NCBI GenBank assembly: GCA_029547745.1
Contig: JAKPOQ010000033.1
Location: 59,129 to 123,128 of the forward strand
Origin: Actinomycetes bacterium
GTDB taxonomy: Bacteria > Actinomycetota > Thermoleophilia > UBA2241
Direction: 5' to 3'
Length of the DNA: 64,000 nucleotides
Made by a program: the position numbers and the translations under genes
The notes under the pieces: model-generated
Seen by the model: the letters and a program-made list of their open reading frames with translations, nothing else
What the model was told of the DNA's origin: nothing
Database searches by the model: none
Shown: in pieces, positions 1 through 64,000 of the stretch
How the letters are laid out: each line of letters starts with the position of its first letter
Position numbering within the stretch: position 1 is the first letter of the stretch

Positions 1-337
1 CGATGGTCGCGCCTTCGACGGCGAAGGGCAGGTCGGTGTCCTTTACCACCGGCTGTGGGGTCCGGGGGATGATCCCCACCTTGCCGCGCGCGGCGACGTC
101 GTCGCGGTAGAAGGAGATGTCGAGGTTGCCGGACTTGTACTCGCGCCCGCCGAACTCGCAGAGCAGGCGATGGACGCGGGCGCCGAGGAAGGCGCCGCGG
201 GTGTGGATGCCCACGACGGCGAGCTCCCTGACGCCGGGGTTCTTCTCGAGGATCTCGTGGGCGATGCGCACCAGCGTGCGCCCCATCTGGTCGGCCGTCA
301 TGACGACGGTCTCGCCCGCAGGTCTGGTCTCAGGCAT
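1..337 (-). CDS. pyrR: Bifunctional pyrimidine operon regulator / uracil phosphoribosyltransferase PyrR (3' end cut off by the window edge)
   Basis: Reverse-strand translation from the ATG at 335-337 reads MPETRPAGETVVMTADQMGRTLVRIAHEILEKNPGV...ISFYRDD, the PyrR N-terminal signature; it is absent from the ORF track because it runs off the window. Confidence 0.85.
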   Translation of the reverse strand, partial: MPETRPAGETVVMTADQMGRTLVRIAHEILEKNPGVRELAVVGIHTRGAFLGARVHRLLCEFGGREYKSGNLDISFYRDDVAARGKVGIIPRTPQPVVKDTDLPFAVEGATI

Positions 338-391
338 AGAAAAACGCCACCGGCACCGGCTCGCGGTACGGCAGCGTCGTCCACCCCCTTT

Positions 392-407
392 CGGTCTCGC
401 TGGACAC
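392..407 (-). promoter_or_regulatory. Candidate PyrR-binding loop (GUGUCCAGCGAGACCG) in the pyrR leader
   Basis: Matches 10 of 12 positions of the PyrR box core UCCNGNGAGGYU; a CCGG/CCGG stem plus UUUUUCU tract follows immediately before the pyrR ATG. Confidence 0.3.
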
Positions 408-550
408 GGTTAAAGGTCGAGACGGACTTTAGCAACCACGGGGCGGCGGGTCAACTGTCGTCGACCCGCCGCCCGGCGCGTGTCCGCGCCCGCCGGGCGG
501 GCATCGCCGTCTCGTCCGGCGCGCCGGAGACGGGGCTTTGGCCGCGGGCC

Positions 551-2185
551 TTACTCGTCGGGGGCGAGGAACGGGTAGCGGTAATCCCTCGGCGGGTCGA
601 ACAGTTCCTTCGTCGCCCGCGGGCTGACCCAGCGCATGAGGTTCCACCTGGAGCCGGCCTTGTCGTTCGTCCCCGAGGCTCGCGAACCACCGAAGGGCTG
701 CTGGCCGACCACAGCACCGGTCGGCTTGTCATTGACGTAGAAGTTGCCCGCGGCGTGGCGCAGGACCTCGGCGGCGTGGACGATCGCCGCCCGGTCGCGC
801 GCGAACACGGCCCCCGTGAGACCGTAGGGCGTCGACGAGTCGACGAGGCGCAACGTCTCGTCCCAGGCATCGTCGTCGTACACGAAAGTCGTCAGCACCG
901 GCCCGAACAGCTCCTCGCGCATGGTGCGGAACGACGGGTCGGACGTCACGAGCACCGTCGGGCGCACGAAGTAGCCGACGCTGTCGTCGCACTGGCCGCC
1001 GACCAGGACCTCGGTGTGTGGGTCGGCCTCGGCGTCGGCGATCGCCTGTCGCTGCGTCGCGAAGCTCGCCGCGTCGATGACCGCGCCCATGAAGTTCGTG
1101 AAGTCGGCGATGTCGCCCATGCGGATGCTCTCGACGTCGGCGACGAGACGCTCGCGCACCCGGGGCCACAGCGAGCGCGGCACGTACAGGCGCGACGCCG
1201 CCGAGCACTTCTGCCCCTGGTATTCGAAGGCGCCACGCACGGCGGCGGTGACGAGCGCGTCGACGTCGGCCGTGGGGTGGGCGACGATGAAGTCCTTGCC
1301 GCCGGTCTCGCCCACGATGCGCGGGTAGTCGGCATAGCGCTCGATGCCGCCGCCCACGGTGCGCCAGATCTCGCGAAAGACGGCCGTCGATCCGGTGAAG
1401 TGGACGCCGCCGAGGCGCGGATGGGCCAGCGCCGGGGCGCCGACCTCGCCTCCCCGGCCGTAGACGAGGTTGACCACGCCCGGCGGCAGGCCGGCCTCCT
1501 CGAGCAGGCGCAGGACGTAGTAGGCGCTCAGCATGCTCGTCGAGGCCGGCTTCCAGACGACGGTGTCGCCCATCATCGCCGGCGCGGTCGGCAGGTTGCC
1601 GGCGATGGACGTGAAGTTGAACGGCGTGACGGCGAAGACGAACCCTTCGAGGGGACGGTAGTCCATGCGGTTCCAAGTCCCGGGGGCCGACACCGGCTGG
1701 TCGGCGTAGATCTGCGTCGCGTAGAACGGGTTGAAGCGCCAGAAGTCGGCGAGTTCGCAAGCCGCGTCGACCTCGGCCTGATGGACCGTCTTCGACTGGC
1801 CGAGCATGGTCGCCGCGTTGACCGTGTGGCGCCAAGGTCCCGACAGCAGGTCGGCGGCGCGCAGGAACACGGCGAGGCGCTCCTCCCATGGCATGCGGCT
1901 CCAGTCGTGCCATGCCTCGCCGGCGGCGGCGATCGCCGCCCCGACCTCCGCCCCGCCGGCGAGGTGGACGTCGGCGAGGACATGGTGGTGGTCGTGTGGC
2001 ATCACGGCGGGCGCCGTGCGGCCGGTGCGCACGTCGCGCCCACCGATCACGCAGGGGACTTCGACACGTTCTGCCGCCATCGCCGCGAGCCGCGCCTTGA
2101 GGGCGGCGCGCTCCGGCGAGCCCGGAGCGTAGCCCAGGACGGGCTCGTTGTGGGGGGAGGGCACAGCCGAGAGGGCATCGCTCAT
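551..2185 (-). CDS. pruA: L-glutamate gamma-semialdehyde (1-pyrroline-5-carboxylate) dehydrogenase
   Basis: The 544 aa ORF has aldehyde dehydrogenase motifs (FTGS, EYQGQKCSA, GTNDKAGS) and the C-terminal YPFL ending typical of PruA/RocA; GAGGAGG Shine-Dalgarno 10 nt upstream of the ATG at 2185. Confidence 0.92.
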   Translation of the reverse strand: MSDALSAVPSPHNEPVLGYAPGSPERAALKARLAAMAAERVEVPCVIGGRDVRTGRTAPAVMPHDHHHVLADVHLAGGAEVGAAIAAAGEAWHDWSRMPWEERLAVFLRAADLLSGPWRHTVNAATMLGQSKTVHQAEVDAACELADFWRFNPFYATQIYADQPVSAPGTWNRMDYRPLEGFVFAVTPFNFTSIAGNLPTAPAMMGDTVVWKPASTSMLSAYYVLRLLEEAGLPPGVVNLVYGRGGEVGAPALAHPRLGGVHFTGSTAVFREIWRTVGGGIERYADYPRIVGETGGKDFIVAHPTADVDALVTAAVRGAFEYQGQKCSAASRLYVPRSLWPRVRERLVADVESIRMGDIADFTNFMGAVIDAASFATQRQAIADAEADPHTEVLVGGQCDDSVGYFVRPTVLVTSDPSFRTMREELFGPVLTTFVYDDDAWDETLRLVDSSTPYGLTGAVFARDRAAIVHAAEVLRHAAGNFYVNDKPTGAVVGQQPFGGSRASGTNDKAGSRWNLMRWVSPRATKELFDPPRDYRYPFLAPDE

Positions 2186-2225
2186 GTCGTCACGCCTCCT
2201 CAGGGGACGTCGGATGCCGGCGAGC

Positions 2226-3194
2226 TTACCGCGCGCCCGACGACGGCGTCGAGCCGCAGGCCGGCCCGGACGGCATGTCGCCGGCAGGCGCCGTCATGCC
2301 GAGCTCGTCCAGGAACCGGACGAGCTCGGCCGGCAACGGCGCCGCGAACGCCAGCGGACGCCCGTCCTCGGGGTGAGGGAAGGCGAGCCGCGCGGCGTGC
2401 AGGAAGTGGCGCTCGAGGCCGGCCGGCCGTGGTTGCCCCCCGTAGGTGACGTCGCCGGCGACGGGAAAGCCGAGGGCGGCCATGTGGACGCGGATCTGGT
2501 GGGTGCGCCCCGTCTCGAGGCGGACCTCGGCGAGCGTGAAGCCCGCGGCCCGCTCGAGGACGCGGAAGTGGGTCACCGCCGGCCGGGCGTGGGCGGTGTG
2601 GACGGACATGCGCTTGCGGTCACGGACGTGCCGTCCGATGGGGGCGTCCACCGTGCCCTCGTCCTGGGGCAGCGACCCACTCAGCAGGGCGAGGTACACC
2701 CGGCTGACCCGACGCCGGGCCATGTCCGCGACCAGGCGGCGGTAGGCGTCCTCGCGGCGGGCGACGACGAGCAGGCCGGAGGTCTCCTTGTCCAGACGGT
2801 GGACGATACCTGGGCGGCGGCCGTGGCCGCCGCCCAGGCCACGGCCCACGAGACCCTGCACGAGGGTGCCGTGCTCGTGGCCCGGCGCGGGGTGGACGAC
2901 GACGCCGGCCGGCTTGTCGACGACGAGGATCCAGTCGTCCTCGTAGACGATGCGCACGGGCACGTCCTCGGCGACGAGCGCGGGAGACTCCTGCGGCGTC
3001 GGCGTCCAGGACACCGTCTCGCCGGCGCGCACGACGTGCCCCTTGCGCGCCGGCCTCCCGTCCACGAGGGCCGCGCCGGCGGCGACGAGGCGCGCCGCGG
3101 CGCTGCGCGCCACTTCGGCGCGCGCGGCGAGGACGACGTCGAGGCGGCGCCCTGCCTCGTCCCTCGTCACGACGAACGACTGGGCCTCAGGCAT
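2226..3194 (-). CDS. rluD: RluA/RluD family 23S rRNA pseudouridine synthase
   Basis: S4-like N-terminus, catalytic HRLDKETSGLLVVAR motif and HQIRVH motif; start chosen at MPEAQ (ATG 3194), which overlaps the lspA stop by 8 nt. Confidence 0.85.
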   Translation of the reverse strand: MPEAQSFVVTRDEAGRRLDVVLAARAEVARSAAARLVAAGAALVDGRPARKGHVVRAGETVSWTPTPQESPALVAEDVPVRIVYEDDWILVVDKPAGVVVHPAPGHEHGTLVQGLVGRGLGGGHGRRPGIVHRLDKETSGLLVVARREDAYRRLVADMARRRVSRVYLALLSGSLPQDEGTVDAPIGRHVRDRKRMSVHTAHARPAVTHFRVLERAAGFTLAEVRLETGRTHQIRVHMAALGFPVAGDVTYGGQPRPAGLERHFLHAARLAFPHPEDGRPLAFAAPLPAELVRFLDELGMTAPAGDMPSGPACGSTPSSGAR

Positions 3195-3660
3195 GTCCCG
3201 CACGGAGCACCGCCCACACCACGAGGGCGACACCGACGACGACGGCGACGTCAGCGAAGTTGAACGTCGGCCACCACGGGACGTCGATGAAGTCGACCAC
3301 GGCGCCGAGGCGCACGCGGTCGATTAGGTTCCCCAGCGCGCCGCCGAGCAGGATCCCCAGCCCGAGACGGTACGCCGGCGGCCCGAGCACGAGGACGGCG
3401 ACGATCGCCGCGGCGAGCACGGCCACGACGACGAGCAGCGCTTCCCCGCCCTGGGCCAGACGCCCGAACGCGACCCCACGGTTCCAGACGAGATGGATGC
3501 CGAACCCCCACCCTACGTCGAAGGGCAGGTCCTCCACGGCGCGCCGCACGAGCCACTTCGAGGCCTGATCGGCGAGCACGACCAGGCCGGCGACGCTCAG
3601 GGCGAGCGCCGTCGTCCGGCCGCTACTTCTTGGCTCTGGGGCGCTTGGGGAGCGTGTCAA
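3187..3660 (-). CDS. lspA: Lipoprotein signal peptidase II
   Basis: 157 aa polytopic membrane protein with the LspA motifs LADQASKW, NRGVAFG, VDFID and FNFADV; apparent TTG start at 3660. Confidence 0.85.
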   Translation of the reverse strand: MTRSPSAPEPRSSGRTTALALSVAGLVVLADQASKWLVRRAVEDLPFDVGWGFGIHLVWNRGVAFGRLAQGGEALLVVVAVLAAAIVAVLVLGPPAYRLGLGILLGGALGNLIDRVRLGAVVDFIDVPWWPTFNFADVAVVVGVALVVWAVLRAGHA

Positions 3661-3790
3661 TCTCTTCGATGTCGGTGTGGCCCATAGGACAGGCGGGTTC
3701 CTTCGCTTTGCCGGTGCGGCCGACGTCCGGGTGGACCACCGCCAAGGGATATGTCGCTCTGCACACCTTGCAATAGGCCAGCTTGGCCAT
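3623..3790 (-). CDS. Hypothetical small zinc-ribbon protein (55 aa)
   Basis: MAKLAYCKVCRATY...ACPMGHTD with a CxxC...CPxGH arrangement, preceded by a strong GAGGAGG Shine-Dalgarno 7 nt upstream of the ATG at 3790; its 3' end overlaps the lspA 5' end by 37 nt in another frame. Confidence 0.4.
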   Translation of the reverse strand: MAKLAYCKVCRATYPLAVVHPDVGRTGKAKEPACPMGHTDIEEIDTLPKRPRAKK

Positions 3791-3818
3791 GAGCGGACCT
3801 CCTCGATGAGACCGGACT

Positions 3819-4097
3819 CTACGACTCGAGCCTCGCGCGCGCGGCGGCCACGTCGACACCGCGCACGTGGACCGTCTTGCGGCGGCCGTGCGCGCCCGCC
3901 CTCAAGTGCACGTCTTCCGCCCGCACGCCCAGCTTGGCGGCCAGCAGGCGCGCGAGCTCGGCGTTCGCCTTCCCCTCGCGCGCCGGCGCCCGGAGACGCA
4001 CGCGGACCCAGCCTTCGGCGACCTCCGTTACCTCGCTCCGCGAGGCTCCGGGGGTCGCCCAGACCGCCAGCGTGACGCCATCCTCCGCCGCCGTCAG
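3819..4097 (-). CDS. yggU: DUF167 (YggU) family protein; no canonical start codon, probable CTG initiation or a frameshifted start
   Basis: Open frame 3819-4127 encodes ...VTLAVWATPGASRSEV...RVRLRAPAREGKANAELARLLAAKLGV...GRRKTVHVRG, the DUF167 signature. The only ATG/GTG/TTG in frame is the GTG at 4001, which would remove the conserved N-terminal strand. A CTG at 4097 with a GGTGAG Shine-Dalgarno-like sequence 7 nt upstream gives a 92 aa product. Confidence 0.5.
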   Translation of the reverse strand: MTAAEDGVTLAVWATPGASRSEVTEVAEGWVRVRLRAPAREGKANAELARLLAAKLGVRAEDVHLRAGAHGRRKTVHVRGVDVAAARARLES

Positions 4098-4104
4098 CGG
4101 CGAC

Positions 4105-4845
4105 TCACCACTTGAACTCGTCTTCGTTCACTCCCGCGTCCACGTCGGCGAGCAGGTCGTCGTCGCCCACCACGAGCCGTCCCGCTCCTGCGTCGCCGGC
4201 ATCGCCCGCGACGGTCGCGAGCCGCGTCGCCTCGTCCTCCTCAGGCGCAGCCGGTTCGGGCTCCGCGGGCGCGGCCGGCTCGGGCTCCGCAGACGGCGCC
4301 GCGCCTGCGGGCACGACCACGGTGTCCTCGCGGGCGATCGCCTCCTTGATGGCGCGGGCGCGGTCGGCGAAATCGTCGACCACCGACGCGTCGGCGACGA
4401 CCACAGGCGCTTCCTCGAGCTGCTTGAGGAAGCTCTGCAACATCGTGCGCAGTCGCAGGCGGAGGTCCTGCTCGACACCGCGCAACGCCTGGATCTGCTT
4501 CTCGAGGTTCTGCCGCTCGGTGTACAGGTCGCTCACCATCTGGCGCGCCTTGAGCTCGGCATCGCGGAGGATGAGCTGCGACTCCTTGGTCGCGTTCGCC
4601 TTGAGCTCCTCGGCCGACTGCTGCGCCGAGACCAGGGTCTTCTGCAGCGTCTCTTCTATGCGCCGGTACTGCCCGACCTTCTCGTCGAGTCCCTCGACAC
4701 GCTCGGTGAGGTCGATGTTCTCCTTGAACAGGCGCTCGAACTCGTCCGCGACGTCGTCGAGGAACTCGTCGACCTCGACGTCGGCGTAACCGCGCATCAC
4801 GCGCTTGAACTCTTTGTGGCGGATGTCGAGTGGCGTCAGCTTCAT
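4105..4845 (-). CDS. divIVA: Cell-division/polar growth protein DivIVA (Wag31-like)
   Basis: N-terminal MKLTPLDIRHKEFKRVMRGYADVEVDEFLD DivIVA domain followed by coiled coil and an Ala/Pro/Glu-rich tail; AGGAGGGG Shine-Dalgarno 8 nt upstream. Confidence 0.88.
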   Translation of the reverse strand: MKLTPLDIRHKEFKRVMRGYADVEVDEFLDDVADEFERLFKENIDLTERVEGLDEKVGQYRRIEETLQKTLVSAQQSAEELKANATKESQLILRDAELKARQMVSDLYTERQNLEKQIQALRGVEQDLRLRLRTMLQSFLKQLEEAPVVVADASVVDDFADRARAIKEAIAREDTVVVPAGAAPSAEPEPAAPAEPEPAAPEEDEATRLATVAGDAGDAGAGRLVVGDDDLLADVDAGVNEDEFKW

Positions 4846-4898
4846 CCCGGACCCCTCCTGGGGCGCCGCCTCGGACGCCCGGACGCTTGCTCCCGGCT

Positions 4899-4947
4899 AC
4901 GCTCACGGACCCCGTCCGAGGCCCGTAACGCTCACGGACCCCGTCCG
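4899..4947. repeat. Perfect 20-bp direct repeat (ACGCTCACGGACCCCGTCCG) x2 with 29-bp period in the sepF-divIVA intergenic region
   Basis: Copies at 4899-4918 and 4928-4947 are identical. Confidence 0.85.
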
Positions 4948-4982
4948 GAGCCCGGTGTGAGGGCCGCCGGCGACCGGCGACC

Positions 4983-5513
4983 CTAGAACTGGTTGAAGAA
5001 GCCCTTCTCGAGGAGACGGGCTCTCTCTTCGGCGGAGACCTCGACGTTGCGCGGCGTGAGCAGGAAGACCTTGTCGGCCACCCGCTGCATCCCCCCGTCC
5101 AATGCGTATGTCAACCCGCTGGAGAAATCGATGAGGCGCTTGGCGAGCTCGGTGTCGGCCCCCTGCAAGTTGAGGATCACCGGCACGTCCACCTTGAACT
5201 TGTCCGCCACCTGCTGGGCGTCGTTGAAGTTCTTGGGGATGACGAGATGGACCTCGACCTTGGTCGCGCGCGCCGCCTCGAGCGGGCGCACGACACGCGA
5301 GGACGGGCGCCGCACCTGCTCGTCGCTGAAGATCTCGTCGTAGTCGGAGCGCCCTCGAGACGCGCTCAGCTTGCGCACGTTCGGACGCTCCTGGTACGAG
5401 CGCTCGAGCTCCTCGTGCGGGGCGAGGGTCTCGTCCTCGTCGTAGACCTCATCCTCCTCGTCGGCGATGCCGAAGTAGACCGCTACCTTGTGCCACGTGT
5501 CGCCGAGCCCCAT
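4983..5513 (-). CDS. sepF: Cell division protein SepF
   Basis: 176 aa; MGLGDTWHKVAVYFG N-terminus and the conserved C-terminal SepF domain (VHLVIPKNFNDAQQVADKFKVDVPVILNL...RVADKVFLLTP); GGAGGG Shine-Dalgarno. Only the C-terminal part of the track's chimeric ORF 4983..5978 is real. Confidence 0.88.
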   Translation of the reverse strand: MGLGDTWHKVAVYFGIADEEDEVYDEDETLAPHEELERSYQERPNVRKLSASRGRSDYDEIFSDEQVRRPSSRVVRPLEAARATKVEVHLVIPKNFNDAQQVADKFKVDVPVILNLQGADTELAKRLIDFSSGLTYALDGGMQRVADKVFLLTPRNVEVSAEERARLLEKGFFNQF

Positions 5514-5532
5514 GGTCCCTCCAAGCAGCCCG

Positions 5533-6234
5533 TCAGAACAGGACGCTTCCCACGCGCACGATGGTGGCGCCCTCCTGGACGGCGACCTCGTAGTCAGCGC
5601 TCGTTCCCATTGACAATCGCCGGAAAGTATACTTGCCGGCCCAATCGGCGGAAAGACGCGCGGCCAGCTCGCGCGTGCGCGCGAAGTACGGCCGCGCCTG
5701 TTCCGCCTCCTCAACCAACGGCGGCATGCACATGAGGCCGCAGAAGCGCACCTTCTCCGCCGCTGCGGTCGCCTCGAGGAAGCGGTCGACCTCTTCCGGC
5801 GCCACCCCCGACTTCGTCTGCTCGCCGCCGATGTTGACTTCGAGAAGGACGTCCCGGGGTCCTGCCGCGCGGCGCTCGATCTCGTCGACGACGCTGAGGC
5901 TGGCGACCGAATGGATGAGACGTACGAGCGGCAGGACGACCTTCGTCTTCCGGCTCTGGAGGTGGCCGATGAAGTCATAGGTGAAGGCGTCGCCCCAGCG
6001 CGCCTGCTTCTCGACGAGGTCCTGCGCCCGGTTCTCGCCGATCAGGCGGATGCCCGCCTCGTGAAGGGCGGCGAGGCCGTCCACGTCCACGTACTTGGTC
6101 GCCACGAGGACCTCGACGTCGGCGGCGCTGCGCCCTGCCGTGCGCGCCGCGGCGGCGACGCGTGCGCACACCTCCGCGAACCGTTCCCTCACCTGTTCGG
6201 CGCTGCCTTCGTACTTCTTCACCTCGACCTCCAC
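5533..6234 (-). CDS. yggS: YggS family pyridoxal-phosphate homeostasis protein
   Basis: 233 aa alanine-racemase-fold PLP protein of the YggS/YlmE type (LIGENRAQDL, HFIGHLQSRK, SMGTSADYEVAV); GTG start at 6234 with an AAGGGAAGG Shine-Dalgarno. Confidence 0.88.
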   Translation of the reverse strand: MEVEVKKYEGSAEQVRERFAEVCARVAAAARTAGRSAADVEVLVATKYVDVDGLAALHEAGIRLIGENRAQDLVEKQARWGDAFTYDFIGHLQSRKTKVVLPLVRLIHSVASLSVVDEIERRAAGPRDVLLEVNIGGEQTKSGVAPEEVDRFLEATAAAEKVRFCGLMCMPPLVEEAEQARPYFARTRELAARLSADWAGKYTFRRLSMGTSADYEVAVQEGATIVRVGSVLF

Positions 6235-6275
6235 GCCCTTCCCTTGCTGCCTCGACCTCCACGCCCTTCCCTTGC
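6222..6275. repeat. Perfect 26-bp tandem duplication (28-bp period) that duplicates the yggS Shine-Dalgarno, GTG start and first four codons
   Basis: CCTCGACCTCCACGCCCTTCCCTTGC occurs at 6222-6247 and again at 6250-6275. Confidence 0.85.
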
Positions 6276-6339
6276 CGATCCTCTCGCGCCACGCGACCTG
6301 TCTTGGGGCATCCGTCGACCGGCGTCTCGCAGGAGCAGT

Positions 6340-6972
6340 CTACGGCAACATGCCCCACGCCCAGCGGAGCACCGCCCCGAAGGTCGCTTCGAAGACGCTC
6401 GGCACGGCGATGAGGACGACGATCAGGACGAGGAAGACCACATCGCCGTACCGGTCGAGACTCATCCACTTGATCCAGAGGCGCCGCGGAAGGAGCCCGC
6501 CGACGATGCGCGAGCCGTCCAGGGGAGGCACCGGCAAGAGGTTCAGCAAGCCGAGGACGAGGTTCAGCGAGAACGTGAGCGCGAACATCTGGGCGAGCAG
6601 CGGCACGGGCCCGTACGTGAGCCAGACGCCGGCGACCGAGGCCAGCGCCAGGCCGGCGTTGGCCGCGGGCCCGGCCGCGCCGACGACCATCATGCCGCGC
6701 TGAGGGTCCCGGAAGCGCCAGGGCGAGACCGGGACCGGGCGCGCCCAGCCCAGGAGGAACTGGCCGCCCGAGCCCAGGAACGACACCACGAGCATGATCG
6801 TCCCCAGCGCGTCCAGATGGCGCAAGGGGTTCCACGACAGCCGTCCCTGCTCACGCGCCGTCCCGTCTCCCATGCGCGCCGCCGCCCAGCCGTGGGCGAG
6901 CTCGTGCAGGACCAGGCTGACGAGAAGGATGGGCAGGACGATGATGAAGGCGACGAGGAGGTCGCCGCTCAT
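6340..6972 (-). CDS. Site-2 protease family (M50) membrane zinc metalloprotease
   Basis: 210 aa multi-TM protein with the HELAHG zinc motif and a downstream LDG motif; ATGA overlap with the upstream gene. Confidence 0.8.
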   Translation of the reverse strand: MSGDLLVAFIIVLPILLVSLVLHELAHGWAAARMGDGTAREQGRLSWNPLRHLDALGTIMLVVSFLGSGGQFLLGWARPVPVSPWRFRDPQRGMMVVGAAGPAANAGLALASVAGVWLTYGPVPLLAQMFALTFSLNLVLGLLNLLPVPPLDGSRIVGGLLPRRLWIKWMSLDRYGDVVFLVLIVVLIAVPSVFEATFGAVLRWAWGMLP

Positions 6973-9593
6973 CGCGCGTCCCACTGCAGGCGAGCGGCGG
7001 CGAGCTCCTCGTCGCGGCCGGCGACGACCCCGTTCAGCTTCAGGTGCAGCACCGTGCGCAGGACCTCGCCGAGGCGCGGCGAGGAGGGCATGCCCATGGC
7101 GAGGAGGTCGTCGCCGCTGATCTCGAGACGCACGTGACGGCTCACATCGAGGAAGCGCCCGAGACGGTCGGCGGCGATCCCGGTCTCGTCCGCGGCCATG
7201 GCGACGAGCAGCGCCTCGAGCGGCTGGCCCTCGGCGAGGTCGTACACTTCGGCCTCGGTCGGGCCGCGGGCGATGCGCGCGGCGAGTCGCCGAGCGACGA
7301 CGCCCGCGCGCTCGAGCACCTCGGCGTCGCGGCGCCGGATGCGCATGCGCCGCGCCCACGCCGCCGTCTCTTCCGGGGCGAGGTCGTGCAGCAGCACGAC
7401 GAGTCGCAGGCGCCAGGCGGGCACCTCGGCCTCCAGGTTGTGGCGCCGGCGAAGGGCGTCGGCGCGCCTGACGAGAGCCCGTTCCGGTGCACCGGCCCGC
7501 AGCCGGCCGTGGATGGAGACCGTGAGCCCGAGCTCCTCGAGCCGGCGCAGCGAGAAGTCCACCTTGTCTTCGTCGAGCAGCAGGAGGAGCTCGTCGCGCA
7601 GGCGCGCCGACGAGAGGTCGCCGACGAGGTCCATCGCGCTGCAGGCGCAAGCGAGGTTGTAGGTGTGGGCGTCCATGCGCAGGCCGTAGCGGTTCTCGTA
7701 GCGGATCGCGCGCAGGATGCGGGTCGGGTCTTCGATGAAGCTGAGATTGTGGAGGACGACGATGCGCCGCGACTCGAGGTCGCCGAGCCCACCGAAGAAG
7801 TCGAGCAGGGCGCCGTAGGAATCGGGCTTCAGCGACACGGCCATGGCGTTGATCGTGAAGTCGCGCCGCGCCAAGTCACTGCGGATCGTCGCGTGTTCGA
7901 CCTTGGGCAGCGCGGCCGGGTAGTCGTACGACTCCGAGCGCGTCGAGGCGACGTCGACGCGCACCTCGCGGCCGTCCTCCCTGGGGATCACCACGACCGC
8001 GGTGCCGAACTTCTCGTGGGCGCGCACGCGACCCTTGACACGCCGCGCCAGCGCCTGGGCGACCGCGATGCCGTCGCCCTCCACGGCGATGTCGAGGTCG
8101 ACGTGCGGTTCGCCCAACAGCAGGTCGCGCACGGCTCCTCCGACGAGGTAGACGCCGCGTGCCTCGACGGCGACGGCCTGGATCTGCTCGAAAAGGTCGT
8201 CGAGACCCAGCGAGGCGAGGCGGCCGGCCACGTTCGTCGCCGCCTCGACCGGCGGCGGCTCGGCCGGCCGCCGGCCGACCGCCTCACGTCGCGTCACCAT
8301 GCCGACGACGTCGGCGCGGCGTGGCGCGCGGTCCGACGCCTCGGGGCCGGGGCGTACCACGGGGACCCACCCCAGCGACCCGGCGGCGATCACTCGCGCC
8401 GCATGGTCCAGGGGTTCGTCGGCGGACACGCAGGCGACGCCCGACATCATGACGGCCTTGATCGGGGCATGGCCGAGGCCGTGGCCCGCCGCCCGGTCCA
8501 GATCCGCCAGGGACACGGTCCCGACGAGCCGATCGCCGTCGAGAGCGACGAGACCGTCGATGTCGAGGCGCCGGCAGGCGATGGCGGCCGCGTCCACGGA
8601 CTCGTCGATGCTCACGGCGTGCAGACCCGGGGCGATGACGTCGGCGACCGTCACGACCGGCGCCAGGGCGGCCGCGGCAGCAGGGACGAGGGCCGCCCTG
8701 ACCGCCTCGAGCGGCTGGTCCTTGACGACCGCCGAGGCGGCGGCCGCATGCCCGCCGCCGCCGAGCGCGGCGAGCGCGGCGGCGACGTCCAAACGGCCGC
8801 CGCGACTGCGCGCCGTCACGAACACCCGGTTCTCCATGGCCACGAGCAGGAAGAACGCATCGCAGCCCGTGAGGTCCATCACCCGGTGCGCCACGACGCT
8901 CACGCCCTCGACGTAGAGCTCCTCGCGCAGCGCGGCGAGGAGCACCGTCGCGCCCGGCAGTCCAAGGTCCTCGCAGGCGTCGAGCGCCGCGGCGAGAGTG
9001 TGGCGCTGCGGCACCGTGAGGGCGTTCGTCAGCCACTTCTCGAGCAGCGCCGGGTCGGCGCCGTGGCGCATGCAGTATGCCAGCGCCTCGGCGTCCGCCG
9101 GCGTCGTGGTCGAGAAGGCCAGCGAGCCGGTGTCCTCGTGGATGCCCATGGCGAACACGGTGGCCTCGAACGGCGTGACCTCGATCCCACGCGCGACGAT
9201 GATGCGCAGCATCAGCGTCACGAGCGACCCCGTCGTCGCGGTGACGAGGTTCTCCGGGCTGATGAACGGCGGCGGCGCTCCGTCGAGGCCGTGGTGGTCG
9301 AACGCCACCACCTGGACGTCGTCCCGCTCGCAGAGCGGAGCGAGCTCGCCGATGCGGCCGGCATGGACGGTGTCGATCAGGATCAGGCGGCGGACGGCGT
9401 CAAGGTCGACGTCGGCCGGGTCGACGACCGGCACGAGGTCGGCGTACAGGGCCTGGAACTCGCGCACGTTGCGGTTGACCGAGCCCCCCAGGCTGATGAC
9501 CGCTTCGGGGTACAGTTTGCGCGCCGCCACCGTGGCCGCGAACGCGTCGAAGTCGGTGTTCGTGTGCGCGGTGATGATCTCGCGGGCTCTCAT
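6969..9593 (-). CDS. cca: DHH/DHHA1 phosphoesterase - CBS pair - CCA tRNA nucleotidyltransferase / poly(A) polymerase fusion protein
   Basis: N-terminal DHH (ITAHTNTDFDAFA, DHH) and DHHA1 (GGGGHAAAASA) domains, two CBS domains, then a Pol-beta head domain (GGAVRDLLLGEPHVDLDIAV, RRDFTINAMAV) and a tRNA-binding body; start placed at MRAREIIT (ATG 9593), alternative ATG at 9644. Confidence 0.8.
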   Translation of the reverse strand: MRAREIITAHTNTDFDAFAATVAARKLYPEAVISLGGSVNRNVREFQALYADLVPVVDPADVDLDAVRRLILIDTVHAGRIGELAPLCERDDVQVVAFDHHGLDGAPPPFISPENLVTATTGSLVTLMLRIIVARGIEVTPFEATVFAMGIHEDTGSLAFSTTTPADAEALAYCMRHGADPALLEKWLTNALTVPQRHTLAAALDACEDLGLPGATVLLAALREELYVEGVSVVAHRVMDLTGCDAFFLLVAMENRVFVTARSRGGRLDVAAALAALGGGGHAAAASAVVKDQPLEAVRAALVPAAAAALAPVVTVADVIAPGLHAVSIDESVDAAAIACRRLDIDGLVALDGDRLVGTVSLADLDRAAGHGLGHAPIKAVMMSGVACVSADEPLDHAARVIAAGSLGWVPVVRPGPEASDRAPRRADVVGMVTRREAVGRRPAEPPPVEAATNVAGRLASLGLDDLFEQIQAVAVEARGVYLVGGAVRDLLLGEPHVDLDIAVEGDGIAVAQALARRVKGRVRAHEKFGTAVVVIPREDGREVRVDVASTRSESYDYPAALPKVEHATIRSDLARRDFTINAMAVSLKPDSYGALLDFFGGLGDLESRRIVVLHNLSFIEDPTRILRAIRYENRYGLRMDAHTYNLACACSAMDLVGDLSSARLRDELLLLLDEDKVDFSLRRLEELGLTVSIHGRLRAGAPERALVRRADALRRRHNLEAEVPAWRLRLVVLLHDLAPEETAAWARRMRIRRRDAEVLERAGVVARRLAARIARGPTEAEVYDLAEGQPLEALLVAMAADETGIAADRLGRFLDVSRHVRLEISGDDLLAMGMPSSPRLGEVLRTVLHLKLNGVVAGRDEELAAARLQWDAR

Positions 9594-9625
9594 AGCACCG
9601 CAGTATACGGGAGCGCCGGCAAGGT

Positions 9626-11782
9626 TCAGGCGCGCAGCAGCCACGCGAGCTCGTCGCCGAAGGCCTCGTCGACCGCCGCCTTGAGGGGCGCGTTGGTCGG
9701 GCCGGCGAGCTCGCCGTCGGCGTCGAGGATCGTCGTGGCGAGCGCCCGGGCGCGCACGAGGGCGTCGCGGTCGCGAGCCAGGCGGGCGAGCTTGAGGTCG
9801 GGCACGCCCGCCTGCCGCGCGCCCATGACCTGGCCCTCGCCGCGGATCTCGAGGTCGCGGTCGGCGAGCTCGAACCCGTCGTTGGTCTCGAGGAGGGCCT
9901 CGAGCCGGGCTTTGGCCGCGCCGCTCTCGGCGCTCGAGAAAAGCAGGCAGTACGAGCGCGCCGTGCCCCGGCCCACACGGCCGCGAAGCTGATGGAGCTG
10001 GGCGAGGCCGAAGCGCTCGGCGCCCTCGACCAGCATCACCGTCGCGTTGGGCACGTCGATGCCGACCTCGACGAGACTCGTGGCGACGAGGACGTCGATC
10101 GTCCCCGCCTTGAAGTCGGCCATGACCGCCTCGCGCTCGGCCGGCTTGAGCTGACCATGGACCACGCCGACGGTGAAGTCGCGGAACTCCCCCGCCCGCA
10201 GGCGCTCGCTCTCCGCGACCGCGGTCGCGGCCGAGATCGACTCCGACTCGTCGATCGCCGGGCAGACCACGAACGCCTGGCGTCCCTTGCGCAACTGCCG
10301 GCGGACGAACTCGTAGCCCTCGCTGCGGCGCGCCTCGTCCACCACCCGCGTGACCACGGGCTGGCGTCCCGCCGGGGCGCCGGCCACCGTGGTGACGTCG
10401 AGGTCGCCGTACACGGTGAGCGCGAGCGTGCGGGGTATGGGCGTCGCCGTCATGTGCAGGACGTGCGGCGCCCGCCCGGCGTTCTCGGCGCGGCGCACGA
10501 GCTCGTCGCGCTGCTCGACCCCGAACCGGTGCTGCTCGTCGACGACGAGGAGCCCGAGGGCGCGGAACGTCACGTCCTCCTGCAGCAGGGCGTGCGTACC
10601 GACGACGATCGCCGCTTCGCCGCCGGCGATGCGCGCGAGCGCCTCGCGGCGCTCGCGCGCCGTCAGGGCGGCGGTCAGGAGCTCGACGGCTGCGAGATCG
10701 CCCATCAGGCGCCGCGCCGTCTCGGCGTGCTGCCCGGCCAGGGTCTCCGTCGGCGCCATCAGTGCGCCTTGCAACCCCGACTCGACGGCGCGCAGGAGGC
10801 AGAACAGGGCGACGACCGTCTTCCCCGAGCCGACGTCGCCCTGGAGCAGACGGCGCATCGGCGTGTCGCGGCGCAGGTCGACCTCGATCTCGTCGAGCGC
10901 GGCACGCTGGTACGCGGTCAGGGTGAACGGCAGTCCGGCGGCGAAGGCGGCGCTGAGCCGGCCCGGCGCGGCGAACGGGGTCGCGCGCACGCGTTCCTGC
11001 CGGAGACGCTTGTGCAGCAGAAGGCCGACCTGCATGAGCACGAGCTCCTCAAGGACGAGGCGAGCGCGCGCCCGACGGGCGTCGTCCGGCGTGCGGGGCT
11101 GATGGACGGCGAGGGTCGCGTCCGCACGCGTCGGCAGGCCCTCCTTGAGCCGCAGCCAGGCGGGCAGCGGGTCGCCGAGACGGCGCATGTCGTCACGCAC
11201 GCTCTGCATGAGGCTGCGCAGCAGGCGCGCCGACACCTGCTCGCTCGCCGGGTACACGGGCACGAGCCCCTCGGTGTGCACGCTCTCGTCGTCCTCGCCG
11301 AGGATCTCGTGGCTGCGCACAAGGAAGGTCGGCCGCCCGCCCCGGGGACGGAAGGTGCCGCGCACGCTGAGGTACGTCCCCGGTTCGAGCACCCTGGTCA
11401 GATAGCCCTGGTTGAACCACGTGGCCTCGATGGTGCCGGTGTGGTCGCGAACGACGGCGCGCACGACGGTGACCCGTTTGCGCGCCGTCCGCTCGGCGGA
11501 GACCTTCTCGACGAGGCCGCGCACGGTCGCCTCCTCGCCCAGCTTGAGGTCGCGCACGTCCTTACGGTCGCGGTAGTCGGCGTAGCGCCGGGGGAAGTGC
11601 TCGATGAGGTCGCCGACGGTCTCCAGGCCGAAGGCGGCCAGGCGGCGGGCGGTGACCTTGCCGACGCCAGGCAGGCTGTCGAGCGGCCGGCGAAGCCCCG
11701 TGGGGTCGATGCGCAGACGGGTGGGCGGCGGCTCGCCGCCCGGCGTGCCGGCGAAACCCGGAGGGAACGTCGTCCTGCTCAC
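9626..11782 (-). CDS. recG: ATP-dependent DNA helicase RecG
   Basis: 718 aa with wedge domain, Walker A (GDVGSGKT), DEQHRFG helicase motif and the TATPIPRT motif. Confidence 0.93.
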   Translation of the reverse strand: MSRTTFPPGFAGTPGGEPPPTRLRIDPTGLRRPLDSLPGVGKVTARRLAAFGLETVGDLIEHFPRRYADYRDRKDVRDLKLGEEATVRGLVEKVSAERTARKRVTVVRAVVRDHTGTIEATWFNQGYLTRVLEPGTYLSVRGTFRPRGGRPTFLVRSHEILGEDDESVHTEGLVPVYPASEQVSARLLRSLMQSVRDDMRRLGDPLPAWLRLKEGLPTRADATLAVHQPRTPDDARRARARLVLEELVLMQVGLLLHKRLRQERVRATPFAAPGRLSAAFAAGLPFTLTAYQRAALDEIEVDLRRDTPMRRLLQGDVGSGKTVVALFCLLRAVESGLQGALMAPTETLAGQHAETARRLMGDLAAVELLTAALTARERREALARIAGGEAAIVVGTHALLQEDVTFRALGLLVVDEQHRFGVEQRDELVRRAENAGRAPHVLHMTATPIPRTLALTVYGDLDVTTVAGAPAGRQPVVTRVVDEARRSEGYEFVRRQLRKGRQAFVVCPAIDESESISAATAVAESERLRAGEFRDFTVGVVHGQLKPAEREAVMADFKAGTIDVLVATSLVEVGIDVPNATVMLVEGAERFGLAQLHQLRGRVGRGTARSYCLLFSSAESGAAKARLEALLETNDGFELADRDLEIRGEGQVMGARQAGVPDLKLARLARDRDALVRARALATTILDADGELAGPTNAPLKAAVDEAFGDELAWLLRA

Positions 11783-12663
11783 TCCACGATCATGGTGAAG
11801 GCCGCAGCTCCCGGGCCGATGTGCGTCCCGACCACGGCGCCCACCTGGGTCGCGAAGACGAACTCGGCGTTCGGCCGCGCCTGTTCGATGAGCTCGCGGA
11901 TCTGCGCCGGCTCGGTGTCGTTGAGCGCCTCGATCACGGCGAAGTAGACCGTGTCGTCGGGTCGCGAGTTCTCGTCCAGAAAGCGCTCCATCGCGGCGAA
12001 CGCCTTCTTCAACCCCCGAACCTTGGCGTAGCCTGCGAGCTCGCCGTCGACGTTCGTGATCAGCGGCTTGATGTCGAACACGTCGCCCACCAGCGAGGCG
12101 GCGCGCCCGATACGTCCGCCGCGACGCAGGTACTCGAGCGTGGCGGCGTGGATCAGCAGCTTCTCGTTGGCGATGAAGTAGGCGATGTAGTCGCGCGCCT
12201 CGGCGAGGGAGCAGCCCTGCGCAAGCCGGGCGCGCAGCCGCTCCGCCAGCAGCGTGATCGGCGCTGTGACCGTCTTCGTGTCGTACACGTCCACCCCGTC
12301 GACGGCCTCGGCCGCCCGCGATGCGGCGCCGTACGTGCCGCTCATCTTGCTCGAGAGGTGCAGCGAGAAGACGTGGTCGTACGTCGCCCTGACCTCCCTG
12401 TACACGGCGAGGAAGTCGGCGACCGTCGGCTGCGAGGTCGTCGGGAGCACGGAGGACGCCTGGAGCTTGGCGAAGAACTGCCCGTGGTCGAGGTCGACGC
12501 CGTCCCGGTACGACTCGTCGCCGAAGTGCACGGTGAGGGGCACGACGAAGATCCCCGGCGTGTCGACGTACCCCTTCGGGGGATCGCCGGTCGAGTCGAG
12601 GACGATGGCGGTGTTCTCGAGCGTCAGTCCTGGCACGAAAGCTCCCTCACTCGGCGCCGGCAA
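11779..12663 (-). CDS. degV: DegV family fatty-acid-binding protein (FakB-like)
   Basis: 294 aa DegV fold (IVLDSTGD, SSKMSGTY); ATGA overlap with recG. Confidence 0.88.
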   Translation of the reverse strand: MPAPSEGAFVPGLTLENTAIVLDSTGDPPKGYVDTPGIFVVPLTVHFGDESYRDGVDLDHGQFFAKLQASSVLPTTSQPTVADFLAVYREVRATYDHVFSLHLSSKMSGTYGAASRAAEAVDGVDVYDTKTVTAPITLLAERLRARLAQGCSLAEARDYIAYFIANEKLLIHAATLEYLRRGGRIGRAASLVGDVFDIKPLITNVDGELAGYAKVRGLKKAFAAMERFLDENSRPDDTVYFAVIEALNDTEPAQIRELIEQARPNAEFVFATQVGAVVGTHIGPGAAAFTMIVE

Positions 12664-14260
12664 GGATCGGGTACAGCGGCTGTCCGCCCTCGTAGATGTG
12701 CACCTCGAGGTCGGGGGCGACGGACGCCGCCACCTCCGCCAGGCGCGCGGCCGTGGTGGGCGATCCGTTCAAGGCCGTGAGGACGGTCACGACCTCGGCG
12801 TCGGCGGCGGCGAACGCCTGCACCACGCCCGCGTAGACCGTCTCGAGGTCGTCGGCGACGGTGACCAGACGACCGTCGACGAGACCGATCGCCTGGCCCT
12901 TGCGCACGACGACGCCGTCGACCTCGGAGTCACGCACGGCGTGGGTGATCTCGGCGCTTCGCAGTCCCCGGAGGGCGTTCTCCATCGCCCGCGCGTTCCC
13001 GACAGCGTCGTCATCGGCGGTGAACGCGACCATCGCCGCAAGTCCGGCGGGCATGGAAGTCGTCGGCACGACGGCGATCCGTCGCCTGCTCATCCCGGCG
13101 GCCTGCTCGGCCGTCAGTATCACGTTCCCGTTGTTGGGGAGCAGGATGACCTCGTCGGCGGCGAGCGTCTCGACCGCCTCGAGGAGCTGCGCCGCGCTCG
13201 GGTTCATCGACTGTCCGCCGTCGACGATGGCGTGGCAACCGAGCTCGCGGAAGAGGCGCTTGTTGCCTTCCCCGGCAACGACGGCCACGACCACGGTCGC
13301 GGGGGCCTCCGGCGGCGCGCCGAGCCGGTCGTCGCGCGCCCGCGTCTGCTCGTGCATGTCGTTGATCTCGACTTCGCCGATGGCGCCGTACCTCAGCACT
13401 TCACTGAGGACGACCCCCGGGTCGTCGGTGTGGACGTGGATCTTGACGAGCCGCTCGTCGCCCACGACCAGGGCGCTGTCGCCGATGCGCCCGAGGAAGG
13501 CCTCGACGGCGTCGCGATCGACGCACTCGCCCTTGATCAGAAGGCTTGTGCAGTAGCGGTAACGCGACAGTTCGGACGGCTGAGTGAGCGTCACCGGCGG
13601 GGCGCCGGGAGCGCGCGGCGCCAAGGTTGCGCCGCGCACGCCGGCGCCCCCAGCCGCCACCCGGGCGAGCCCCTCGGCGACGCCGCGCAACAGCACCAGC
13701 AGGCCATACCCGCCGGCGTCGACCACGCCGGCCTTCTGTAGGGCAGGGAGCTGATCCGTCGTCTTCTCGACCGCGACCCGCCCGGCCTCTTCGACGACGA
13801 CGAGCACCTTGTCGAGGGCGAAGCTGTCGGGCACGCCCTGGGCGGCGGCCGCCATCTCGCGGATGACGGTGAGCATCGTCCCCTCGACCGGTTCCTTGAC
13901 GGCCCGGTAGGCGGCGCTGGCCCCTTCGGCGAGCGCCGCTTTGAACTCGTGGGCGCCGAGGAGGTCGGACGCGCTCCAGACGTCGCAGACGCCACGCACG
14001 ATCTGCGACAGGATGACGCCGGAGTTGCCCCGCGCGCCCATCAGCGAACCCTTCGTCACCGCGGCCGCGACGGCGGGCACGCCGTCCTCGTCCCCCTGTC
14101 GGAGTTCGTCGACGACGGCTCTCACCGTGAGGGCGAGGTTGGTCCCGGTGTCACCGTCGGGCACCGGGTACACGTTGAGGTCGTTGATCAGGCCCCTCTC
14201 TGCCTCGACGGCGGCGAGGGCGGCTTCGATGACCGTGAGTGCCGCGGCGCGGACGTTCAA
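12647..14260 (-). CDS. fakA: DAK2 domain fusion protein YloV (fatty acid kinase FakA-like)
   Basis: 537 aa; N-terminal Dak2 domain (NVYPVPDGDTGTNL) plus a C-terminal DegV-like/FakA C domain; found in the conserved asp23-yloV-degV-recG arrangement. Confidence 0.88.
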   Translation of the reverse strand: MNVRAAALTVIEAALAAVEAERGLINDLNVYPVPDGDTGTNLALTVRAVVDELRQGDEDGVPAVAAAVTKGSLMGARGNSGVILSQIVRGVCDVWSASDLLGAHEFKAALAEGASAAYRAVKEPVEGTMLTVIREMAAAAQGVPDSFALDKVLVVVEEAGRVAVEKTTDQLPALQKAGVVDAGGYGLLVLLRGVAEGLARVAAGGAGVRGATLAPRAPGAPPVTLTQPSELSRYRYCTSLLIKGECVDRDAVEAFLGRIGDSALVVGDERLVKIHVHTDDPGVVLSEVLRYGAIGEVEINDMHEQTRARDDRLGAPPEAPATVVVAVVAGEGNKRLFRELGCHAIVDGGQSMNPSAAQLLEAVETLAADEVILLPNNGNVILTAEQAAGMSRRRIAVVPTTSMPAGLAAMVAFTADDDAVGNARAMENALRGLRSAEITHAVRDSEVDGVVVRKGQAIGLVDGRLVTVADDLETVYAGVVQAFAAADAEVVTVLTALNGSPTTAARLAEVAASVAPDLEVHIYEGGQPLYPILAGAE

Positions 14261-14622
14261 TCCTGCAGGTCCTCGACCCGCACCGTGATGTCGGTCACGG
14301 GGATGCCCGTGACCTGCTCGAGGCGGTAGCGCACCTGCTCCTGCAGGTTGACCGTGACCTGCGCGAGGTTCACGCCCCGTTCCATGACCACGTGCAGGCT
14401 GACGCGTACCCCGGCGTCGCCGGCTTCGACGTCGACGCCGTCGGCCAGCGCGTCCCTGCGCAGGCGGGCGAGACGCCGCACCGGCGAGGACTGCATGGCG
14501 ACCACACCGTACGTAGCGCGCGCCTCGGCTCCGGCGAGCTTGGCGACGACGAGAGGCGCGACGACGAGCTCGCCGCTCATCCCGGAGCCGTCCAGCGGCA
14601 GCCTCACCTCGTTGCCGGTCAT
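14257..14622 (-). CDS. asp23: Asp23/Gls24 family envelope stress protein
   Basis: 121 aa DUF322/Asp23 fold; ATGA overlap with the DAK2 gene; alternative start at MSGEL (14580). Confidence 0.8.
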   Translation of the reverse strand: MTGNEVRLPLDGSGMSGELVVAPLVVAKLAGAEARATYGVVAMQSSPVRRLARLRRDALADGVDVEAGDAGVRVSLHVVMERGVNLAQVTVNLQEQVRYRLEQVTGIPVTDITVRVEDLQD

Positions 14623-14628
14623 CGCTGC

Positions 14629-14856
14629 TCAGCCTGCCTCTCGCGCGCCGCTCTCGCAGGCGGCGACGAGGCTGTCGAGCTCTGCTACCAGGGCCTCAGG
14701 GTCGACCTGATGCATGATCGCTCCCGTCTCGATCGTCTCGGATGAGGCGCAGATACAGAGCGGGCACGACATGCCGTGCGCCTCGAAGACGGCGCACGCC
14801 TGCGGATGAGATTCGAGCGCCTCGAGGATGGACATCTCTTTGCTGAACACGGCCAT
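14629..14856 (-). CDS. DUF1858 domain protein (hybrid-cluster-protein-associated redox disulfide protein)
   Basis: MAVFSKEMSILEALESHPQACAVFEAHGMSCPLCICASSETIETGAIMHQVDPEALVAELD matches the DUF1858 CxxC pattern; start taken at ATG 14856 (GAGG 4 nt upstream), the longer alternative runs to 14964. Confidence 0.5.
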   Translation of the reverse strand: MAVFSKEMSILEALESHPQACAVFEAHGMSCPLCICASSETIETGAIMHQVDPEALVAELDSLVAACESGAREAG

Positions 14857-14934
14857 GAGCCTCGTAGCGGCGTCGCCTGCGGGCAGAACGACAAGCAGGG
14901 CCGTCCCGATGCGCCACGTAAGCAACTGCTCCTG

Positions 14935-14967
14935 CCGTTTGCGTGACCCGGCCCGCTGGAGCATAAT
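14935..14967 (+). promoter_or_regulatory. Putative rpmB promoter (-35 TTTGCG, -10 CATAAT)
   Basis: TTTGCG-N18-CATAAT located 36 nt upstream of the rpmB ATG within the divergent intergenic region. Confidence 0.35.
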
Positions 14968-15003
14968 GGCGGCCCGTCACCGAATCAAGCTGAGGGATAT
15001 CCC

Positions 15004-15195
15004 ATGTCCAAAGTCTGCGTGAGCTGCGGCAAGGGCCCCGTGGTCGGCAACAACCGCAGCCACTCGAACCGGGCGACGAAGCGCCGCTTCGAGCCCAATC
15101 TCCAGCGCGTGCGCATCCTCGTCGACGGGCGGCCGACGAACGCATACGTGTGCGTCCGCTGCCTGAAGTCCGGGCGCGTCCAGAAGGCGCTCTAG
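15004..15195 (+). CDS. rpmB: 50S ribosomal protein L28
   Basis: 63 aa [37 protein letters not shown]... is textbook L28; it is the only plus-strand gene and lies divergent to asp23/yloV as in Firmicutes. Confidence 0.93.
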
Positions 15196-15231
15196 GCTCG
15201 CGAGGGCTCCTGCCGTCGGCCACGTGACCCG

Positions 15232-15696
15232 TCAGGGCAACACGCGGCCCAGGTTGGCCATCTCGAGGGCCGTCGCGGCGGCCGACCAGCCCTTGTTCCC
15301 GGCCTTCGTGCCGGCCCGCTCGACGGCCTGCTCGATGGTGTCGGTCGTCAGCACGCCGAAGACCACCGGCACGCCGCTGTCCAGGGTCACCTTGGCGATG
15401 CCTTTGGCCGCTTCAGCAGCGATGTACTCGAAGTGCGGCGTGCCGCCGCGGATGACGGCCCCCAGGCAGAGGACGGCGTCGTAGCGACCGCTCTCGGCGA
15501 GGCGCTTGGCGACCAGCGGCATCTCGAAGGCGCCCGGGACCCAGGCGACGTCGACGTCGCCGTCGGCGACGTCGTGCCGCCGCAGGCAGTCGAGGGCGCC
15601 CTCGTACAGCCGGTTCGAGATCATCTCGTTGAAGCGGCCGACCACGAGGGCGAACTTCATCCCCTTGCCGCCGAGCTTGCCTTCGAACGTCGTCAT
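15232..15696 (-). CDS. ribH: 6,7-dimethyl-8-ribityllumazine synthase
   Basis: [23 protein letters not shown]... is a lumazine synthase; GGAAGGAG Shine-Dalgarno upstream of ATG 15696. Confidence 0.92.
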
Positions 15697-15750
15697 CAGA
15701 GGCTCCTTCCACCTTCGTCGCACATGTCCCGGGCGCCAGTGCCGCTCCGG

Positions 15751-15796
15751 CTTCAGCCGGCGTCTCCGCCCGCCTTCAGCCGGCGCCTCCGCCCGC
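15751..15796. repeat. Head-to-tail 23-bp tandem repeat (CTTCAGCCGGCG[T/C]CTCCGCCCGC x2) between ribBA and ribH
   Basis: Units at 15751-15773 and 15774-15796 differ at one position and end 3 nt before the ribBA stop. Confidence 0.85.
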
Positions 15797-15799
15797 GGT

Positions 15800-17103
<1,304 letters not shown>

Positions 17104-17104
<1 letters not shown>

Positions 17105-17742
17105 CAGAACCCCGCTTCCGCAAGCTTCTCCCAGGTCAGCCCCCCGGGCGGCCGGCGCCGCTCGAGGAAGGCGTGGACGTACTTGGCGATCAGATCCGCC
17201 TCGAGGTTGACGCGCCGGCCGGGCTCGAGGCTCGACAGCGTCGTCACCGCCGCCGTGTGCGGGATCAGCGACACGCGTACGACCTCGCTCTCGACGCTCA
17301 CCGCCGTCAGGCTCACCCCATCGACGGCGATCGATCCCTGAGGCACGGTCACGACGGCCACGGACGGGGGGACGGCGATGTCGACGACGCCGGCGTTGGC
17401 CTCCGAGGTGACCCGGCGGACGACGCCCACCCCGTCCACGTGACCGCTCACGAGGTGCCCACCAAGGCGCCCCTGCAGCGTGAGGGCCCGCTCGAGGTTG
17501 AGCCGGTCGCCGGTGCGCCGCTCGACGAGCGTCGAGCGGCGCACCGTCTCGGGCATCACGTCGGCGCTGAACCCGTCCCGGCCCACCGCGGTCACGGTCA
17601 GGCACACGCCGTCGGTGAGGACCGACTCGCCGACGGCGAGCCTGTCGAGGACCGTTCGGGCGCCGATCTCGAGGACGGCGTCGCCCGGCCCCACGGTGAG
17701 GCGACGCAGCGTCCCGACCTCCTCTACAAGCCCGGTGAACAT
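17104..17742 (-). CDS. ribE: Riboflavin synthase alpha subunit
   Basis: 212 aa [10 protein letters not shown]... with duplicated lumazine-binding repeats; ATGA overlaps on both sides. Confidence 0.9.
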
Positions 17743-18914
17743 CAGGACCCGGCCTCCGCGCCGGTCGCCGCCCGCGCCCAGGCCGGCGCGCGAGGCGGGC
17801 TGGCCTGCGGTCCCGCCTCGCGCGCCGGCACCGAGGCGCGCAGCAAGAGGTCGTCGCCTACGGTCTCCCAGGTAACGTCCGTCACGCGCAGGGCGTCGGC
17901 CAGGCTGGTGACGGCGGGCGCCGCCAGCAAGTCGGGCGCGCCGCGCCCGACGAGCAGCGGCGCCACGAAGACGGCCAGCCTGTCCACCAGTCTCTCGGCC
18001 AGCAGGGACGCCGTCAGGCCCGGCCCGCCCTCGCAGAGGATGTCCAGCAGACCGCGGTCGGCGAGGGCGCGCAAGCCCGTGCGCAACCCGCCCGCGCCCA
18101 TGGTCACGACCTCCGCGCCCTTGGCCTCGAGGGCGCGGCCGACGGCCGCGTCGACGTCGCGGACCAGCACGATGGTGCGTACGGCGGCCGCGGTCGCCAG
18201 CAACCTGCAGTCGTCGGGTAGGTCCCCTGCGCTCGACACGATGACGCGCGCCGGGTCGCGCCCCTGGACGAGACGGACGGTCAACTCGGGGTCGTCGCGG
18301 CGCACGGTGCCGGCGCCGACCATGACCGCGTCGGCGACGGCGCGCATCGCGTGCCCCCGGCGGCGACTCTCGACGCCAGAGATCCAGCGCCCGTCGCCGC
18401 CCGCGGCGGCGACCTTGCCGTCGAGGCTCACCGCAGCCTTGCAAGTGACGAGCGGCAGCCCGCTCGTCACGGCCTTCACGAAGGCGGCGTTCTGGACGCG
18501 GGCGCGCCCCTCCCAGCGACCGCAGCCGCTGTCGACGCTCACGCCGGCGGCGCAGAGGCGCTCCAGCCCGCGCCCGTCGACGAGCGGGTTGGGGTCGCGC
18601 ATGGCGACCACCGCCCGCGTCACGCCCGCCGCCACGAGGGCGTCGGCGCAGGGCGGCGTGCGCCCCTGATGGGCGCAGGGCTCGAGCGTACAGTAGAGTG
18701 TCGCCCCGCGAGACGCGTCGCCGGCCTCACGCAGGGCGGCCGCCTCGGCATGGGGTCCACCCGGCGCCGGGTGCCACCCCCGGCCGACGACACGGCCGTC
18801 CTTGACGAGCAGCGCCCCGACGAGCGGGTTCGGGTGCGTCGCGCCACGACCGTTCTCGGCCAGACGGAAGGCCTCGTCCATGAAGCGGTCGTCGTCGCGA
18901 CGTCCCTCGTCCAT
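17742..18914 (-). CDS. ribD: Bifunctional riboflavin biosynthesis deaminase/reductase RibD
   Basis: CMP/dCMP-type deaminase zinc motif (HAE...[11 protein letters not shown]) plus the RibD C-terminal reductase domain; AAGGAGG Shine-Dalgarno 10 nt upstream of ATG 18914. Confidence 0.9.
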
Positions 18915-18994
18915 CGGCCTGCGTCCTCCTTAACGCACGACGCCCCGAAGCAGGCGGCTTCGGGGCGCTCGACGACGGTACGCTACGTCGCGTG

Positions 18995-19112
18995 TGGTCT
19001 TCTTCCATCCGGACTCTGACCGTCGGCCCAGGAGTTCCACCTGGTCAACCTCTTGCGAGGCTCGCGGGCTCTCACCGCCGGTGGGGACTTCCACCCCGCC
19101 CTGAAGCCACTC
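18995..19112 (-). promoter_or_regulatory. FMN riboswitch (RFN element) in the ribDE(BA)H leader
   Basis: The minus-strand RNA reads AGGGCGGGGUGGAAGUCCCCACCGGCGGUGAGAGCCCGCGA...GGUGGAACUCCUGGGCCGACGGUCAGAGUCCGGAUGGAAGAAGAC, matching the conserved FMN aptamer blocks. A TATACT -10 box sits at 19129-19134 and a 9-bp GC hairpin (GCCCCGAAG...CUUCGGGGC) lies between the aptamer and the Shine-Dalgarno sequence. Confidence 0.88.
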
Positions 19113-19233
19113 TGTCTCTTCTGGACCTAGTATACGGGCAGCCGGGCGCGCCCTCAAGCGCGGGGACCCGTCCGGGACATCGACGCGCGCCGCAGACGGC
19201 AGAGCGCAGGGCTTGCAGCATCCGGTCACCGAC

Positions 19234-19322
19234 GTTCAGGCCTGGGCGCGCCGTCCGGCTTTCTCGCGCCAGCCAGGCTGCGGCGCCGGTCAGGCCTGGG
19301 TGCCGGTCAGGCCTCGCCGGCC
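19234..19322. repeat. Cluster of GGTCAGGCCTGGG-type repeats containing the palindrome CAGGCCTG; one copy includes the rpe stop codon
   Basis: gttcaggcctgggcg at 19234, ccggtcaggcctgggtg at 19287 and ccggtcaggcctcgccgg at 19304; the TCA (stop) of rpe lies inside the last copy. Confidence 0.7.
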
Positions 19323-19984
19323 GCCGCCGCGAGCTCGCGGAAGCGAGCTGCGGGGTCGCGACCGTCGAAGACGCCGGACCCCGCGACGAGCAGGTTCGCG
19401 CCGGCGGCAACCAGGTCTGCGGCGTTGGCGGCGCTCACGCCGCCGTCGACCTCGAGGGCCACGGACGGCGGCAGCATCGCGCGGGCGCGGCGCAGCTTGT
19501 CGAGCGACGACGGGATGAAGCGCTGACCGCCGAAGCCGGGGTCGACGGACATCACGAGCACGAGGTCGCAGTGGTGGCGCGCCTCAGCGAGCGTCTCGAC
19601 CGGAGTGGCCGGGTTGACCGACACCCCTGCCGCCGCCCCCGCATCACGGATGGCGGCCAACGTGCGGTGGAGGTGCGGGCTCGCCTCCTGGTGCACGGTC
19701 ACGATGTCGGCGCCGGCGGCGACGAACTCCTGGACGTAGCGTTCCGGGCGCTCGATCATGAGATGGACGTCCACGAGCGCCCCGGCGCCGTGCGCCAGCG
19801 GAGCGACGGCGGCGGTGACCGCCGGCCCGATGGTGATGTTGGGCACGAAGTGCCCGTCCATCACGTCGACGTGCACGACGCGCGCCCCCGCCGCGAGGAC
19901 GGCCTCGACGTCGGCGCCGAGACGGACGAAGTCGGCGGAAAGGATCGACGGGGCGACATGGGTCTCGTGCAGCGTCTCGGACAT
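19307..19984 (-). CDS. rpe: Ribulose-phosphate 3-epimerase
   Basis: 225 aa with APSILSADF, HVDVMDGHFVPN and the C-terminal GxGG motifs; GGAGGTG Shine-Dalgarno. Confidence 0.92.
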   Translation of the reverse strand: MSETLHETHVAPSILSADFVRLGADVEAVLAAGARVVHVDVMDGHFVPNITIGPAVTAAVAPLAHGAGALVDVHLMIERPERYVQEFVAAGADIVTVHQEASPHLHRTLAAIRDAGAAAGVSVNPATPVETLAEARHHCDLVLVMSVDPGFGGQRFIPSSLDKLRRARAMLPPSVALEVDGGVSAANAADLVAAGANLLVAGSGVFDGRDPAARFRELAAAAGEA

Positions 19985-20049
19985 GCCTCACCTCCGGGCG
20001 GGCGACGCGGGCAACGCGCGTGCGGCCATTCTAGCCGAACGGGACGCAC

Positions 20050-20149
20050 GTCAGGCGCGCTGGACGCGAGCGCGGTCAGGCCTGCCGGACACCATGGCCG
20101 TCAGAGGCGCCGGACGCGAGGAGTGTCAGGCGCACTCGCGACGCAGGCG
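20050..20149. repeat. Four tandem, degenerate 25-bp repeats (GTCAGGCGCGCTGGACGCGAG...) spanning the rsmB stop and the rpe leader
   Basis: GTCAG(G/A) recurs at 20050, 20075, 20100 and 20125, an exact 25-bp period; the fourth unit carries the rsmB TGA stop. Confidence 0.75.
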
Positions 20150-21472
20150 GGCGACGAAGAAGCCGGTGCTGCCCCAGTCAGGGGGCAGAGCGAGAAGGAA
20201 GGCGCCGTTGGCCGGGTGCGCCGCACCCGGGACCTCGGCGCCGAGGTCGTCGAGGGCCCAGCCTCCGCCGCTGAGGAGACTGTCGACGACCTCCACCGTC
20301 TCGGCGCGCGTCACGGTGCAGACGGCGTAGACCAGCGCGCCGCCGGGGCGGACGCAGGCGGCGCCGACCGCGAGCAGGCGCCGCTGTTCGGCCGCCATGC
20401 GGGCGACGTCGCCCTCGCGCCGGCGCCAGCGCACGTCCGGACGAGTCCCCAAGGTACCGAGCCCAGTGCACGGGGCGTCGACAAGCGCGACGTCGAACGA
20501 CTTCGCACGCTCGGGCAAGAGGCTTCCCGCCTCGGCGCACACGACCTCGACGCCGTCGGCGCCGAGGCGGCGCAGATTCGCCCGCATCGCTTCGACGCGG
20601 CGTGGGTCGAGATCGACGGCCGTCACCCGCGCGCCGGGGTGCGCGGCAGCTACCTGTGCCGTCTTGATCCCGGGCGCCGCGCAGAGGTCGAGGATCGCGG
20701 GCGGAGCCGCCTCGGCGCCGGCGGCGATCTGCCCGACGAGCTGCGACCCGCGTGACTGCGGCGTCACGAGGCCGCCGGTGAACGGGCGCGAGCGCTCCAG
20801 GGGCGGGCCCTCGTAGAGCAGCGCGTCGGGCAGATCGCTCACCGGCGCCGTCGTGAAGCCGGCCGCGCGCAGGGCGCTCGTTGCCGCCGACATGTCGCCG
20901 CGCAATGGGTTGACGCGCAGACAGCGCTCCGGAGGACGGTCGGCGGCGGCGAGGAGCGCCGCCGCAGCCTCCGGGCCGAGGTCGGCTTCGAGGCGCGCGA
21001 CCAACCAGGTCGGACACGACCAGAGCAGGGCGCGCGCCTCAAGATCGCCCGCCGACGTCAGCGCGGCGAACCGCGCACGGCCCTCGCGCGCCACCGCGCG
21101 CAGGACCGCGTTCACAAAGCCGCGCGTCCGGCGCCCATGCGTCTGCACGAGCGCGACGCCGTCGTCGACGACGGCGTGCGCCGGCACGCGGTCGAGGAAG
21201 AGCAGTTGGTAGGCGCTCACGCGCAGCGCCTCGCGCACATCGGTCTCGATGCGCGTCGGCGGGGCCTCCGAGAAGGCGGCGATGACGGCGTCGAGGCTAC
21301 GGCGGCGTTTGACCGTGCCCATCACCAGCTCGGTAGCTAGGCGCCGGTCGCGCTCGTCGAGCGCGTCGAGCTCGGGCAGCGCCGCGCCGCGGTCGTCGAG
21401 AGCCTCCTGCCCGCCGGCGAGACGGACGAGGGCGCGCCAAGCGGCGCGGCGCGCCGGCGCCGGCCCGCTCAC
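20126..21472 (-). CDS. rsmB: 16S rRNA (cytosine967-C5)-methyltransferase RsmB/Sun
   Basis: 448 aa with an N-terminal NusB-like domain and a C-terminal SAM-dependent m5C methyltransferase (DLCAAPGIKT, DAPCTGLGT, PGGALVYAVCT). Confidence 0.9.
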   Translation of the reverse strand: MSGPAPARRAAWRALVRLAGGQEALDDRGAALPELDALDERDRRLATELVMGTVKRRRSLDAVIAAFSEAPPTRIETDVREALRVSAYQLLFLDRVPAHAVVDDGVALVQTHGRRTRGFVNAVLRAVAREGRARFAALTSAGDLEARALLWSCPTWLVARLEADLGPEAAAALLAAADRPPERCLRVNPLRGDMSAATSALRAAGFTTAPVSDLPDALLYEGPPLERSRPFTGGLVTPQSRGSQLVGQIAAGAEAAPPAILDLCAAPGIKTAQVAAAHPGARVTAVDLDPRRVEAMRANLRRLGADGVEVVCAEAGSLLPERAKSFDVALVDAPCTGLGTLGTRPDVRWRRREGDVARMAAEQRRLLAVGAACVRPGGALVYAVCTVTRAETVEVVDSLLSGGGWALDDLGAEVPGAAHPANGAFLLALPPDWGSTGFFVARLRRECA

Positions 21473-22362
21473 GGGCCGGCCAGGGCGCGCCCGGCGCCAC
21501 GCAGGAAGTCCGCCGCGCTCATGCGTCGACGCCCCTCCTGCTGCAGCTCAAGGACCTCGAGCCAGCCTTGCCCGGCGGCCATGACGAGCCGGTCTTGAGG
21601 CGCGCCCGGCGGCAGGCCTGCGCCTGCCCGGGCGTGCCAGATCGTCGTCCGCTTGCCGAGCAGCTCGGTGACGGCGCCGATGAGGGGCGAGAGGGCCCGC
21701 ACCTGGTCGACGATCTCGAGCGCCGGACGCCTCCAGTCGATGACCCGGTCCTCGGACGTGATCTTGGGTGCGTACGTCGCCGGTCCGCGTTGCTCGCGCC
21801 ACTCGACCGTGCCGTCTTCCATGGCGTCCAGGGTAACCAGCAGGCTCGCGATGGCAGCCGGGGCGAGGAGCTCGTACGCGCGACCGGCGTCCGCCTCTCG
21901 GGGGACAGTCACCCGCCGTTCGTCGGCGACGGGCCCTTCGTCGACGGCGGCCGTCATGCGCAGGACGGCGACGCCGAGCTCGGTCTCGCCGGCCATGAGG
22001 GCGCGCTCGACCGGCGCCGCGCCGCGCCAGCGCGGCAGCAACGAAGGGTGGACGACGAGGCACGGAAGGGCTTCGCGCAGGGGTGGACCGACGATCTGCC
22101 CGTAGGCGCAGGCGACGAAGACATCGGGCGCGAAGCCCAGCAGCGCGTCGACCGCCGCGGGCTCGTCCACGCGCGCCGGCTGCATCACGGGGACTCCTGC
22201 CGCCTCGGCGACGAGCTTGATCGCCGGCGGCTGCGGCGTGCCGTGCCTTCCGCGCGGGCGGTCGGGGTTGGTCACCAGCACGACGGGCGCGTGACGGCTG
22301 CCGAGCAGGCCGGCGAACACACGCTCGGCGAACGGTGCCGTGCCCGCGAAGGCCACACGCAT
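21469..22362 (-). CDS. fmt: Methionyl-tRNA formyltransferase
   Basis: 297 aa formyltransferase fold (MRVAFAGT..., HPSLLPRWRGAAPV); ATGA overlap with rsmB. Confidence 0.92.
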   Translation of the reverse strand: MRVAFAGTAPFAERVFAGLLGSRHAPVVLVTNPDRPRGRHGTPQPPAIKLVAEAAGVPVMQPARVDEPAAVDALLGFAPDVFVACAYGQIVGPPLREALPCLVVHPSLLPRWRGAAPVERALMAGETELGVAVLRMTAAVDEGPVADERRVTVPREADAGRAYELLAPAAIASLLVTLDAMEDGTVEWREQRGPATYAPKITSEDRVIDWRRPALEIVDQVRALSPLIGAVTELLGKRTTIWHARAGAGLPPGAPQDRLVMAAGQGWLEVLELQQEGRRRMSAADFLRGAGRALAGP

Positions 22363-22367
22363 GCTGC

Positions 22368-22934
22368 TCAGAGGCCCGCGCCCGTCGCCGACGAGGTCCC
22401 GTCGCGAAGGGCGCGCAGCGCGGCCGCTCGCGCCTCGCGTGTCGTACGATCGACGATGAGGACGCCGTCGAGGTGGTCCACCTCGTGCTGGATGACGCGA
22501 GCTTCCAGCCCCTCGGCCTCGAAGTCCACCGGCGCGCCGTGGGCGTCCCTGCCCTCGACGCGGATGCGCGTCACCCGTTCGACCGGCATCGTGACTCCGG
22601 GCACGCTGAGGCAGCCCTCGTCGCCTGTCTCGCGTTCGTCGGTGAGCATCGTCAGCACGGGGTTCACGAGCGTGCGCGGGTCGTCGTCGACGTCGTACAC
22701 GACGAGTCGCTCCACGACACCGACCTGCGGCGCCGCGAGACCGACGCCCGGGGCGTCGTGCATGATGCGGATCATCCTCTTGGCCAGCTTGCGCAAGCCG
22801 CGGTCGAAGACCGCGACCTCGCGCGCGCGTTCGCGCAACACCGGATCGCCGATGACGCGGATCTCGCTTTGGGCCTCGCGGCGGGCGCGATCCTGCCTCG
22901 TCTCGCGCGTGCGGGTCTCACCTGGTGCGCTCAT
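22368..22934 (-). CDS. def: Peptide deformylase
   Basis: GVGLAAPQVG, EGCLSVPG and QHEVDHLDG motifs; start at MSAPGE (ATG 22934) with GAGG upstream; the longer alternative start at 23042 is unlikely. Confidence 0.9.
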   Translation of the reverse strand: MSAPGETRTRETRQDRARREAQSEIRVIGDPVLRERAREVAVFDRGLRKLAKRMIRIMHDAPGVGLAAPQVGVVERLVVYDVDDDPRTLVNPVLTMLTDERETGDEGCLSVPGVTMPVERVTRIRVEGRDAHGAPVDFEAEGLEARVIQHEVDHLDGVLIVDRTTREARAAALRALRDGTSSATGAGL

Positions 22935-22969
22935 GATGACCTCATGGTACCGATCGCCTCTCTCTGCTG

Positions 22970-25381
22970 CTACTGCGGGTCGACGTCGGCCACCAGCCGC
23001 GCGCCGCGCGCCGCGAACCGTGGCCGGTACCGTTCGAGCCACGGCCGCAGCACATCCAGTGTCTTCCCCATCTCGCCCGTCTTCACCAACACGCGCGCCA
23101 CGGAGCGACCGCGCTCGCGGTAGAGGGGGCCGGGCCCCAGGACCTGCGCCCGGCCTTCGGTCAGGGCCGCGACGCGCGCGGCCACGAAGGCGGCGCCCTG
23201 CTCCGCCTTGTCGCGCGCCGTCGACGACATCTCGAGCCCGATGAGCGAGGTCGCCGGCGGATAGCCGAGCGCCGTCCTTGCCGCGAGCTCCTCGGCGTAG
23301 AAGCGCTCTTGCTCGCCGCTCGCGGCGAGGGCGATGGGCCGCGCCTCCGGGCTCAACGTCTGCACGAGGACCCGGCCGCGACGCGGCCCGCGGCCGCTGC
23401 GCCCGCCCACCTGGACGAGCATGGCGAAGGTCCGCTCCTCAGCGCGGAAGTCCGGGAAGCGGAGCATCACGTCGGCGTCCACGACGCCGACGAGCGTGAC
23501 CTCGGGAAAGTGGTGGCCCTTGGCGATCATCTGCGTGCCGACGAGCACAGCGGGGCCTGGGCGCGCGAACGCGGCGAGGACGTCCTTGAGTCTTCGGTAT
23601 GAGCCGGCCACGTCCGAGTCGAGACGCAGGAGCTGGACGCCCGGCAGCAGGCCACGGACCTCGCGCTCGACGCGCTCGGTGCCGAAGCCGTGGCGCGAGA
23701 CGTCCGTGCTGCCGCACTCGGGACACTGCGACGGCGCCGGCTCATGGTAGCCACAGGTCCGGCAGCGCAGAGTGCCCGGGGCGCTTCCGAACAGCGTCAA
23801 GCTGACGTCGCACCGCGGGCAGTCCCAACTGTGGCCGCAGTGGCCACAGGCAAGGTAGCCGGCGTACCCGCGGCGGTTGTGGAACAGCATCGCCTTCTCC
23901 CCCCCGTCCACGGTCTCGGTCAAGGCCGCGGCCAGAGTCGGCGAGAAGACGCCGTGGACGTCGCGCATGTCGACGATCTCGAGGGGCGGCGGGGCTGAGC
24001 CGTCGACGCGCGTGGCGAGGTCGGCGTGGTGCGGCGTCGAGGCGTACGCCTCCACACTCGGCGTCGCCGATCCGAGCACGACGACCGCGCCGCACGTCTG
24101 CGCTCGCCAGCGCGCCACCGTGCGCGCGTCGTAGTGCGGTTCGTTGTCCTGCTTGTACGACGTGTCGTGCTCCTCGTCCACGATCACGAGACCGAGGTCG
24201 CACAGTGGCGCGAAGACCGCCGACCGGGCGCCGACGGCGAGGCGCACCTCACCGCCGGCCAGACTCCTGTAGGCCGCGAGACGCTCTCCGGCGGAGAGCC
24301 CCGAGTGGAGGACGGCGACGGCCGTGCCGGCGAAGCGCTCCCGGATGCGCGCCACCGTCTGGCCCGTGAGCCCGATCTCGGGCACCAGGAACAGCACCGA
24401 GCGGCCGCGAGCGAGGACGGCTTCGGCCGCTCGCAGATAGACCTCGGTCTTGCCGCTCCCCGTCACTCCGTGCAGGAGCACCTCGTCGCCAGGCCCGGCA
24501 TCCTCAAGGATCGTGCGCAGGGCGGCCGCCTGCTCGGGCAGCAGCTCCGGGCGTTCACCGCGGCGAGCGGAGGTCATCGCCGGCGCCGGAGCGCCTTCAG
24601 CGGCCGGCTGGCCGGCCCCTGTGAGGCCCTCCGCCGCTGCCGGCTCCAACGCCGCGCCGATCGACGACCCGCCCGGTCTCACCTCGCCGCTGACGTCGCG
24701 CAGAGCCCCGGTCGCCAGCAGACGCTCGAGGCCCACGGCGGAGAGCCCGGTGGCGGCGCGCAGGGCGCGCGCCTCGATGACGCCCACGCGGCTCACGGCG
24801 TCGAGGGCCGCCCGCTGCCGCGGTCCGAGGCGCGTCGCGCGGCCCTCGCCGGGGGCGAGCAGACGCGCATCGCCGCGCGCGCCCACCATGTGGACGCGCG
24901 CGGCGATGCGCAGCCATCCCTTGCGCCGGTATCGCTCGGCCAGGCGTCGCGCGTTCCCGCCCGGGAGCTTGAGACCGTCGAGACCCTCCAGCCCCGCCTC
25001 GCCCGCGGCGAGCGCCGCCCGCCCTGCCAACGTGAGTTCGTAACGACGAGCGACGGAGAGGGCGGACGTCGGCGGTACGACGAGAGAGAACGCGCTGCCG
25101 TACGACGTCAGGTAGTAGCGCCGCACCCGCTCCGCGACGTCGAGCAGATCGGGCGCGACGCGGGGCACGTCGAGGACGTCCGTCACCGCGCGGAGGGTGC
25201 CTTCGTGCAGGCTGTGCTCGCGGAGCTCGACGACGACGCCGATCACGGTCGTCGCGCCCAAAGGAACGGCGACGAGGTCTCCCTTCGAGACCTCGTCGCC
25301 GGACTCGGCCGGCACCGCGTAGTCGAACGGCGCGGCGAACGCCCGCGTGCGGACCAGCGGGACGACAGCCGCGACGCTCAC
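22970..25381 (-). CDS. priA: Primosomal protein N' (replication restart helicase PriA)
   Basis: N-terminal 3'-DNA-binding domain (AAPFDYAVP), helicase core (GVTGSGKTEVY, DEEHD), Cys-rich zinc-binding region and C-terminal domain; GTG start at 25381 with a GGCGGAG Shine-Dalgarno. The upstream S/R/T-rich extension in the track is treated as non-coding. Confidence 0.88.
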   Translation of the reverse strand: MSVAAVVPLVRTRAFAAPFDYAVPAESGDEVSKGDLVAVPLGATTVIGVVVELREHSLHEGTLRAVTDVLDVPRVAPDLLDVAERVRRYYLTSYGSAFSLVVPPTSALSVARRYELTLAGRAALAAGEAGLEGLDGLKLPGGNARRLAERYRRKGWLRIAARVHMVGARGDARLLAPGEGRATRLGPRQRAALDAVSRVGVIEARALRAATGLSAVGLERLLATGALRDVSGEVRPGGSSIGAALEPAAAEGLTGAGQPAAEGAPAPAMTSARRGERPELLPEQAAALRTILEDAGPGDEVLLHGVTGSGKTEVYLRAAEAVLARGRSVLFLVPEIGLTGQTVARIRERFAGTAVAVLHSGLSAGERLAAYRSLAGGEVRLAVGARSAVFAPLCDLGLVIVDEEHDTSYKQDNEPHYDARTVARWRAQTCGAVVVLGSATPSVEAYASTPHHADLATRVDGSAPPPLEIVDMRDVHGVFSPTLAAALTETVDGGEKAMLFHNRRGYAGYLACGHCGHSWDCPRCDVSLTLFGSAPGTLRCRTCGYHEPAPSQCPECGSTDVSRHGFGTERVEREVRGLLPGVQLLRLDSDVAGSYRRLKDVLAAFARPGPAVLVGTQMIAKGHHFPEVTLVGVVDADVMLRFPDFRAEERTFAMLVQVGGRSGRGPRRGRVLVQTLSPEARPIALAASGEQERFYAEELAARTALGYPPATSLIGLEMSSTARDKAEQGAAFVAARVAALTEGRAQVLGPGPLYRERGRSVARVLVKTGEMGKTLDVLRPWLERYRPRFAARGARLVADVDPQ

Positions 25382-25412
25382 GCGGTCTCCGCCGCGGGTA
25401 GTACGCGCCGGC

Positions 25413-26630
25413 TCAGGCCTTCGCCAGGCCGGCGGCGGCGCGCAGCGCCTCCGCCTTGTCGGTGCGCTCCCACGTGAAGTCGTGGTCGTGACGGCCGAAG
25501 TGGCCGTAGGCCGCCGTCTTGCGGTAGATGGGCCGCCGCAGGTCGAGGTCGCGGATAATCGCCGCCGGCCGCAGGTCGAAGTGTTCGCGGATGAGCTTCT
25601 CGATGGTCGCCAGGTCGACCTTCTCGGTGCCCTGGCAGTCGACCATGAGCGAGACGGGATGAGCGACACCGATGGCGTACGCGACCTGCAGCTCGCAGCG
25701 GTCGGCGAGGCCGGCGGCGACGACGTTCTTGGCCACGTACCGCGCGGCATAAGCGCCCGACCGGTCGACTTTGCTCGGATCCTTGCCCGAGAAACACCCG
25801 CCGCCGTGTCGGGCGGCGCCGCCATAGGTATCGACGATCACCTTGCGCCCGGTAAGGCCGGCGTCGCCCATCGGCCCGCCGACCACGAACTTGCCCGTCG
25901 CATTGACGACCACGAGCTGGTCGAGGCTGGTGGGGTCATAGAGGTGTTTGGGCAGGATCGGCTCGACCACGTGCTCGATCAGATCGGGGCGGATCACGCT
26001 CTCTACGTCGGCCGTGTCCGAATGCTGGGCCGCGAGGACGACCTTGACGATCTCTACGGGGCGGCCGTTCTCGTAGCGCACCGAGACCTGCGACTTACCG
26101 TCCGGGCGCAGGTAGGGCAGCATGCCGGCTTTGCGCACGTCGGCGAGTCGCCGGGCGAGCTGGTGCGCGAGCGAGATCGGCAACGGCATGAGCTCGCGCG
26201 TCTCGTTGCAGGCGAAGCCGAACATCATCCCCTGGTCGCCGGCGCCCTGTAGGTCGAGGCTGTCCTCGTCGTCGGCGTCGGTCCGCACCTCGAGGGACTG
26301 CGACACGCCCTGGCTGATGTCGGGCGACTGTTCGTCGACCGCGACCATCACGCCACAGGTCTCGTAGTCGAACCCGAACCGCGCTTCCGTGTATCCGACG
26401 TCCTTGACCGTCTCACGGACGATCTTGGGGATGTCGACGTAGGTCTCGGTCGAGATCTCGCCGGCAACGAGGGCGAAGCCGGTGTTGACAAGCGTCTCGC
26501 AGGCGACGCGCGAGAACGGATCCTCGGCGATGATGGCGTCGAGGATCGCGTCTGAGATCTGGTCCGCGAGCTTGTCGGGATGCCCCTCGGTCACCGACTC
26601 CGAGGTGAACAGGAAGTTGTTGGCGTCCAC
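25413..26630 (-). CDS. metK: S-adenosylmethionine synthetase
   Basis: [27 protein letters not shown]..., [16 protein letters not shown]; GTG start at 26630 with AGGAGG 4 nt upstream. Confidence 0.94.
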
Positions 26631-26866
26631 CGTACCTCCTCGCAGGGAGCGTCCGGCGGGTCTCGGGCCGGCGCATCCGGGATGGCTTGCTGAAGACGGC
26701 GCGGCCTGACAGCCGAGGGCTCGAGAGCAGGAGACTCCGCGCGCCGCGCAGTCGGCGCGAGTCTACCAGACGCTGCCGGCGACGTTCAACGGAGCCCGCA
26801 GGGCGCGCGAACATCGCGGGGCGCGACGAAACCTAGAGGAGCACGGGTACCGCGCCCCGCGCTCAG

Positions 26867-27850
26867 CTACTCCCGCTTGGGTTCCCGCCCCATCAGGACG
26901 GCGACGCAGTCCGACGGCGTGCGTCGCCCCTCGAGCACCTCGTGCACGTTCTCGGTGACCGGCAGCTCGACCCCATAACGTGCGGCCAAATCGTGCAGAG
27001 CGTATGTAGTCGGGAACCCTTCGACCACCTGACCCACCAGCGCGGCTGCCTCGTCAGGGGTGGCGCCGCCGGCGAGGAGCTCGCCCGCGCGCCGGTTGCG
27101 GCTGTGCCGCGAGGTGCAGGTCGCGATCAGGTCGCCGATGCCGGCGAGCCCGCTGAAGGTCTCGAAGCGGGCCCCCTGCGCGAGGCCCAGGCGCGTGATC
27201 TCGGCAAGGCCCCGCGTCATGAGCGCGGCCCGCGAGTTATCGCCGAAGCCGAGGCCGTCGGACATGCCGACGGCGACGGCGATGGGGTTCTTCATGGCTC
27301 CACACGACTCGACGCCGAGGACGTCGTCGTTCGTGTAGACGCGCAGCGAATCGCCGGCGACCACCCGCTGGAGGCGTTCGGCGACCGTGATGTCGTAGCT
27401 TGCGATCACGGTCGCCGACGGCATGTCGCGGCCGATCTCCTCGGCGTGGTTCGGCCCCGAGAGCGCCGCCGCCGGCGCTCCGGTCACCTCGCGGATCACT
27501 TCGGTGGGACGCTCCAGGCTGCCGAGCTCGAACCCCTTCGCCAGCGACAACTGCAGGCTGTCGGCGGCGCGCCGAGGGGCCACCCAGGCGGCCACCTCGC
27601 GCACGGCCTGGGTCGGCACCGCGTACACGACCAGCTCGGCGGCGTCGATCTCCGCCTCGGCCATCGCCACGAAGGCGATGCCGTCCGGCAAGCGGATCCC
27701 CGGCAAGAAGGCGCGGTTCTCGCGCCTCTCGGCCAGCTCCGTCGCCTCCGCGACGGTCTGGGTCACCACGGTGACGCTGTGGTCGCGGCGCGAGAGGTGC
27801 CGGGCGAACGCGCTGCCCCAGCTGCCGGAGCCGATGACGACGACGTCCAC
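26867..27850 (-). CDS. gpsA: NAD(P)H-dependent glycerol-3-phosphate dehydrogenase
   Basis: VVIGSGSWGSAFA Rossmann motif and the GpsA core (KGFE, NPIAVAVG); GTG start at 27850 behind a GGGAAGGGAAGGGGGG Shine-Dalgarno. Confidence 0.9.
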   Translation of the reverse strand: MDVVVIGSGSWGSAFARHLSRRDHSVTVVTQTVAEATELAERRENRAFLPGIRLPDGIAFVAMAEAEIDAAELVVYAVPTQAVREVAAWVAPRRAADSLQLSLAKGFELGSLERPTEVIREVTGAPAAALSGPNHAEEIGRDMPSATVIASYDITVAERLQRVVAGDSLRVYTNDDVLGVESCGAMKNPIAVAVGMSDGLGFGDNSRAALMTRGLAEITRLGLAQGARFETFSGLAGIGDLIATCTSRHSRNRRAGELLAGGATPDEAAALVGQVVEGFPTTYALHDLAARYGVELPVTENVHEVLEGRRTPSDCVAVLMGREPKRE

Positions 27851-27851
27851 G

Positions 27852-28505
27852 CTACCCCCCTTCCCTTCCCTGGCCGTCGCCCGTGGCGCCGGACCGGCGC
27901 TCCCACGGCAGGGACACGCGCGGCTCACGATGGTGCAGCATGCGGTCGATGTTGGCGCGGTGGGCGTAGACGATGAGCACCAGGACGACGCCGGCTGCGA
28001 TGACGTACGGGACCGGCTGTCCCGTGAGGACCACGAGGACGACGAGCGTCGCGGTCGCGGTCAGCGACGCCAGGGAGACCATGCGGCTCACGAGCACCAT
28101 AGCGATCCACACCAACAGAATGGTGAAGTAGATCTTGGGAGCGAGGGCGAGGACGACGCCGCTGCCGGTGGCGACACCCTTGCCGCCCGACCCCCTGAGG
28201 AACACGGAGTACATGTGGCCGGCGACAGGAGCGGCAGCGATGAAGATCGCCGGCCAAGGCCCGAAGACGAGCGTGGCGAGCAGCGCCGGCACGTAGCCCT
28301 TCAGCATGTCGCAGGCGAGGACGGCGATCCCTGCCCTCGTGCCGAGCACCCGGAACGCGTTCGTCGTTCCCACGTTGCCAGATCCGTGGGCGCGGACGTC
28401 GACGCCGAAGAAGAGCTTGCCGATGACGAGCGCGAACGGGACGGCCCCAAGGAGGTAGGCGCCGACGAGCATGAGGACGAACAGGATGACGTCGAGCGTG
28501 CTCAC
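27852..28505 (-). CDS. plsY: Glycerol-3-phosphate acyltransferase PlsY
   Basis: 217 aa membrane protein with the GSGNVGTTNAFR and GGKGVAT motifs. Confidence 0.9.
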   Translation of the reverse strand: MSTLDVILFVLMLVGAYLLGAVPFALVIGKLFFGVDVRAHGSGNVGTTNAFRVLGTRAGIAVLACDMLKGYVPALLATLVFGPWPAIFIAAAPVAGHMYSVFLRGSGGKGVATGSGVVLALAPKIYFTILLVWIAMVLVSRMVSLASLTATATLVVLVVLTGQPVPYVIAAGVVLVLIVYAHRANIDRMLHHREPRVSLPWERRSGATGDGQGREGG

Positions 28506-29833
28506 TTGCCCTTGAACTCGATGACCAACGGGATCCCCTGCAACCCGAACCGCGCCCGCAGGCGGTTCTCGACGAAATACCCGAACTCACGCGTGACCAG
28601 CGTACGGTCGTTGACCTCGATCGCGATCCGCGGCGGGGCGGTGCCGAACTGTGACGCGTAGTACATCTTGAGGCGGCGGCCACGCTTGGCCGGCGCCGGC
28701 CGCTCCGCGCTGAGGGCGCCCAGCGCCCGGTTGAGCTCGGCCGTCGCGATGCGGGCAGTATAGCCGCCGCCCAGCGACGCGACCACCTCGAGCAGACCCT
28801 TCACCCCGGCATGGGTGCGCGCCGAGACGGCGAGCACCGGCGGCTTCTGCCGCAGCTTACGCCCGGCGACGCCGGAGTACTCCTCGAGGTCCACCGTCGC
28901 GATGTCGCACTTGTTGACCGCAAGGACGGTGGCGCAGCGATGGCGAGCGGACTCGGCGGCGATCTGCACGTCGAGCTCCCCCATGCCCACCGTGGCGTCG
29001 AGCACGACGACGGCGACGTGGGCCCGGTCGAGGCTCTGCAGGCTGCGCAGGTAGGCGTAGTACTCGACGCCGCTGACCTTGGCCGCTTTGCGCATCCCGG
29101 CCGTGTCGATGAAACGAAACCTGCCCTGGGGCGTCTCGACGACCGTGTCGATCGCGTCACGCGTCGTGCCGGGGACCTCGCTGACGATCATGCGCGGCTC
29201 GCCCACCACGGCGTTGAAGAGCGACGACTTGCCGGCGTTGGGGCGACCGACGAACACGACCGGCACGGGCGCCGACGGGCCGCCCTCTTCGTCCCCCGCG
29301 TGGTCGACGGCGGCGCCGACGCCCTCGCCGCGCTCTGCGAGCCGCTCCAGCAGCACGTCGAGCAGGTCGCCGATGCCGAGGCCGTGCAGAGCCGAGACCG
29401 CGAACGGCTCACCGAGGCCCAGTCCGTACAGGTCGGGAGCCGGCGCCGCCGCCGGGTCGTCGAGCTTGTTCGCCACGAGCAGGACGGGGACGCCCGCGCG
29501 ACGCAGCACGCGGGCGATCTCGTAGTCGTCGCCGAGCGCGCCGACCCTGCCGTCGACGACGAAGAGCACAAGGTCGGCGTCGCCGAGGGCGACCCCGATC
29601 TGGTCGCGGACGGCGGCCGCGAACGGCGAGTCCGGGCCCGTGTCGAACCCTCCCGTATCCACGAGCCGCAGACGCCGGCCGCGCCACTCGATCTCGACCT
29701 CCTTGCGGTCGCGCGTGACGCCGGGCGACTCGTCGACCACCGCGACGCGCGAGCCGCTCAGGCGGTTCACGAGAGTCGACTTGCCCGCGTTGGGCGAGCC
29801 GACGACGACGACGCTGGGCTGGTTCGCAGTCAT
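28502..29833 (-). CDS. der: Ribosome biogenesis GTPase Der (EngA)
   Basis: 443 aa with tandem G domains (GSPNAGKST, GRPNAGKSS) and a KH-like C-terminus; ATGA overlap with plsY. Confidence 0.93.
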   Translation of the reverse strand: MTANQPSVVVVGSPNAGKSTLVNRLSGSRVAVVDESPGVTRDRKEVEIEWRGRRLRLVDTGGFDTGPDSPFAAAVRDQIGVALGDADLVLFVVDGRVGALGDDYEIARVLRRAGVPVLLVANKLDDPAAAPAPDLYGLGLGEPFAVSALHGLGIGDLLDVLLERLAERGEGVGAAVDHAGDEEGGPSAPVPVVFVGRPNAGKSSLFNAVVGEPRMIVSEVPGTTRDAIDTVVETPQGRFRFIDTAGMRKAAKVSGVEYYAYLRSLQSLDRAHVAVVVLDATVGMGELDVQIAAESARHRCATVLAVNKCDIATVDLEEYSGVAGRKLRQKPPVLAVSARTHAGVKGLLEVVASLGGGYTARIATAELNRALGALSAERPAPAKRGRRLKMYYASQFGTAPPRIAIEVNDRTLVTREFGYFVENRLRARFGLQGIPLVIEFKGK

Positions 29834-31113
29834 CGTGCCAGCCCGGCGAACGCCTCGGCCAGCCCGTCGGCGAGGACGAGGCGGCCGGCGCAGACCGCCT
29901 CCAGCTCGCCGACGGGCACGTCGTCGAGAGTGCGCTCCAGGCCTGCCGGCGCGACGTCGCGCGCAACGACCAGCCACTCCCTCTCGTCCAGCGGGTCGGC
30001 CGCGAGCGCGGCGATGATCTCGCGCCCGCCGAGCAGGCCGGCCACCGTGACGTGTGGCCCGAACAGGCGGTTGGCGACGACGAAGGGGCGGCACGTCAGC
30101 CCGGCCCTGCCGAGCGTCGCGCACGCCGCTTCGAGGACGGGCCGGGCCAGCGTGCCGCCCAGCAGGCGCACGGGCGGCGGCCCGGGCCGCCGCGGCGGCA
30201 TGGCGGCGAGGGCCTCCGCCTCGCGGAGCAGGAGCGCCGACATGCCGATGCCGTTCTCGTACTGCAGGGGCGCGTCGCTCGCCGGCGGAAGCCTCCCGCA
30301 GAGCAGGTAGAACTCGTCCGACGCGTGCACGAAGCTGCGTCCGAGTGTCGCCGAGAACGCCCGTTGCCAGGCCTCGACAGCCTCCACGACGCCCGCTGCG
30401 TCGTTCGCACCGACGCGACGCAGCTCGCCCTCTTCCGCCAACGAGACCGGCACCAGGCCGACGTCCTCGACTCCTTCCAGGTCCGCGAGCCTCTCGACCG
30501 TCTCGTCGAGCACGGCGCCGTCGTTCCAACCCGGGCAGACCACGACCTGCACGTGCAGCTCGATACCGGCGGCGGCGAGACGCCGAAGGGCGCGTACCGA
30601 CGAGCGCGCCGCCGCCCCCATGAGCGCCACTCGCGCCGCCCCGTCCCAGGCGTGCAGGGACACGTACAGCGGCGACAGGCGCATCGCGATGATGCGGCCG
30701 ACGTCGGCGGGCGTCAGGTTCGTGAGCGTGATGAACGTCCCCTGGAGGAAGGAGAGACGATAGTCGTCGTCCTTGACGTACAGCGTCTCGCGTAGTCCAG
30801 GCGGAAGCTGGTCGACGAAGCAGAAGCGGCAAGCGTTGCGGCACGTCCGCGGGCGCACACCCAACGTGTGCGCCAGCGTGATGCCGTGCCACTCGGCATC
30901 GTCGCCCTCGACGGTGAGGTCGAGGAGGCGACCGCCGCGCAGGACGCGCAGCGAGAACCCGCCGGCGGCGGCGGCCGTCTCGACGTCGAGGACGTCGTGT
31001 GGCCGCCGCCCGTCCACGGCCACGATGCGGTCGCCGGGGCGCAGCCCTGCGCGCCGCGCGGGCCCCTCGGCATCGTCGACCGCGAGGCCGATGCCCTGCG
31101 CCTCAGCGGCCAT
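29830..31113 (-). CDS. DUF512 domain protein (PDZ plus radical-SAM-like CxxxCxxC domain)
   Basis: PDZ-like N-terminus (LRPGDRIVAVDG), CRNACRFC cysteine motif and the C-terminal DUF512 region; in the conserved position upstream of der. Confidence 0.7.
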   Translation of the reverse strand: MAAEAQGIGLAVDDAEGPARRAGLRPGDRIVAVDGRRPHDVLDVETAAAAGGFSLRVLRGGRLLDLTVEGDDAEWHGITLAHTLGVRPRTCRNACRFCFVDQLPPGLRETLYVKDDDYRLSFLQGTFITLTNLTPADVGRIIAMRLSPLYVSLHAWDGAARVALMGAAARSSVRALRRLAAAGIELHVQVVVCPGWNDGAVLDETVERLADLEGVEDVGLVPVSLAEEGELRRVGANDAAGVVEAVEAWQRAFSATLGRSFVHASDEFYLLCGRLPPASDAPLQYENGIGMSALLLREAEALAAMPPRRPGPPPVRLLGGTLARPVLEAACATLGRAGLTCRPFVVANRLFGPHVTVAGLLGGREIIAALAADPLDEREWLVVARDVAPAGLERTLDDVPVGELEAVCAGRLVLADGLAEAFAGLAR

Positions 31114-32017
31114 CGCTCGCCTCGCACGTGGTCCGCAGCCGGTCGACGGTCTCCTCGATCTCACTGTCGGGCGTCGAGGCCCCGGCGGTCACTCCCACGC
31201 GACGGGCCCCCGTGACCCACGCCTCACGGAGCTCCCCGGCGCTCTCGATGTGGTGCGTGCGCGGCTGGATGTCACGGCAGAGCTGGACGAGACGCATCGT
31301 GTTGGCGCTGTTCCGGCCGCCGACCACGATCACGACATCCACCTGGGCAGCCAGTTCACAAGCCGCGCTCTGGCGCTTCTCGGTGGCCTCGCAGACGGTG
31401 TTGAAGACGACCAGTTCACGGGCCAGGGGAGCGAGGGCGGCGGCGAGACGAGCGAGCGTCTCACGCGCCTGGGTCGTCTGCACCACGACGCCCACCCTGC
31501 GCCCCCGCAGTCGCTCGACGGGCACGTCCGCGGGTCCCGCGACGACGATCGCCTCGCCGCCGGCGAACCCCTGCAGGCCGGCGACCTCAGGATGGTCGTG
31601 CTCGCCGAGGATGACGACGGTGTATCCGCCCTCGTGCAGGTCGTGCGCCTTGCGCTGTGCCACGGCGACGAACGGGCAGGTTGCGTCGACGACCTCGAGG
31701 CCGCGCGCGTGGGCTGCCGCGACGACCTCCGGCGGGACCCCGTGGGTGCGGACCACCAGCGTCCCCTCGCTCATCTCGCCGACCTCGTCGACGACACCGA
31801 CGCCGCGCGCCGCCAGGCCCCGGACGACGCTCGGGTTGTGGATTATCGGCCCGAGCGTGGCGACGGGTCCCGGGACCCGCGCCAGCGCCTCCTCGGTCAG
31901 GCGCAGGGCGCGCTCCACGCCGTAGCAGTAGCCCGCGTAGCGCGCGACGACGATCTCGCAGCCTTCGGCCGCCGGCGATCGTGGCGTCGCGCGCTCGTCG
32001 TCAGAGGAGGCATTCAT
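31103..32017 (-). CDS. ispH: 4-hydroxy-3-methylbut-2-enyl diphosphate reductase
   Basis: 304 aa LytB fold with three conserved Cys (YCYGVERA, ATCPFV, NTVCEAT) and the VVGGRNSANT motif. Confidence 0.92.
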   Translation of the reverse strand: MNASSDDERATPRSPAAEGCEIVVARYAGYCYGVERALRLTEEALARVPGPVATLGPIIHNPSVVRGLAARGVGVVDEVGEMSEGTLVVRTHGVPPEVVAAAHARGLEVVDATCPFVAVAQRKAHDLHEGGYTVVILGEHDHPEVAGLQGFAGGEAIVVAGPADVPVERLRGRRVGVVVQTTQARETLARLAAALAPLARELVVFNTVCEATEKRQSAACELAAQVDVVIVVGGRNSANTMRLVQLCRDIQPRTHHIESAGELREAWVTGARRVGVTAGASTPDSEIEETVDRLRTTCEASDGR

Positions 32018-32645
32018 AAAGGTCCGCGACCGCGGCGCGCATCCGGCGCGCGGCCTCCGCGTAGACCTTGCTCCCGCGCCCGTTCAGGTCCGAGAGATCG
32101 ACCGGCGGCCCGACGAGGAGATGTAGCTTCGACAGCCGCGGACGTCCGTCGCGCCACATGCCCGCAGTCCCCTTCGACGCCACCGGGATCACCGGCGCGC
32201 CGCTGCGTAGAGCGAGCATGCCCACACCGGGCAGGAAGTCGTGCACCTCGTCGTCCGGGTAGCGATGACCTTCGGGGAACATGAGCAGCACATCCCCCTC
32301 GGCGAGCGCCGCGAGGGACGTCTCGAGCGCCGCACGATCGCCGGCGCCACGCATGATCGGGAACGCGCCCAGGGTGGAGACCAGCTTCGCCAGGAGCCTG
32401 AAGCGGAAGAGCTCCTCCTTGGCCATGAAGCGCAGCGGACGGTCGAACACCATGGCGACGATGACCGGGTCGATGTTCGCCTCATGGTTGACGACGATGA
32501 TGGCGGGGCCCTCGCCGGGCAGGTTCTCCGTCCCGCGCGCGCGACAGCGGTAGATGCCGCCGAACAGCGGTACCGCGAGCCAACGCGCGAAGGTGTAAAG
32601 CGGCGTGTCGCCGCGTCCCTGCAGCGGCAGGCCCCAGAGTCTCAC
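32001..32645 (-). CDS. plsC: 1-acyl-sn-glycerol-3-phosphate acyltransferase family protein
   Basis: NHEANIDP (HX4D) and FPEG acyltransferase motifs; GTG start at 32645 forms a GTGA overlap with the cmk stop. Confidence 0.8.
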   Translation of the reverse strand: MRLWGLPLQGRGDTPLYTFARWLAVPLFGGIYRCRARGTENLPGEGPAIIVVNHEANIDPVIVAMVFDRPLRFMAKEELFRFRLLAKLVSTLGAFPIMRGAGDRAALETSLAALAEGDVLLMFPEGHRYPDDEVHDFLPGVGMLALRSGAPVIPVASKGTAGMWRDGRPRLSKLHLLVGPPVDLSDLNGRGSKVYAEAARRMRAAVADLYECLL

Positions 32646-33352
32646 GACACCCCCTCCGGCGTCCGCAGTCTGCGACGCACGACGTCCTCGACCATCGCCA
32701 CCACCTCGTCCAGCGTCAGCGCCGTGCTGTCGATGACGACGGCGTCGTCGGCGCAGCGCAAGGGCGCGACCGCCCGCCCGGAGTCGCGGCGGTCGCGCGC
32801 GCACACATCGGCGAGGACGTCGCTGAACGTGGCCTCGTGCCCGGCCGCCAGCAGTTGCCGCAGGCGCCGTTCGGCACGCACGTCGGGGCTCGCTGTAAGG
32901 TAGATCTTGACGGCAGCATCGGGGAACACGTGCGTGCCGATGTCGCGCCCCTCCACGACGAGCCCGCGCTCTCCGGCAAGAGCGCGCTGACGCTCGGCAA
33001 GCAGCCGGCGTACGCCGGGCAGCGCGGACACGCGCGAGGCCAGCTCCCCGGCGGCGAGCGTGCGGATCGCGGCGCTCAGGTCGCGCGCGCCGGCGTACAC
33101 GCGCCCATCCCCGGTGACACGCAGGTCGGCAGCAGCCGCCACCTCCGTGACCGCCTCGTCGTCGTCGGGCGAGACCCCCGCCTCGCGAGCCAGGAGGCCG
33201 ACGGCCCGGTACATCGCCCCCGTGTCCAGGTAGACGAAGCCGAGGCGGGCGGCGACGGCGCGCGCCACGCTGCTCTTGCCGGAGCCGCTCGGTCCGTCGA
33301 TCGCGACGACGGCGGCGCGCCGCCCGCCGTCCGCCTGCCCGAGCTCGTTCAC
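32642..33352 (-). CDS. cmk: Cytidylate kinase
   Basis: AIDGPSGSGKSSVA P-loop and a Cmk-type NMP kinase fold. Confidence 0.92.
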   Translation of the reverse strand: MNELGQADGGRRAAVVAIDGPSGSGKSSVARAVAARLGFVYLDTGAMYRAVGLLAREAGVSPDDDEAVTEVAAAADLRVTGDGRVYAGARDLSAAIRTLAAGELASRVSALPGVRRLLAERQRALAGERGLVVEGRDIGTHVFPDAAVKIYLTASPDVRAERRLRQLLAAGHEATFSDVLADVCARDRRDSGRAVAPLRCADDAVVIDSTALTLDEVVAMVEDVVRRRLRTPEGVS

Positions 33353-34464
33353 TCGACCGCCGGCCCGGTCATCGTCTCGTAGCCGAGACCGGCCAGGAGG
33401 TGGCCGGCGCGACGGCAGGCCTCCTCACCAAGGACGTACACCGTCAACGTACCGCCGAGCTCGGCGCTCATGTGGTGGAACGCGATGTCCTCGATGTTGA
33501 TGTTGGCGTCGCCGAGGGCGACCATGATCTCCTTGAGCGCGCCAGGCCGGTCGGAGATGGTCACGACCACCCGGTACAACTCGGCAGGCGGAAGGCTCTC
33601 CTCGGCCAGCATGCGCTCGCGGTGGGCGGCGGCGGCGGCGATGGTCTCGCCGAGCTGCTCGGCGTCGCCGGCGGCGAGCGCCTCCACAACCTTCTGCAGC
33701 CCCTCCTGGAACGTCGCCAGCTCGGCGAGAAGCGCCGCCCGGTTGTCGAGGAAGATGTCGGTCCAGACGCGCCGGTTGCTCCCGGCGATGCGCGTGACGT
33801 CGCGAAAGCTCGGCCCGGCGGAGAGCAGCGCGTCACGTGTCCCGGCATGCCGTCCGGCCTGGGTCATGAGGATGTTGGCGAGCACGTGCGGGAGATGGCT
33901 GACGACAGCCATGAGGCGGTCGTGCTCCTCGGGGTCGATGGCCACGGGACGCGCGCCGAGCTCGGTCACGAAGGCCGACAGACGCCGGTAGGCGTCGGCG
34001 TCGACGTGCGCTCCCGGGGTCAGGAAGTAGATCGCCCCCTCATAGAGGGAGTGACGGGCGTTGGCGACGCCGGCCGCCTCCGACCCGCAGAGGGGGTGCC
34101 CACCGATACAGCGCGCCTGCTCCTTCGGCGTCAGGGCGCGCATCAGCGGGCCCTTCGTGCTTCCCACGTCAGTGACGATCGTCTCGGGGCCGGAAGCGCG
34201 GAGCGCCGCCTTGACGTCGTCGACCACGCGCTGCACGGGCGTGGCCACGACGACCAGGTCGGCGGCGGCGGCGGCGTCTGTCACGCTTTCACAGGCCGCC
34301 GTGATCGCGCCGCGCGCGAGCGCGAGGTCGAGCGTCTCGCGGCTGCGGCTCACGCCGAGCACCTCGGCCACGCCGGCGCCACGCGCGGCCAGCCCCAGCG
34401 ACCCGCCCATGAGGCCGACGCCGACGACGGCCAGCGTCCCGCCCTTGAGGCTCTCGCCGGCCAT
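33349..34464 (-). CDS. tyrA: Prephenate dehydrogenase with C-terminal ACT domain
   Basis: LAVVGVGLMGGSLGLAA Rossmann motif, the TyrA catalytic core (HPLCGSE) and a C-terminal ACT domain (VVVTISDRPGALKEI); ATGA overlap with cmk. Confidence 0.88.
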   Translation of the reverse strand: MAGESLKGGTLAVVGVGLMGGSLGLAARGAGVAEVLGVSRSRETLDLALARGAITAACESVTDAAAAADLVVVATPVQRVVDDVKAALRASGPETIVTDVGSTKGPLMRALTPKEQARCIGGHPLCGSEAAGVANARHSLYEGAIYFLTPGAHVDADAYRRLSAFVTELGARPVAIDPEEHDRLMAVVSHLPHVLANILMTQAGRHAGTRDALLSAGPSFRDVTRIAGSNRRVWTDIFLDNRAALLAELATFQEGLQKVVEALAAGDAEQLGETIAAAAAHRERMLAEESLPPAELYRVVVTISDRPGALKEIMVALGDANINIEDIAFHHMSAELGGTLTVYVLGEEACRRAGHLLAGLGYETMTGPAVE

Positions 34465-34469
34465 GGCGT

Positions 34470-35486
34470 CTAGGCCACGCTCCGGCCGGCCCAACGCGCA
34501 AGCTCGAGCACGCGGGCCGCGTACTCGCCGAACGCGGCCGTCGGGATCGACTGCGGGCCGTCGCTCAGGGCGTGCGCAGGGTTGGGGTGGGTCTCGACGA
34601 TCAGGCCATCGGCGCCCGCCGCGACGGCCGCCAGCGACAACGGGAGGACGAGGTCGCGACGCCCCGTCGCGTGGCTGGGGTCGACGACCACGGGCAGATG
34701 GCTGGCGAGCTTCGCCGCCGCTACGGCGCTGAGGTCGAGCGTGTTGCGGGTCGCCGTCTCGAAGGTGCGGATGCCACGCTCGCAGAGGATCACCTGTTCG
34801 TTGCCGCCCTTCACGACGTACTCGGCCGCCATCAGCCACTCCTCGATCGTCGCCGAGAGGCCGCGTTTGAGCAGCACCGGCTTGTCGAGTCGGCCGACCT
34901 CGGCGAGCAGCAGGAAGTTCTGCATGTTCCGGGCCCCGATCTGGAGGACGTCGGTGTAGCGGCAGACCACGTCCAGGTCGCGCGGGTCCATGATCTCGGT
35001 GACGATCGGCAGTCCCGTCTCGTCGCGCGCGGCGGCGAGCATCTTGAGGCCCTCCTCGCCGAGACCCTGGAAGGCGTACGGCGAGGTGCGGGGCTTGAAG
35101 GCGCCGCCGCGCAGCATGTGCCCGCCGGCCGCCTTGACGGCGCGCGCCGATTCCATGACCTGCTCCTCGGTCTCGACCGAGCAGGGTCCGGCGATCAGCG
35201 CGAACCGCCCGCCGCCGATCATCTTCCCGCGCACGTCGATCACCGTGTCCGCCGGGTGGAACTCGCGGCTGACGAGCTTGTACGGCTTGAGGACGGCGAC
35301 CACCCGTTCCACCCCGGGCATCGCCTCGAGCGGCAGCGCGGTGAGGTCCTCACGGTCGCCGATGACGCCGATCACCGTCACGCGCTCGCCGGACGAGACA
35401 TGCGCCGAGGCGCCTGCCTCTTCGACGCGCGCGACGACCTGGGCGACCTGCTCGGCGGTCGCCCCCTCCTGCATGATGACCACCAT
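34470..35486 (-). CDS. aroF: 3-deoxy-7-phosphoheptulonate (DAHP) synthase, class I-beta with N-terminal ferredoxin-like regulatory domain
   Basis: N-terminal regulatory domain ([23 protein letters not shown]) plus the KDSA/DAHPS TIM barrel (GPCSVE, KPRTSPY, GARN); AGGGAGGAG Shine-Dalgarno. Confidence 0.9.
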
Positions 35487-35488
35487 GC

Positions 35489-36613
35489 TCAGCTTCTCCT
35501 CCCTTCGCTCAAAGGTCCTGCGCCGGGCTCCAGCTCGGCCAACTTCGCGAGGAAGAAGTCCGTCTCGGCTCGCGTGCCGACGCTCACCCGCGCCCATCCC
35601 GGACAGCCGAGCGCATGCCCGTCGCGGACGATCACGCCCTTCGCGAGGAGGGCCTCGAACACCTGCTCCGGCGGCACACTCAGTCCACGCACGTCGACGA
35701 GCATGAAGTTGGCCTCGCTGGGCACGGTCGCCCGGCCCCGGGCGGCAAGGCGCGCCGCCATGTAGGCGCGCACCTCGGCGTTCGCCGCGGCGCGCGCCCG
35801 GACCTTGTCCTGGTGCTTAAGGGCTTCGATCGCCGCGACCTGCGCCAACCGGTTCACGTTGAAGGGTTGACGGAGCTTGTCCAGGGCCTCCTTGAGCGCC
35901 GGCGCACCCAGGCCGTATCCCACGCGGAGGCCGCAGAGACCGTAGATCTTCGAGAACGTCCGCAACACGACCACGTTCTCGTGGGTCGTCTGCAATTCGA
36001 GGCTGTCTTGCGCGTCGGGCGCAGAGACGAACTCGTTGTACGCCTCGTCGATGATAACGAGGACGTCGTCCGGCACACGGTCGACGAGCTCCTGAACGTC
36101 TGCCACGGGGACGTACGTCCCGGTCGGATTGTTCGGGTTGCACACGATGAGCAACTTCGTGCGCGCCGTCACAGCGTCGGCCATCGCGTCGAGATCGTGG
36201 ACGAAGTCGACCGTCGGGACCCTGACCGCAGCGGCGCCGTGGCGGCGGCTGATGTCTTCGTACACCGTGAACGACGGGGCGGCGAAGACGAGCTCATCGC
36301 CGCGCTCGAGCACGGCGTCGCCGATGAGCATGAGGAGTTCGCAGGAGCCGTTGCCGATGACGACCTCCTCCCCGTCACGCCCATAGTGGGCCGCGATGGC
36401 GGCACGCAGGTCGGTGCAGTGTCCGTCCGGGTACCGGTTCAGGCCGTCGATCGCGGCGATGATGGCCTCTTGCACCTCGGGGAACGGCGGGACGGGGAGC
36501 TCGTTCGAGGCCAGCTTGACGACCTCGCTGAGGCCGAACCGGCGCATGACGAGCTCGAGCGGCTGGCCCGGCTCGTAGGCGATCATCTGGTCGAGCTCGC
36601 GGATGAACCTCAT
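35489..36613 (-). CDS. hisC: Histidinol-phosphate / aromatic aminotransferase
   Basis: Class II aminotransferase with LASNELP, NPNNPTG and [14 protein letters not shown] (PLP lysine) motifs. Confidence 0.88.
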
Positions 36614-36617
36614 CGGC

Positions 36618-37001
36618 TCATTCCGGGAGGTCGAGGCGGAGCCGGCGCGCACCGTGGAGGTACACGTGATGCGGGGTGCGAGCCTCACCCAGGTAGCAGT
36701 GCATGAGGACGCGTACACAACGCTCGACCGCTCCCGCGACGGCGATCTCCTGGCAGCACAGGAGCGGCGTGGACGAGAGGCCGACGCTCCGTGCGGCGAC
36801 GGCCGGGAAGTCGGCCGTGAGATCCGGCGTCGCCGAGAACAGGACGCTCACGACGTCGTCCACCGGCAGCTCGTTGCGCTCGAGCAGGCGTCGGACGAGC
36901 TCGGCCGTCCGCTCGAGGATAGCCTCGCTGGTATCGGTCTCGACCGTGGTGGCCCCGCGCAGGGCGCGCAGGCGCGGAGGCGTGTCATGCGGCATCGTCA
37001 T
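36618..37001 (-). CDS. aroH: Chorismate mutase, AroH class
   Basis: LRALRGATTVETDTSEAILERT...DDVVSVLFSATPDLTADFPA...PLLCCQEIAV are monofunctional AroH motifs; the extended upstream ORF (to 37244) is not used. Confidence 0.85.
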   Translation of the reverse strand: MTMPHDTPPRLRALRGATTVETDTSEAILERTAELVRRLLERNELPVDDVVSVLFSATPDLTADFPAVAARSVGLSSTPLLCCQEIAVAGAVERCVRVLMHCYLGEARTPHHVYLHGARRLRLDLPE

Positions 37002-37071
37002 CGCTTCGTCGTGGGAGGAGAGAGTATACACCGGGACCCGGCGGGGCCCGGCCGGCGCCCGCGGTCTGGGC

Positions 37072-37881
37072 TCAGGCGGCCCCGTCGCCTGACGCGCCGG
37101 ACGGTCCGCCGGCAGCGTCCGTCGCGGCGAGCGGCAGCGGGTCGCCCTCCACTTCGGCGGCCATCGCCCGGTCGGCGTCCTCCCCGGCGCGGCGCAGGGC
37201 GTCGACCTCGTCCGTCGAGAGTCCGCGGTGTTCGCCGACCGCAAGGCCCTTGTCCGACAGCGGCCCGTACCGGCGGCGGTGAAGCTCTTCGACCGGGAGG
37301 CCGAGGGCCTCGAACATGCGCCGCACCTGCCGCTTGCGGCCCTCGTGGATCGTCACGTCGAGCAGCGCCGTCTTCGCGCTCTGCTTGCGCAGCTCCACAT
37401 CCGCCGGAGCTGTGACGCCGTCCTCGAGCACGACGCCCTCGCGAAGGCTCGCCAGGGCCCGCCGCGTGACCTTGCCGTGCACGCGCACCCGGTACGTCTT
37501 CGGGACCCCGTAGCGGGGATGCATGAGCCGGTTGGCGAGCACCCCGTCGTTCGTCAGCACGATCAGCCCTGTCGTGTCGACGTCGAGGCGGCCGACGGGG
37601 AACAGCGTCCGCCCGTCCGGCACGAGGTCGACGATCACGCGTTCGGCGTGCGGGTCGCTGCGCGTGCTCGCCACGCCCCGCGGCTTGTTGACGAGCACGT
37701 AGCGGACGTCGCGGAGGGCGACCGGGTCGCCGTTCACGGCGACGGTGTCGCCCTCCGCGACCTTCTGACGCGGGAACGTCACGGTCTCGCCGTTCACGGT
37801 CACGGCGCCGCTGCGCACAAGCTCGTCGCAAGACCGCCGCGACCCCACGCCAGCGCGGGCGAGGAACGTCACGAGGTTCAT
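37072..37881 (-). CDS. rluB: rRNA pseudouridine synthase (RsuA/RluB family)
   Basis: S4 domain plus the RluB catalytic GRLDVDTTGLIVLTND and YRVRVHG motifs; start at MNLVTFL (ATG 37881). Confidence 0.85.
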   Translation of the reverse strand: MNLVTFLARAGVGSRRSCDELVRSGAVTVNGETVTFPRQKVAEGDTVAVNGDPVALRDVRYVLVNKPRGVASTRSDPHAERVIVDLVPDGRTLFPVGRLDVDTTGLIVLTNDGVLANRLMHPRYGVPKTYRVRVHGKVTRRALASLREGVVLEDGVTAPADVELRKQSAKTALLDVTIHEGRKRQVRRMFEALGLPVEELHRRRYGPLSDKGLAVGEHRGLSTDEVDALRRAGEDADRAMAAEVEGDPLPLAATDAAGGPSGASGDGAA

Positions 37882-37892
37882 GGGCTCGCGAC

Positions 37893-38468
37893 TCACGTCC
37901 GCCTCCGCGCGGCGTTGGCCATGAGGCGGGCGCGGATCTCTTCGACCTCGCCCGCCTCGAGGGCGAACTCGTCCAGCGGCGGCAGTTCGTCTCGCGAGCG
38001 CAGCCCGAACAGCTTGAGGAAGCGGTCGGTGGTGCCGTAGAGGATCGGCGCCCCCGGCGTGGCCGCCCGACCACGCTCCTCGATGAGGCCGCGCTCCTCG
38101 AGTCCCGCGAGGGCCCACTCCGACGACACGCCGCGGACCTCGGCGACGTCCGCCCTCGTCACGGGCTCGAGATACGCGACGACGCTCAGCGTCTCAAGCA
38201 ACGCCGGGCTGAGGTCGTCGGGCCGCTCGAGCCCACTGTGGCGGCGGACGGTCTCGGCGCAGTCGTCGGCGACCGCGAACGTGAAGCCGCCGCCGACCTC
38301 CGTCACGACGATGCCGTGGCGACCGGCCGCATACTCGGCGACGAGCCCGGCGAGAGCCGGGTCGACATCCGTCGCGGTCGCCTCACAGGCAGCGGCGAGG
38401 TCCTCCACGGCCAGCGGGCGCGGAGAGATGAACAGCAGGGCTTCGAGTCGTCGTGCGAGATCGTCCAT
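37893..38468 (-). CDS. scpB: Segregation and condensation protein B
   Basis: RLEALLFISPRPLAVEDLA... and two winged-helix repeats. Confidence 0.85.
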   Translation of the reverse strand: MDDLARRLEALLFISPRPLAVEDLAAACEATATDVDPALAGLVAEYAAGRHGIVVTEVGGGFTFAVADDCAETVRRHSGLERPDDLSPALLETLSVVAYLEPVTRADVAEVRGVSSEWALAGLEERGLIEERGRAATPGAPILYGTTDRFLKLFGLRSRDELPPLDEFALEAGEVEEIRARLMANAARRRT

Positions 38469-38539
38469 GGACACGTCGTGTGGTGACCCAGGCATGCTAC
38501 TCCAGCGGCCCGCGGGACGTCATCCCCGCGGCGCGGCGC

Positions 38540-39376
38540 TCAGCCGGCGACCGCGGGCTCCGGGACGCGCGTGACCTCGATCTCGCCGAAGTGCTGCCTC
38601 TGGCGCAGTCGCGCCTCGCCGCCGGCGTGGAGCTCGAGCAGGGCGAAGAACGTCATGGCACGCTCGAGGCGACCCTTGGGGGCGACGGCGCTGAACGTGA
38701 AGCGGCCCTCCCGGCCAAGCACCTCCCGCAAGCGACGCAGCTCGCGGACCAGCGAGACGGCGAGATCGGCCAGATGACTCGTGTCGGGCTGCGGGGGGTC
38801 GCGCAGGAGCGGCGCCAGGGCGCCGGCCAAGACCGCAGGCGCGAACCGCGCCTGCGGTACGGGCCGGCGCAGCAGCGCCGCCGGCGGCGGCGCGTTGCGG
38901 TACAGGCGGCCGGCGTGGACCTCCCAACGCTCGCCCATCATGGCGGCGGCGTTGCGGAACTGCCCGTAGCGCACGAGACGCTCGACGAGCTGCCGCGCCG
39001 CTTCGTCCGGGTCGAGCTCGTCGAGCTCGACCGCGCTCTCGTCCTCCAGCAGAAGGCGTGACTTCATCTCGAGCAGCGCGGCGACGAGCACGACGAACTG
39101 GGAGGTCGCGTCGAGGTCGAACTCGCCGCTGTCGGCGAGGCGTACGACGTACTCGGCGATGATGCCCGAGACGCGCACCTCCCAGATGTCGATCTCGTCG
39201 CGCAGGATAAGAGTGACGAGCAGGTCGAAGGGCCCGTCGAAGACGTCGAGGTCGAGATCGAGGTCGACGCCCGGGGCGGCGGTGCCCGGGGACCCGGGAC
39301 GTTCGGCACCGGACTCGCCGGTCCACCTGCGGCGACCGGCGTCCGGCCGCGGCGCCGTCGCCCCGCCCCGTGCCAT
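38540..39376 (-). CDS. scpA: Segregation and condensation protein A (kleisin)
   Basis: VFDGPFDLLVTLILRDEIDIWEVRVSGIIAEY... is the ScpA N-terminal signature, followed by the C-terminal winged helix. Confidence 0.85.
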   Translation of the reverse strand: MARGGATAPRPDAGRRRWTGESGAERPGSPGTAAPGVDLDLDLDVFDGPFDLLVTLILRDEIDIWEVRVSGIIAEYVVRLADSGEFDLDATSQFVVLVAALLEMKSRLLLEDESAVELDELDPDEAARQLVERLVRYGQFRNAAAMMGERWEVHAGRLYRNAPPPAALLRRPVPQARFAPAVLAGALAPLLRDPPQPDTSHLADLAVSLVRELRRLREVLGREGRFTFSAVAPKGRLERAMTFFALLELHAGGEARLRQRQHFGEIEVTRVPEPAVAG

Positions 39377-39384
39377 GCCGCCCT

Positions 39385-40557
39385 CTACTCCTTCGGCTGG
39401 TGGATGAAGGACGGGATCTCGAAGTCGCCCGTGGGCGGCTCGCCGAACCGCGTGGACGGCTCGCGTCGGACGCGGTCACCAGGCTCTTCGCCGCCGCGAG
39501 ACGGGCCACCGGCGACCTGCTCGCCGAACCCGGTCGCCACGACCGTCACGGCGATCTTGCCCTCGAGGCGCTCGTCGAGCACGGCGCCGAAGATGATGTT
39601 GGCGTCGTCGTGCGCCGCCGCGGCGATCGTCCCGGCCGTCTCGTTGACCTCGAAGAGGGTGAGGTCGCCGCCGCCCGTGATGTTGAGCAGGATGCCACGC
39701 GCACCCTCGATCGACGTCTCGAGCAACGGCGAGTGAATGGCCATCTCGGCGGCGACCTGGGCGCGGTTCTCGCCGCTCCCGACGCCCACGCCGAGCAGCG
39801 CCGTGCCGGCGTCCTTGACGATCGTCCGCACGTCGGCGAAGTCGAGGTTGATGAGCCCCGGCACGGTGATGAGGTCCGAGATCCCCTGCACGCCTTGGCG
39901 GAGGATGTCGTCGGCGTGACGGAACGCCTCGACGACGCTCGTCGTGCGCTCCACCACCTCGACGAGACGATCGTTGGGGATGGCGATGACCGTGTCGGCC
40001 ACGCCGCGCAGCTTGCCGATACCCTCCTCGGCCTGTCGCATGCGGCGGTTGCCCTCGAAGTGGAACGGTTTGGTCACGATGGCGATGGTGACGGCGCCCA
40101 ACTCACGCGCCACGGCGGCGATCACCGGCGCCCCGCCGGTGCCCGTGCCGCCGCCTTCGCCGGCGGTCACGAACACCAGATCGGCGCCGCGCAACGCCGC
40201 CTTGAGCTGGTCGCGTGACGCTTCCATGGCCTCGCGTCCCACCTCCGGGTCGGCGCCGCCGCCGAGACCGTGGGTGATCTCCTGGCCGATGTGGATCTTG
40301 ACGTCGGCGTCGCAGACGTCGAGCTGCTGGACGTCAGTGTTGACGGCGATGAACTCGACACCCTTGACGCCGGAGTCGACCATGCGGTTGACGGCGTTCG
40401 TCCCCGCCCCGCCGACGCCGACGACCTTGATGGTCGTCACGTACGGCCGGCCCTTCACCGGCGCCTCGAGGCCCGCATAATCGCCGGGAGGCGGACCGCC
40501 GTCCGTGCGCCGGAAGAGCTCGCTCAACCCATCCTTCATGCTAGGACGATCGACCAT
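39385..40557 (-). CDS. ftsZ: Cell division GTPase FtsZ with an approximately 40 aa N-terminal extension
   Basis: IKVVGVGGAGTNAVNRM, the tubulin signature GEGGGTGTGGAP, NTDVQQL, the T7-loop region and the conserved C-terminal peptide DFEIPSFI; GGGAGGTG Shine-Dalgarno lies inside the 3' end of the upstream parA-like gene and the reading frames overlap by 17 nt. Confidence 0.92.
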   Translation of the reverse strand: MVDRPSMKDGLSELFRRTDGGPPPGDYAGLEAPVKGRPYVTTIKVVGVGGAGTNAVNRMVDSGVKGVEFIAVNTDVQQLDVCDADVKIHIGQEITHGLGGGADPEVGREAMEASRDQLKAALRGADLVFVTAGEGGGTGTGGAPVIAAVARELGAVTIAIVTKPFHFEGNRRMRQAEEGIGKLRGVADTVIAIPNDRLVEVVERTTSVVEAFRHADDILRQGVQGISDLITVPGLINLDFADVRTIVKDAGTALLGVGVGSGENRAQVAAEMAIHSPLLETSIEGARGILLNITGGGDLTLFEVNETAGTIAAAAHDDANIIFGAVLDERLEGKIAVTVVATGFGEQVAGGPSRGGEEPGDRVRREPSTRFGEPPTGDFEIPSFIHQPKE

Positions 40558-41299
40558 TCAGCACCTCCCGCGCAAGCGCACGGTACGCCTCGGCTCCCCT
40601 CCCCTGCGGGTCGTACTTGAGCACCGAACTCCCGATGACCGGCGCCTCGGCGAACTTGATGGTCTTCCGGACCACGGTGTCGAACACAAGCTTACCGAAA
40701 TTCTCGCGCAGGACCTCGATGGATTCCTGGCCGTGCTTGGTGCGGGCGTCGTACAGCGTCGGCAGGATGCCCTTGATCTTGACGTCCGGGTTGAGGTTCT
40801 CGCGGATCATGTCGAGCGTCCGTTCGAGCTGCAGGAGGCCACGCAGCGAGAGGTACTCGCACTGCACCGGGACGATGACGCCCTCGGCGGCGGTGAGCGC
40901 GTTGATGGTCAGCAGGCCGAGCGACGGCGGCGTGTCGATGAGGATGTAGTCGTACTGGTCGCGCACCTCGGCGAGGGCGCGCTGAAGGGCGCGCTCGCGG
41001 CCGATCATCGACGACAGCGCCATCTCGGCGCCGGCCAGGTCGATGGTCGACGCGGCGACGTCGAACTCGCGCTCGTAGACGACCTCGGTGATCGGCACGC
41101 GGTGGACGAGGACGTCGTACATGCTCTTCCCGAGGTCCTCGGTGTCGATGCCCTGACTCATCGTCAGGTTGCCCTGGGGGTCCATGTCGACGGCGAGTAC
41201 GGTAAGACCCCGCTCGCGCAGGGCGGCGCCGAGGTTCACCGTCGAAGTCGTCTTCGCCACTCCCCCCTTCTGGTTGGCGAAGGCCAGGACATGCGCCAT
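40541..41299 (-). CDS. parA: Orphan ParA/Soj-type ATPase (PldP/Rv1708-like); no adjacent parB
   Basis: AFANQKGGVAKTTSTVNLGAAL deviant Walker A and Soj-like sequence throughout (IDTPPSLGLLTINAL, YDARTK, KYDPQGRGAEAYRALA); GAGGAGCGAG Shine-Dalgarno; stop at 40541 lies inside ftsZ. Confidence 0.88.
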   Translation of the reverse strand: MAHVLAFANQKGGVAKTTSTVNLGAALRERGLTVLAVDMDPQGNLTMSQGIDTEDLGKSMYDVLVHRVPITEVVYEREFDVAASTIDLAGAEMALSSMIGRERALQRALAEVRDQYDYILIDTPPSLGLLTINALTAAEGVIVPVQCEYLSLRGLLQLERTLDMIRENLNPDVKIKGILPTLYDARTKHGQESIEVLRENFGKLVFDTVVRKTIKFAEAPVIGSSVLKYDPQGRGAEAYRALAREVLNGRSS

Positions 41300-41432
41300 G
41301 GGGACTCGCTCCTCGTTCGACACCACGTCACGAGGCTGTTCGTGGCGCAGGCTGGAATCCCTGCACGGCGAGACCCTGCTGTCTCTGCAGGGCGCCGCCG
41401 TGCCTGGATCTCAGGATCGGCCCGCGCGAGGC

Positions 41433-41849
41433 TCAGGCCGGCTTCTTGGAGCCGCTCGCCGCCTCCTGCGTGACGTCGGCCTCGTCCCCGGGGTCGGTCG
41501 CTTCGTCGAGCGCCTCCTCGTCGGCCGCCTCGATCTCGTCGACGGCGTCGATCTCGTCGTCCGCCGCGAACTCCTCCTCGTACTCCTCTTCCTCTTCCTC
41601 TTCCTCGCTCACGATCTGCGAGATCGCGCGCTTGAGGAAGCGGACGCGAGTGCCCTTGGAGACGTCCATCTCGACCCAGTCGTCGCCGATGCGGCGGATC
41701 ACGCCGAACATGCCGCCGATGGTGACGACCTCGTCGCCCTTCTTGAGCATCGCCACCATCTCTTGATGCGCCTGGCGCTGCTTGCGCTGCGGGCGCACGG
41801 CGAGGAAGTAGAAGATCCCGAAGAAGATCAGGATATAGATGATGAGCAT
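41433..41849 (-). CDS. yajC: Preprotein translocase subunit YajC with an acidic Glu/Asp-rich C-terminal tail
   Basis: MLIIYILIFFGIFYFLAVRPQRKQRQAHQEMVAMLKKGDEVVTIGGMFG is the YajC core, followed by a SEEEEEEEEYEEEF acidic extension; alternative GTG start at 41864 sits 5 nt after a GGAGAG. Confidence 0.85.
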   Translation of the reverse strand: MLIIYILIFFGIFYFLAVRPQRKQRQAHQEMVAMLKKGDEVVTIGGMFGVIRRIGDDWVEMDVSKGTRVRFLKRAISQIVSEEEEEEEEYEEEFAADDEIDAVDEIEAADEEALDEATDPGDEADVTQEAASGSKKPA

Positions 41850-41866
41850 CCCGGTGCCAGCCACGT

Positions 41867-44159
<2,293 letters not shown>

Positions 44160-44163
<4 letters not shown>

Positions 44164-44819
44164 CGTGTCGACCTCCTCGCCCGGCGTTGGTGCCACGCCT
44201 CCCACTTGCTCGCCGCACAGCCGCAGTAGACCTGTCGGTACAGACCCAGCCGCCGGCTCTCGGCGTAGCTCTCGCGGAAGCGGGGACGCAGGTCCACGTA
44301 GATGAACTCGACCCCCTGCAGTTCGGCGGCCTCCCGCCCCGCGAGGCGGATCAGGTCGTGGCGCTGGTAGGGACTCACGCTGAGCGTCGTCGAGAAGCGC
44401 GCCGCTCCCGCCCGCACGGCGGCCGCCGCCGCATCGGCCATCCGCAGGCGCAGGCACGCGGCGCAGCGCGCCTCCGGCGGCGTCGCCGACAGCGACGCCG
44501 CCCAGGCGCGCCACGCGGAGCCGCCGGCGGAGCCGCCGTCGCTCGCGGCCTCGGTCGCGAAGCCCACCCGCACCGGGGCGGCGCGCTCGTCCGCGCACCC
44601 TGCGGCGTCGTCCGCCGCCGCGGGAGCGGCGCCGACCACCGCGAGCTCCTCGGCGGCCGCGAAGCGCAGGAGGCTCTGACGGCGGCGCTCATGCTCGACC
44701 GCCGGCTGGATGTTGGGGTTCCAGAACCACAGCCGCGGCTCGAGACCCTCGGCCCGCCAGGCGGGCACGGCGACGGTGGCGCAGGGGCCGCAGCAGGCGT
44801 GGAGGAAGAGGTCGTCCAT
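44160..44819 (-). CDS. queH: Epoxyqueuosine reductase QueH (DUF208)
   Basis: LHACCGPC... and a second Cys cluster typical of QueH; a TATACT -10 box ends 6 nt before the ATG, so the mRNA is probably leaderless. Confidence 0.85.
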
Positions 44820-44888
44820 GGTCCGAGTATAGCGACTGCCCGCAGGCCTTCTTGCGGCGCCCCCGTCGGCCGGCGACGCCGCCGGGGT

Positions 44889-45923
44889 TCAGCTCTCGTC
44901 GAACAGCGTCCCGGCCTGCGCCGGCGGTCTGAGGCCACAGTGCACGAAGCCGCTGCGCGTGAGCACGCGGCCCCGTGGCGTGCGTTTGAGGAAGCCCTGC
45001 ATGATGAGGTACGGCTCGTAGACGTCCTGCAGGGTGTCGGCCTCTTCGCCGAGGGCGACGGCGAGCGTGTCGAGACCCACCGGACCACCGTCGAACTTCT
45101 GCGCGATCGCACAGAGGATGTCGCGGTCGAGCTTGTCGAGGCCCTCGCCGTCGACCTGGAAGAGGTCGAGGGCGGCGAGACAGATGTCGTGCTCGATGCG
45201 GCCCTCGTGGCGTACCTCGGCATAGTCGCGCACGCGGCGCAGCAGACGGTTGGCCACGCGCGGCGTTCCGCGGGCGCGACTCGCGATCTCGCCCGCCGAG
45301 GCGTCGTCGATCTCGAGGCTGAGGATGCCGGCCGAGCGATGCACGATCGCCGTGAGCTCGTCGACGTCGTAGTACTCAAGGCGTTGCCAGACACCGAAGC
45401 GGTCGCGCAACGGCGTCGTCAGCAGACCGGTGCGCGTCGTCGCCCCGATGAGCGTGAACGGCGGCACCTGCATGCGGATGCTGCGAGCCGCCGGTCCCTC
45501 GCCGATCATGATGTCGATCTCGAAGTCCTCCATGGCCGGGTAGAGGACCTCCTCCACCGCGGCATTGAGACGATGGATCTCGTCGACGAACAGGACGTCG
45601 CCGCGCTGCAGGTTGGTGAGCAGCCCGGCGACGTCGACCTTGCGCTCGAGCGCCGGCCCGGAGGTCGTGTGGACGTTCACGCCGAGCTCGATGGCGATGA
45701 TGCCGGCGAGCGTCGTCTTGCCCAGACCGGGCGGTCCGGCGAGCAACACATGGTCGAGCGTGTCGCCGCGGTTCCTGGCCGCGGCGACGAAGATCTCGAG
45801 CTGCTCCTTGGCGGCGCGCTGGCCGACGAAGTCGGCGAAGCGTCTGGGTCGTAGCGAGACCTCGACGTCGCGTTCCTCCGGACGCTCGACCGGGTCGCCG
45901 ATCCTGTCCCGACGGGTGCTCAC
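44889..45923 (-). CDS. ruvB: Holliday junction branch migration helicase RuvB
   Basis: [14 protein letters not shown] Walker A, DEIHRL, TTR sensor and C-terminal winged helix. Confidence 0.94.
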
Positions 45924-46525
45924 GACGGCCTCGCGCGCGAGAGCGCATGCTGCAGGAGCGCCTGAAGGTCCGCGCCCTCGGGCGCGCCGCGCAGCGCCTC
46001 TTCTGCCTCGCGCAGCGTGAGACCGAGGTTCTGCAACGCCGACCGCGCCTCGAGGACGATGTCGGCGCCCGGCGTGGGCGCGCCGGCGAAGCCGTCGCCG
46101 GCCGGCGCGCCCACGCCGGGCGCCCCCACCCTGTCCTTGAGCTCCACGACGAGCCGCTGGGCGAGGCGTTTGCCGATGCCGGGGATGGACTCGAACTTCT
46201 TCACGTCCTCGAAGGCGATCGCCCTCTCGAGCTCCGTCACCGGGTACCCCGAGAGGACGGCGAGCGCGACCTTGGGCCCCACTCCGCTCACCCCGATGAG
46301 AGCGAGGAAGAAAGCGCGCTCGCGGGCGCTGCGAAACCCGAACAGTTGCAGAGCGTCCTCGCGCACGTGCAGGTACGTGTGGAGCTGGACCTCCTCGCCG
46401 ACCTGGCGCGACAGGGCCGAGAGCGTCGGCCCTGCGGCGAGCAGCTCGAGGCCCAGCCCGCCGACGGCGATCACGGCGCGTTCCGCGTCGGCCGACAACA
46501 CCGCGCCCTTGACGGAGGCGATCAC
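45920..46525 (-). CDS. ruvA: Holliday junction DNA helicase RuvA
   Basis: MIASVKG..., the HhH motifs [16 protein letters not shown] and the C-terminal RuvB-binding domain; ATGA overlap with ruvB. Confidence 0.9.
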
Positions 46526-46553
46526 GACTTCACCCGGTCCGTGACGGGGGCGA

Positions 46554-47063
46554 TCACTGCTTCACTCCGTCCTTTGAGGCAGCCAACATCGCGCCGGCGT
46601 GGTTGTGGGCGTGACAGATAGCGACGGCGAGCGCGTCGGCGGCGTGGTCGGGCTGCGGGATACGGTCGAGTCCGAGCAAGACCTTGGTCATCTCCTGGAC
46701 CTGGAGCTTGGTCGCCCGACCATACCCCGTGACCGACATCTTGATCTGCAGGGGCGAGTACTCGAAAGGCGGCTGAGCGAGATCGGCGACCGCGAGGATG
46801 AGGACACCGCGCGCCTGCCCCACAGCGAGTGCGGTCTTGACGTTCACGTTGACGAACAACTCCTCGATCGCCACCACGTCCGGGTGGAAGCGTCGCAGCA
46901 GGGAGCGCGCCTCGTCGTAGATGCGACGCAGGCGCACGGGACTGGGGTCTTTCGCCGACGTGACGATGCATCCATGGCCGCGGGAGCGTAACCGGTTCCC
47001 CTCGTACTCGACCACGCCCCAGCCTGTGCTGGCGGTGCCCGGGTCGATGCCCAGCACGATCAC
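46554..47063 (-). CDS. ruvC: Crossover junction endodeoxyribonuclease RuvC
   Basis: MIVLGIDPGTASTGWGVV... and the RNase H-like catalytic residues. Confidence 0.92.
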   Translation of the reverse strand: MIVLGIDPGTASTGWGVVEYEGNRLRSRGHGCIVTSAKDPSPVRLRRIYDEARSLLRRFHPDVVAIEELFVNVNVKTALAVGQARGVLILAVADLAQPPFEYSPLQIKMSVTGYGRATKLQVQEMTKVLLGLDRIPQPDHAADALAVAICHAHNHAGAMLAASKDGVKQ

Positions 47064-47095
47064 CGTCGCCCCCGCCCCCGTCCGCGACGTCGGCC

Positions 47096-47845
47096 TCAGC
47101 CGGCGATCGCCTCGAGGACCTCCTCGGGGATGTCGAAGTTCGCGTAGACCTCCTGGACGTCATCCGAGTCTTCGAGCGCATCGATGATCCTCATGGTCTT
47201 GCGGGCGTCGTCCTCGTCGAGTTTCACGGTGTTCTTCGGCACCATCGTGAGCTCGGCCTGCTCGAGCTGGATGCCCGCCGCCTGCAGCGCATCGCGCACG
47301 GCAGCGAACTCGGACGGTTGCGTGAGCACCTCGAACTCGGCGCCGTCCTGGACGACGTCGTCGGCGCCGGCCTCGATAGCGGCGGCCATGACGGTGTCCT
47401 CGTCGTACTTCGTCCCGTCGACCACGATCGAACCGCGCCGCTCGAAGCCCCAGGCCACGGCGCCGGGCTGGGCCAATGTGCCTCCATGCTTGCTGAAGAT
47501 GTTGCGTACCTCGGCGGCGGAGCGGTTCCGGTTGTCGGTGAGGACCTCCACCATGATCGCGACGCCGGCTGGCCCGTAACCCTCGTAGACGATGCTCTCA
47601 TACTGGTCGGCGTCGCCGCCGCCCCCGCCACGCTGGATGGCGCGTTCGATGTTCTCTTTCGGCATCGACTCGGCCCTGGCCTTCTCGATCGCGTTGGCCA
47701 GGGCCAGGTTGGTGCCGGGGTCGGCGCCGCCCTCGCGGGCGGCCACGGTGATCGCTCGCGACAGTTTGCTGAACAGCTTGCCGCGCCTGGCGTCGGTCTT
47801 GCCCTTCTTGTGCTTGATGGTCGCCCACTTGGAGTGCCCGGACAC
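47096..47845 (-). CDS. yebC: YebC/PmpR family DNA-binding transcriptional regulator
   Basis: SGHSKWATIKHKKGKTDARRGKLFSKLSRAI is the YebC N-terminal signature; GTG start at 47845 with AGAAGGGGG upstream. Confidence 0.9.
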   Translation of the reverse strand: MSGHSKWATIKHKKGKTDARRGKLFSKLSRAITVAAREGGADPGTNLALANAIEKARAESMPKENIERAIQRGGGGGDADQYESIVYEGYGPAGVAIMVEVLTDNRNRSAAEVRNIFSKHGGTLAQPGAVAWGFERRGSIVVDGTKYDEDTVMAAAIEAGADDVVQDGAEFEVLTQPSEFAAVRDALQAAGIQLEQAELTMVPKNTVKLDEDDARKTMRIIDALEDSDDVQEVYANFDIPEEVLEAIAG

Positions 47846-47859
47846 CAGGACCCCCTTCT

Positions 47860-48612
47860 CTAGCGGTTGCGGATCGCGGCGGGCTGGGCGCGGCGCGCCC
47901 TGGGCGGCTCCGGGGCGACTGCGCCGCAGACGCCGGCCGTCGCCGCCGTGCGTGCCGCGCCGCCGCCCATCATCGCGATGAACGACTCGTGCACGCGCGT
48001 GTCGTCGGTGAGCTCCGGATGGAACGCGGTCACGAGGACGCGCCCCTGACGCGCAGCGACGATGTGACCGTCGTGACGCGCCAGCACTTCGACGGCGGGG
48101 CCGGCGCGTTCGATCCACGGCGCACGGATGAAGACCGCGCGCACGGGCCCGCCGGAGACGCCTGCGATCGCCAGGTCCGCCTCGAAACTGGCGACCTGGC
48201 GCCCGAAGGCGTTGCGGCGGGCGACGATGTCCATGAGGCCGAGCGTCGGCGGGTGGCCCTCGACCGTCTCGCGGGCTACGGTGATGAGTCCGGCGCACGT
48301 GCCGAAGACCGCTCCTCCGCGGGCGTGGAACGCCCGGATCGGAGCGCTCAGCCCGTGCGCCTCCATGAGCTTGTGGATCGTGGTGCTCTCGCCGCCCGGG
48401 ATGACGAGACCGGCGAGGCCGTCCAGCTCGCGCGGACGGCGCACCTCGCGCGCCGCGCACCCCAGGCGTTCGAGCATCGTACGGTGCTCGCGGAAGTCGC
48501 CCTGGAGGGCGAGGACACCGACCGTGAGGCCGACCCCCGGGCCTGTCGGCTCGGGTCGCGACTCGGGCGAGAGGATCGAGTCCGGCCGCCGTGTGCTACG
48601 CGGGACGCTCAC
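47860..48612 (-). CDS. pdxT: Pyridoxal 5'-phosphate synthase glutaminase subunit
   Basis: [16 protein letters not shown] (catalytic Cys) and a His/Glu pair typical of class I glutamine amidotransferases; GTG start at 48612 with a 25 aa N-terminal extension. Confidence 0.88.
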
Positions 48613-48625
48613 CGCGGCGGCGCGC

Positions 48626-49510
48626 TCACCAGCCGCGATGCTGGATCTTCGCCTCGGCAGGCATGCGCGCCGCGTCGGTGCCGGCCATCGGTTCGCCGAG
48701 CCCCATCGACACCTCCGCGAGGACCTTCGCGTCGCGGTAGTTGGTCGCGGCGTTGACGATCGCGTTAGCGCGGCTCTGCGGGTCTTCGCTCTTGAAGATG
48801 CCGGAACCCACGAAGACGCCTTCGGCGCCGAGCTGCATCATGAGCGCCGCGTCGGCCGGCGTCGCGATGCCCCCGGCCGAGAAGTTGACCACGGGGAGCT
48901 TGCCGTTCTCGGCCACCCAGCTCACGAGCTCGTACGGCGCCGCGAGCGTCTTGGCGGCCATGAACAGCTCGTCCTCGTCGAGGGTCTGCAGGTGGTGGAT
49001 CTCGCCCATGATGGTGCGCATGTGGCGGACCGCCTCGACGACGTCGCCTGTACCGGCTTCGCCCTTGGTGCGGATCATCGCCGCGCCCTCGCTGATGCGC
49101 CGCAGCGCCTCGCCGAGGTTCACCGCCCCGCACACGAACGGGACCGTGAACTTCCACTTGTTGATGTGGTTGGACTCGTCCGCGGGGGTGAGGACCTCGC
49201 TCTCGTCGATGTAGTCGACCTCGAGGGCCTCGAGGATCTGCGCCTCGACGAAATGCCCGATGCGGGCCTTTGCCATGACGGGGATGGAGACCGACTTCTG
49301 GATCTCGCGGATCTTGGTCGGGTCGGCCATGCGCGCCACACCGCCCTGGGCACGGATGTCGGCCGGCACGCGCTCCAACGCCATGACCGCGCAGGCGCCC
49401 GCGTCCTCCGCGATCTTCGCCTGTTCGGCGCTCGTGACGTCCATGATCACGCCGCCCTTGAGCATGTCGGCAAGGCCGCTCTTGACCCGCATTGTACCGA
49501 TGTCAGACAC
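48626..49510 (-). CDS. pdxS: Pyridoxal 5'-phosphate synthase lyase subunit
   Basis: [23 protein letters not shown]..., ending ...QHRGW; GTG start at 49510 sits 5 nt after GGAGG, alternative ATG at 49492. Confidence 0.92.
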
Positions 49511-49636
49511 GGGAACCTCCACTTGTTGCCACACCTCGATTGTACCGTCAGTACGGTACGGACCGCCACCGTTCCGACCCTGCCGGAACCGCCCGTCGTG
49601 CGGGAAAAACGTATCGCCGCGGCGACGCCCGGAGCG

Positions 49637-51712
49637 TCAGTTCTTCTGCGCCTCCTCGCGCTCCTTCTTCGCCTCGGCGACGACCTTCGGTGTGAGGTGC
49701 GCGGGCACCTCTTCGTAACGCAGGAACTCCATCGTGTAGTCGCCGCGCCCGCCCGTCATCGACGTGAGGTCGGGCGCGTAGCTGAGCATCTCAGCCAGCG
49801 GCACCTCGGCGGTGATGACGTTCGTGTGACCACGCGGCGTCGTGCCGAGCACGCGGCCGCGGCGTGAGTTGAGGTCGCCGATGATGTCGCCCACGCTCTC
49901 TTCGGGGACCGTGATCTCGACGTTCATGATGGGCTCGAGGAGGACCGGCTGGGCCTTCTCGACCGCGGCCTTGAAGCCGACGGAGCCGGCGATCTGGAAG
50001 GCCATGTCGCTCGAGTCGACGGGGTGATGCTTGCCGTCGTAGAGCTTGACCTCGACGTCGACCACGGGGTAGCCGGCGAGGATGCCCTCGGTCATCGCCG
50101 CCCGCACGCCCTTCTCGACGGCCGGGATGAAGTTGCGCGGGATGGCGCCGCCGACGATCTTGTCGACGAACTCGAACCCTTCGCCGCGCGGCCGCGGCGA
50201 CACCTCGAGCCAGGTGTCGGCGAACTGGCCGCGCCCGCCGGTCTGCTTCTTGTGCTTGCCCTCGGCCTTGGCCGTACCCTTGATGGTCTCGCGGTACGGC
50301 ACCCGCGGCGGTTTGAGCTCGACTTCGGTGCCGAAGCGCCGCTTCATGCGCTCGACCGTCACTTCGACATGGACCTGACTCATGCCACCGATGATCATCT
50401 CGCCCGTCTGCGGGTCGCGATGGACGTCGAGCATGGGGTCCTCTTCGGCGAGGCGTTTGAGCGCCGCCAGGACCTTGTCTTCCTCGCCCTTGCTCTTCGC
50501 CGTCACGGCGAAGCTCATGAGCGGGGCCGGGAACGCGATCGCCGGGAAGCTCACCACGTTGCCCTCGGCGCACAGGGTATCGCCGGTGACGACGTCCTTG
50601 AGTTTGGCGATGGCGCCGATGTCGCCGGCGACGAGCTTGTCGACCGGCTTCATCTCTTTGCCCATCGGCTTGAGCAACTGCCCGAGGCGCTCCTTATGAC
50701 CGTCGCGTGCGACCACAAGCTGGCTGTCGCTGGCGACCGTCCCCTGGAAGACGCGAAAGACGTTCACGTGTCCGCTGAACGGATCGGCGAGAGTCTTGAA
50801 GACGAACGCCGCGACAGGCCTCGCCGGGTCGCAGGCCAACGTCACCTCGGCGCCGTCCGGGCCGACGGCGACCGGCGGAGCCACGTCGGCCGGAGACGGC
50901 GTCAGGGCGAGCAGACCGAACAGGAGGTCGACCCCGATCTGGCGCGTCGCCGAGCCGCAGGCCACCGGGAAGAGCTGCCCGCCGGCGACGGCCGCGGCGA
51001 AGGCGCGGGCGAGCTCGTCGGCGGTGATCTCCTCCTCCATCAGGTACTTCTCGGCGAGGTCGTCGTCGGTGCTGGCGATGGCATCGATCAGCTTGTCGCG
51101 CGCCGCCGAGGCCTCGTCGGCCAGCTCTGCCGGGATGTCCGCGACCTGTGCCTTGCCGCTTTCGTACACGAAGGCCTTCATGGTCAGGAGGTCGACGACC
51201 CCCTTCAGATCGTGCTCCCTGCCGATCGGCAGGTGTGCGGCCACGACCTGGGGGCCGAAAGCCTCCTGCAAGGCACTGACGGCGGCTTCGAGATCGGCGC
51301 GTTCGCGATCGAGCATGTTGCAGAAGAACATCCGCGCCAGGCCGCGGTCGGCGGCGCGCTTCCAGAGGCGCTCCGTCTGGACCTCGACCCCAAGCACCGA
51401 GTTGACCACCATGACGGCCGTCTCGACCACGTGCAACGCGGCGATCGTGTCGGCGAGGAAGCTGGGGTCGCCAGGCGTGTCGACGAGGTCGAAGGTGAGT
51501 CCGGCGCGGTCGACGTGGGCGAGGGTAGCGGAGAGACTGAGCTGGCGCTTCTTCTCGTCCTCATCCCAGTCTGACACCGTCGTGCCTTCGGCAACGCTGC
51601 CCAGGCGCGTGATGACACCGGCCTCGTACAACAGCGCCTCGAAGAGCGACGTCTTGCCGGTACCGCGATGTCCCACGAGGGCGACGTTCCTGACCTTGCC
51701 TGGGTCGTTCAT
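49637..51712 (-). CDS. Elongation factor G paralogue (EF-G2 / FusA2-like translational GTPase)
   Basis: 691 aa with a G domain (VGHRGTGKTSLFEAL, DTPGD, NMLD) and EF-G domains II to V; GAGGAG Shine-Dalgarno 9 nt upstream. Confidence 0.88.
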   Translation of the reverse strand: MNDPGKVRNVALVGHRGTGKTSLFEALLYEAGVITRLGSVAEGTTVSDWDEDEKKRQLSLSATLAHVDRAGLTFDLVDTPGDPSFLADTIAALHVVETAVMVVNSVLGVEVQTERLWKRAADRGLARMFFCNMLDRERADLEAAVSALQEAFGPQVVAAHLPIGREHDLKGVVDLLTMKAFVYESGKAQVADIPAELADEASAARDKLIDAIASTDDDLAEKYLMEEEITADELARAFAAAVAGGQLFPVACGSATRQIGVDLLFGLLALTPSPADVAPPVAVGPDGAEVTLACDPARPVAAFVFKTLADPFSGHVNVFRVFQGTVASDSQLVVARDGHKERLGQLLKPMGKEMKPVDKLVAGDIGAIAKLKDVVTGDTLCAEGNVVSFPAIAFPAPLMSFAVTAKSKGEEDKVLAALKRLAEEDPMLDVHRDPQTGEMIIGGMSQVHVEVTVERMKRRFGTEVELKPPRVPYRETIKGTAKAEGKHKKQTGGRGQFADTWLEVSPRPRGEGFEFVDKIVGGAIPRNFIPAVEKGVRAAMTEGILAGYPVVDVEVKLYDGKHHPVDSSDMAFQIAGSVGFKAAVEKAQPVLLEPIMNVEITVPEESVGDIIGDLNSRRGRVLGTTPRGHTNVITAEVPLAEMLSYAPDLTSMTGGRGDYTMEFLRYEEVPAHLTPKVVAEAKKEREEAQKN

Positions 51713-51759
51713 CCGGGTTCTCCTCGATTCGTCTCAGCCGCGGGGTGCACCAAGGCGGG

Positions 51760-51777
51760 CGCGAGCGGCCGCTCGCG
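51760..51777. promoter_or_regulatory. Perfect 18-bp palindrome CGCGAGCGGCCGCTCGCG in the EF-G paralogue promoter/leader (candidate operator)
   Basis: Exact inverted symmetry, centred about 57 nt upstream of the ATG and just downstream of a TGcTAGACT extended -10 box (51794-51799). Confidence 0.5.
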
Positions 51778-51833
51778 TCGTTCGGAAGGATGAAGTCTAG
51801 CACAGGGCGATCGCATGGGAACGGCGCCGAGTC

Positions 51834-51930
51834 GCCGCCTTGAGGCGCCGCAAAGGGAGCATGGCTGAGGCGCCGCGGCGGGGACAGAAGCGGCGCTTCG
51901 TCGCGCGGCGGCGCGGCGCCTCAAGGCGGC
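51834..51930. repeat. 18-bp perfect inverted repeat pair (GCCGCCTTGAGGCGCCGC and GCGGCGCCTCAAGGCGGC) separated by 61 nt; the right arm overlaps the dinB stop
   Basis: Arms at 51834-51851 and 51913-51930 are exact reverse complements; a third partial copy GAGGCGCCGC lies at 51867. Confidence 0.7.
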
Positions 51931-53090
51931 GCAAGCTGCGCCGCCGCCAGGCCCAGCGCCTTGAAGCCGTACTTGCCGCGCACCTGGTCGACGGCCGCGC
52001 CCAGGGCGATCTCGCGCCAGCCCTCGTCGAGGGTGAGCTGGAAGGCGTCGTGGCTGAGGTCGCCGAGGTCCACGCCGACGAGCCTGACCCAGCGCACCCC
52101 GACGTCGACCTCGTCGAGCAGCCCGAGGAGCGTTCGGTACATGGCGGCCGTCGTCGCCGCCGGGCGCGACAGCGTCCGGCGGCGCGTCACCGTATGGAAG
52201 GTGCTGTAGCGAAGTTTGAGGGCGACGCTGCGCGCCGCGAGGCCGTGGCGACGCAGGTCGGCCACGGCGCGATCGGCGAGGCCGAGGAGAGCGGCGCGCA
52301 GCACCTCGAGGTCGTTGGTGTCGACAGCGAACGTGGTCTCGCGGCCGACCGACTTGGGCAGCGGGCGGCGGGCGGTGACCGGCGCGAGACTGCGCCCGAA
52401 GGCGAGCTGGCGCAACCCGTACGCGCCGCGCCCGAACGCCGCCGCAAGGACGGCGAACGGCACGTCCTGGAGCATGCCCACGGTGGTGAGGCCGAGAGCG
52501 GCGAGACGCTCCTCGGTGACCGGGCCGATGCCGTGCAGGGCGCCGACCGGCAACTCGCGCAGGCGGCCGCCGACGTCGGCTTCGCCGAGCTCGCCGATAC
52601 CCGCCGGTTTGTCGAGACTGGCGGCGACCTTGGCAAGCAGCTTCGTGGGCCCGATGCCGATCGAGCAGGTGAGGCCGTGTTCGGCGTACACCCGCTCCTG
52701 GATGCGGCGGGCGATCGCGCGCGGCGGGCCGAACAGGCGGCGGCTGCCGGTGACGTCGAGGTACGCCTCGTCGATCGACGCCACCTCGACCTGGTCGGTG
52801 AAGCTGCGCAGCAAATCGACGAGGCGGTCGTGCACAACGCCGTAGGCCGTGAAGTCGGGCGCCAGGAACGCGCCCTGCGGGCAGAGCCGCTCGGCTTGGC
52901 CGATCGGCATGGCCGTGCGCACGCCGCAGGCGCGCGCCTCGTACGAGCAGGTGGCGACGACGCCGCGACCGCCACGCGACCCGCCGACGATGACGGGCAA
53001 GCCGCGCAGCTCGGGGCGTCGCGCCTGCTCGACCGAGGCGAAGAAGGCGTCCATGTCGACGTGGAGGATGGCCCGGTGCGATACGAACAT
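51921..53090 (-). CDS. dinB: DNA polymerase IV (translesion polymerase DinB)
   Basis: ILHVDMDAFFASVE, SIDEAYLDVT and the Y-family fold. Confidence 0.9.
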   Translation of the reverse strand: MFVSHRAILHVDMDAFFASVEQARRPELRGLPVIVGGSRGGRGVVATCSYEARACGVRTAMPIGQAERLCPQGAFLAPDFTAYGVVHDRLVDLLRSFTDQVEVASIDEAYLDVTGSRRLFGPPRAIARRIQERVYAEHGLTCSIGIGPTKLLAKVAASLDKPAGIGELGEADVGGRLRELPVGALHGIGPVTEERLAALGLTTVGMLQDVPFAVLAAAFGRGAYGLRQLAFGRSLAPVTARRPLPKSVGRETTFAVDTNDLEVLRAALLGLADRAVADLRRHGLAARSVALKLRYSTFHTVTRRRTLSRPAATTAAMYRTLLGLLDEVDVGVRWVRLVGVDLGDLSHDAFQLTLDEGWREIALGAAVDQVRGKYGFKALGLAAAQLAPP

Positions 53091-53097
53091 ACGTTCG
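53084..53097. promoter_or_regulatory. LexA (SOS/Cheo) box CGAACATACGTTCG overlapping the dinB start codon
   Basis: Exact match to the Gram-positive/actinobacterial LexA consensus CGAAC-N4-GTTCG; the dinB ATG (53088-53090) lies inside the box. Confidence 0.75.
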
Positions 53098-53156
53098 TAT
53101 GATACCGGGCCCCACCGCCGATGGTCAACGTCTCGGACGGGCGACGTGCCCCCGCG

Positions 53157-53426
53157 TCAGTCGCCGGCGTCGAACGGGACGCGCGGCACGTCGCCCCACA
53201 GGTTCTCGAGGCGGTAGAACTCGCGCGCCGCCGGCGTGAACACGTGGACGACGACGTCGAGGTAGTCGAGCAGGATCCAGTCGCCGTCGCGCTCGCCCTC
53301 GATGCGCGCCGGCCGCAGACGGTGGCGCAGACGCGTCAGGATCTCGTCGACGATGGCCCTGGTCTGACGCGTGGTCGCGCCGGTGGCGATGACGAAGTAG
53401 TCGGTGTAGGTGACGGCGGCGGCCAT
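53157..53426 (-). CDS. rsfS: Ribosome silencing factor RsfS (Iojap); the conserved N-terminus extends upstream to 53525 without a canonical start
   Basis: TDYFVIATGATTRQTRAIVDEI...WILLDYLDVVVHVF is the RsfS core. The 33 codons upstream of the first ATG encode VSDAPDAQALRDLALEIAGFAAGKKAKDVVVLE, which aligns with RsfS N-termini. That frame opens with GTA at 53525, overlapping the upstream TAA stop as GTAA. Confidence 0.75.
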   Translation of the reverse strand: MAAAVTYTDYFVIATGATTRQTRAIVDEILTRLRHRLRPARIEGERDGDWILLDYLDVVVHVFTPAAREFYRLENLWGDVPRVPFDAGD

Positions 53427-53521
53427 CTCGAGGACGACGACGTCCTTGGCCTTCTTCCCCGCCGCGAACCCGGCGATCTCGAGCGCCAGGTCGCGCAGAG
53501 CCTGCGCATCCGGTGCGTCGC

Positions 53522-54667
53522 TTACTGCAGGTCCTTTGCCGTCAGGTCTTTGCCGACGATGACGACGACGGTCGTCGGCCCCAGCCCGTCGCCCTCGAGG
53601 ACGACGCCGCGACCGAGTATAGCACGCACCTCCCCGGCCACCTGGAGCGCCTCGGCGCCCGCCAGGATCTGCGTCTTGCGGTAGTCGAACGAGTCCGCGT
53701 TCCCCGTCTCGGGGAGCTCGACGTCGAGCGTCGCCAGACGCTCGACGACGAGCTCCCCGATGCCCAGCTCCCCGCTCCCGTTGCGCACGAGGACGGTGAA
53801 CGGGGCCGAGAAACCCGGCGCGCGACGCGTGATCTCGGCCATGATCCTCTCCCGGTCCGGCCGATAGACGAACTGTCCCAACGCCGTCCTGCCGATCGAA
53901 GGAAGCCGTTCCACATCGGGGTCACCGGCCGTCGCCGTGGTCAGGACCTGACGCAGGTAGCGGCGTTCCGAGCCACGAGCGGCGCCGGCGACGGACGTGA
54001 TCAGCCGCGAGCGCTCGGCCTCGGGCTGCAGGGCGGCCGCGGCGAGGACGGCGCGCACGAGGGCCTCCTGCATGGCCGCCTCGTCGGCGCCGTCCTCGCC
54101 AGTCGCCGCCAACAGCTCGCCGATCTGCTCGCGCGGTACCGCGAACCGCCCCTTGTACTCCTGCAAGACCCCACCCACCTCGAGCTGGACGGGATGCTCG
54201 AGCTTCACCCACAGCTTGGCGCTCGTCACCAGACGCTCGAGATCGGCGTAGGCGAGCGTGTACTGGAGGTCGATGCGCGCCCCGAGCAACCGCTCCAGGT
54301 CGTCCGCCAGCTCGCCGGCGGCGAGCATGTCGCCGGCGAGGACGTACTCGCCGCCCTCCCGCTCCAGGAGCAGGACCCGCGGCACCGTGTACAGGCTCAC
54401 GCTGCCGTCGTCGGCGTCGCGCAGGGCGAGCACGGCGCCGGGCTGGCCTTCGCCGGCCTGGCCGAGGGAGATCAGGGCGAGGTAGCCGGCGCGCGGTTGC
54501 GGCTCTCCCTCGCCCAGGATCCAGCCCGCGAGCCGGCCGGCGCCGGCCACTGCCGCGAACGCCACGAACACCGCCAGCGCCACGAGGAACACGACCTGTC
54601 GCCGCTGGACCACGCGTTCGCGACGGCGTCGCAGCCGTCCCACTCGGTAGCCTTCAGCGCGCGCCAT
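53522..54667 (-). CDS. LytR_C (cell envelope-related transcriptional attenuator C-terminal) domain membrane protein
   Basis: N-terminal transmembrane segment and a C-terminal LytR_C-like domain (FTVLVRNGSGELGIGELVVERLATLDVEL...VVIVGKDL). Confidence 0.6.
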   Translation of the reverse strand: MARAEGYRVGRLRRRRERVVQRRQVVFLVALAVFVAFAAVAGAGRLAGWILGEGEPQPRAGYLALISLGQAGEGQPGAVLALRDADDGSVSLYTVPRVLLLEREGGEYVLAGDMLAAGELADDLERLLGARIDLQYTLAYADLERLVTSAKLWVKLEHPVQLEVGGVLQEYKGRFAVPREQIGELLAATGEDGADEAAMQEALVRAVLAAAALQPEAERSRLITSVAGAARGSERRYLRQVLTTATAGDPDVERLPSIGRTALGQFVYRPDRERIMAEITRRAPGFSAPFTVLVRNGSGELGIGELVVERLATLDVELPETGNADSFDYRKTQILAGAEALQVAGEVRAILGRGVVLEGDGLGPTTVVVIVGKDLTAKDLQ

Positions 54668-55235
54668 ACTGTTCGTTGTAGAGGTCCACCGCGCCGGGGT
54701 GCACGCCGCGGGCGCGGCCGATGACGTCGAGCAACGTCAGGCGAGCGGCTGCGCCGGCCGCCCTGTCGATGTCCGTCACGGCCAGCCGGCGCACGTCCTG
54801 CAGTCCGTCGAACGCGCGCGCCGGCTCGCAGAAGTCGGCCACATAGAGGCACTTCGCCAAGGTGTCCATGCCGGCGGCGCCGACGGTGTGCAGCGCGATC
54901 GCCCGCGCCAGCCGCTCGTCGAGCCCCGCGGCGCGCAGCTCGGCGGCCGCCACCGGAGCATGCAGGAGACCGACGGGATGGCGACGCTCGAGGGGGCCGA
55001 CCGGGACGCCGAGACGCGCGGCAGCGCGCAGGATCTCGTCGTCCGACAGGTCGCGGCATATGTCGTGGAGCCAGCCGACCGTGCGCGCCTCGTCCTCCGA
55101 CGCTCCGTGGACGGCAGCGTACTTGGCGGCGAGCTCCGCGACGCGCCGGGAGTGCTCGAAGCGCCTGCGTCCAAGACGGGCGGCGGCGCGCGCCCGCGCC
55201 TCCGCGGGATCGATGGTGCCGATGGTGTCGCTCAC
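54654..55235 (-). CDS. yqeK: HD-domain bis(5'-nucleosyl)-tetraphosphatase YqeK
   Basis: RFEHSRRVAELA...HDICRDL HD motif, positioned after nadD as in Firmicutes; GTG start at 55235 with a GTGA overlap with the nadD stop. Confidence 0.85.
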   Translation of the reverse strand: MSDTIGTIDPAEARARAAARLGRRRFEHSRRVAELAAKYAAVHGASEDEARTVGWLHDICRDLSDDEILRAAARLGVPVGPLERRHPVGLLHAPVAAAELRAAGLDERLARAIALHTVGAAGMDTLAKCLYVADFCEPARAFDGLQDVRRLAVTDIDRAAGAAARLTLLDVIGRARGVHPGAVDLYNEQYGAR

Positions 55236-55840
55236 GTCATCTTGTATAGACGACGCGCCGTGACGAAGTCCTCCACCGGGCGGGGAACGAGGTAGCGGAT
55301 GGGCGCGTCCCTGCGCACCCGGTTGCGGATGTCGCGTGATGAGATGTCGGTCATGGCCGTCTTGACTACGATCGCCGCGCCGCGCCCCAGACCGCGAGCG
55401 ACGGCCTCGACCTCGCGTTCGTCGTCGCCGGGGCGGAGGGCGACGGCGAGACGGCACAGCGACAGGATGGCCTCGGGCTCGTGCCACGCGTCGAACTGCA
55501 GGAGCGAGTCGGAGCCCATGATGAAGTACAGCTCGCAGCCCTCGTACTGTCGGCTGATCGCCGACACCGTGTCGAGGGTGTAGACGAGGCCGCGCTCGAT
55601 CTCGACGGCGGAGACCTCGAAGCGTGGATCGCCCGCGACGGCCAGGCGCGTCATCTCGAGCCGGACCGGGGCGGGTGTCCCCTCGTCGATCGCCTTGTGC
55701 GGCGGACGAGCGGCGGGGACGAACAGCACCTTCTCGAGGTCGAGGCAGGCGTGCACGTCGGAGGCGATGAGCAGGTGTCCGAGGTGCGGCGGGTCGAAGC
55801 TGCCCCCGAGGACGCCGAGGCGCCACGACCCGTCGCCCAT
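55232..55840 (-). CDS. nadD: Nicotinate-nucleotide adenylyltransferase
   Basis: GVLGGSFDPPHLGHL (HxGH), ISSRDIRNR. Confidence 0.9.
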   Translation of the reverse strand: MGDGSWRLGVLGGSFDPPHLGHLLIASDVHACLDLEKVLFVPAARPPHKAIDEGTPAPVRLEMTRLAVAGDPRFEVSAVEIERGLVYTLDTVSAISRQYEGCELYFIMGSDSLLQFDAWHEPEAILSLCRLAVALRPGDDEREVEAVARGLGRGAAIVVKTAMTDISSRDIRNRVRRDAPIRYLVPRPVEDFVTARRLYKMT

Positions 55841-55844
55841 GGCC

Positions 55845-57092
55845 TTAGCCCCTGATCTGGCCGTCGCCCCAGAGCTCGTACTTCACGGAGGTGAGCTCTT
55901 CAAGAGCGATCGGCCCCCGGGCATGCAGTTTCTGCGTCGAGATGCCGAGCTCGGCGCCGAGACCGAACTGCCCCCCGTCCGTGAAGCGCGTCGAGGCGTT
56001 GACGTAGACGCAGGCGGCATCGACCTCGCGCATGAAGCGGCGCGCCGCCGTGGCATCCTCGGTGACGATGGCCTCGGAATGACCGGTGCCGAAGGTAGCG
56101 ATGTGATCGAGAGCCTCATCCAGGGAGTCGACGACCCGGATGGCCATGCGCAGGTCGAGGAACTCGGTCTCGAAGTGTGTGCGGCTGGCCCGCTTCGACG
56201 GGATGTCGCCGAGCGCCTGCGCGGCGGCCTTGTCGGCGTAGAGCTCGACTCCCTTGCGGTGAAGCTCGGCGCCGACGTCCGGCAAAAACGCCGACGCCAC
56301 GTCACGGTGCACGAGCAGAGTCTCGGCCGCGTTGCAGACCCCGGGACGCTGGACCTTGGCGTTGAGCGTGATGCGCGCCGCCTTCTCGAGGTCGGCGGCC
56401 GCGTCGACGTAAACGTGGCAGTTGCCACCGGCGGCCCACACGACCGGCACCTTGGCGTGGTCGAGCACGTACCGCCGGAGCTCGGCCCCCCCACGGGGGA
56501 CGAGGAGATCGACGGACTGCCACTGCACCACGAGCTCGTCGAGCTCGGCGCGGTCCGAACCGAGGAAAGCGATCGCCTCCTTTGGCAGCCCGGATGCGAT
56601 GACGGCCCCCTGCACGGCCTCGGCGAGGATACGGTTAGAGTGCTTCGCCGCGCTGCCGCCGCGGAGGACGACGGCGTTGCCGGTCTTGAGGCAGAGGGCG
56701 GCCGCGTCGACTGTGACGTTGGGCCGCGCTTCGTAGATCACGGCGACCACGCCGAGGGGCACGCGGACCCGGCGCAGGTCGACGCCGTTGGCGAGCTTCC
56801 ACCCGTCGACGACTTGCCCTACCGGATCCGCCAGAGCCGCCACGCCACGTACGGCGGCCACCATGTCGCGGATGCGGTCCTCGTCGAGCAGGAGACGGTC
56901 GATGAGGGCGTCCGGGAGCCGGTTGGCACGCGCCAGGCGTACGTCCTCCTCGTTCTCGCGCACGATCTCGCCGGCACGCCGCTCGAGAGCCTCGGCGATG
57001 GCCCCGAGGATCGCGTCCTTGCGCTCCCGGGGAAGCGCCCCGAGCACGCGGGCCGCGCGCCGCGCCGACCGACAGACGTCTTCGACGCTCAT
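55845..57092 (-). CDS. proA: Gamma-glutamyl phosphate reductase
   Basis: 415 aa ALDH-like ProA (catalytic Cys in VCNAAETLLV); AAGGAAGG Shine-Dalgarno 8 nt upstream. Confidence 0.92.
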   Translation of the reverse strand: MSVEDVCRSARRAARVLGALPRERKDAILGAIAEALERRAGEIVRENEEDVRLARANRLPDALIDRLLLDEDRIRDMVAAVRGVAALADPVGQVVDGWKLANGVDLRRVRVPLGVVAVIYEARPNVTVDAAALCLKTGNAVVLRGGSAAKHSNRILAEAVQGAVIASGLPKEAIAFLGSDRAELDELVVQWQSVDLLVPRGGAELRRYVLDHAKVPVVWAAGGNCHVYVDAAADLEKAARITLNAKVQRPGVCNAAETLLVHRDVASAFLPDVGAELHRKGVELYADKAAAQALGDIPSKRASRTHFETEFLDLRMAIRVVDSLDEALDHIATFGTGHSEAIVTEDATAARRFMREVDAACVYVNASTRFTDGGQFGLGAELGISTQKLHARGPIALEELTSVKYELWGDGQIRG

Positions 57093-57242
57093 GGCACTAC
57101 CTTCCTTGTTGCTGCTTGTGCACGGCAGGAGGTTGACACAGGGCGTCTCATGCCGCCTCCTCGTCGCCTCGCGCCATGGCTCGGCGCTCTCCCGGGAAGC
57201 GTACCACGGGCCCACGACGCCCTGCCGTGTAGGCCCCCGCGC

Positions 57243-57258
57243 GGGGCGAGCCCGCCCC
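57243..57258 (-). terminator. GC-rich hairpin (GGGGCG-loop-CGCCCC) 10 nt downstream of the obg stop; possible rho-independent terminator without a U-tract
   Basis: GGGGCGAGCCCGCCCC on the plus strand has a perfect 6-bp stem and 4-nt loop; no T-run follows. Confidence 0.3.
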
Positions 57259-57267
57259 CTCCCCGCC

Positions 57268-58560
57268 TCACGCGAACTCCAGCGTCGTCTCGCCGACGAG
57301 CACCGTGTCTCCCGGCACCGCCCCGGCCCGACGCAGGGCCTCGTCGACCCCGGCACGGGCGATGACCTCTTGCAGGTAGGCGACCGCCTCCTCGTTGTCG
57401 AGGTCGGTCTTCGCCACCAGCCGCTCGAGGGCGGCGCCCGAGATCCGGAACGCGCCAGCCTCACGCGCCACAGTGAAGCTCTCGAGGCGGTCCTGCCCGG
57501 GGCGCAGGACGACGGGCGCCGCGGAGGCGGCCGCGGCGGCAGAAGCCGCCGCGGCCGCCTCCGCGGCGCGCACGTCCCTCACGAGCCTCGCCATGCGGCC
57601 GGTCAGCGCCTCGAGGCCGTCACCGCGGATCGCGGAGACGGCGACGACCGCGTCCGGCCAACCAAGCTCGGCGACGGCCGCGACCGCGACCTCGATCTCG
57701 GCAGGGTCGAGAAGATCAGCCTTGTTCAGGGCGACGACCGCCGGTCGCGCGGCGAGGCCCTCGCGGAACGCGGCGAGCTCGCCGCGCACCGTATGCAGCG
57801 CGTCCAGCACGACCTCAGTCCCGGGTCCGGCGTCCACGACGTAGACCAGCGCGGCCGTGCGTTCGACATGCGCCAGAAAGCGGTCGCCGAGACCGGCGCC
57901 GTCACTGGCGCCCTCGATGAGTCCGGGGACGTCGGCGACGACGATGGGGCTACCGTCCGCTTCGATGACCCCGAGGTTGGGCTCGATCGTCGTGAACGGG
58001 TAGGCGGCGATCCTCGGTCGGGCCCGCGTGAGCGCCGCCAGCAGCGACGACTTACCCGCGTTCGGCAGGCCGACGAGACCCACATCGGCCAGCAGCTTCA
58101 TGCGCAGGTCGAGCCAGCGTTCGTCCCCCGCCAGCCCGCGCTCGGCGAAACGCGGCGCCTGGCGCGTCGAGCTCTTGAAGCACGCGTTCCCGCGCCCGCC
58201 CTCACCGCCGCGGGCGACGACCAGGCGCTGCCCCTCGACCGTCAGGTCGCCGAGCAGCGCGCCGTCGTCGCCCGCGACCTGCGTCCCAACGGGCACCGGG
58301 ACGATGAGGTCTTTGCCGGCCGCACCGTGGCGCTGCGACCCGCGGCCGTGGCCGCCGGCGGCAGCGCGCAGGTGCGGCCGCCGGCACAAGGTCTCCAGGT
58401 CGCGGACCTGGCGCGTCGCCACGAGAATCACGTCACCGCCGCGACCGCCGTCGCCGCCATCCGGACCGCCTCGCGGGACGTACTTCTCGCGCCGGAAGCT
58501 CACACAGCCGTCACCGCCGCGTCCGGCGCGCACACAGATCCTGACCCGATCGGCGAGCAT
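57268..58560 (-). CDS. obg: GTPase Obg/CgtA
   Basis: Obg fold N-terminus with glycine-rich repeats, G domain ([24 protein letters not shown]) and a C-terminal OCT domain. Confidence 0.93.
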
Positions 58561-58598
58561 GACGTGAGGCGAGGGCCCGGCGGAACGCCGGGACCCGG

Positions 58599-58853
58599 TC
58601 AGGGCTCGCGGGTGACCGTGATGAAGCGGCCGGCGGCACGGGTGCTGAACCCGACGCGCCCGGTCACCTTGGCGAAGATGGTATGGTCGACGCCGATGCC
58701 GGCGCCTTCGCCGGCGCGGAACTTCGTGCCTCGCTGGCGGACGATGATCGACCCGGCCGGCACGACCTGGCCCGCGAACGCCTTGACGCCGAGACGCTTC
58801 GCCTCGGAGTCGCGCCCGTTGCGACTGGTGCCGGCGCCCTTCTTATGCGCCAC
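58599..58853 (-). CDS. rpmA: 50S ribosomal protein L27
   Basis: [28 protein letters not shown]...[10 protein letters not shown]; GTG start with an AAGGAGAG Shine-Dalgarno that lies inside the rplU 3' end (11-nt overlap). Confidence 0.92.
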
Positions 58854-59190
58854 CCTTGCTCTCCTTGTCGGCCTTGAGGGTGATCGATTCGATGGTAAGC
58901 CGCGAGAGACGACTGCGGTACCCGCGCGTCTTCCTGAACGTCGTCTTGGGTTTGTACGTGCCGACGCGCAGCTTCTCACCCAGGACGTGACCGGCGACCT
59001 TGGCCTTGACGGTGGCTTTCGCTCCGGGCTCGTAGCCGCCGCTCGCGGTACGCACCGCGAGGGCGTCGAGGGTGACGGTCTTGCCCTCGTCGGCGGCGAC
59101 GCGGTCGACGACGATGCTCTCGCCCTCTGCGACCTTGAACTGCTGACCGCCCACGCGCACCACGGCGTAGGCGACGTCGGTGTCGTTCAT
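58843..59190 (-). CDS. rplU: 50S ribosomal protein L21
   Basis: [22 protein letters not shown]...[33 protein letters not shown]; GGGAG Shine-Dalgarno. Confidence 0.92.
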
Positions 59191-59264
59191 CCTGACTCCC
59201 GTGAAGACAACGGCGGTCGATGGTAGCCGACCGCCCGGGGAGGTGTCAATTCGGCGGGCTACCC

Positions 59265-62200
59265 TCAACTGCGGCCTCCTCCGGACCGGCCGCCGGTGAG
59301 GACGGCGGTCCCGCCCGTCCGCGACGCCGTCGTGATGCGCACTTTCCGTCGCTGGCCGACGAAGCCGCGCCCGCCCTCGACGATGACCATGTAGCCGTCC
59401 ACGTATCCCACCGCGTCGCGGGGACTGTACGTCAGCGAGTACTCGAGCTCGATCTCGACCTCCTGGCCCTCGCGGACCGGGACCAACTGCGCCTCGACCT
59501 GGGCCACCGGACCCTCGGCCAGCATACGGAACGCGTCCACCGGCACGGTCGACGACCCCTCGACGAAGATCCGCCGGCCGGTCTCCTTCTCGAGCGCCCT
59601 GAGCCTCCCGCCGGCCGTCAGGCGCTCGGCGACGCCGGTGTTCACCTCGACCAGGCATGCCTTCGCCCCAGAGCGCTTCGACTGCGCCCGCAGACGGCGT
59701 TCGACGCTCAGGGCGACGGTCTCTTCCGACAGTGTCCGCGCCTTGCCCTGGCAGGTCTGACAGGTGCGGGTGAGAATACCGCGCGCGCCGTCGGTCGTGT
59801 TCTGCCGGGTCATCTCGACGAGGCCGAGGGGCGAGAGCTCGACGACGTAGGTCTTCGTGCGGTCGGTGTCGAGTTCCGCCTCGAGCGTCGCGAGGACGGT
59901 CTCGCGGTTCTTGATACGCGCCATGTCGATGAAGTCGATGATGATGATCCCGCCGATGTCCCGCAGGCGCAGTTGACGCACGACCTCGCGCGCGGCCTCG
60001 AGGTTGGTGCGCAGGATCGTGTCCTCGAGGCCGCGCCCGCGTGTGAAGCGGCCGCTGTTGACGTCGATCACCGTGAGCGCTTCGGCATGGTCGATCACGA
60101 TGTTGCCCCCGCTGGGCAACGGGACGCGGCGTTCGAGGGCGCGCGAGATCTGCTCTTCGATGCCGTAGGCGTCGAAGAGCGGCTCCGCGCCCGTGTGCAG
60201 GCGGACCTTGGGGACCAGTTCGGGGGCGACCTTCTCGAGGTAGGCCGTGATCGTCTTCAGCCGCTTCTCGTCGTCGACGATGAGGCTCTCGACCGACTCG
60301 TTGAAGAGGTCGCGCGCCACCTCGAGGGCGATGTCGACCTCCTGATGGATGAGACCGGGGATCGGCGCCGTCTCGGCCTTCTTCTTCAGCCGCGACCAGA
60401 GCCGCGAGAGGTAACGCACGTCGCGGCGGATCTCGTCGAGACCCTTGCCCTCCGCCGCCGTGCGCACGATCAGACCGGCGTTCTTGACGCGGAGCTGTTT
60501 GCAGAGCTCGCGCAGACGCTCGCGCTCGCCTTGCCCGAGACGACGCGAGACGCCGACCCCGCTGCCTCCCGGCACGTAGACGACGTACCGCCCAGGCAGA
60601 GAGAAGTGCATCGTGAGCCGCGCGCCCTTACTGCCCATCGGGTCCTTCATGACCTGGACGACCACGTCCTGGCCGGGCTTGAGCACGTCGGTGATGCGAC
60701 GGCCGCGACGGTCGCCCTCCCCGGTACGCACCTCGTCGACGTAGAGGAAGCCGTTCTTGTCGATGCCGAAGTCGACGAAGGCCGCGTCGATGCCGGGAAG
60801 CACGCTCTCGACCTTGCCGCGATAGATGTCGCCAAGGTAGGAACGCCTCTCCGGGCGTTCGAAGTAGATCTCCGCCAGACGCCCGTCCTCGACCAGGGCG
60901 ACGCGCAGCTCGTGGGGGTCCTCCGTCACGAGGATGAGCTTGCGCTTGGGCAGCTCGACGCTGACCTCGGGGCGCCGGCCCGTCGTCAGAGCGGGCCCTT
61001 CGATCGCGCTCGCGTCGGCGCCGGTCAAGCCCTCGGAGCCCGCGATCGCCTTCGGCCGACGACGGTCGCGCCGGCGGCTCTTCGTCGCGGTTCGCTCCTC
61101 GCCCGCCGGCGCACGCTCGGGCCCTGCGCCGGGCATGGCCGCCGCCCCGGTTCCGGGCTCGGCCTCGGCGCCGGCTCCGCGCTCGGTCTCAGAGACGGCT
61201 CCGGACTCGGCCGCGGAGACGGCTGCCGTCGGCGCCGCCGGGGCGGTCGCCGCCAGGAGCGTCGGCTCTGCGGCGACAGGAGCCGCCACGGCCTCCGCGC
61301 GCTTCGTGCGGCGACCGCCCCGCCGACCACGCCGCTTGCGTTCATCCTCGCGCACGGCCGGCGCAGCCTCCGCGCCCCGGGCGCCTTGACCTTCCGCCGC
61401 CCGCGCCTCGGCCGACCGCGGCTCCTCAGACTCAGTCGATGCGATCACCATCTCGGCCGCCGTGGGACCCTTGAGCGACGTCGGCTGCGCGGCCAAAGTC
61501 GGCCGTTCATCGCCTGCCGGCTCGCCGGCGGCAGCCGAACCCTCGGCGTGCCCCGGCTCCCCGGGAGCGGCTGGTCCCTCGGGCGCACCGGTCTTGACAC
61601 TCGGCTCCGACCCGGATTCGCCGGCGCCCTGCGCGGCAGCGCGGCGCGCTTCGCGGGCGCGCACGCGCCGCCCGCCGCGCGACCCGCGCCGCCGCCGCTT
61701 GGGCGCCGCCTCGTCACCCTCGGGCGTGCCCTCCGCGGCATCACCCTCAGGAGCGCCTTCCACCTGCCCGGCCGCAGGTTCGACCCGTCGGCGACCCGAT
61801 GCACCGCGCTTGGCACGTGGCCTCGGCGCCGCTTCTGCAGCCACCCTCGGCGTCTGCTCACCTGCCGCCCCGCCAGCCGCCGGCGTCTGTTCCCCTGCCG
61901 GCGCAGTCACAGCTGACGCCTGCTCCTCTGCCGGCGTGCCGGCGCCCGGCGCAGACTCGGCCGCAGGCGCGGAGCCGCCCGCCGCCGGTGCCTCGGGCGC
62001 TCCCGCCGGCTCGGCGGCGTCGCCTGTGGCAGCACCCTTGCTGCGATGGCGCCCGGCTCCCCCACGCGTCCCACGCCGCCGGCGGCTGCCGGCGCCCGCA
62101 GCGGAGCTCTCCGACGACGCCTCCGCAGCGGTCGCTGACGCGCTCCCGGAGGGCGCCTCGCCGGCCGAGGCGGACATCGTCGAGGGCGCCTCGCCGGCCC

Positions 62201-62378
62201 CCTCCCCGGACCCGCTTGCAGCGGCGCCGTCGGGCGACGGCGGAGCGGCGGCCTCGGTGGACGACGCCGGAGCAGCGGCGCCGTCGGGCGACGCCGGGGT
62301 GGCGCCGTCGGCGCCCTCCCCGGTCTTCTGCACCTCGATCTCGCCACGCACGACCTTCCGTCTTCTCCGTTCGGTCAC
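59265..62378 (-). CDS. rne: Ribonuclease E/G family endoribonuclease with an approximately 470 aa low-complexity N-terminal region
   Basis: The C-terminal half carries the S1 domain (YRGKVESVLPGIDAAFVDFG), the DNase-I-like catalytic domain (LIVDDEKR..., VIDVNSG, GGIIIIDFIDM) and a Zn-link CQTCQG; the N-terminal half is an Ala/Glu/Pro/Gly/Arg-rich repetitive region. Confidence 0.9.
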   Translation of the reverse strand: MTERRRRKVVRGEIEVQKTGEGADGATPASPDGAAAPASSTEAAAPPSPDGAAASGSGEGAGEAPSTMSASAGEAPSGSASATAAEASSESSAAGAGSRRRRGTRGGAGRHRSKGAATGDAAEPAGAPEAPAAGGSAPAAESAPGAGTPAEEQASAVTAPAGEQTPAAGGAAGEQTPRVAAEAAPRPRAKRGASGRRRVEPAAGQVEGAPEGDAAEGTPEGDEAAPKRRRRGSRGGRRVRAREARRAAAQGAGESGSEPSVKTGAPEGPAAPGEPGHAEGSAAAGEPAGDERPTLAAQPTSLKGPTAAEMVIASTESEEPRSAEARAAEGQGARGAEAAPAVREDERKRRGRRGGRRTKRAEAVAAPVAAEPTLLAATAPAAPTAAVSAAESGAVSETERGAGAEAEPGTGAAAMPGAGPERAPAGEERTATKSRRRDRRRPKAIAGSEGLTGADASAIEGPALTTGRRPEVSVELPKRKLILVTEDPHELRVALVEDGRLAEIYFERPERRSYLGDIYRGKVESVLPGIDAAFVDFGIDKNGFLYVDEVRTGEGDRRGRRITDVLKPGQDVVVQVMKDPMGSKGARLTMHFSLPGRYVVYVPGGSGVGVSRRLGQGERERLRELCKQLRVKNAGLIVRTAAEGKGLDEIRRDVRYLSRLWSRLKKKAETAPIPGLIHQEVDIALEVARDLFNESVESLIVDDEKRLKTITAYLEKVAPELVPKVRLHTGAEPLFDAYGIEEQISRALERRVPLPSGGNIVIDHAEALTVIDVNSGRFTRGRGLEDTILRTNLEAAREVVRQLRLRDIGGIIIIDFIDMARIKNRETVLATLEAELDTDRTKTYVVELSPLGLVEMTRQNTTDGARGILTRTCQTCQGKARTLSEETVALSVERRLRAQSKRSGAKACLVEVNTGVAERLTAGGRLRALEKETGRRIFVEGSSTVPVDAFRMLAEGPVAQVEAQLVPVREGQEVEIELEYSLTYSPRDAVGYVDGYMVIVEGGRGFVGQRRKVRITTASRTGGTAVLTGGRSGGGRS

Positions 62379-62384
62379 GATCGT

Positions 62385-63110
62385 TCACTCCTCTCCCCCG
62401 GACGATGCGTCGCGGGGCAATCCTTGGTAACTCACGCCCACACGCGTGAGATGGTGCGCGACCGACGCGCAACCGGCGCGGCCCGCGAGGAGGTCGATGA
62501 CCTCCTGGGGCCGCGCCGCCCCGTCATGCCGGTGGCGCACGACGAACGTCACGTGCGCTCCTCCCGGGACGGGCTGCACGGCCAGGTCGCCGACATACCT
62601 CGTCAAGTCGAGCGTGCGGCGCCCCTTGGGCGTGACACGCTCGACCGTCACTCCTTCTTGCGCGGCGAACCAAGTCGCCGCCGCCACGAGCGCGCCGGGG
62701 TCGCCGCGCATCTCGGCCGCGTAGCGCGCCTCCAGGGCACGCGGGCGCGGGCGCATCGCACACGTCTGCAGGCGCAGGGGCGTGATGCCGGGCGGCGCCG
62801 CCGCCTGCAGCGCGCCCAAGGCGCGCGCCGGCGGCGGCGCCCCGTCCGCCACCTCTGCGACGGCGAGCTCGTCCAATCCGGCCGCCCCGACGGGCAGGGG
62901 CAGCGGCAACGAAAGCCTCGCCTTGGGACGGAACCCCCCCGAGAGCGCGAGGGCGACCCCCGCACGGGCGAACGTCCGCTGCAGGGCGCGGACCGTGTCA
63001 AGGTGCGACACGTAGCTCGCCGCCCCGGAGCGTTCGAACCAGAGCAGCCAGTACGTTCCCGGCGCGTCTCCCCCACCGCCGGGTCGAGACTCTGCAGCGG
63101 CCCGCGTCAC
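62385..63110 (-). CDS. DUF2344 (TIGR03936-like) radical SAM-associated protein
   Basis: YWLLWFERSGAASYVSHLDTVRALQRTFARAGVALALSGGFRPKARLSLPLPLPVG matches the DUF2344 pattern; GTG at 63110 forms a GTGA overlap with the upstream radical SAM stop. Confidence 0.72.
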   Translation of the reverse strand: MTRAAAESRPGGGGDAPGTYWLLWFERSGAASYVSHLDTVRALQRTFARAGVALALSGGFRPKARLSLPLPLPVGAAGLDELAVAEVADGAPPPARALGALQAAAPPGITPLRLQTCAMRPRPRALEARYAAEMRGDPGALVAAATWFAAQEGVTVERVTPKGRRTLDLTRYVGDLAVQPVPGGAHVTFVVRHRHDGAARPQEVIDLLAGRAGCASVAHHLTRVGVSYQGLPRDASSGGEE

Positions 63111-64000
63111 GCGACGACCTCCATCTCGACGCCGCCGCCGCAGACACCGCAGGCTCCACATTCCCCGCGACGACAGTCCTCGGTATGCAGGCCGGCCTCG
63201 GCGCGCCGCCGCTCCTCGTCCAGGAACGCGGCATCGACGCCAGGGTCGACGGCCTCACGCCACGGGGCGGTGGCCGGGTCGGTCATCGCCGGCTCACCGA
63301 GCGTGACGCCGCAGGACGCGGCGGCCGTGCTCCAGGCACGCAGGTCGAAGCGCTCGCGCCAGCCGTCGAAGCGGGCGCCGTTGCGCCAGGCGGCTTCGAC
63401 GAAGGCGTCGGAGCCGCGACCGCCACGGGCGAGGCTCGCCTCCACGAGCGAGCCGGAGACGTCGTGGAACGCGGCCTTCACGGTCCGCGGCAGCGCGTCA
63501 TGCAGCAACCGCTGGCGTCGCCGCAGGACGACCTCGCCGGCGAACGCCTCGCGTTCGAACGGCGTATGCGGCTTGGGCACGAAGGACGACACGGCGACGC
63601 TCAGGCGGGCGCGACCGCGACTGACGCGCCTGGCGAGCTCCGCGGCCTTCGTCGCCGTTGCGGCGATGGCGCGCGCGTCGTCGTCGCTCTCACCGGGCAG
63701 GCCGAGCATGAAGTACAGCTTCAGCCCGGTGAACCCGCCGCTGAACACCGCCTCGACGGCGTCCATCAGTTGCGCCTCGTCGACCCCCTTGTTGATGCGC
63801 TCGCGCAGCCTCTGCGTCCCGGCTTCGGGGGCGAGGGTCGCCGACCCGCGCTGCCCGGCGCCGAAGCGCCCCAGACGCACGGCCGCGGAATCGACGCGCA
63901 ACGAGGGCAGCGAGACGCGCAGCCCCGGGCGCAAGGCGCGGACACGCTCGACCGCCTCTCCGATCGCCGAGTAGTCGCACGAGCTCAGCGAGACCAGCGA
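63107..64000 (-). CDS. B12-binding-type radical SAM protein (TIGR03960-like), C-terminal part; the 5' end lies beyond the window
   Basis: The frame stays open to the window edge (SLVSLSSCDYSAIGEAVERVRAL...FSGGFTGLKLYFMLGLPGESDDDA...SSFVPKPHTPF), which is a radical SAM C-terminal barrel. Confidence 0.72.
   Translation of the reverse strand, partial: SLVSLSSCDYSAIGEAVERVRALRPGLRVSLPSLRVDSAAVRLGRFGAGQRGSATLAPEAGTQRLRERINKGVDEAQLMDAVEAVFSGGFTGLKLYFMLGLPGESDDDARAIAATATKAAELARRVSRGRARLSVAVSSFVPKPHTPFEREAFAGEVVLRRRQRLLHDALPRTVKAAFHDVSGSLVEASLARGGRGSDAFVEAAWRNGARFDGWRERFDLRAWSTAAASCGVTLGEPAMTDPATAPWREAVDPGVDAAFLDEERRRAEAGLHTEDCRRGECGACGVCGGGVEMEVVA

What the first reader, a model, noticed from the sequence alone, without database searches (positions are those of the whole stretch)
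39385..41299. Orphan ParA/Soj ATPase translationally overlapping a bona fide ftsZ, placed in the pldP-scpA-scpB block rather than a dcw cluster
FtsZ here is canonical: it has the GGGTGTG tubulin signature and the C-terminal DFEIPSFI peptide that binds SepF/FtsA-type partners. Its ATG at 40557 and GGGAGGTG Shine-Dalgarno lie inside the last codons of a Soj-like ParA gene with a KGGVAKTT deviant Walker A, giving a 17-nt overlap. No parB follows. In actinobacteria an orphan ParA (PldP in Corynebacterium, Rv1708 in M. tuberculosis) conventionally sits directly upstream of scpA-scpB-rluB-cmk-der; here ftsZ is inserted between that ParA and scpA. SepF and DivIVA are 35 kb away and have no ftsZ next to them. 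Tight coupling of a ParA-type positioning ATPase with the Z-ring protein suggests a dedicated MipZ/PldP-like division-site or nucleoid-coordination module. FtsZ also carries an unusual, roughly 40 aa N-terminal extension.
Basis: partly seen in the sequence, partly recalled or inferred. Interest (0 to 1): 0.72.

Follow-up and report, generated by a model that had tools for sequence, protein, structure and literature searches.

The report
Second FtsZ coupled to a ParA ATPase
An uncultured soil actinobacterial lineage (Thermoleophilia) carries, besides its ordinary cell-division gene ftsZ, a second intact FtsZ with a unique conserved N-terminal tag, and this copy is always translated together with a ParA-type positioning ATPase inside the chromosome-condensin operon, which suggests that FtsZ itself has become the ATPase's partner.

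Summary
A 252-aa Soj-like ParA (40541..41299, minus strand) overlaps by 17 nt a 390-aa FtsZ (39385..40557). ScpA, scpB and rluB follow, and no parB is present. The interpretation needs one major correction: this is not the organism's relocated ftsZ. In relatives, six assemblies and one single contig also carry a canonical 362-aa ftsZ at the end of a dcw cluster (ftsW-murG-murC-ftsQ-ftsZ). The window copy, here called FtsZx, is a monophyletic paralogue that evolves 2-3 times faster. Its GTPase core and C-terminal IPSF peptide are intact. It also has a nearly invariant N-terminal peptide (M.DRPSMKDGLSELFRRT) on a variable linker, found in no other protein family. The parA-ftsZx junction, with GGGAGGTG and the ATG inside the parA 3' end, is conserved in 32 of 32 related loci. 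Both genes are under purifying selection. The best reading, which is inferred, is that FtsZx occupies the ParB slot and its basic, amphipathic N-terminal tag docks on and activates the ParA. This would place a specialised FtsZ relative to the nucleoid and condensin. The main rival is that the tag is a membrane anchor. I could not test by sequence whether the ParA is an orthologue of PldP/Rv1708. I found no published description of this gene pair.

The parts
41371..41393 (-). Hairpin (GCCCTGCAG-N-CTGCAGGGTCT) just after yajC. It probably terminates or insulates the upstream queA-tgt-yajC unit.
   Evidence: The stem sequence is conserved in most relatives in the alignment of upstream regions. 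The simple terminator scan did not call it because it has no T-tract.
41297..41365 (-). Conserved non-coding block upstream of parA (TGCAGGGATTC ... GAAC ... GACGTGG ... AGGAG-N9-ATG). It is a probable promoter or operator plus the parA ribosome-binding site.
   Evidence: Columns conserved at 85% or more across 21 loci. No sigma-70 consensus match on this strand, so the function is inferred.
40541..41299 (-). parA: a 252-aa Soj-type ParA/MinD ATPase with no adjacent parB. It has the deviant Walker A KGGVAKTT (41246..41269), DTPPSLG (40916..40936), and a conserved Arg in YDARTKHG (40730..40753).
   Evidence: Pfam AAA_31 8.7e-59 and CbiA 1.6e-25. Best solved structures: 8RAY ParA 9e-63, 4PFS 8e-61, T. 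thermophilus Soj 1e-53. Identity to relatives is 74-92%. dN/dS is 0.11-0.22.
40562..40569 (-). Shine-Dalgarno GGGAGGTG for ftsZx, embedded in parA codons (..A R E V L..).
   Evidence: It is followed by CTGA or CTCA and then the ATG. It is exact or changed at one or two bases (GGGAGGTC, GCGAGGTG, TCGAGGTG) in all 32 related junctions.
40541..40557 (-). 17-nt overlap between the parA 3' end and the ftsZx 5' end (translational coupling).
   Evidence: Gene calls of 252 aa and 390 aa overlapping by 17 nt appear on 9 independent contigs.
39385..40557 (-). ftsZx: a 390-aa FtsZ paralogue.
   Evidence: TIGR00065 411 bits against a cut-off of 295. M. tuberculosis FtsZ 1RLU matches at 8.6e-120. FtsZx is monophyletic in 100 of 100 bootstraps. 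dN/dS is 0.15-0.39.
40504..40557 (-). N-terminal tag, residues 1-18 (MVDRPSMKDGLSELFRRT). It is a basic, amphipathic short linear motif.
   Evidence: M1, R4, M7, D9, G10, L11, E13, L14, F15, R16 and R17 are invariant, and P5, S6, K8 and T18 are at least 90% conserved, in 30 sequences of 74-100% identity. Third-codon positions vary while the amino acids stay fixed. muH is 0.61 and net charge +1. Outside FtsZx it matches nothing among 1.84 billion representative proteins.
40444..40503 (-). Variable Pro/Gly/acidic linker (residues 19-33) followed by the conserved VKGRP (residues 34-38), joining the tag to the globular domain.
   Evidence: Length and sequence vary between relatives. pLDDT is about 30 in the AF2 model.
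39526..40443 (-). FtsZ GTPase and C-terminal domains (residues 39-344), with T1 GGAGTN, T3 GLGGGADP, T4 GGGTGTG and T7 NLDFADV.
   Evidence: Pfam Tubulin 1e-46 and FtsZ_C 4.6e-33. Only 10 fixed differences from dcw-linked FtsZ.
39403..39426 (-). C-terminal conserved peptide DFEIPSFI, the site where FtsZ binds membrane-anchoring partners (SepF in actinobacteria).
   Evidence: I381, P382 and F384 are invariant. The dcw copy ends in the analogous DVLDIPSFLKD. Binding to SepF is inferred from what is known about FtsZ C-terminal peptides.
38540..39376 (-). scpA (condensin kleisin). Its start lies 8 nt after the ftsZx stop.
   Evidence: Pfam SMC_ScpA 3.9e-17. Gene calls.
37893..38495 (-). scpB.
   Evidence: Pfam SMC_ScpB 4.2e-47; TIGR00281 115 bits against a cut-off of 89.
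37072..37896 (-). rluB-type pseudouridine synthase. It overlaps scpB by 4 nt and is the last tightly packed gene of the unit.
   Evidence: Pfam S4 and PseudoU_synth_2. A 274-aa gene call.
4983..5513 (-). sepF (176 aa) in a detached dcw tail (yggS 5533..6234, divIVA 4105..4845). SepF is the likely membrane anchor for the C-terminal peptides of both FtsZ copies.
   Evidence: Translation, coordinates. Neighbours YggS and DivIVA identified by Pfam. SepF itself was identified from its sequence and position, not by a profile search.

Best explanation
This is a conserved two-gene module, parA-ftsZx, at the head of the scpA-scpB-rluB operon in an uncultured clade of Thermoleophilia.

Shown: FtsZx is a second, catalytically intact FtsZ. 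In relatives the housekeeping ftsZ stays at the end of the dcw cluster elsewhere in the genome.

Inferred mechanism:
1. One transcript starts at the conserved block upstream of parA.
2. Ribosomes finishing parA reinitiate at the embedded GGGAGGTG/ATG, so ParA and FtsZx are made together.
3. ParA-ATP dimers coat the nucleoid non-specifically, as Soj-type ParAs do.
4. FtsZx sits in the genomic slot normally held by parB. It carries what ParA/MinD partner proteins typically carry: a short, conserved, basic N-terminal peptide on a flexible linker. This tag binds the ParA dimer and stimulates its ATPase.
5. FtsZx filaments display many tags, so they behave as a ParA cargo. They are driven to a defined place on or between nucleoids, as PomXYZ clusters, carboxysomes and ParB-parS complexes are.
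6. Through its C-terminal IPSF peptide and its near-normal polymer interfaces, FtsZx then recruits SepF and co-assembles with, or seeds, the housekeeping FtsZ ring. Division-site choice is thereby tied to chromosome segregation and condensation by ScpAB.
For: Paralogy:
- Two ftsZ types occur in the same contig or assembly in six cases.
- The second type lies in murF-mraY-murD-ftsW-murG-murC-ftsQ-ftsZ.
- FtsZx is monophyletic in 100 of 100 bootstraps and never sister to the co-resident copy.
- Between the same genome pairs, FtsZx is 76-85% identical and the dcw copy 92-95%.
- FtsZx is 68.7% identical to both groups of dcw FtsZ and 61.6% to M. tuberculosis FtsZ.

Intact function:
- TIGR00065 scores above its cut-off.
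- Only 10 fixed substitutions separate it from dcw FtsZ.
- dN/dS is 0.15-0.39.

Coupling:
- The Shine-Dalgarno plus ATG inside parA is conserved in 32 of 32 loci.
- Synteny holds in 34 species-level genomes and in more than 120 metagenomic protein clusters.
- Gene gaps in the unit are -17, +8, +44 and -4 nt.

Tag:
- Eleven invariant residues in positions 1-17, including R4, R16 and R17, with K8 at least 90% conserved, are followed by a variable linker.
- The tag is found only in FtsZx.
- The segment is predicted helical, at low confidence.

Principle from the literature:
- The T. thermophilus Spo0J N-terminus, verified as MSRKPSGLGRGLEALLPK, loosely resembles MVDRPSMKDGLSELFRRT.

Functional link between the scpA-linked ParA and division:
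- PldP forms septal foci and its loss gives minicells (PMC3989709).
- Rv1708/MSMEG_3743 complement an E. coli minDE mutant and bind ParB and ScpA (PMC10482377).
Against: - No interaction was tested.
- The tag has a net charge of only +1 and contains three acidic residues, so it is less basic than classic activating peptides.
- Its amphipathicity exceeds only 93.5% of shuffles and would equally suit a membrane helix.
- The similarity to the ParB N-terminus is weak. The basic residue is one position out of register, and a PDB search with the peptide found nothing.
- The AF2 model was poor (mean pLDDT 50).
- A second ftsZ was not located in the window organism's own assemblies.
- ParA orthology to PldP is unproven.
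- The direction of regulation, positive placement or inhibition, cannot be deduced from sequence.
Confidence: 0.45

Rival explanations
1. Membrane-tether reading. The N-terminal amphipathic helix anchors FtsZx filaments directly to the membrane, as in Odinarchaeota FtsZ1. ParA is co-expressed only as a classical MipZ- or MinD-style regulator that acts on the FtsZx globular domain, or not on FtsZx at all.
For: M7, L11, L14 and F15 fall on one helical face, with muH 0.61. A helix is predicted at residues 8-20. There is precedent: an N-terminal amphipathic helix of one FtsZ paralogue binds liposomes while the other paralogue uses SepF, and Mycoplasma and chloroplast FtsZ show similar behaviour (PMC12583498).
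Against: The net charge is +1, with D3, D9 and E13 present, against +3 to +4 for the MinD and FtsA membrane helices compared. Residue-by-residue invariance is stricter than in the GTPase core, which is typical of protein-protein motifs rather than lipid-binding helices. FtsZx keeps a SepF-type C-terminal peptide, so it already has an anchor. This reading does not explain the strictly conserved translational coupling to ParA.
Confidence: 0.2
2. Inhibitor reading. ParA is a MipZ- or nucleoid-occlusion-like negative regulator. Nucleoid-bound ParA-ATP sequesters or depolymerises FtsZx, through the tag or the core, so that FtsZx assembles only in DNA-free zones. The components are the same as in the best explanation, but the sign is opposite.
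For: Pfam MipZ matches ParA at 40.8 bits, above its cut-off of 20.7. Overexpression of the mycobacterial scpA-linked ParA causes filamentation, and it complements a minDE mutant (PMC10482377). Loss of PldP gives minicells.
Against: The MipZ match is far weaker than the generic AAA_31 match at 198.9 bits. MipZ depends on ParB, and no parB or parS is present here. Sequence alone cannot separate positive from negative control, so this is a variant of the main explanation rather than a contradiction of it.
Confidence: 0.2
3. This is the organism's only, bona fide ftsZ, relocated from the dcw cluster to sit behind an orphan ParA.
For: The window holds yggS-sepF-divIVA without an ftsZ. The protein passes the FtsZ equivalog threshold. 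A dcw-linked ftsZ was not recovered from the three NCBI assemblies that carry this exact protein.
Against: Six related assemblies, one of them on a single contig, carry both a parA-linked and an ftsQ-linked ftsZ. The closest relative (88% identity, L001) has one (L045). In 16 loci of the clade's own ftsZ1 type, ftsQ-ftsZ1 is followed by secDF; the 17th contig ends right after ftsZ1. This fits the window, where yajC has lost its usual secDF neighbours. FtsZx is the faster-evolving copy and lies further from M. tuberculosis FtsZ.
Confidence: 0.04
4. Neutral duplicate. FtsZx is a redundant copy that happened to land between parA and scpA. The adjacency and overlap carry no functional meaning.
For: The core domains are almost unchanged, with 10 fixed differences. 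Duplicated ftsZ genes of unclear role are known in other bacteria.
Against: The pair is retained with an identical junction across lineages down to 69% identity. Both genes are under purifying selection. A new, invariant N-terminal motif was gained. The divergence is at least as old as the split between the sampled Thermoleophilia dcw FtsZ groups.
Confidence: 0.06

Closest known systems
PldP (Cg1610) / Rv1708 / MSMEG_3743: the orphan ParA-like division protein of Corynebacteriales encoded next to scpA
   Same: It is a Soj-like deviant Walker A ATPase with no adjacent parB, encoded directly upstream of scpA-scpB. The family is linked to septum placement and binds ScpA and ParB (PMC3989709, PMC10482377).
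   Different: Here an ftsZ paralogue is inserted between parA and scpA and is translationally coupled to parA. The window ParA is 252 aa and lacks the long N-terminal region of Rv1708, whose helix IDLSAAEIQLVN lies at residues 152-163 against residues 86-97 here. Sequence orthology was not tested. The nearest solved mycobacterial relative (4PFS) is encoded at an Rv3213c-like locus.
ParA-ParB (Soj-Spo0J) partition pairs and other ParA/MinD ATPase plus activating-partner pairs (MinD-MinE, McdA-McdB, PomZ-PomX)
   Same: The gene order is ATPase followed by partner. The partner carries a short, conserved, charged N-terminal peptide on a flexible linker attached to a cargo domain (PMC7993993; bioRxiv 10.1101/2022.06.09.495121).
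   Different: The putative partner is FtsZ itself, a GTP-dependent polymer, not a DNA-, membrane- or organelle-binding adaptor. The tag is only weakly basic (net +1). No activity has been measured.
MipZ (Caulobacter) and PomXYZ (Myxococcus): ParA-like ATPases that place the Z ring
   Same: A nucleoid- or ParB-associated ParA-family ATPase controls where FtsZ assembles.
   Different: Those systems act on the single housekeeping FtsZ, directly (MipZ) or via PomX/PomY. Their genes are not fused to ftsZ in an operon, and the FtsZ carries no dedicated tag. Here a dedicated FtsZ paralogue appears to have evolved for the ATPase.
Dual FtsZ systems: archaeal FtsZ1/FtsZ2 including Odinarchaeota, and plastid FtsZ1/FtsZ2
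   Same: Two FtsZ paralogues share an intact core but differ at the termini. One paralogue bears an N-terminal amphipathic helix (PMC12583498).
   Different: This is a bacterial, lineage-specific duplication. Both copies keep a SepF-type C-terminal peptide. The extra copy is genetically tied to a ParA and to condensin genes.

Membership tests
FtsZ (NCBIfam TIGR00065 equivalog) | Whole-protein score above the curated equivalog cut-off, with Tubulin/FtsZ GTPase and FtsZ_C domains | tested here: met
   411 bits against a cut-off of 295. Pfam Tubulin 1e-46 and FtsZ_C 4.6e-33.
FtsZ (NCBIfam TIGR00065 equivalog) | GTP-binding signature GGGTGTG and the catalytic T7 loop N-x-D-x-x-D | tested here: met
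   GGGTGTG at residues 135-141 and NLDFADV at 237-243. Both are invariant in 30 orthologues.
FtsZ (NCBIfam TIGR00065 equivalog) | Conserved C-terminal peptide for membrane-anchor proteins, after a disordered linker | tested here: met
   DFEIPSFI at residues 378-385, with I381, P382 and F384 invariant. Partner binding itself is not testable here.
Housekeeping (dcw-cluster) ftsZ | Located downstream of ftsQ (or ftsA) at the end of the mur/fts cluster, and the slowest-evolving copy in the genome | tested here: not met
   It is flanked by parA and scpA. In relatives a different copy follows ftsQ. FtsZx is 76-85% identical between genome pairs in which the dcw copy is 92-95% identical.
ParA/Soj-type ParA/MinD ATPase | Deviant Walker A KGGxxK[ST] with the signature lysine, and a Walker B-like hydrophobic-D-x-P-P motif | tested here: met
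   KGGVAKTT at residues 11-18 and ILIDTPPSLG at 119-128. AAA_31 8.7e-59. Soj and ParA structures match at 1e-53 to 9e-63.
ParA/Soj-type ParA/MinD ATPase | Basic residue for non-specific DNA binding (equivalent to B. subtilis Soj R189) | tested here: inconclusive
   R186 in YDARTKHG aligns with the Arg in FDSRA of 8RAY and YDSRT of 4PFS. The equivalence to Soj R189 rests on my recollection of the Soj sequence, and DNA binding was not tested.
Chromosomal or plasmid partition ParA (NCBIfam NF041546 ParA_partition and related equivalogs) | Score above the equivalog cut-off, with an adjacent parB and parS | tested here: not met
   108.6 bits against a cut-off of 180. The downstream genes are ftsZ and scpA. 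There is no parS-like site within 3 mismatches in 64 kb.
MinD | Score above the minD_bact cut-off, with a C-terminal membrane-targeting helix | tested here: not met
   48.9 bits against a cut-off of 212.9. The protein ends ...YRALAREVLNGRSS, with no amphipathic tail.
MipZ | A specific MipZ-family match that is better than generic ParA models, with dependence on ParB | tested here: not met
   The Pfam MipZ match of 40.8 bits covers only half of the profile (positions 1-136 of 262), against 198.9 bits for AAA_31. ParB dependence is not testable here.
PldP / Rv1708 family (scpA-linked orphan ParA of actinobacteria) | No adjacent parB, and encoded immediately upstream of scpA-scpB | tested here: met
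   Met for the position upstream of scpA-scpB-rluB...cmk, apart from the inserted ftsZx. The mycobacterial arrangement is taken from PMC10482377.
PldP / Rv1708 family (scpA-linked orphan ParA of actinobacteria) | Sequence orthology to Cg1610/Rv1708 rather than to other actinobacterial ParA paralogues | tested here: inconclusive
   No Rv1708 or Cg1610 sequence was available. The best mycobacterial match, 4PFS (8e-61, shares KGGVAKTT), is encoded beside whiB, rhlE, gpm and entC-like genes, which I recognise from memory as an Rv3213c-type locus, not beside scpA.
PldP / Rv1708 family (scpA-linked orphan ParA of actinobacteria) | Septal localisation, and division-site defects on deletion | not testable with these tools
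   Requires genetics and imaging in a cultured host.
ParA/MinD ATPase-activating partner proteins (ParB, MinE, PomX, McdB type) | Encoded next to the ATPase, with a short, conserved, positively charged N-terminal peptide on a disordered linker ahead of the cargo domain | tested here: inconclusive
   Adjacency and the peptide-plus-linker architecture are met. The peptide has four basic and three acidic residues, net +1, so the positive-charge criterion is met only weakly.
ParA/MinD ATPase-activating partner proteins (ParB, MinE, PomX, McdB type) | The peptide binds the ATP-bound dimer and stimulates ATP hydrolysis | not testable with these tools
Biochemistry is needed.

The most novel reading that the evidence does not exclude
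In this clade, FtsZ itself has become the direct cargo and ATPase-activating partner of a ParA. It would have replaced ParB in a ParA-ParB-type gene pair by acquiring an N-terminal 'luggage tag'. The result would be a minimal two-protein system in which a tubulin-family polymer positions itself on the nucleoid, wired genetically to condensin (ScpAB). It would also act as a natural 'Rosetta stone' showing that the scpA-linked orphan ParAs of actinobacteria (PldP/Rv1708), whose target is unknown, act directly on FtsZ.
Probability: 0.35. Interest if true: 0.85.

Novelty: new variant of a known kind. Interest (0 to 1): 0.62.

Why it matters
Actinobacteria lack both the Min and Noc systems. How they choose the division site, and what the conserved scpA-linked orphan ParA (PldP/Rv1708) acts on, remain open questions (PMC3989709, PMC10482377).

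A lineage in which that gene position has captured a dedicated FtsZ paralogue offers strong genomic-association evidence for a direct ParA-FtsZ link. The paralogue has obligatory translational coupling and a new terminal motif. The system also provides simple, testable reagents: a 252-aa ATPase, a 390-aa FtsZ and an 18-residue peptide.

The finding adds a bacterial case of dual FtsZ paralogues that differ at their termini, alongside the archaeal and plastid cases. It also corrects the default annotation: both genes are currently labelled only 'cell division protein FtsZ' in public records.

Tried and rejected
2. AF2 of FtsZx from a 30-sequence alignment gave mean pLDDT 50 and about 30 for residues 1-41. 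I used it only to note a predicted helix at 8-20 and ran no fold search.
3. A PDB sequence search with residues 1-40 gave no hits at E up to 10.
4. HMMER of residues 1-38 against 1.84 billion representatives returned six hits, all truncated or frameshifted FtsZx. The tag therefore has no detectable relatives.
5. I tried to find the dcw-type ftsZ in the assemblies that carry the window's exact FtsZx (GCA_035424825.1, GCA_035374325.1, GCA_035419265.1, ERZ773284 and others). I looked up the contigs of five FtsZ1 clusters (P0129, P0124, P0132, P0140, P0174) and one further member of the P0124 cluster (P0240). All came from other samples, so the second copy is shown only in relatives.
6. I tested whether the M. 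smegmatis structure 4PFS is the scpA-linked ParA. It is not: its locus looks like the Rv3213c locus. PldP orthology by sequence therefore stays open.
7. The sigma-70 and terminator scans found nothing useful on the coding strand. No parS-like site was found.
8. I considered a recent duplication of the co-resident ftsZ and rejected it. FtsZx was never sister to group A in 100 bootstraps and is equidistant (68.7%) from both dcw groups.
9. I considered M7 as the true start codon and rejected it. M1 is present in all relatives and has a strong Shine-Dalgarno sequence at 6-nt spacing, while nothing of that kind precedes M7.
10. Literature searches for a Thermoleophilia or actinobacterial FtsZ paralogue linked to ParA found nothing relevant.


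Full report
**What is in the window**

The window has 71.7% G+C, and all convincing genes lie on the minus strand. Read 5' to 3' on that strand, the region runs as follows:
- ruvC-ruvA-ruvB-queH-queA-tgt-yajC (yajC at 41433..41864)
- parA (40541..41299)
- ftsZ (39385..40557)
- scpA (38540..39376)
- scpB (37893..38495)
- rluB (37072..37896)
- chorismate mutase, an aminotransferase, DAHP synthase, prephenate dehydrogenase, then cmk and further genes

ParA is a 252-aa Soj-like ATPase. It hits Pfam AAA_31 at 8.7e-59 and carries KGGVAKTT at residues 11-18. The FtsZ scores 411 bits on the NCBIfam ftsZ equivalog, whose cut-off is 295. It has GGGTGTG, the T7 loop NLDFADV, and a C-terminal DFEIPSFI.

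The parA stop (TAG, 40541-40543) lies 17 nt inside ftsZ, whose ATG is at 40555-40557. That ATG is preceded by GGGAGGTG at 40562-40569. Gene callers applied to nine independent public contigs that carry the identical FtsZ chose the same two starts. They give gaps of -17, +8, +44 and -4 nt along parA-ftsZ-scpA-scpB-rluB.

No parB follows, and no parS-like site exists in the 64 kb. YggS, SepF and DivIVA lie 35 kb away. Upstream of them is a DHH-CBS-polyA-polymerase fusion gene rather than ftsZ.

**Is it the cell's ftsZ? No.**

A scan of one genome per bacterial species returned 80 loci.

Thirty-four of them, all Thermoleophilia MAGs at 69-88% identity, match the full 390 residues. They share the window's synteny: ruvCAB-queH-(queA)-tgt-(yajC)-parA-ftsZ-scpA-scpB-rluB.

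The other 46 match only residues 39-386 or less, at 60-70% identity. Wherever enough flank is available, they sit behind ftsW-murG-murC-ftsQ.

The two types co-occur:
- Contig CAVPVX010000002.1 holds both, L009 and L044, about 180 kb apart.
- Five further assemblies hold one of each: L001/L045, L020/L035, L025/L073, L031/L064 and L033/L047.
- Pfam annotation of L044 gives murF-mraY-murD-ftsW-murG-murC-ftsQ-ftsZ(362 aa)-secD-secF.
- Look-ups of more of these proteins gave the same ftsQ-ftsZ-secDF context.

So the clade has a canonical dcw-linked ftsZ, which I call FtsZ1. The window gene, FtsZx, is an additional paralogue.

I could not locate FtsZ1 in the assemblies that contain the window's own FtsZx. 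For the window organism itself, the second copy is therefore inferred from relatives, including one at 88% identity.

**How the paralogue differs**

Phylogeny and distances:
- In a neighbour-joining tree on 292 ungapped core columns, rooted with M. tuberculosis FtsZ, FtsZx is monophyletic (100/100). The co-resident FtsZ1 group is also monophyletic (100/100).
- The two are never sisters (0/100). All dcw copies group together in 63/100.
- FtsZx is equally distant (68.7%) from both dcw groups, which are 81.7% identical to each other. It is 61.6% identical to the M. tuberculosis protein, against 68.9% for FtsZ1.
- Between the same genome pairs, FtsZx is 76-85% identical where FtsZ1 is 92-95% identical.
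- The duplication is therefore old or was followed by acceleration. It is not a recent copy.

Selection and core:
- dN/dS is 0.15-0.39 for FtsZx and 0.11-0.22 for ParA.
- Only ten positions are fixed differently from the dcw FtsZ proteins, all conservative. Examples are YVTT for YLAV at strand S1 and GLGGGA for GLGAGA in T3.

The real innovation is at the N-terminus:
- Residues M1, R4, M7, D9, G10, L11, E13, L14, F15, R16 and R17 are invariant, and P5, S6, K8 and T18 nearly so, in 30 sequences of 74-100% identity.
- A linker of variable length and sequence follows, then the conserved VKGRPYVTTIKVVG.
- Third-codon positions vary under these invariant residues, for example GGG, GGA, GGC and GGT for G10. 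The peptide is therefore translated and under selection.
- A HMMER search with residues 1-38 against 1.84 billion representative proteins found only six truncated FtsZx fragments. A PDB search found nothing.

**Coupling to ParA**

In all 32 related loci that include the junction, the ftsZx ATG is preceded by GGGAGGTG(C)TGA, or a variant changed at one or two bases, inside the parA reading frame. The parA stop falls 14 to more than 26 nt downstream of the ATG. ParA is 74-92% identical across the clade.

Upstream of parA there is a hairpin after yajC (41371..41393) and a 69-nt conserved non-coding block (41297..41365). This suggests the operon has its own regulated promoter, although the simple sigma-70 scan found nothing there.

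**Mechanism (inferred)**

The literature states a general rule. Partner proteins of ParA/MinD ATPases (ParB, MinE, ParG, PomX, McdB, TlpT) are otherwise unrelated. Each is linked to its ATPase by a short, conserved, positively charged N-terminal peptide grafted onto a cargo domain. Peptides of about 20 residues can suffice for activation (PMC7993993; bioRxiv 10.1101/2022.06.09.495121).

FtsZx fits that architecture. It occupies the parB position, is co-translated with the ATPase, and bears an invariant N-terminal peptide with four basic residues on a flexible linker. The peptide loosely resembles the activating N-terminus of T. thermophilus Spo0J, whose sequence I verified:
- Spo0J: MSRKPSGLGRGLEALLPK
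- FtsZx: MVDRPS-MKDGLSELFRRT

I treat that resemblance as a lead only.

My preferred account is that nucleoid-bound ParA-ATP binds the tag and is activated by it. FtsZx polymers are thereby positioned relative to the chromosome. Through the IPSF C-terminal peptide and a nearly unchanged polymer core, FtsZx then connects to SepF and to the housekeeping FtsZ.

The operon partners fit this account. The mycobacterial scpA-linked ParA (Rv1708/MSMEG_3743) binds ScpA and ParB and affects septation. PldP forms septal foci, and its deletion gives minicells.

**Rivals**

- The tag is amphipathic, with M7, L11, L14 and F15 on one face and muH 0.61, a value reached by 6.5% of shuffles. It could instead be a membrane anchor, as shown for Odinarchaeota FtsZ1. 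Against this are its net charge of +1, its three acidic residues, its residue-level invariance, and the retained SepF-type peptide.
- Whether ParA places or inhibits FtsZx cannot be told from sequence.
- A neutral duplicate is unlikely given the conservation.

**Limits on the PldP label**

The position upstream of scpA-scpB-rluB...cmk matches PldP/Rv1708, but I could not obtain those sequences.

The best mycobacterial match with a solved structure, 4PFS (8e-61), is encoded next to whiB, rhlE, gpm and entC-like genes. I recognise that from memory as the Rv3213c neighbourhood. It is not next to scpA.

The window ParA also lacks the N-terminal region of about 60 aa implied for Rv1708. Orthology therefore remains open.

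**Novelty**

Searches of the paper library found no description of a Thermoleophilia or actinobacterial FtsZ paralogue coupled to a ParA. Public records label both copies simply as FtsZ.

I rate this a new variant of known kinds: a ParA/MinD ATPase with its partner, and dual FtsZ paralogues. It is of real interest because it offers a direct and easily testable link between an orphan actinobacterial ParA and FtsZ.

Noticed in passing
window 2226..9644 (-): The tail of a dcw cluster (yggS 5533..6234, sepF 4983..5513, divIVA 4105..4845, lspA 3187..3660, rluD 2226..3233) is detached from any ftsZ. It is preceded by an 891-aa DHH-DHHA1-CBS-PolyA_pol (CCA-adding-type) fusion protein (6969..9644) and by recG.
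   Followed up: partly
window 41433..41864 (yajC) against L044:9980-13818 and 15 other loci: In the FtsZx-bearing clade, the dcw ftsZ is followed directly by secD-secF. Meanwhile yajC, which normally precedes secDF, is followed by parA-ftsZx. In other Thermoleophilia (L037, L040, L058, L071, L074), ftsZ is followed by yggS...divIVA. This looks like a three-breakpoint rearrangement (yajC|secD, ftsZ|yggS, ?|parA) that accompanied or followed the ftsZ duplication.
   Followed up: partly
window 41297..41393 (-): A hairpin lies after yajC, followed by a 69-nt non-coding block conserved across 21 relatives (TGCAGGGATTC...GAAC...GACGTGG...). It does not match a sigma-70 consensus. It may be the promoter of an alternative sigma factor or an operator for the parA-ftsZx-scpAB unit.
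   Followed up: partly
L110:5001-5807 (M. smegmatis, P0287): The protein crystallised as 'cobyrinic acid a,c-diamide synthase' (PDB 4PFS, 5IHP, 5IF9) is a ParA paralogue. It is encoded beside whiB, a DEAD-box helicase, and His_Phos and chorismate-binding genes, which I recognise from memory as the Rv3213c-type locus. It shares the unusual KGGVAKTT Walker A with the window ParA.
   Followed up: yes
P0020 (JGI contig of 1.9 kb): A 543-aa 'FtsZ' with an NAD(P)-binding PF13460 segment between the Tubulin and FtsZ_C domains scored at or near the top for both the FtsZx and FtsZ1 queries. It is probably a chimeric or misassembled contig rather than a real fusion.
   Followed up: no
window 41433..41864 (-): YajC (143 aa) carries a long, strongly acidic C-terminal tail (EEEEEEEYEEEFAADDEIDAVDEIEAADEE...). 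The Pfam YajC match does not cover this tail.
   Followed up: no
window 49637..51712 (-): A full-length EF-G-type GTPase (691 aa) sits between dinB and pdxS/pdxT, away from any rpsL-rpsG-fusA-tuf context. It may be a second EF-G paralogue.
   Followed up: no
window 59265..62378 (-): An RNase E/G homologue of 1037 aa has a long N-terminal region and a C-terminal TRAM domain.
   Followed up: no

Follow-up and report, generated by a model that had tools for sequence, protein, structure and literature searches.

EF-G paralogues of the EFG II kind are recognised by a Gly in the G1 motif (GHxxxGKT) and by the absence of the RGITI motif from G2 (PMC3150367). The subfamily, to which Thermus EF-G2 and Mycobacterium FusA2 belong, is encoded outside the str operon and retains the full five-domain architecture of EF-G (Margus et al. 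2011, PMC3150367), and the protein considered here resembles it in each of these respects. Its gene lies in a 64-kb stretch of DNA (64,000 nucleotides, hereafter the window) from a Thermoleophilia-like organism, for which an earlier analysis of the letters alone (the sequence-only reading) had claimed an EF-G-like GTPase of 691 aa. This protein is present with all five EF-G domains (Pfam). Its G1 motif is GHRGTGKT, with Gly before His, and RQLSL is found where translational GTPases have RGITI, so that both distinguishing features of EFG II are seen. The NCBIfam ‘elongation factor G’ subfamily NF009381 is matched with 908 bits, TIGR00484 is barely passed (667.6 against a cut-off of 659.4), and the Tet-protection models are not reached (tet_protect, 300 bits against a cut-off of 775).

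Unlike the EFG II subfamily, however, the protein remains below the cut-off of the NCBIfam EF-G2 equivalog (660 against 890), has DTPGD in place of DTPGH, which puts an Asp at the position of the catalytic His, and has NMLD in place of NKxD. These are not peculiarities of one strain: among the 120 closest homologues DTPGD occurs in 115, GHRGTGKT in 115, NMLD in 116 and RGITI in none. As these motif states are near-universal in the homologues, and as the gene is not followed by tuf at any of 160 related loci, the further claim that the protein is an EF-G paralogue, by its motifs one of the EFG II kind, is supported within the window and the related loci.

A further difference from described members of the subfamily is the genomic setting. 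Genomes and metagenomes were scanned with the protein as a guide and exact-protein look-ups were added, which together gave 172 loci, among them about 25 syntenic relatives that are mostly labelled Thermoleophilia. Homologous proteins with 72–89% identity number more than 100. At every locus with at least 72% identity of the EF-G-like protein, dinB is found directly upstream on the same strand, within the wider gene order rsfS - dinB - EFG II - pdxS - pdxT - yebC - ruvCAB. In the window both genes are on the minus strand, separated by 208 bp (Table 1). A LexA-type box, TACGAACNTATGTTCGTA, covers the dinB ATG in 24 of 25 syntenic relatives, and in the window the only perfect GAAC-N4-GTTC (53085-53096) is located over this start codon. 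The pair of dinB and EFG II is thus fixed behind a conserved LexA box, an arrangement of dinB next to fusA2/EF-G2 for which a literature search found no description. That dinB is SOS-controlled, as the sequence-only reading had put it, is well supported because the predicted box overlaps the dinB ATG in 24/25 loci. The spacer between dinB and the EF-G-like gene (51713-51920) contains no LexA-like box, even when one mismatch is allowed. A putative dinB promoter (TTGACC/TATCAT) has a TAnnAT-like hexamer at the equivalent position in relatives; as it would end 8 nt before the ATG, the dinB mRNA may be leaderless or near-leaderless. To us the fixed pairing of a LexA-box dinB with an EFG II gene, together with the His-less GTPase centre, is the most interesting residue of the analysis. 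It comes from a poorly studied actinobacterial class and gives a testable hint that expression of this EF-G paralogue, devoid of the catalytic His, accompanies the DNA-damage response.

Table 1. Features of the region from dinB to the EF-G paralogue gene (positions refer to the window; minus-strand features are given in their reading direction)
Feature	Position	Strand	Remarks
Putative dinB promoter	53128-53099	minus	TTGACC 53128-53123, 18-nt spacer, TATCAT 53104-53099, 8 nt before ATG
LexA/SOS (Cheo-type) box TACGAACGTATGTTCGTA	53082-53099	no strand	overlaps dinB start codon
dinB (DNA polymerase IV)	53090-51921	minus	389 aa; Pfam IMS, IMS_C, IMS_HHH; NCBIfam DNA polymerase IV models
Inverted-repeat arm 1 (dinB-proximal)	51931-51913	minus	holds dinB stop TGA 51921-51923; in all 6 conspecific contigs
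Inverted-repeat arm 2 (promoter-proximal)	51851-51833	minus	strain-specific
Extended -10 (TGnTAGACT) of EF-G-like gene, CCTGTGCTAGACT	51806-51794	minus	putative promoter, conserved block
CU-rich stretch TCATCCTTCCGA	51793-51782	minus	straddles expected transcription start
Perfect 18-bp palindrome CGCGAGCGGCCGCTCGCG	51777-51760	minus	7-bp stem, GGCC loop in 5' UTR
Nested alternative hairpin	51771-51735	minus	P2 51771-51765/51741-51735; P3 51762-51758/51751-51747; MFE fold of full leader
Shine-Dalgarno GAGGAGA + 6-nt spacer before ATG	51725-51713	minus	CGAGGAGA invariant in 21/21 leaders
EF-G paralogue gene (EFG II-like)	51712-49637	minus	691 aa; DTPGD for DTPGH, GHRGTGKT, NMLD, without RGITI

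The conserved unit of the spacer is the promoter of the EF-G paralogue gene together with its leader, while the perfect palindrome and the inverted repeat are strain-specific, derived states. The block CCTGTGCTAGACT is unique in the window. When 21 distinct leaders (group 1; EF-G-like proteins of 74–100% identity) were aligned, it proved invariant in 19, the exceptions being L169 (TGCTAAACT) and L170 (TGCTACACT), and TGCTA[G/A/C]ACT was found in all 21 at 82–90 nt ahead of the start codon. The flank upstream of the block could not be aligned among the same 21 leaders. The extended -10 box TGcTAGACT (TGCTAGACT) of the sequence-only reading is located at 51802-51794 on the minus strand, and its conservation in relatives makes it very probably a real promoter element of the EF-G-like gene. 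In most relatives the dinB stop lies 15–39 nt before TAGACT, and a TAGACT block so near the end of dinB would look like the pattern expected of an extended -10 promoter that is independent of a -35 region. TAGACT is absent from a more distant group with 72–73% identity (L005-L007, L087, L088).

Downstream of CCTGTGCTAGACT, the leader follows a fixed order: a CU-rich stretch, a GC-rich middle, an A/C-rich spacer (GAGACGA..CAC), and CGAGGAGA-N6-ATG. The CU-rich stretch is kept in all group-1 leaders, with the variants TCACCC.., CCATCC.., TCTCCACTCC and TCAGCCTCCC. In L167, L081, L082, L171 and L172 the leader of about 84 nt is 85–88% identical to that of the window, compared to 60–67% at the four-fold degenerate sites of the adjacent gene, and this difference argues that the leader as a whole is under purifying selection. 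Searches of the window and 10 relatives gave no Rfam match in the leader. Promoter and leader thus form an element that is uncatalogued yet ordinary-looking; conserved as it is in front of an EFG II gene, it has modest value. A 14-codon upstream ORF without a Shine-Dalgarno sequence, which ends with ATGA at the start codon of the EF-G-like gene, was noticed by eye in the window and in L017.

Several lines of evidence are consistent with a structured leader. The full leader gave fold z-scores below zero in each of 14 sequences (-0.15 to -3.5; -1.9 for the window), as did the GC-rich middle in 20 of 21 (averaging about -1.4), the middle region of the window itself folding no better than shuffles (z = -0.1). 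One long hairpin, equivalent to the nested P2/P3 hairpin of the window, is predicted in nearly all relatives, and it persists even though the sequence is wholly different between subgroups (L084, L085, L169, L170). For the window leader, two mutually exclusive folds are predicted, the palindrome hairpin and the nested hairpin, as the palindrome overlaps the 5' strands of the latter. When the close subgroup was aligned without regard to structure, both folds were paired in 87–89% of cells (88.6% for the palindrome stem), compared to 14–54% in slid controls, and each showed a single double-sided change. Double-sided changes are few, with only one or two per fold model, and shuffle controls were non-significant (53/500 for the palindrome stem); the counts for the other subgroup gave the same picture. 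Covariation counts on three alignments are thus compatible with pairing, are not significant, and do not allow a choice between palindrome and nested hairpin. RNAalifold, applied to MAFFT alignments, returned trivial pairs alone, because helix registers differ between subgroups. A covariance model (R1) re-found all 14 group-1 leaders then known, and in addition gave a weak match at a non-syntenic locus (L026; E = 0.007, on both strands) and a reverse-strand self-match of L083. As R1 misaligned subgroup 1a, it was left out of the pair counts. Leader structure is plausible and consistent with these results, while covariation support for any specific predicted fold is weak.

One reading of such a leader is a platform controlled as a riboswitch, as a thermometer or by a protein, where CCUUCC in the CU-rich element would pair either with a nearby mimic of the Shine-Dalgarno sequence (GGAG, GGAC or GGAGGC) or with the true Shine-Dalgarno sequence and start codon, and would so switch translation. 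UCAUCC/UUCC is indeed complementary to GGAUGA/GGAG, and this pairing closes the MFE fold in most sequences. In many relatives the mimic and the CU-rich element form a local hairpin of 3–7 bp, for example GCUUCC-GCAC-GGAGGC in L089, AGCCUUCC-GAGA-GGAGGCU in L169 and UCCC-ACG-GGGA in L170. Purifying selection on the whole leader and the lack of a known Rfam family would also fit a regulatory platform. However, according to partition function calculations the native Shine-Dalgarno sequence is not less accessible than in dinucleotide shuffles, with a median percentile of 0.51 if transcription starts right after the -10 and of 0.63 if it starts 6 nt further on. The start-codon helix is broken in L017-type leaders (C.A), in L162-type leaders (G.G), and in L169 and L170, and the mimic has been lost in the lineage of the window (GGAC to GAC). 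As neither CUUCC nor its partner GGAG varies, this pairing shows no covariation. Also, if transcription starts at the usual 7 nt from the -10, the transcript may lack half of the CU block. Sequestration of the Shine-Dalgarno sequence by the CU-rich 5' end is not supported, given an accessibility no lower than that of shuffles and a start-codon helix that is broken in several lineages, and we regard a switching leader in general as rather unlikely.

The inverted repeat upstream of the promoter has a different distribution. The sequence-only reading had described a pair of 18-bp arms with a 61-nt spacer, one arm covering the dinB stop; complementarity (100%), spacer and position are as described, but the arms are 19 nt long. 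Six contigs with 99–100% identical EF-G protein constitute the conspecific set, and of these L163 alone has both arms, which are thus limited to the window and L163. Four conspecific contigs (L162, L164, L165, L166) keep arm 1 and have arm 2 replaced beyond its first 8 nt, so that arm 2 is absent even from strains with a 100% identical EF-G protein, and in L161 arm 1 is kept and the sequence just beyond it is masked by Ns. Relatives at 85–89% protein identity lack the inverted repeat altogether. The pair cannot be upheld as a conserved element. The interval between dinB and the promoter is about 80–100 nt longer in the window than in L008, L081, L082 and L167, and the additional sequence includes the repeat spacer and arm 2. 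None of 200 shuffles had a perfect repeat with arms of at least 19 nt and a spacer of at most 100 nt. The window has three of them, the other two being located in low-complexity coding inter-domain linkers of ruvA (46064-46130) and obg (57516-57571), and we therefore take such long repeats to mark GC-rich low-complexity DNA rather than regulation. A mobile element or MITE was rejected as the source of the repeat, as no other copy occurs in the window or, beyond the conspecific contigs, in the 172 loci.

The conspecific contigs show two spacer alleles and one mosaic (L166), and the difference between the alleles is concentrated in the spacer: window and L164 differ at 31 of 208 positions there, compared to 5 of 1170 in dinB and 7 of 2076 in the EF-G gene. 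The second allele keeps the CGACCC-CTGTGC junction that is also seen in relatives, and arm 2 of the window is for this reason considered to be derived. The first 8 nt of arm 2, GCGGCGCC, are all that it has in common with the other intergenic allele; as both alleles carry them, arm 2 represents an extension of an existing complementarity from 8 to 19 nt. Clustered changes that perfect imperfect inverted repeats are a signature of template-switch mutation at quasi-palindromes. The perfect palindrome and the 19-nt repeat would be best explained as recent template-switch corrections of GC-rich quasi-palindromes, a probable origin which here is visible between conspecific alleles.

It might still be argued that the repeat ends the SOS-induced dinB transcript and/or that the GC hairpin of the leader attenuates read-through into the EF-G paralogue gene. 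The repeat region begins at the dinB stop and is predicted to be very stable (-100 kcal/mol, z = -3.2), so that in strains bearing the repeat it could stall transcription at, or stabilise, the 3' end of dinB. Moreover, in the relatives dinB and the -10 lie too close together to accommodate a terminator, which means that any dinB termination would fall in the leader. In the group with 72–73% identity (L005-L007, L087, L088) a GC hairpin of 11–12 bp followed by UUUG is located about 60 nt before the start, where TAGACT is absent, and this could be an attenuator in that group. Nevertheless, a scan of 51400-52300 gave no terminator-like site, and a U-tract is lacking after each of the three structures, that is repeat, palindrome and nested hairpin (ACUCGG follows the repeat and CCCGCC the palindrome). 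Termination without a U-tract is disputed for the actinobacterial RNA polymerase. The repeat is also missing from most conspecific strains and from all other relatives, and it is for this reason not the dinB terminator of the lineage. We therefore consider termination or attenuation by these structures unlikely. Since the relatives offer no room for a terminator, SOS-driven dinB transcripts probably run into the EF-G paralogue gene. Attenuation via a leader peptide, as for tet(M), can be dismissed: the gene product does not belong to the ribosomal protection proteins (tet_protect, see above), there is no U-tract, and the sole small ORF (21 codons, 51862-51797) falls in the strain-specific insert.

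A more far-reaching possibility is that the leader is an undescribed cis-regulatory RNA with a ligand or protein partner which, in combination with read-through from a leaderless LexA-box dinB, ties the His-less GTPase to DNA damage or translational stress. We think this doubtful. If it were true, the two leader alleles, which differ sharply within one population, would be functional expression variants.

The 18-bp perfect palindrome that the sequence-only reading had pointed out downstream of TGcTAGACT is indeed found at 51760-51777, where it had been taken for a strong operator candidate or, alternatively, a 5'-UTR hairpin. The exact palindrome occurs only once in the 64-kb window, and no second copy was found there even when three mismatches were allowed. 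At 72% GC, the window has 7 perfect palindromes of at least 18 bp where 1.6 would be expected, and at least one was found in 77% of dinucleotide shuffles, so that the palindrome is unremarkable by itself.

Nor is its symmetry conserved. The exact palindrome is limited to three conspecific contigs (the window, L163, L166), while the other conspecific allele has CGCCAGCGGCCGCCGGCG at this position and relatives at 85–91% identity have CGCGAGCGACCGCCCGCG. An A.C mismatch is found at palindrome positions 5/14 both in that allele and in the non-conspecific relatives of subgroup 1a, the latter having an additional A/C at the palindrome centre. In the subgroup with 78–82% identity (1b), the left (5') half is replaced by the unrelated ACGACCGG. 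The stem of the other conspecific allele also carries a single G:C to C:G double change, and this one ‘compensatory’ change could result from a one-step template switch rather than from selection.

It is very unlikely that a dimeric transcription factor uses the palindrome as its operator and, positioned at about +10 to +27, represses the EF-G paralogue gene. Such a role is suggested by the perfect symmetry of a dyad that directly follows a conserved -10, and by conservation of the left half GCGAGCG in the close subgroup. Conservation of the leader sequence in that subgroup would also suit a role in binding DNA or protein. However, the dyad is imperfect in all relatives except the three conspecific contigs, its left half is swapped in subgroup 1b, and it does not recur in the window. 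The other conspecific allele alters both half-sites and preserves base pairing, as would be expected of pairing in an RNA and not of a fixed protein site. There is no regulator gene adjoining the EF-G paralogue gene, the neighbours being rsfS, dinB, pdxS, pdxT, yebC and ruvCAB. Considering that the symmetry is not conserved in relatives and that 18-bp palindromes are common in the window, an operator seems unlikely. The 5'-UTR hairpin is the better of the two original readings. The palindrome is located within the 5' UTR expected from the extended -10. With the perfect symmetries being strain-level accidents, a framing of this spacer in terms of operator and inverted repeat carries little weight. 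The locus illustrates cleanly how a reading based on sequence only is misled by perfect palindromes in genomes of 72% GC.

We favour, with moderate confidence, a reading where the spacer provides a promoter and a structured 5' leader that acts at the RNA level, the perfect symmetries being recent corrections of quasi-palindromes. According to this reading, the EF-G paralogue gene would have a promoter of its own in the spacer, of the sigma-70-type extended -10 kind (CCTGTGCTAGACT), yielding a 5' leader of about 80 nt under apparent purifying selection. This leader would begin with CU-rich sequence and lead up to a strong Shine-Dalgarno sequence; between them lie a GC-rich middle, predicted to fold into a single long stem-loop or two short ones, and then a spacer rich in A and C. 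The palindrome may then be regarded as the form that the 5' half of the GC-rich middle takes in this strain, and in the mRNA it would form a 7-bp stem-loop from about 10 nt past the 5' end. The stem-loop most likely acts as RNA, by protecting or stabilising the 5' end and by keeping GC-rich sequence paired locally so that the Shine-Dalgarno sequence stays open, and is probably not a protein operator. Both the perfect symmetry of the palindrome and the 19-nt repeat would represent recent strain-specific states that arose by template-switch correction. At most, the repeat might serve the dinB mRNA as a strong 3' hairpin, which would shield the EF-G promoter in part from SOS-driven read-through. 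The sequence features, their conservation pattern, the distribution of alleles and the predicted folds are shown here; that the promoter is active, where transcription starts, that the leader works as RNA and how the symmetries arose by mutation are inferred from them.

The components of this reading are reminiscent of several described systems. Actinobacterial extended -10 promoters (TGnTAnnnT) need no -35 region, and the promoter described here is like them in its exact TGcTAGACT, which is conserved in relatives, in its unconserved -35 region and in a suitable distance of about 90 nt to the start codon. A peculiarity not shared by promoters in general is that the -10 is followed by 12 nt which are conserved and unusually rich in pyrimidines. 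In leaders and RNA thermometers that sequester the Shine-Dalgarno sequence (ROSE, fourU), a CU-rich element is likewise complementary to the Shine-Dalgarno sequence, with an alternative partner possible, but the predicted occlusion in the EF-G leader does not exceed that of shuffles, and there is neither an Rfam match nor covariation. A parallel to the preferred reading is provided by the mRNA-stabilising stem-loops at the 5' terminus of E. coli ompA and B. subtilis aprE/ermC. As in those leaders, a GC-rich stem-loop is predicted about 10–30 nt from the expected 5' end, and structure is retained in the EF-G leader as the sequence drifts between subgroups. Unlike them, the EF-G leader has its hairpin some way in from the very 5' end, two exclusive folds are possible, and the structure is a predicted one. 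The origin of the perfect symmetries has its counterpart in the template switching at quasi-palindromes that is described by the Ripley model and exemplified by thyA and other hotspots in E. coli. Here as there, imperfect GC-rich repeats have been perfected in one allele and changes are clustered, at 31 in the 208 bp of the spacer versus 5–7 per flanking gene. It is the comparison of the alleles alone that points to this mechanism, with a complementarity of 8 nt having grown to 19 nt through sequence that complements the other arm exactly.

The EF-G paralogue (EFG II) lies directly downstream of dinB in a co-directional cluster, rsfS-dinB-EFG II-pdxS-pdxT-yebC-ruvC-ruvA-ruvB, which is conserved in the related loci L161–L172. 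The dinB-EFG II pair itself is found in all relatives with at least 72% identity, and a literature search retrieved no description of this pairing. At the head of the pair, the dinB start codon occupies the middle of a LexA-type box, TACGAACNTATGTTCGTA, which is kept in 24 of 25 syntenic relatives (those listed being L001–L008, L017, L081–L089, L130, L164, L167, L169, L171 and L172). A TATCAT motif is located 8 nt upstream of the ATG, and from this position the dinB mRNA appears to be leaderless.

When the window is set against the conspecific L162, L164, L165 and L166, the spacer between the two genes stands out as a hotspot of divergence. Relative to L164, 31 of its 208 positions differ, and the same comparison gives 5 differences in 1170 positions for dinB and 7 in 2076 for the EF-G gene. 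The spacer variants comprise two alleles and one mosaic (L166), an allele comparison that is restricted by N runs and altered gene calls around dinB in several conspecific metagenome contigs (the JGI contigs L161, L162 and L165), which are assembly or masking artefacts. Five loci with 72–73% identity (L005–L007, L087 and L088) are without the TAGACT promoter motif, and their leaders carry a CCUC element followed by an 11–12 bp GC hairpin and UUUG, about 60–110 nt upstream of the EF-G-like start. This hairpin with UUUG could be an attenuator inside a dinB-EFG II operon.

The window contains further repeats and palindromes and an FMN riboswitch, listed in the table. Two perfect inverted repeats with arms of 24–26 nt fall within genes; long perfect hairpins thus occur beyond non-coding DNA in this genome. 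Including the one under study, there are 7 perfect palindromes of at least 18 bp in 64 kb, compared with 1.6 expected from shuffled sequences. A 21-codon ORF in the inverted-repeat spacer is probably spurious, because it has no Shine-Dalgarno sequence and the segment is missing from relatives.

Features of the dinB-EFG II region and other elements of the window
Feature	Position	Strand	Remarks
Gene cluster	44889-53700	-	
EF-G paralogue	49637-51712	-	
dinB-EF-G spacer	51713-51920		
dinB start	53082-53128		LexA-type box
21-codon ORF MLPLRRLKAATRRRSHAIALC*	51797-51862	-	stop is TAG of the -10 box
Perfect inverted repeat	46064-46130		inside ruvA, coding inter-domain linker
Perfect inverted repeat	57516-57571		inside obg, coding inter-domain linker
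Six further perfect palindromes (18-22 bp)	10213, 15544, 20231, 21156, 30174, 57769		
FMN riboswitch (RF00050)	18992-19112	-	103 bits, E = 7e-23

The EF-G paralogue has DTPGD, with Asp replacing the catalytic His of switch II, as well as NMLD where NKxD is expected and RQLSL where RGITI is expected. Nearly all of its 120 closest homologues share these alterations (DTPGD in 115, NMLD in 116, RGITI absent from all 120), which suggests that its GTP hydrolysis chemistry may be unlike that of canonical EF-G.

Follow-up and report, generated by a model that had tools for sequence, protein, structure and literature searches.

At which codon does translation of rsfS begin in the 64,000-nucleotide stretch of DNA analysed here (the window)? 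A sequence-only reading of the locus had pointed out that the rsfS frame contains no ATG, GTG or TTG before an ATG at position 53426, which would give an 89-aa product, and that the in-frame stretch upstream of this ATG corresponds to the N-terminus of RsfS. Both observations are borne out, with the coordinates confirmed on the minus strand. The 33 codons 5' of ATG 53426 encode helix a1 and strand b1 of RsfS, and a 122-aa product read from a GTA codon that overlaps the stop of the upstream LytR_C gene matches the Pfam RsfS/Iojap profile (PF02410) from position 2 to position 98 with 107.4 bits, whereas the 89-aa product matches positions 25-98 only, with 91.5 bits, and profile positions 1-24 are lost. 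The parts of the locus that enter into the argument are these:

53157..53525, minus strand: rsfS frame as proposed, 122 codons from GTA to TGA, supported by Pfam RsfS and PDB 4wcw
53525-53523, minus strand: GTA, the proposed initiation codon, overlapping the LytR_C stop as GTAA and invariant in the clade described below
53526..53531, minus strand: 6-nt spacer between the Shine-Dalgarno-like motif and GTA, constant in length in the clade
53532..53538, minus strand: CAAAGGA, a Shine-Dalgarno (SD)-like motif 6 nt 5' of GTA
53524-53522, minus strand: TAA stop of the LytR_C gene
53522..54667, minus strand: LytR_C-domain gene (Pfam PF13399), 381 aa, with an N-terminal transmembrane helix; synteny kept
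53490..53522, minus strand: codons 2-12 (SDAPDAQALRD), a variable N-terminal tail, apparently translated
53498-53496, minus strand: CTG codon 10, the NCBI-annotated start (113-aa product)
53489-53487, minus strand: CTG codon 13, the second in-frame near-cognate codon
53426-53424, minus strand: internal ATG (Met34), the first canonical start (89-aa product) and an invariant internal residue of strand b1
53159-53157, minus strand: rsfS stop codon TGA

At the 3' end of the LytR_C gene, which contains the SD-like motif CAAAGGA, the sequence ...GAC CTG CAG TAA is read in the rsfS frame as GGA CCT GCA GTA AGC, and translation from GTA gives VSDAPDAQALRDLALEIAGFAAGKKAKDVVVLE, followed by Met34 and the remainder of the protein to TGA. 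The resulting GTAA overlap shares, as had been proposed, the 4-nt geometry of other gene junctions in the window (GTGA three times and TTGA once). Two details of the earlier description need amendment, namely that the rsfS frame does not open at GTA but runs on without a stop through over 80 more codons within the LytR_C gene, and that the inventory of start codons, while correct for ATG, GTG and TTG, had passed over CTG codons 10 and 13 and an ATC at codon 17, all of them alternative starts under translation table 11. In the best PDB match, M. tuberculosis RsfS (PDB 4wcw; E = 6e-28), chain residue 9 aligns to query residue 12, so that a tail of 8-12 residues before helix a1 is normal for the RsfS family. 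By its membership of this family, the product would be expected to bind uL14 on the 50S subunit and to block subunit joining. Within the window, the string AAGGA-N6-GTA occurs once, against 0.15 occurrences expected by chance, and no other complete gene has coding-like sequence 5' of its first canonical start; the sole region flagged in that scan, 63107-63934, simply runs off the window end. The window contains no tRNA or rRNA genes from which the initiator tRNA or the anti-SD could be read.

For comparison, 177 loci were gathered from genome and metagenome collections and by exact-protein look-ups, and each was read in the rsfS frame. Clade A, a set of uncultured Thermoleophilia sequences, comprises the loci that group with the window by protein identity (58-100%) and carry LytR_C upstream, the GTA codon not being a criterion; 33 distinct sequences were analysed quantitatively, and L175 and L176 complete the clade. 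A listing unselected for the codon has a valine codon other than GTG at the site in every member, and on further reading this codon is always GTA, in all 35 distinct members and from many independent metagenomes. Members share a common anatomy, consisting of C-AAAGGA, 6 nt, GTA followed by G or A, 11 more codons, and then the Leu13-Ala-x-(Asp/Glu)-Ile-Ala with which helix a1 starts, from which L102 departs by one extra codon, L092 by a degenerate SD-like AAGCGAG, and L106 by GGAGGA in place of AAAGGA. With the exception of L092, the motif is always placed exactly 6 nt before GTA, its complementarity to the anti-SD being assumed from the general sequence of the latter. In L106, the change to GGAGGA alters the encoded LytR_C residue and retains a purine-rich SD.

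By Fitch parsimony, with codons 34-111 as the basis of the tree, the three GTA columns have undergone 0, 0 and 0 changes and the seven CAAAGGA columns 0, 2, 1, 1, 1, 0 and 0; most flanking columns have undergone 4-10. Between -60 and +120, no block is more conserved than CAAAGGA-N6-GTA, and nothing equals it except invariant residues, among them Lys24, Lys25 and Met34. The suggestion that GTA arose by a G-to-A change of an ancestral GTG, for which a comparison of orthologues had been proposed as the check, is contradicted by that comparison, because the codon is never GTG in the 35 distinct members and is without parsimony change across the 33 distinct sequences, down to 58% identity. Accepted start codons show a different distribution. 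In 23 of the 33 sequences, codons 1-16 include no ATG, GTG or TTG; in the others these occur at codon 4, 5, 7, 8, 10, 11 or 13, and L087 and L093 have no CTG or ATH before codon 17 either. Codon 10 is unconserved, being CTG in the nearest relatives only and GTG, GCG, ACC, TCC or others in orthologues, and codon 13 is CTG in 26/33, TTG in 2/33 and another leucine codon (CTC or CTT) in 5/33, including L087, L092, L093 and L116. The conserved SD-proximal codon, GTA, falls outside the table-11 set (ATG, GTG, TTG, CTG, ATT, ATC and ATA).

Of the 33 sequences analysed, 31 have GTA overlapping the LytR_C stop as GTAG or GTAA, as does L175, the exceptions being L090 and L096, together with L176. The overlapping stop is TAG or TAA and in none of the 31 overlapping loci TGA, although about 70% of the window's real (minus-strand) genes end in TGA; at the LytR_C stop, TGA would create GTG. 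In the three exceptions LytR_C ends well before GTA: in L096 it lies in another frame (tblastn) and ends as ...VVVIVGKDLNP-TGA 25 nt before GTA, in L090 a TAA is found 21 nt upstream of GTA, and in L176/L177 (two assemblies) the gene ends at a TGA 20 nt upstream. CAAAGGA-N6-GTAGC is intact in L090, L096 and L176, and since the motif is thus kept outside LytR_C coding sequence in three lineages, LytR_C coding alone does not explain it. The remaining LytR_C tail is variable in sequence. In L090 and L176 the early termination of LytR_C may be of recent origin, a point against GUA that makes retention of the motif in these two loci weaker evidence, and the G at position 0 is partly due to a preference for CAG or AAG as the last LytR_C codon, which likewise counts against GUA. 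Initiation at GUA by termination-reinitiation had been offered as one explanation of the overlap; the GUA start at the overlap is the part of that proposal best supported by comparison, whereas strict termination-reinitiation is probably unnecessary, because the motif is kept where LytR_C ends 20-25 nt upstream. At the five loci with TAA or an upstream stop, a single A-to-G change would yield a canonical GTG or GTGA overlap, and GTG is never seen; at the TAG loci, the same change would first destroy the LytR_C stop. To judge from this pattern of substitutions, the start looks deliberately weak.

Deep-tree parsimony by codon position reveals only weak periodicity in codons 2-12 (55/62/79 changes), and for this reason composition, indels and comparison of close relatives were used to assess whether these codons are translated. 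Of 34 sequences, 33 have 36 nt from GTA to codon 13 and one has 3 nt more; the rsfS-dinB spacer, in relatives of at least 77% identity, measures 51, 59, 66, 71, 86, 106, 108 and 139 nt. Between GTA and helix a1 there are no in-frame stops, versus 3 and 4 in the other two frames. The frequency of G at codon positions 1/2/3 is 0.53/0.12/0.37 in codons 2-12 versus 0.60/0.09/0.38 in codons 13-33, and GC3 is 0.78 versus 0.93, a lower value that would fit non-coding sequence too; lower GC3 is typical of the first codons of genes. In 15 independent sister pairs, pN/pS in codons 2-12 is 0.70 in frame versus 1.10 and 0.93 off frame, a weak constraint that, together with the phylogenetic relatedness of the sequences, weighs against GUA, and in codons 13-33 it is 0.48 versus 1.28 and 1.05, the mark of clear purifying selection. 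The window and its nearest relatives, L168, L171 and L174, differ only synonymously in codons 4-8 (CCG/CCC, GAT/GAC), the L086-L106 and L089-L099 groups keep Thr8-Thr9-x-Glu11 through third-position changes, and the residue at codon 2 is small throughout (Ala, Ser, Thr, Gly or Val). Length, stops, composition and substitutions together place the predicted N-terminus of RsfS upstream of the CTG at codon 10 from which NCBI annotates it.

The best reading of these observations, with a probability of roughly 0.6, is that initiation or re-initiation would be directed by the SD to GUA, at a start kept deliberately weak. On comparative grounds GTA is the only conserved candidate for the P-site codon, given the layout of L096, the spacing of the SD and the lack of any other conserved SD. 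In L096 an in-frame TGA lies 12 codons 5' of GTA, and from that stop to codon 8 there is no canonical or single-mismatch codon. The conserved SD precedes GTA by 6 nt, within the range of 5-9 nt between SD and start that PMC2268962 quotes; CTG10 and CTG13 are 33 and 42 nt away from it. Clade alignments contain no other conserved SD 5-9 nt upstream of CTG10 or CTG13. RsfS would accordingly be pictured as a protein of ~122 residues whose translation begins at, or right beside, the GUA overlapping the LytR_C stop. The 30S subunit would be positioned by the conserved AAAGGA 6 nt upstream, whether it arrives de novo or is retained after termination on LytR_C, and initiator tRNA, presumably the tRNA employed, would pair with GUA, the presumptive P-site codon, with a G.U wobble at the first position and an A.C mismatch at the third. 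As a possible regulatory rationale, a weak, IF3-sensitive start would tie the amount of this 50S anti-association factor to upstream translation and to initiation-factor activity. The fuller proposition, that GUA is a genuine, selected and natural rsfS start throughout the clade, two mismatches from AUG, with synthesis gated by IF3 stringency and/or upstream termination, is a tentative one, held at slightly less than even odds.

The alternative that survives best, although it is unlikely, is a start at an in-frame CTG, codon 10 or 13, with the sequence from the LytR_C stop to CTG serving as an untranslated spacer. CTG is a recognised rare bacterial start, and codon 10 is where annotation places the gene: Met1 of the best database match, P0001 (99% identity; an NCBI 113-aa ribosome silencing factor from a Thermoleophilia MAG), falls at CTG codon 10 of the window, and PGAP calls this product, whose N-terminus from a CTG start would be of the (M)RDLALEIAGFAAGK type, in the four MAGs that encode it (GCA_035374325.1, GCA_035419265.1, GCA_035424825.1 and GCA_035421865.1). 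Start calls of the GTG/ATG type also fall at codon 10 in P0002, P0003, P0007 and P0013 and at codon 13 in P0004 and P0014. Within the subclade to which the window belongs, codon 7 or codon 10 is CTG or GTG in all members, and a start there is possible for this genome; across the clade as a whole, CTG10 is limited to the nearest relatives. A start at codon 13, which is CTG or TTG in 28/33, would keep the whole Pfam domain, but codon 13 is CTC or CTT in five sequences, and neither CTG is preceded by a conserved SD at 5-9 nt. The rsfS gene of Gaiellales clearly uses CTG, yet its true leader, from SD to CTG, tolerates 1-nt indels, unlike the GTA-CTG stretch here, in which codons 2-12 keep a fixed length, contain no stops, show coding periodicity and, at codons 4-8 of close relatives, differ only synonymously. 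A CTG start would also leave the invariance of GTA and the absence of TGA unexplained. The PGAP call at this locus is therefore probably 9 codons short, and shortening of rsfS by gene callers is widespread, since annotated starts of the 120 best homologues range from window codon -12 to 34, and 52/120 of them are placed within helix a1 or after it, at codon 14 or further downstream.

Joint use of several weak sites (GUA, CTG10, CTG13 and incidental GTG or ATG codons elsewhere), with SD-tethered ribosomes scanning briefly to produce mixed N-terminal proteoforms, is improbable. It would accommodate the scattered positions of canonical codons and the persistence of the SD even in L176, where codon 8 is an ATG preceded by a GGAG of its own, and SD motifs are known to anchor re-initiating ribosomes (PMC2268962), but the coding signature of codons 2-7 would be needless if most of the product started downstream.

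A -1 ribosomal frameshift near the A-AAG in the last LytR_C codons, which would produce a LytR_C-RsfS fusion and dispense with a separate start, can be given very little credence. In its favour, rsfS is read in the -1 frame relative to LytR_C, no stop interrupts that frame at the junction, and GCA-AAG is a single-tRNA Lys slip site. Against it, an X-XXY-YYZ heptamer is lacking, and A-AAG itself varies, with G-AAG in its place in L087 and L102 and no equivalent in L106 and L092. RNAalifold predicts no conserved RNA structure or frameshift stimulator at or downstream of the junction (consensus -1 kcal/mol), and LytR_C ends 5' of the motif in L090, L096 and L176. Long fusion proteins are found in 0/120 best homologues, and a ribosome-binding domain would be useless at the LytR_C C-terminus, which the single N-terminal transmembrane helix of the protein predicts to be extracellular. 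A hairpin that includes GUA in the window's own fold is not conserved in orthologues.

No more plausible than a frameshift is a true start at ATG 53426, yielding a truncated RsfS of 89 aa or marking a decaying gene. This ATG is the only canonical start, and products of 89 aa are called in 10/120 best homologues, plus one 93-aa call at the same Met, by Prodigal-type callers, but codons 13-33 are under clear purifying selection and encode profile positions 2-24, and Met34 is an invariant internal residue in full-length homologues. Lastly, the suspicion of a sequencing or assembly error, or of a strain-specific G-to-A change of an ancestral GTG, can be dismissed almost entirely, since no supporting point was found, GTA is universal in the clade, and the four independent assemblies encoding P0001 all read ...AAAGGACCTGCAGTAAGC..., with GTAA at the overlap and CTG at codon 10, despite mutual differences at nearby SNPs.

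If initiation at GUA is correct, rsfS of clade A would have the first natural start codon known to lie two bases away from AUG, and the first GUA start found in nature. According to PMC6200909, the natural bacterial starts reported to date are all one base away from AUG. That no GUA start is known from nature counts against the reading, the one documented GUA start being that of a laboratory recJ mutant. Measured in E. coli, initiation at AUG, GUG and UUG is 10-100% of that at AUG, at CUG and AUH ~1-2%, and at the remaining 57 codons 0.01-1% (Hecht et al., bioRxiv 10.1101/063800), the low rate of this last group being a further point against GUA. If used throughout the clade and paired with its SD, a GUA start would widen the natural start-codon repertoire, and a GUA-started rsfS would serve as a natural test bed for IF3 fidelity and re-initiation.

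Among known systems, the closest precedent for the codon is the E. coli recJ mutant in which a GUG start was changed to GUA, described in PMC2268962 and PMC6200909 as used at a low level and suppressed by IF3 (infC) mutations (Haggerty and Lovett 1997). The proposed rsfS start would resemble it in low-efficiency GUA initiation, in apparent coupling to an upstream ORF and in IF3 as the discriminator. It differs from it in that the recJ codon was produced from GUG by mutation in the laboratory and recJ has no SD, whereas the rsfS GUA is wild-type, conserved in a clade and accompanied by a conserved SD. The 4-nt NTGA overlaps associated with termination-reinitiation share their geometry with this junction, as do the GTGA and TTGA overlaps of the window, and share with it an SD inside the 3' end of the upstream gene; here, in contrast, the codon is GTA rather than NTG, the stop is TAA or TAG, and the motif survives where the stop is 20-25 nt away.

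The infC gene starts with AUU and is autoregulated by IF3. Like the rsfS start proposed here, this is a conserved non-canonical start on a translation-factor gene, with expression tied to initiation fidelity, but AUU is one base from AUG and GUA two, and for rsfS the dependence on IF3 is a proposal only. RsfS and IF3 are both subunit anti-association factors, and because both oppose subunit association, an IF3-sensitive rsfS start would make biological sense. The same gene in other bacteria offers a further parallel. E. coli rsfS starts with UUG (PMC10917681), and in Gaiellales the start position is CTG in 36/45 and TTG in 9/45 distinct sequences, often with in-frame stops a few codons upstream. 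The avoidance of ATG and GTG is thus shared with clade A; unlike clade A, E. coli and Gaiellales have accepted table-11 starts at a conserved position, and the Gaiellales leader is clearly non-coding. Set side by side, these sequences make weak starts look like a recurrent property of rsfS, which suggests that rsfS dosage is set at the start codon across distant bacteria.

The rsfS gene is systematically mis-annotated in Thermoleophilia metagenomes. Among its 120 best homologues in the protein database (P0001-P0120), the N-termini as annotated spread across approximately 30 codons; 10 of the 120 are 88-89-aa products called from the internal Met (Met34 of the window's rsfS), and one more is a 93-aa product. 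Some clade members, including L175 and L176 (1902-2419), carry a CAP-domain (PF00188) gene inserted between rsfS and the neighbouring dinB, and it is because of this insertion that rsfS-dinB distances reach ~600-950 nt in deeper branches.

Outside the GTA-bearing clade of the window, the Gaiellales loci (L003-L061 and L107-L158) provide 45 distinct sequences at the rsfS start region. The start position is occupied by CTG in 36 of these and by TTG in 9, with neither ATG nor GTG found there in any of the 45. In-frame stops are frequent 2-19 codons before the start, and an AAGGAC motif lies 11-12 nt 5' of it, across a spacer that varies by 1-nt indels. By these features, Gaiellales rsfS looks like a gene with a conserved CTG start.

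In the window, the 3' end of LytR_C (53526-53554, minus strand) holds an imperfect tandem repeat, GGCAAAGACCTGAC / GGCAAAGGACCTGCA, whose copies encode GKDLT and AKDLQ, respectively. A single extra G in the second copy creates the AAGGA motif, and duplication may be the origin of the SD-bearing LytR_C tail. Other features of the window are as follows:

18992-19112, minus strand: FMN riboswitch (Rfam RF00050, 103 bits)
17742-18914: 390-aa ORF, with the FMN riboswitch upstream
14257-14280, minus strand: TTGA overlap junction, the overlap preceded by GAGGACCTGCAGGA

The TTGA and rsfS junctions have GGACCTGCAG in common, which may be coincidence.

A GGnTACACTG box is also conserved 5' of Gaiellales rsfS, ~35 nt from the start in the CTG type and ~8 nt in the TTG type. 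The box resembles a -10 promoter element and, if it is one, its closeness to the start would make the TTG-type mRNA leaderless or nearly so.
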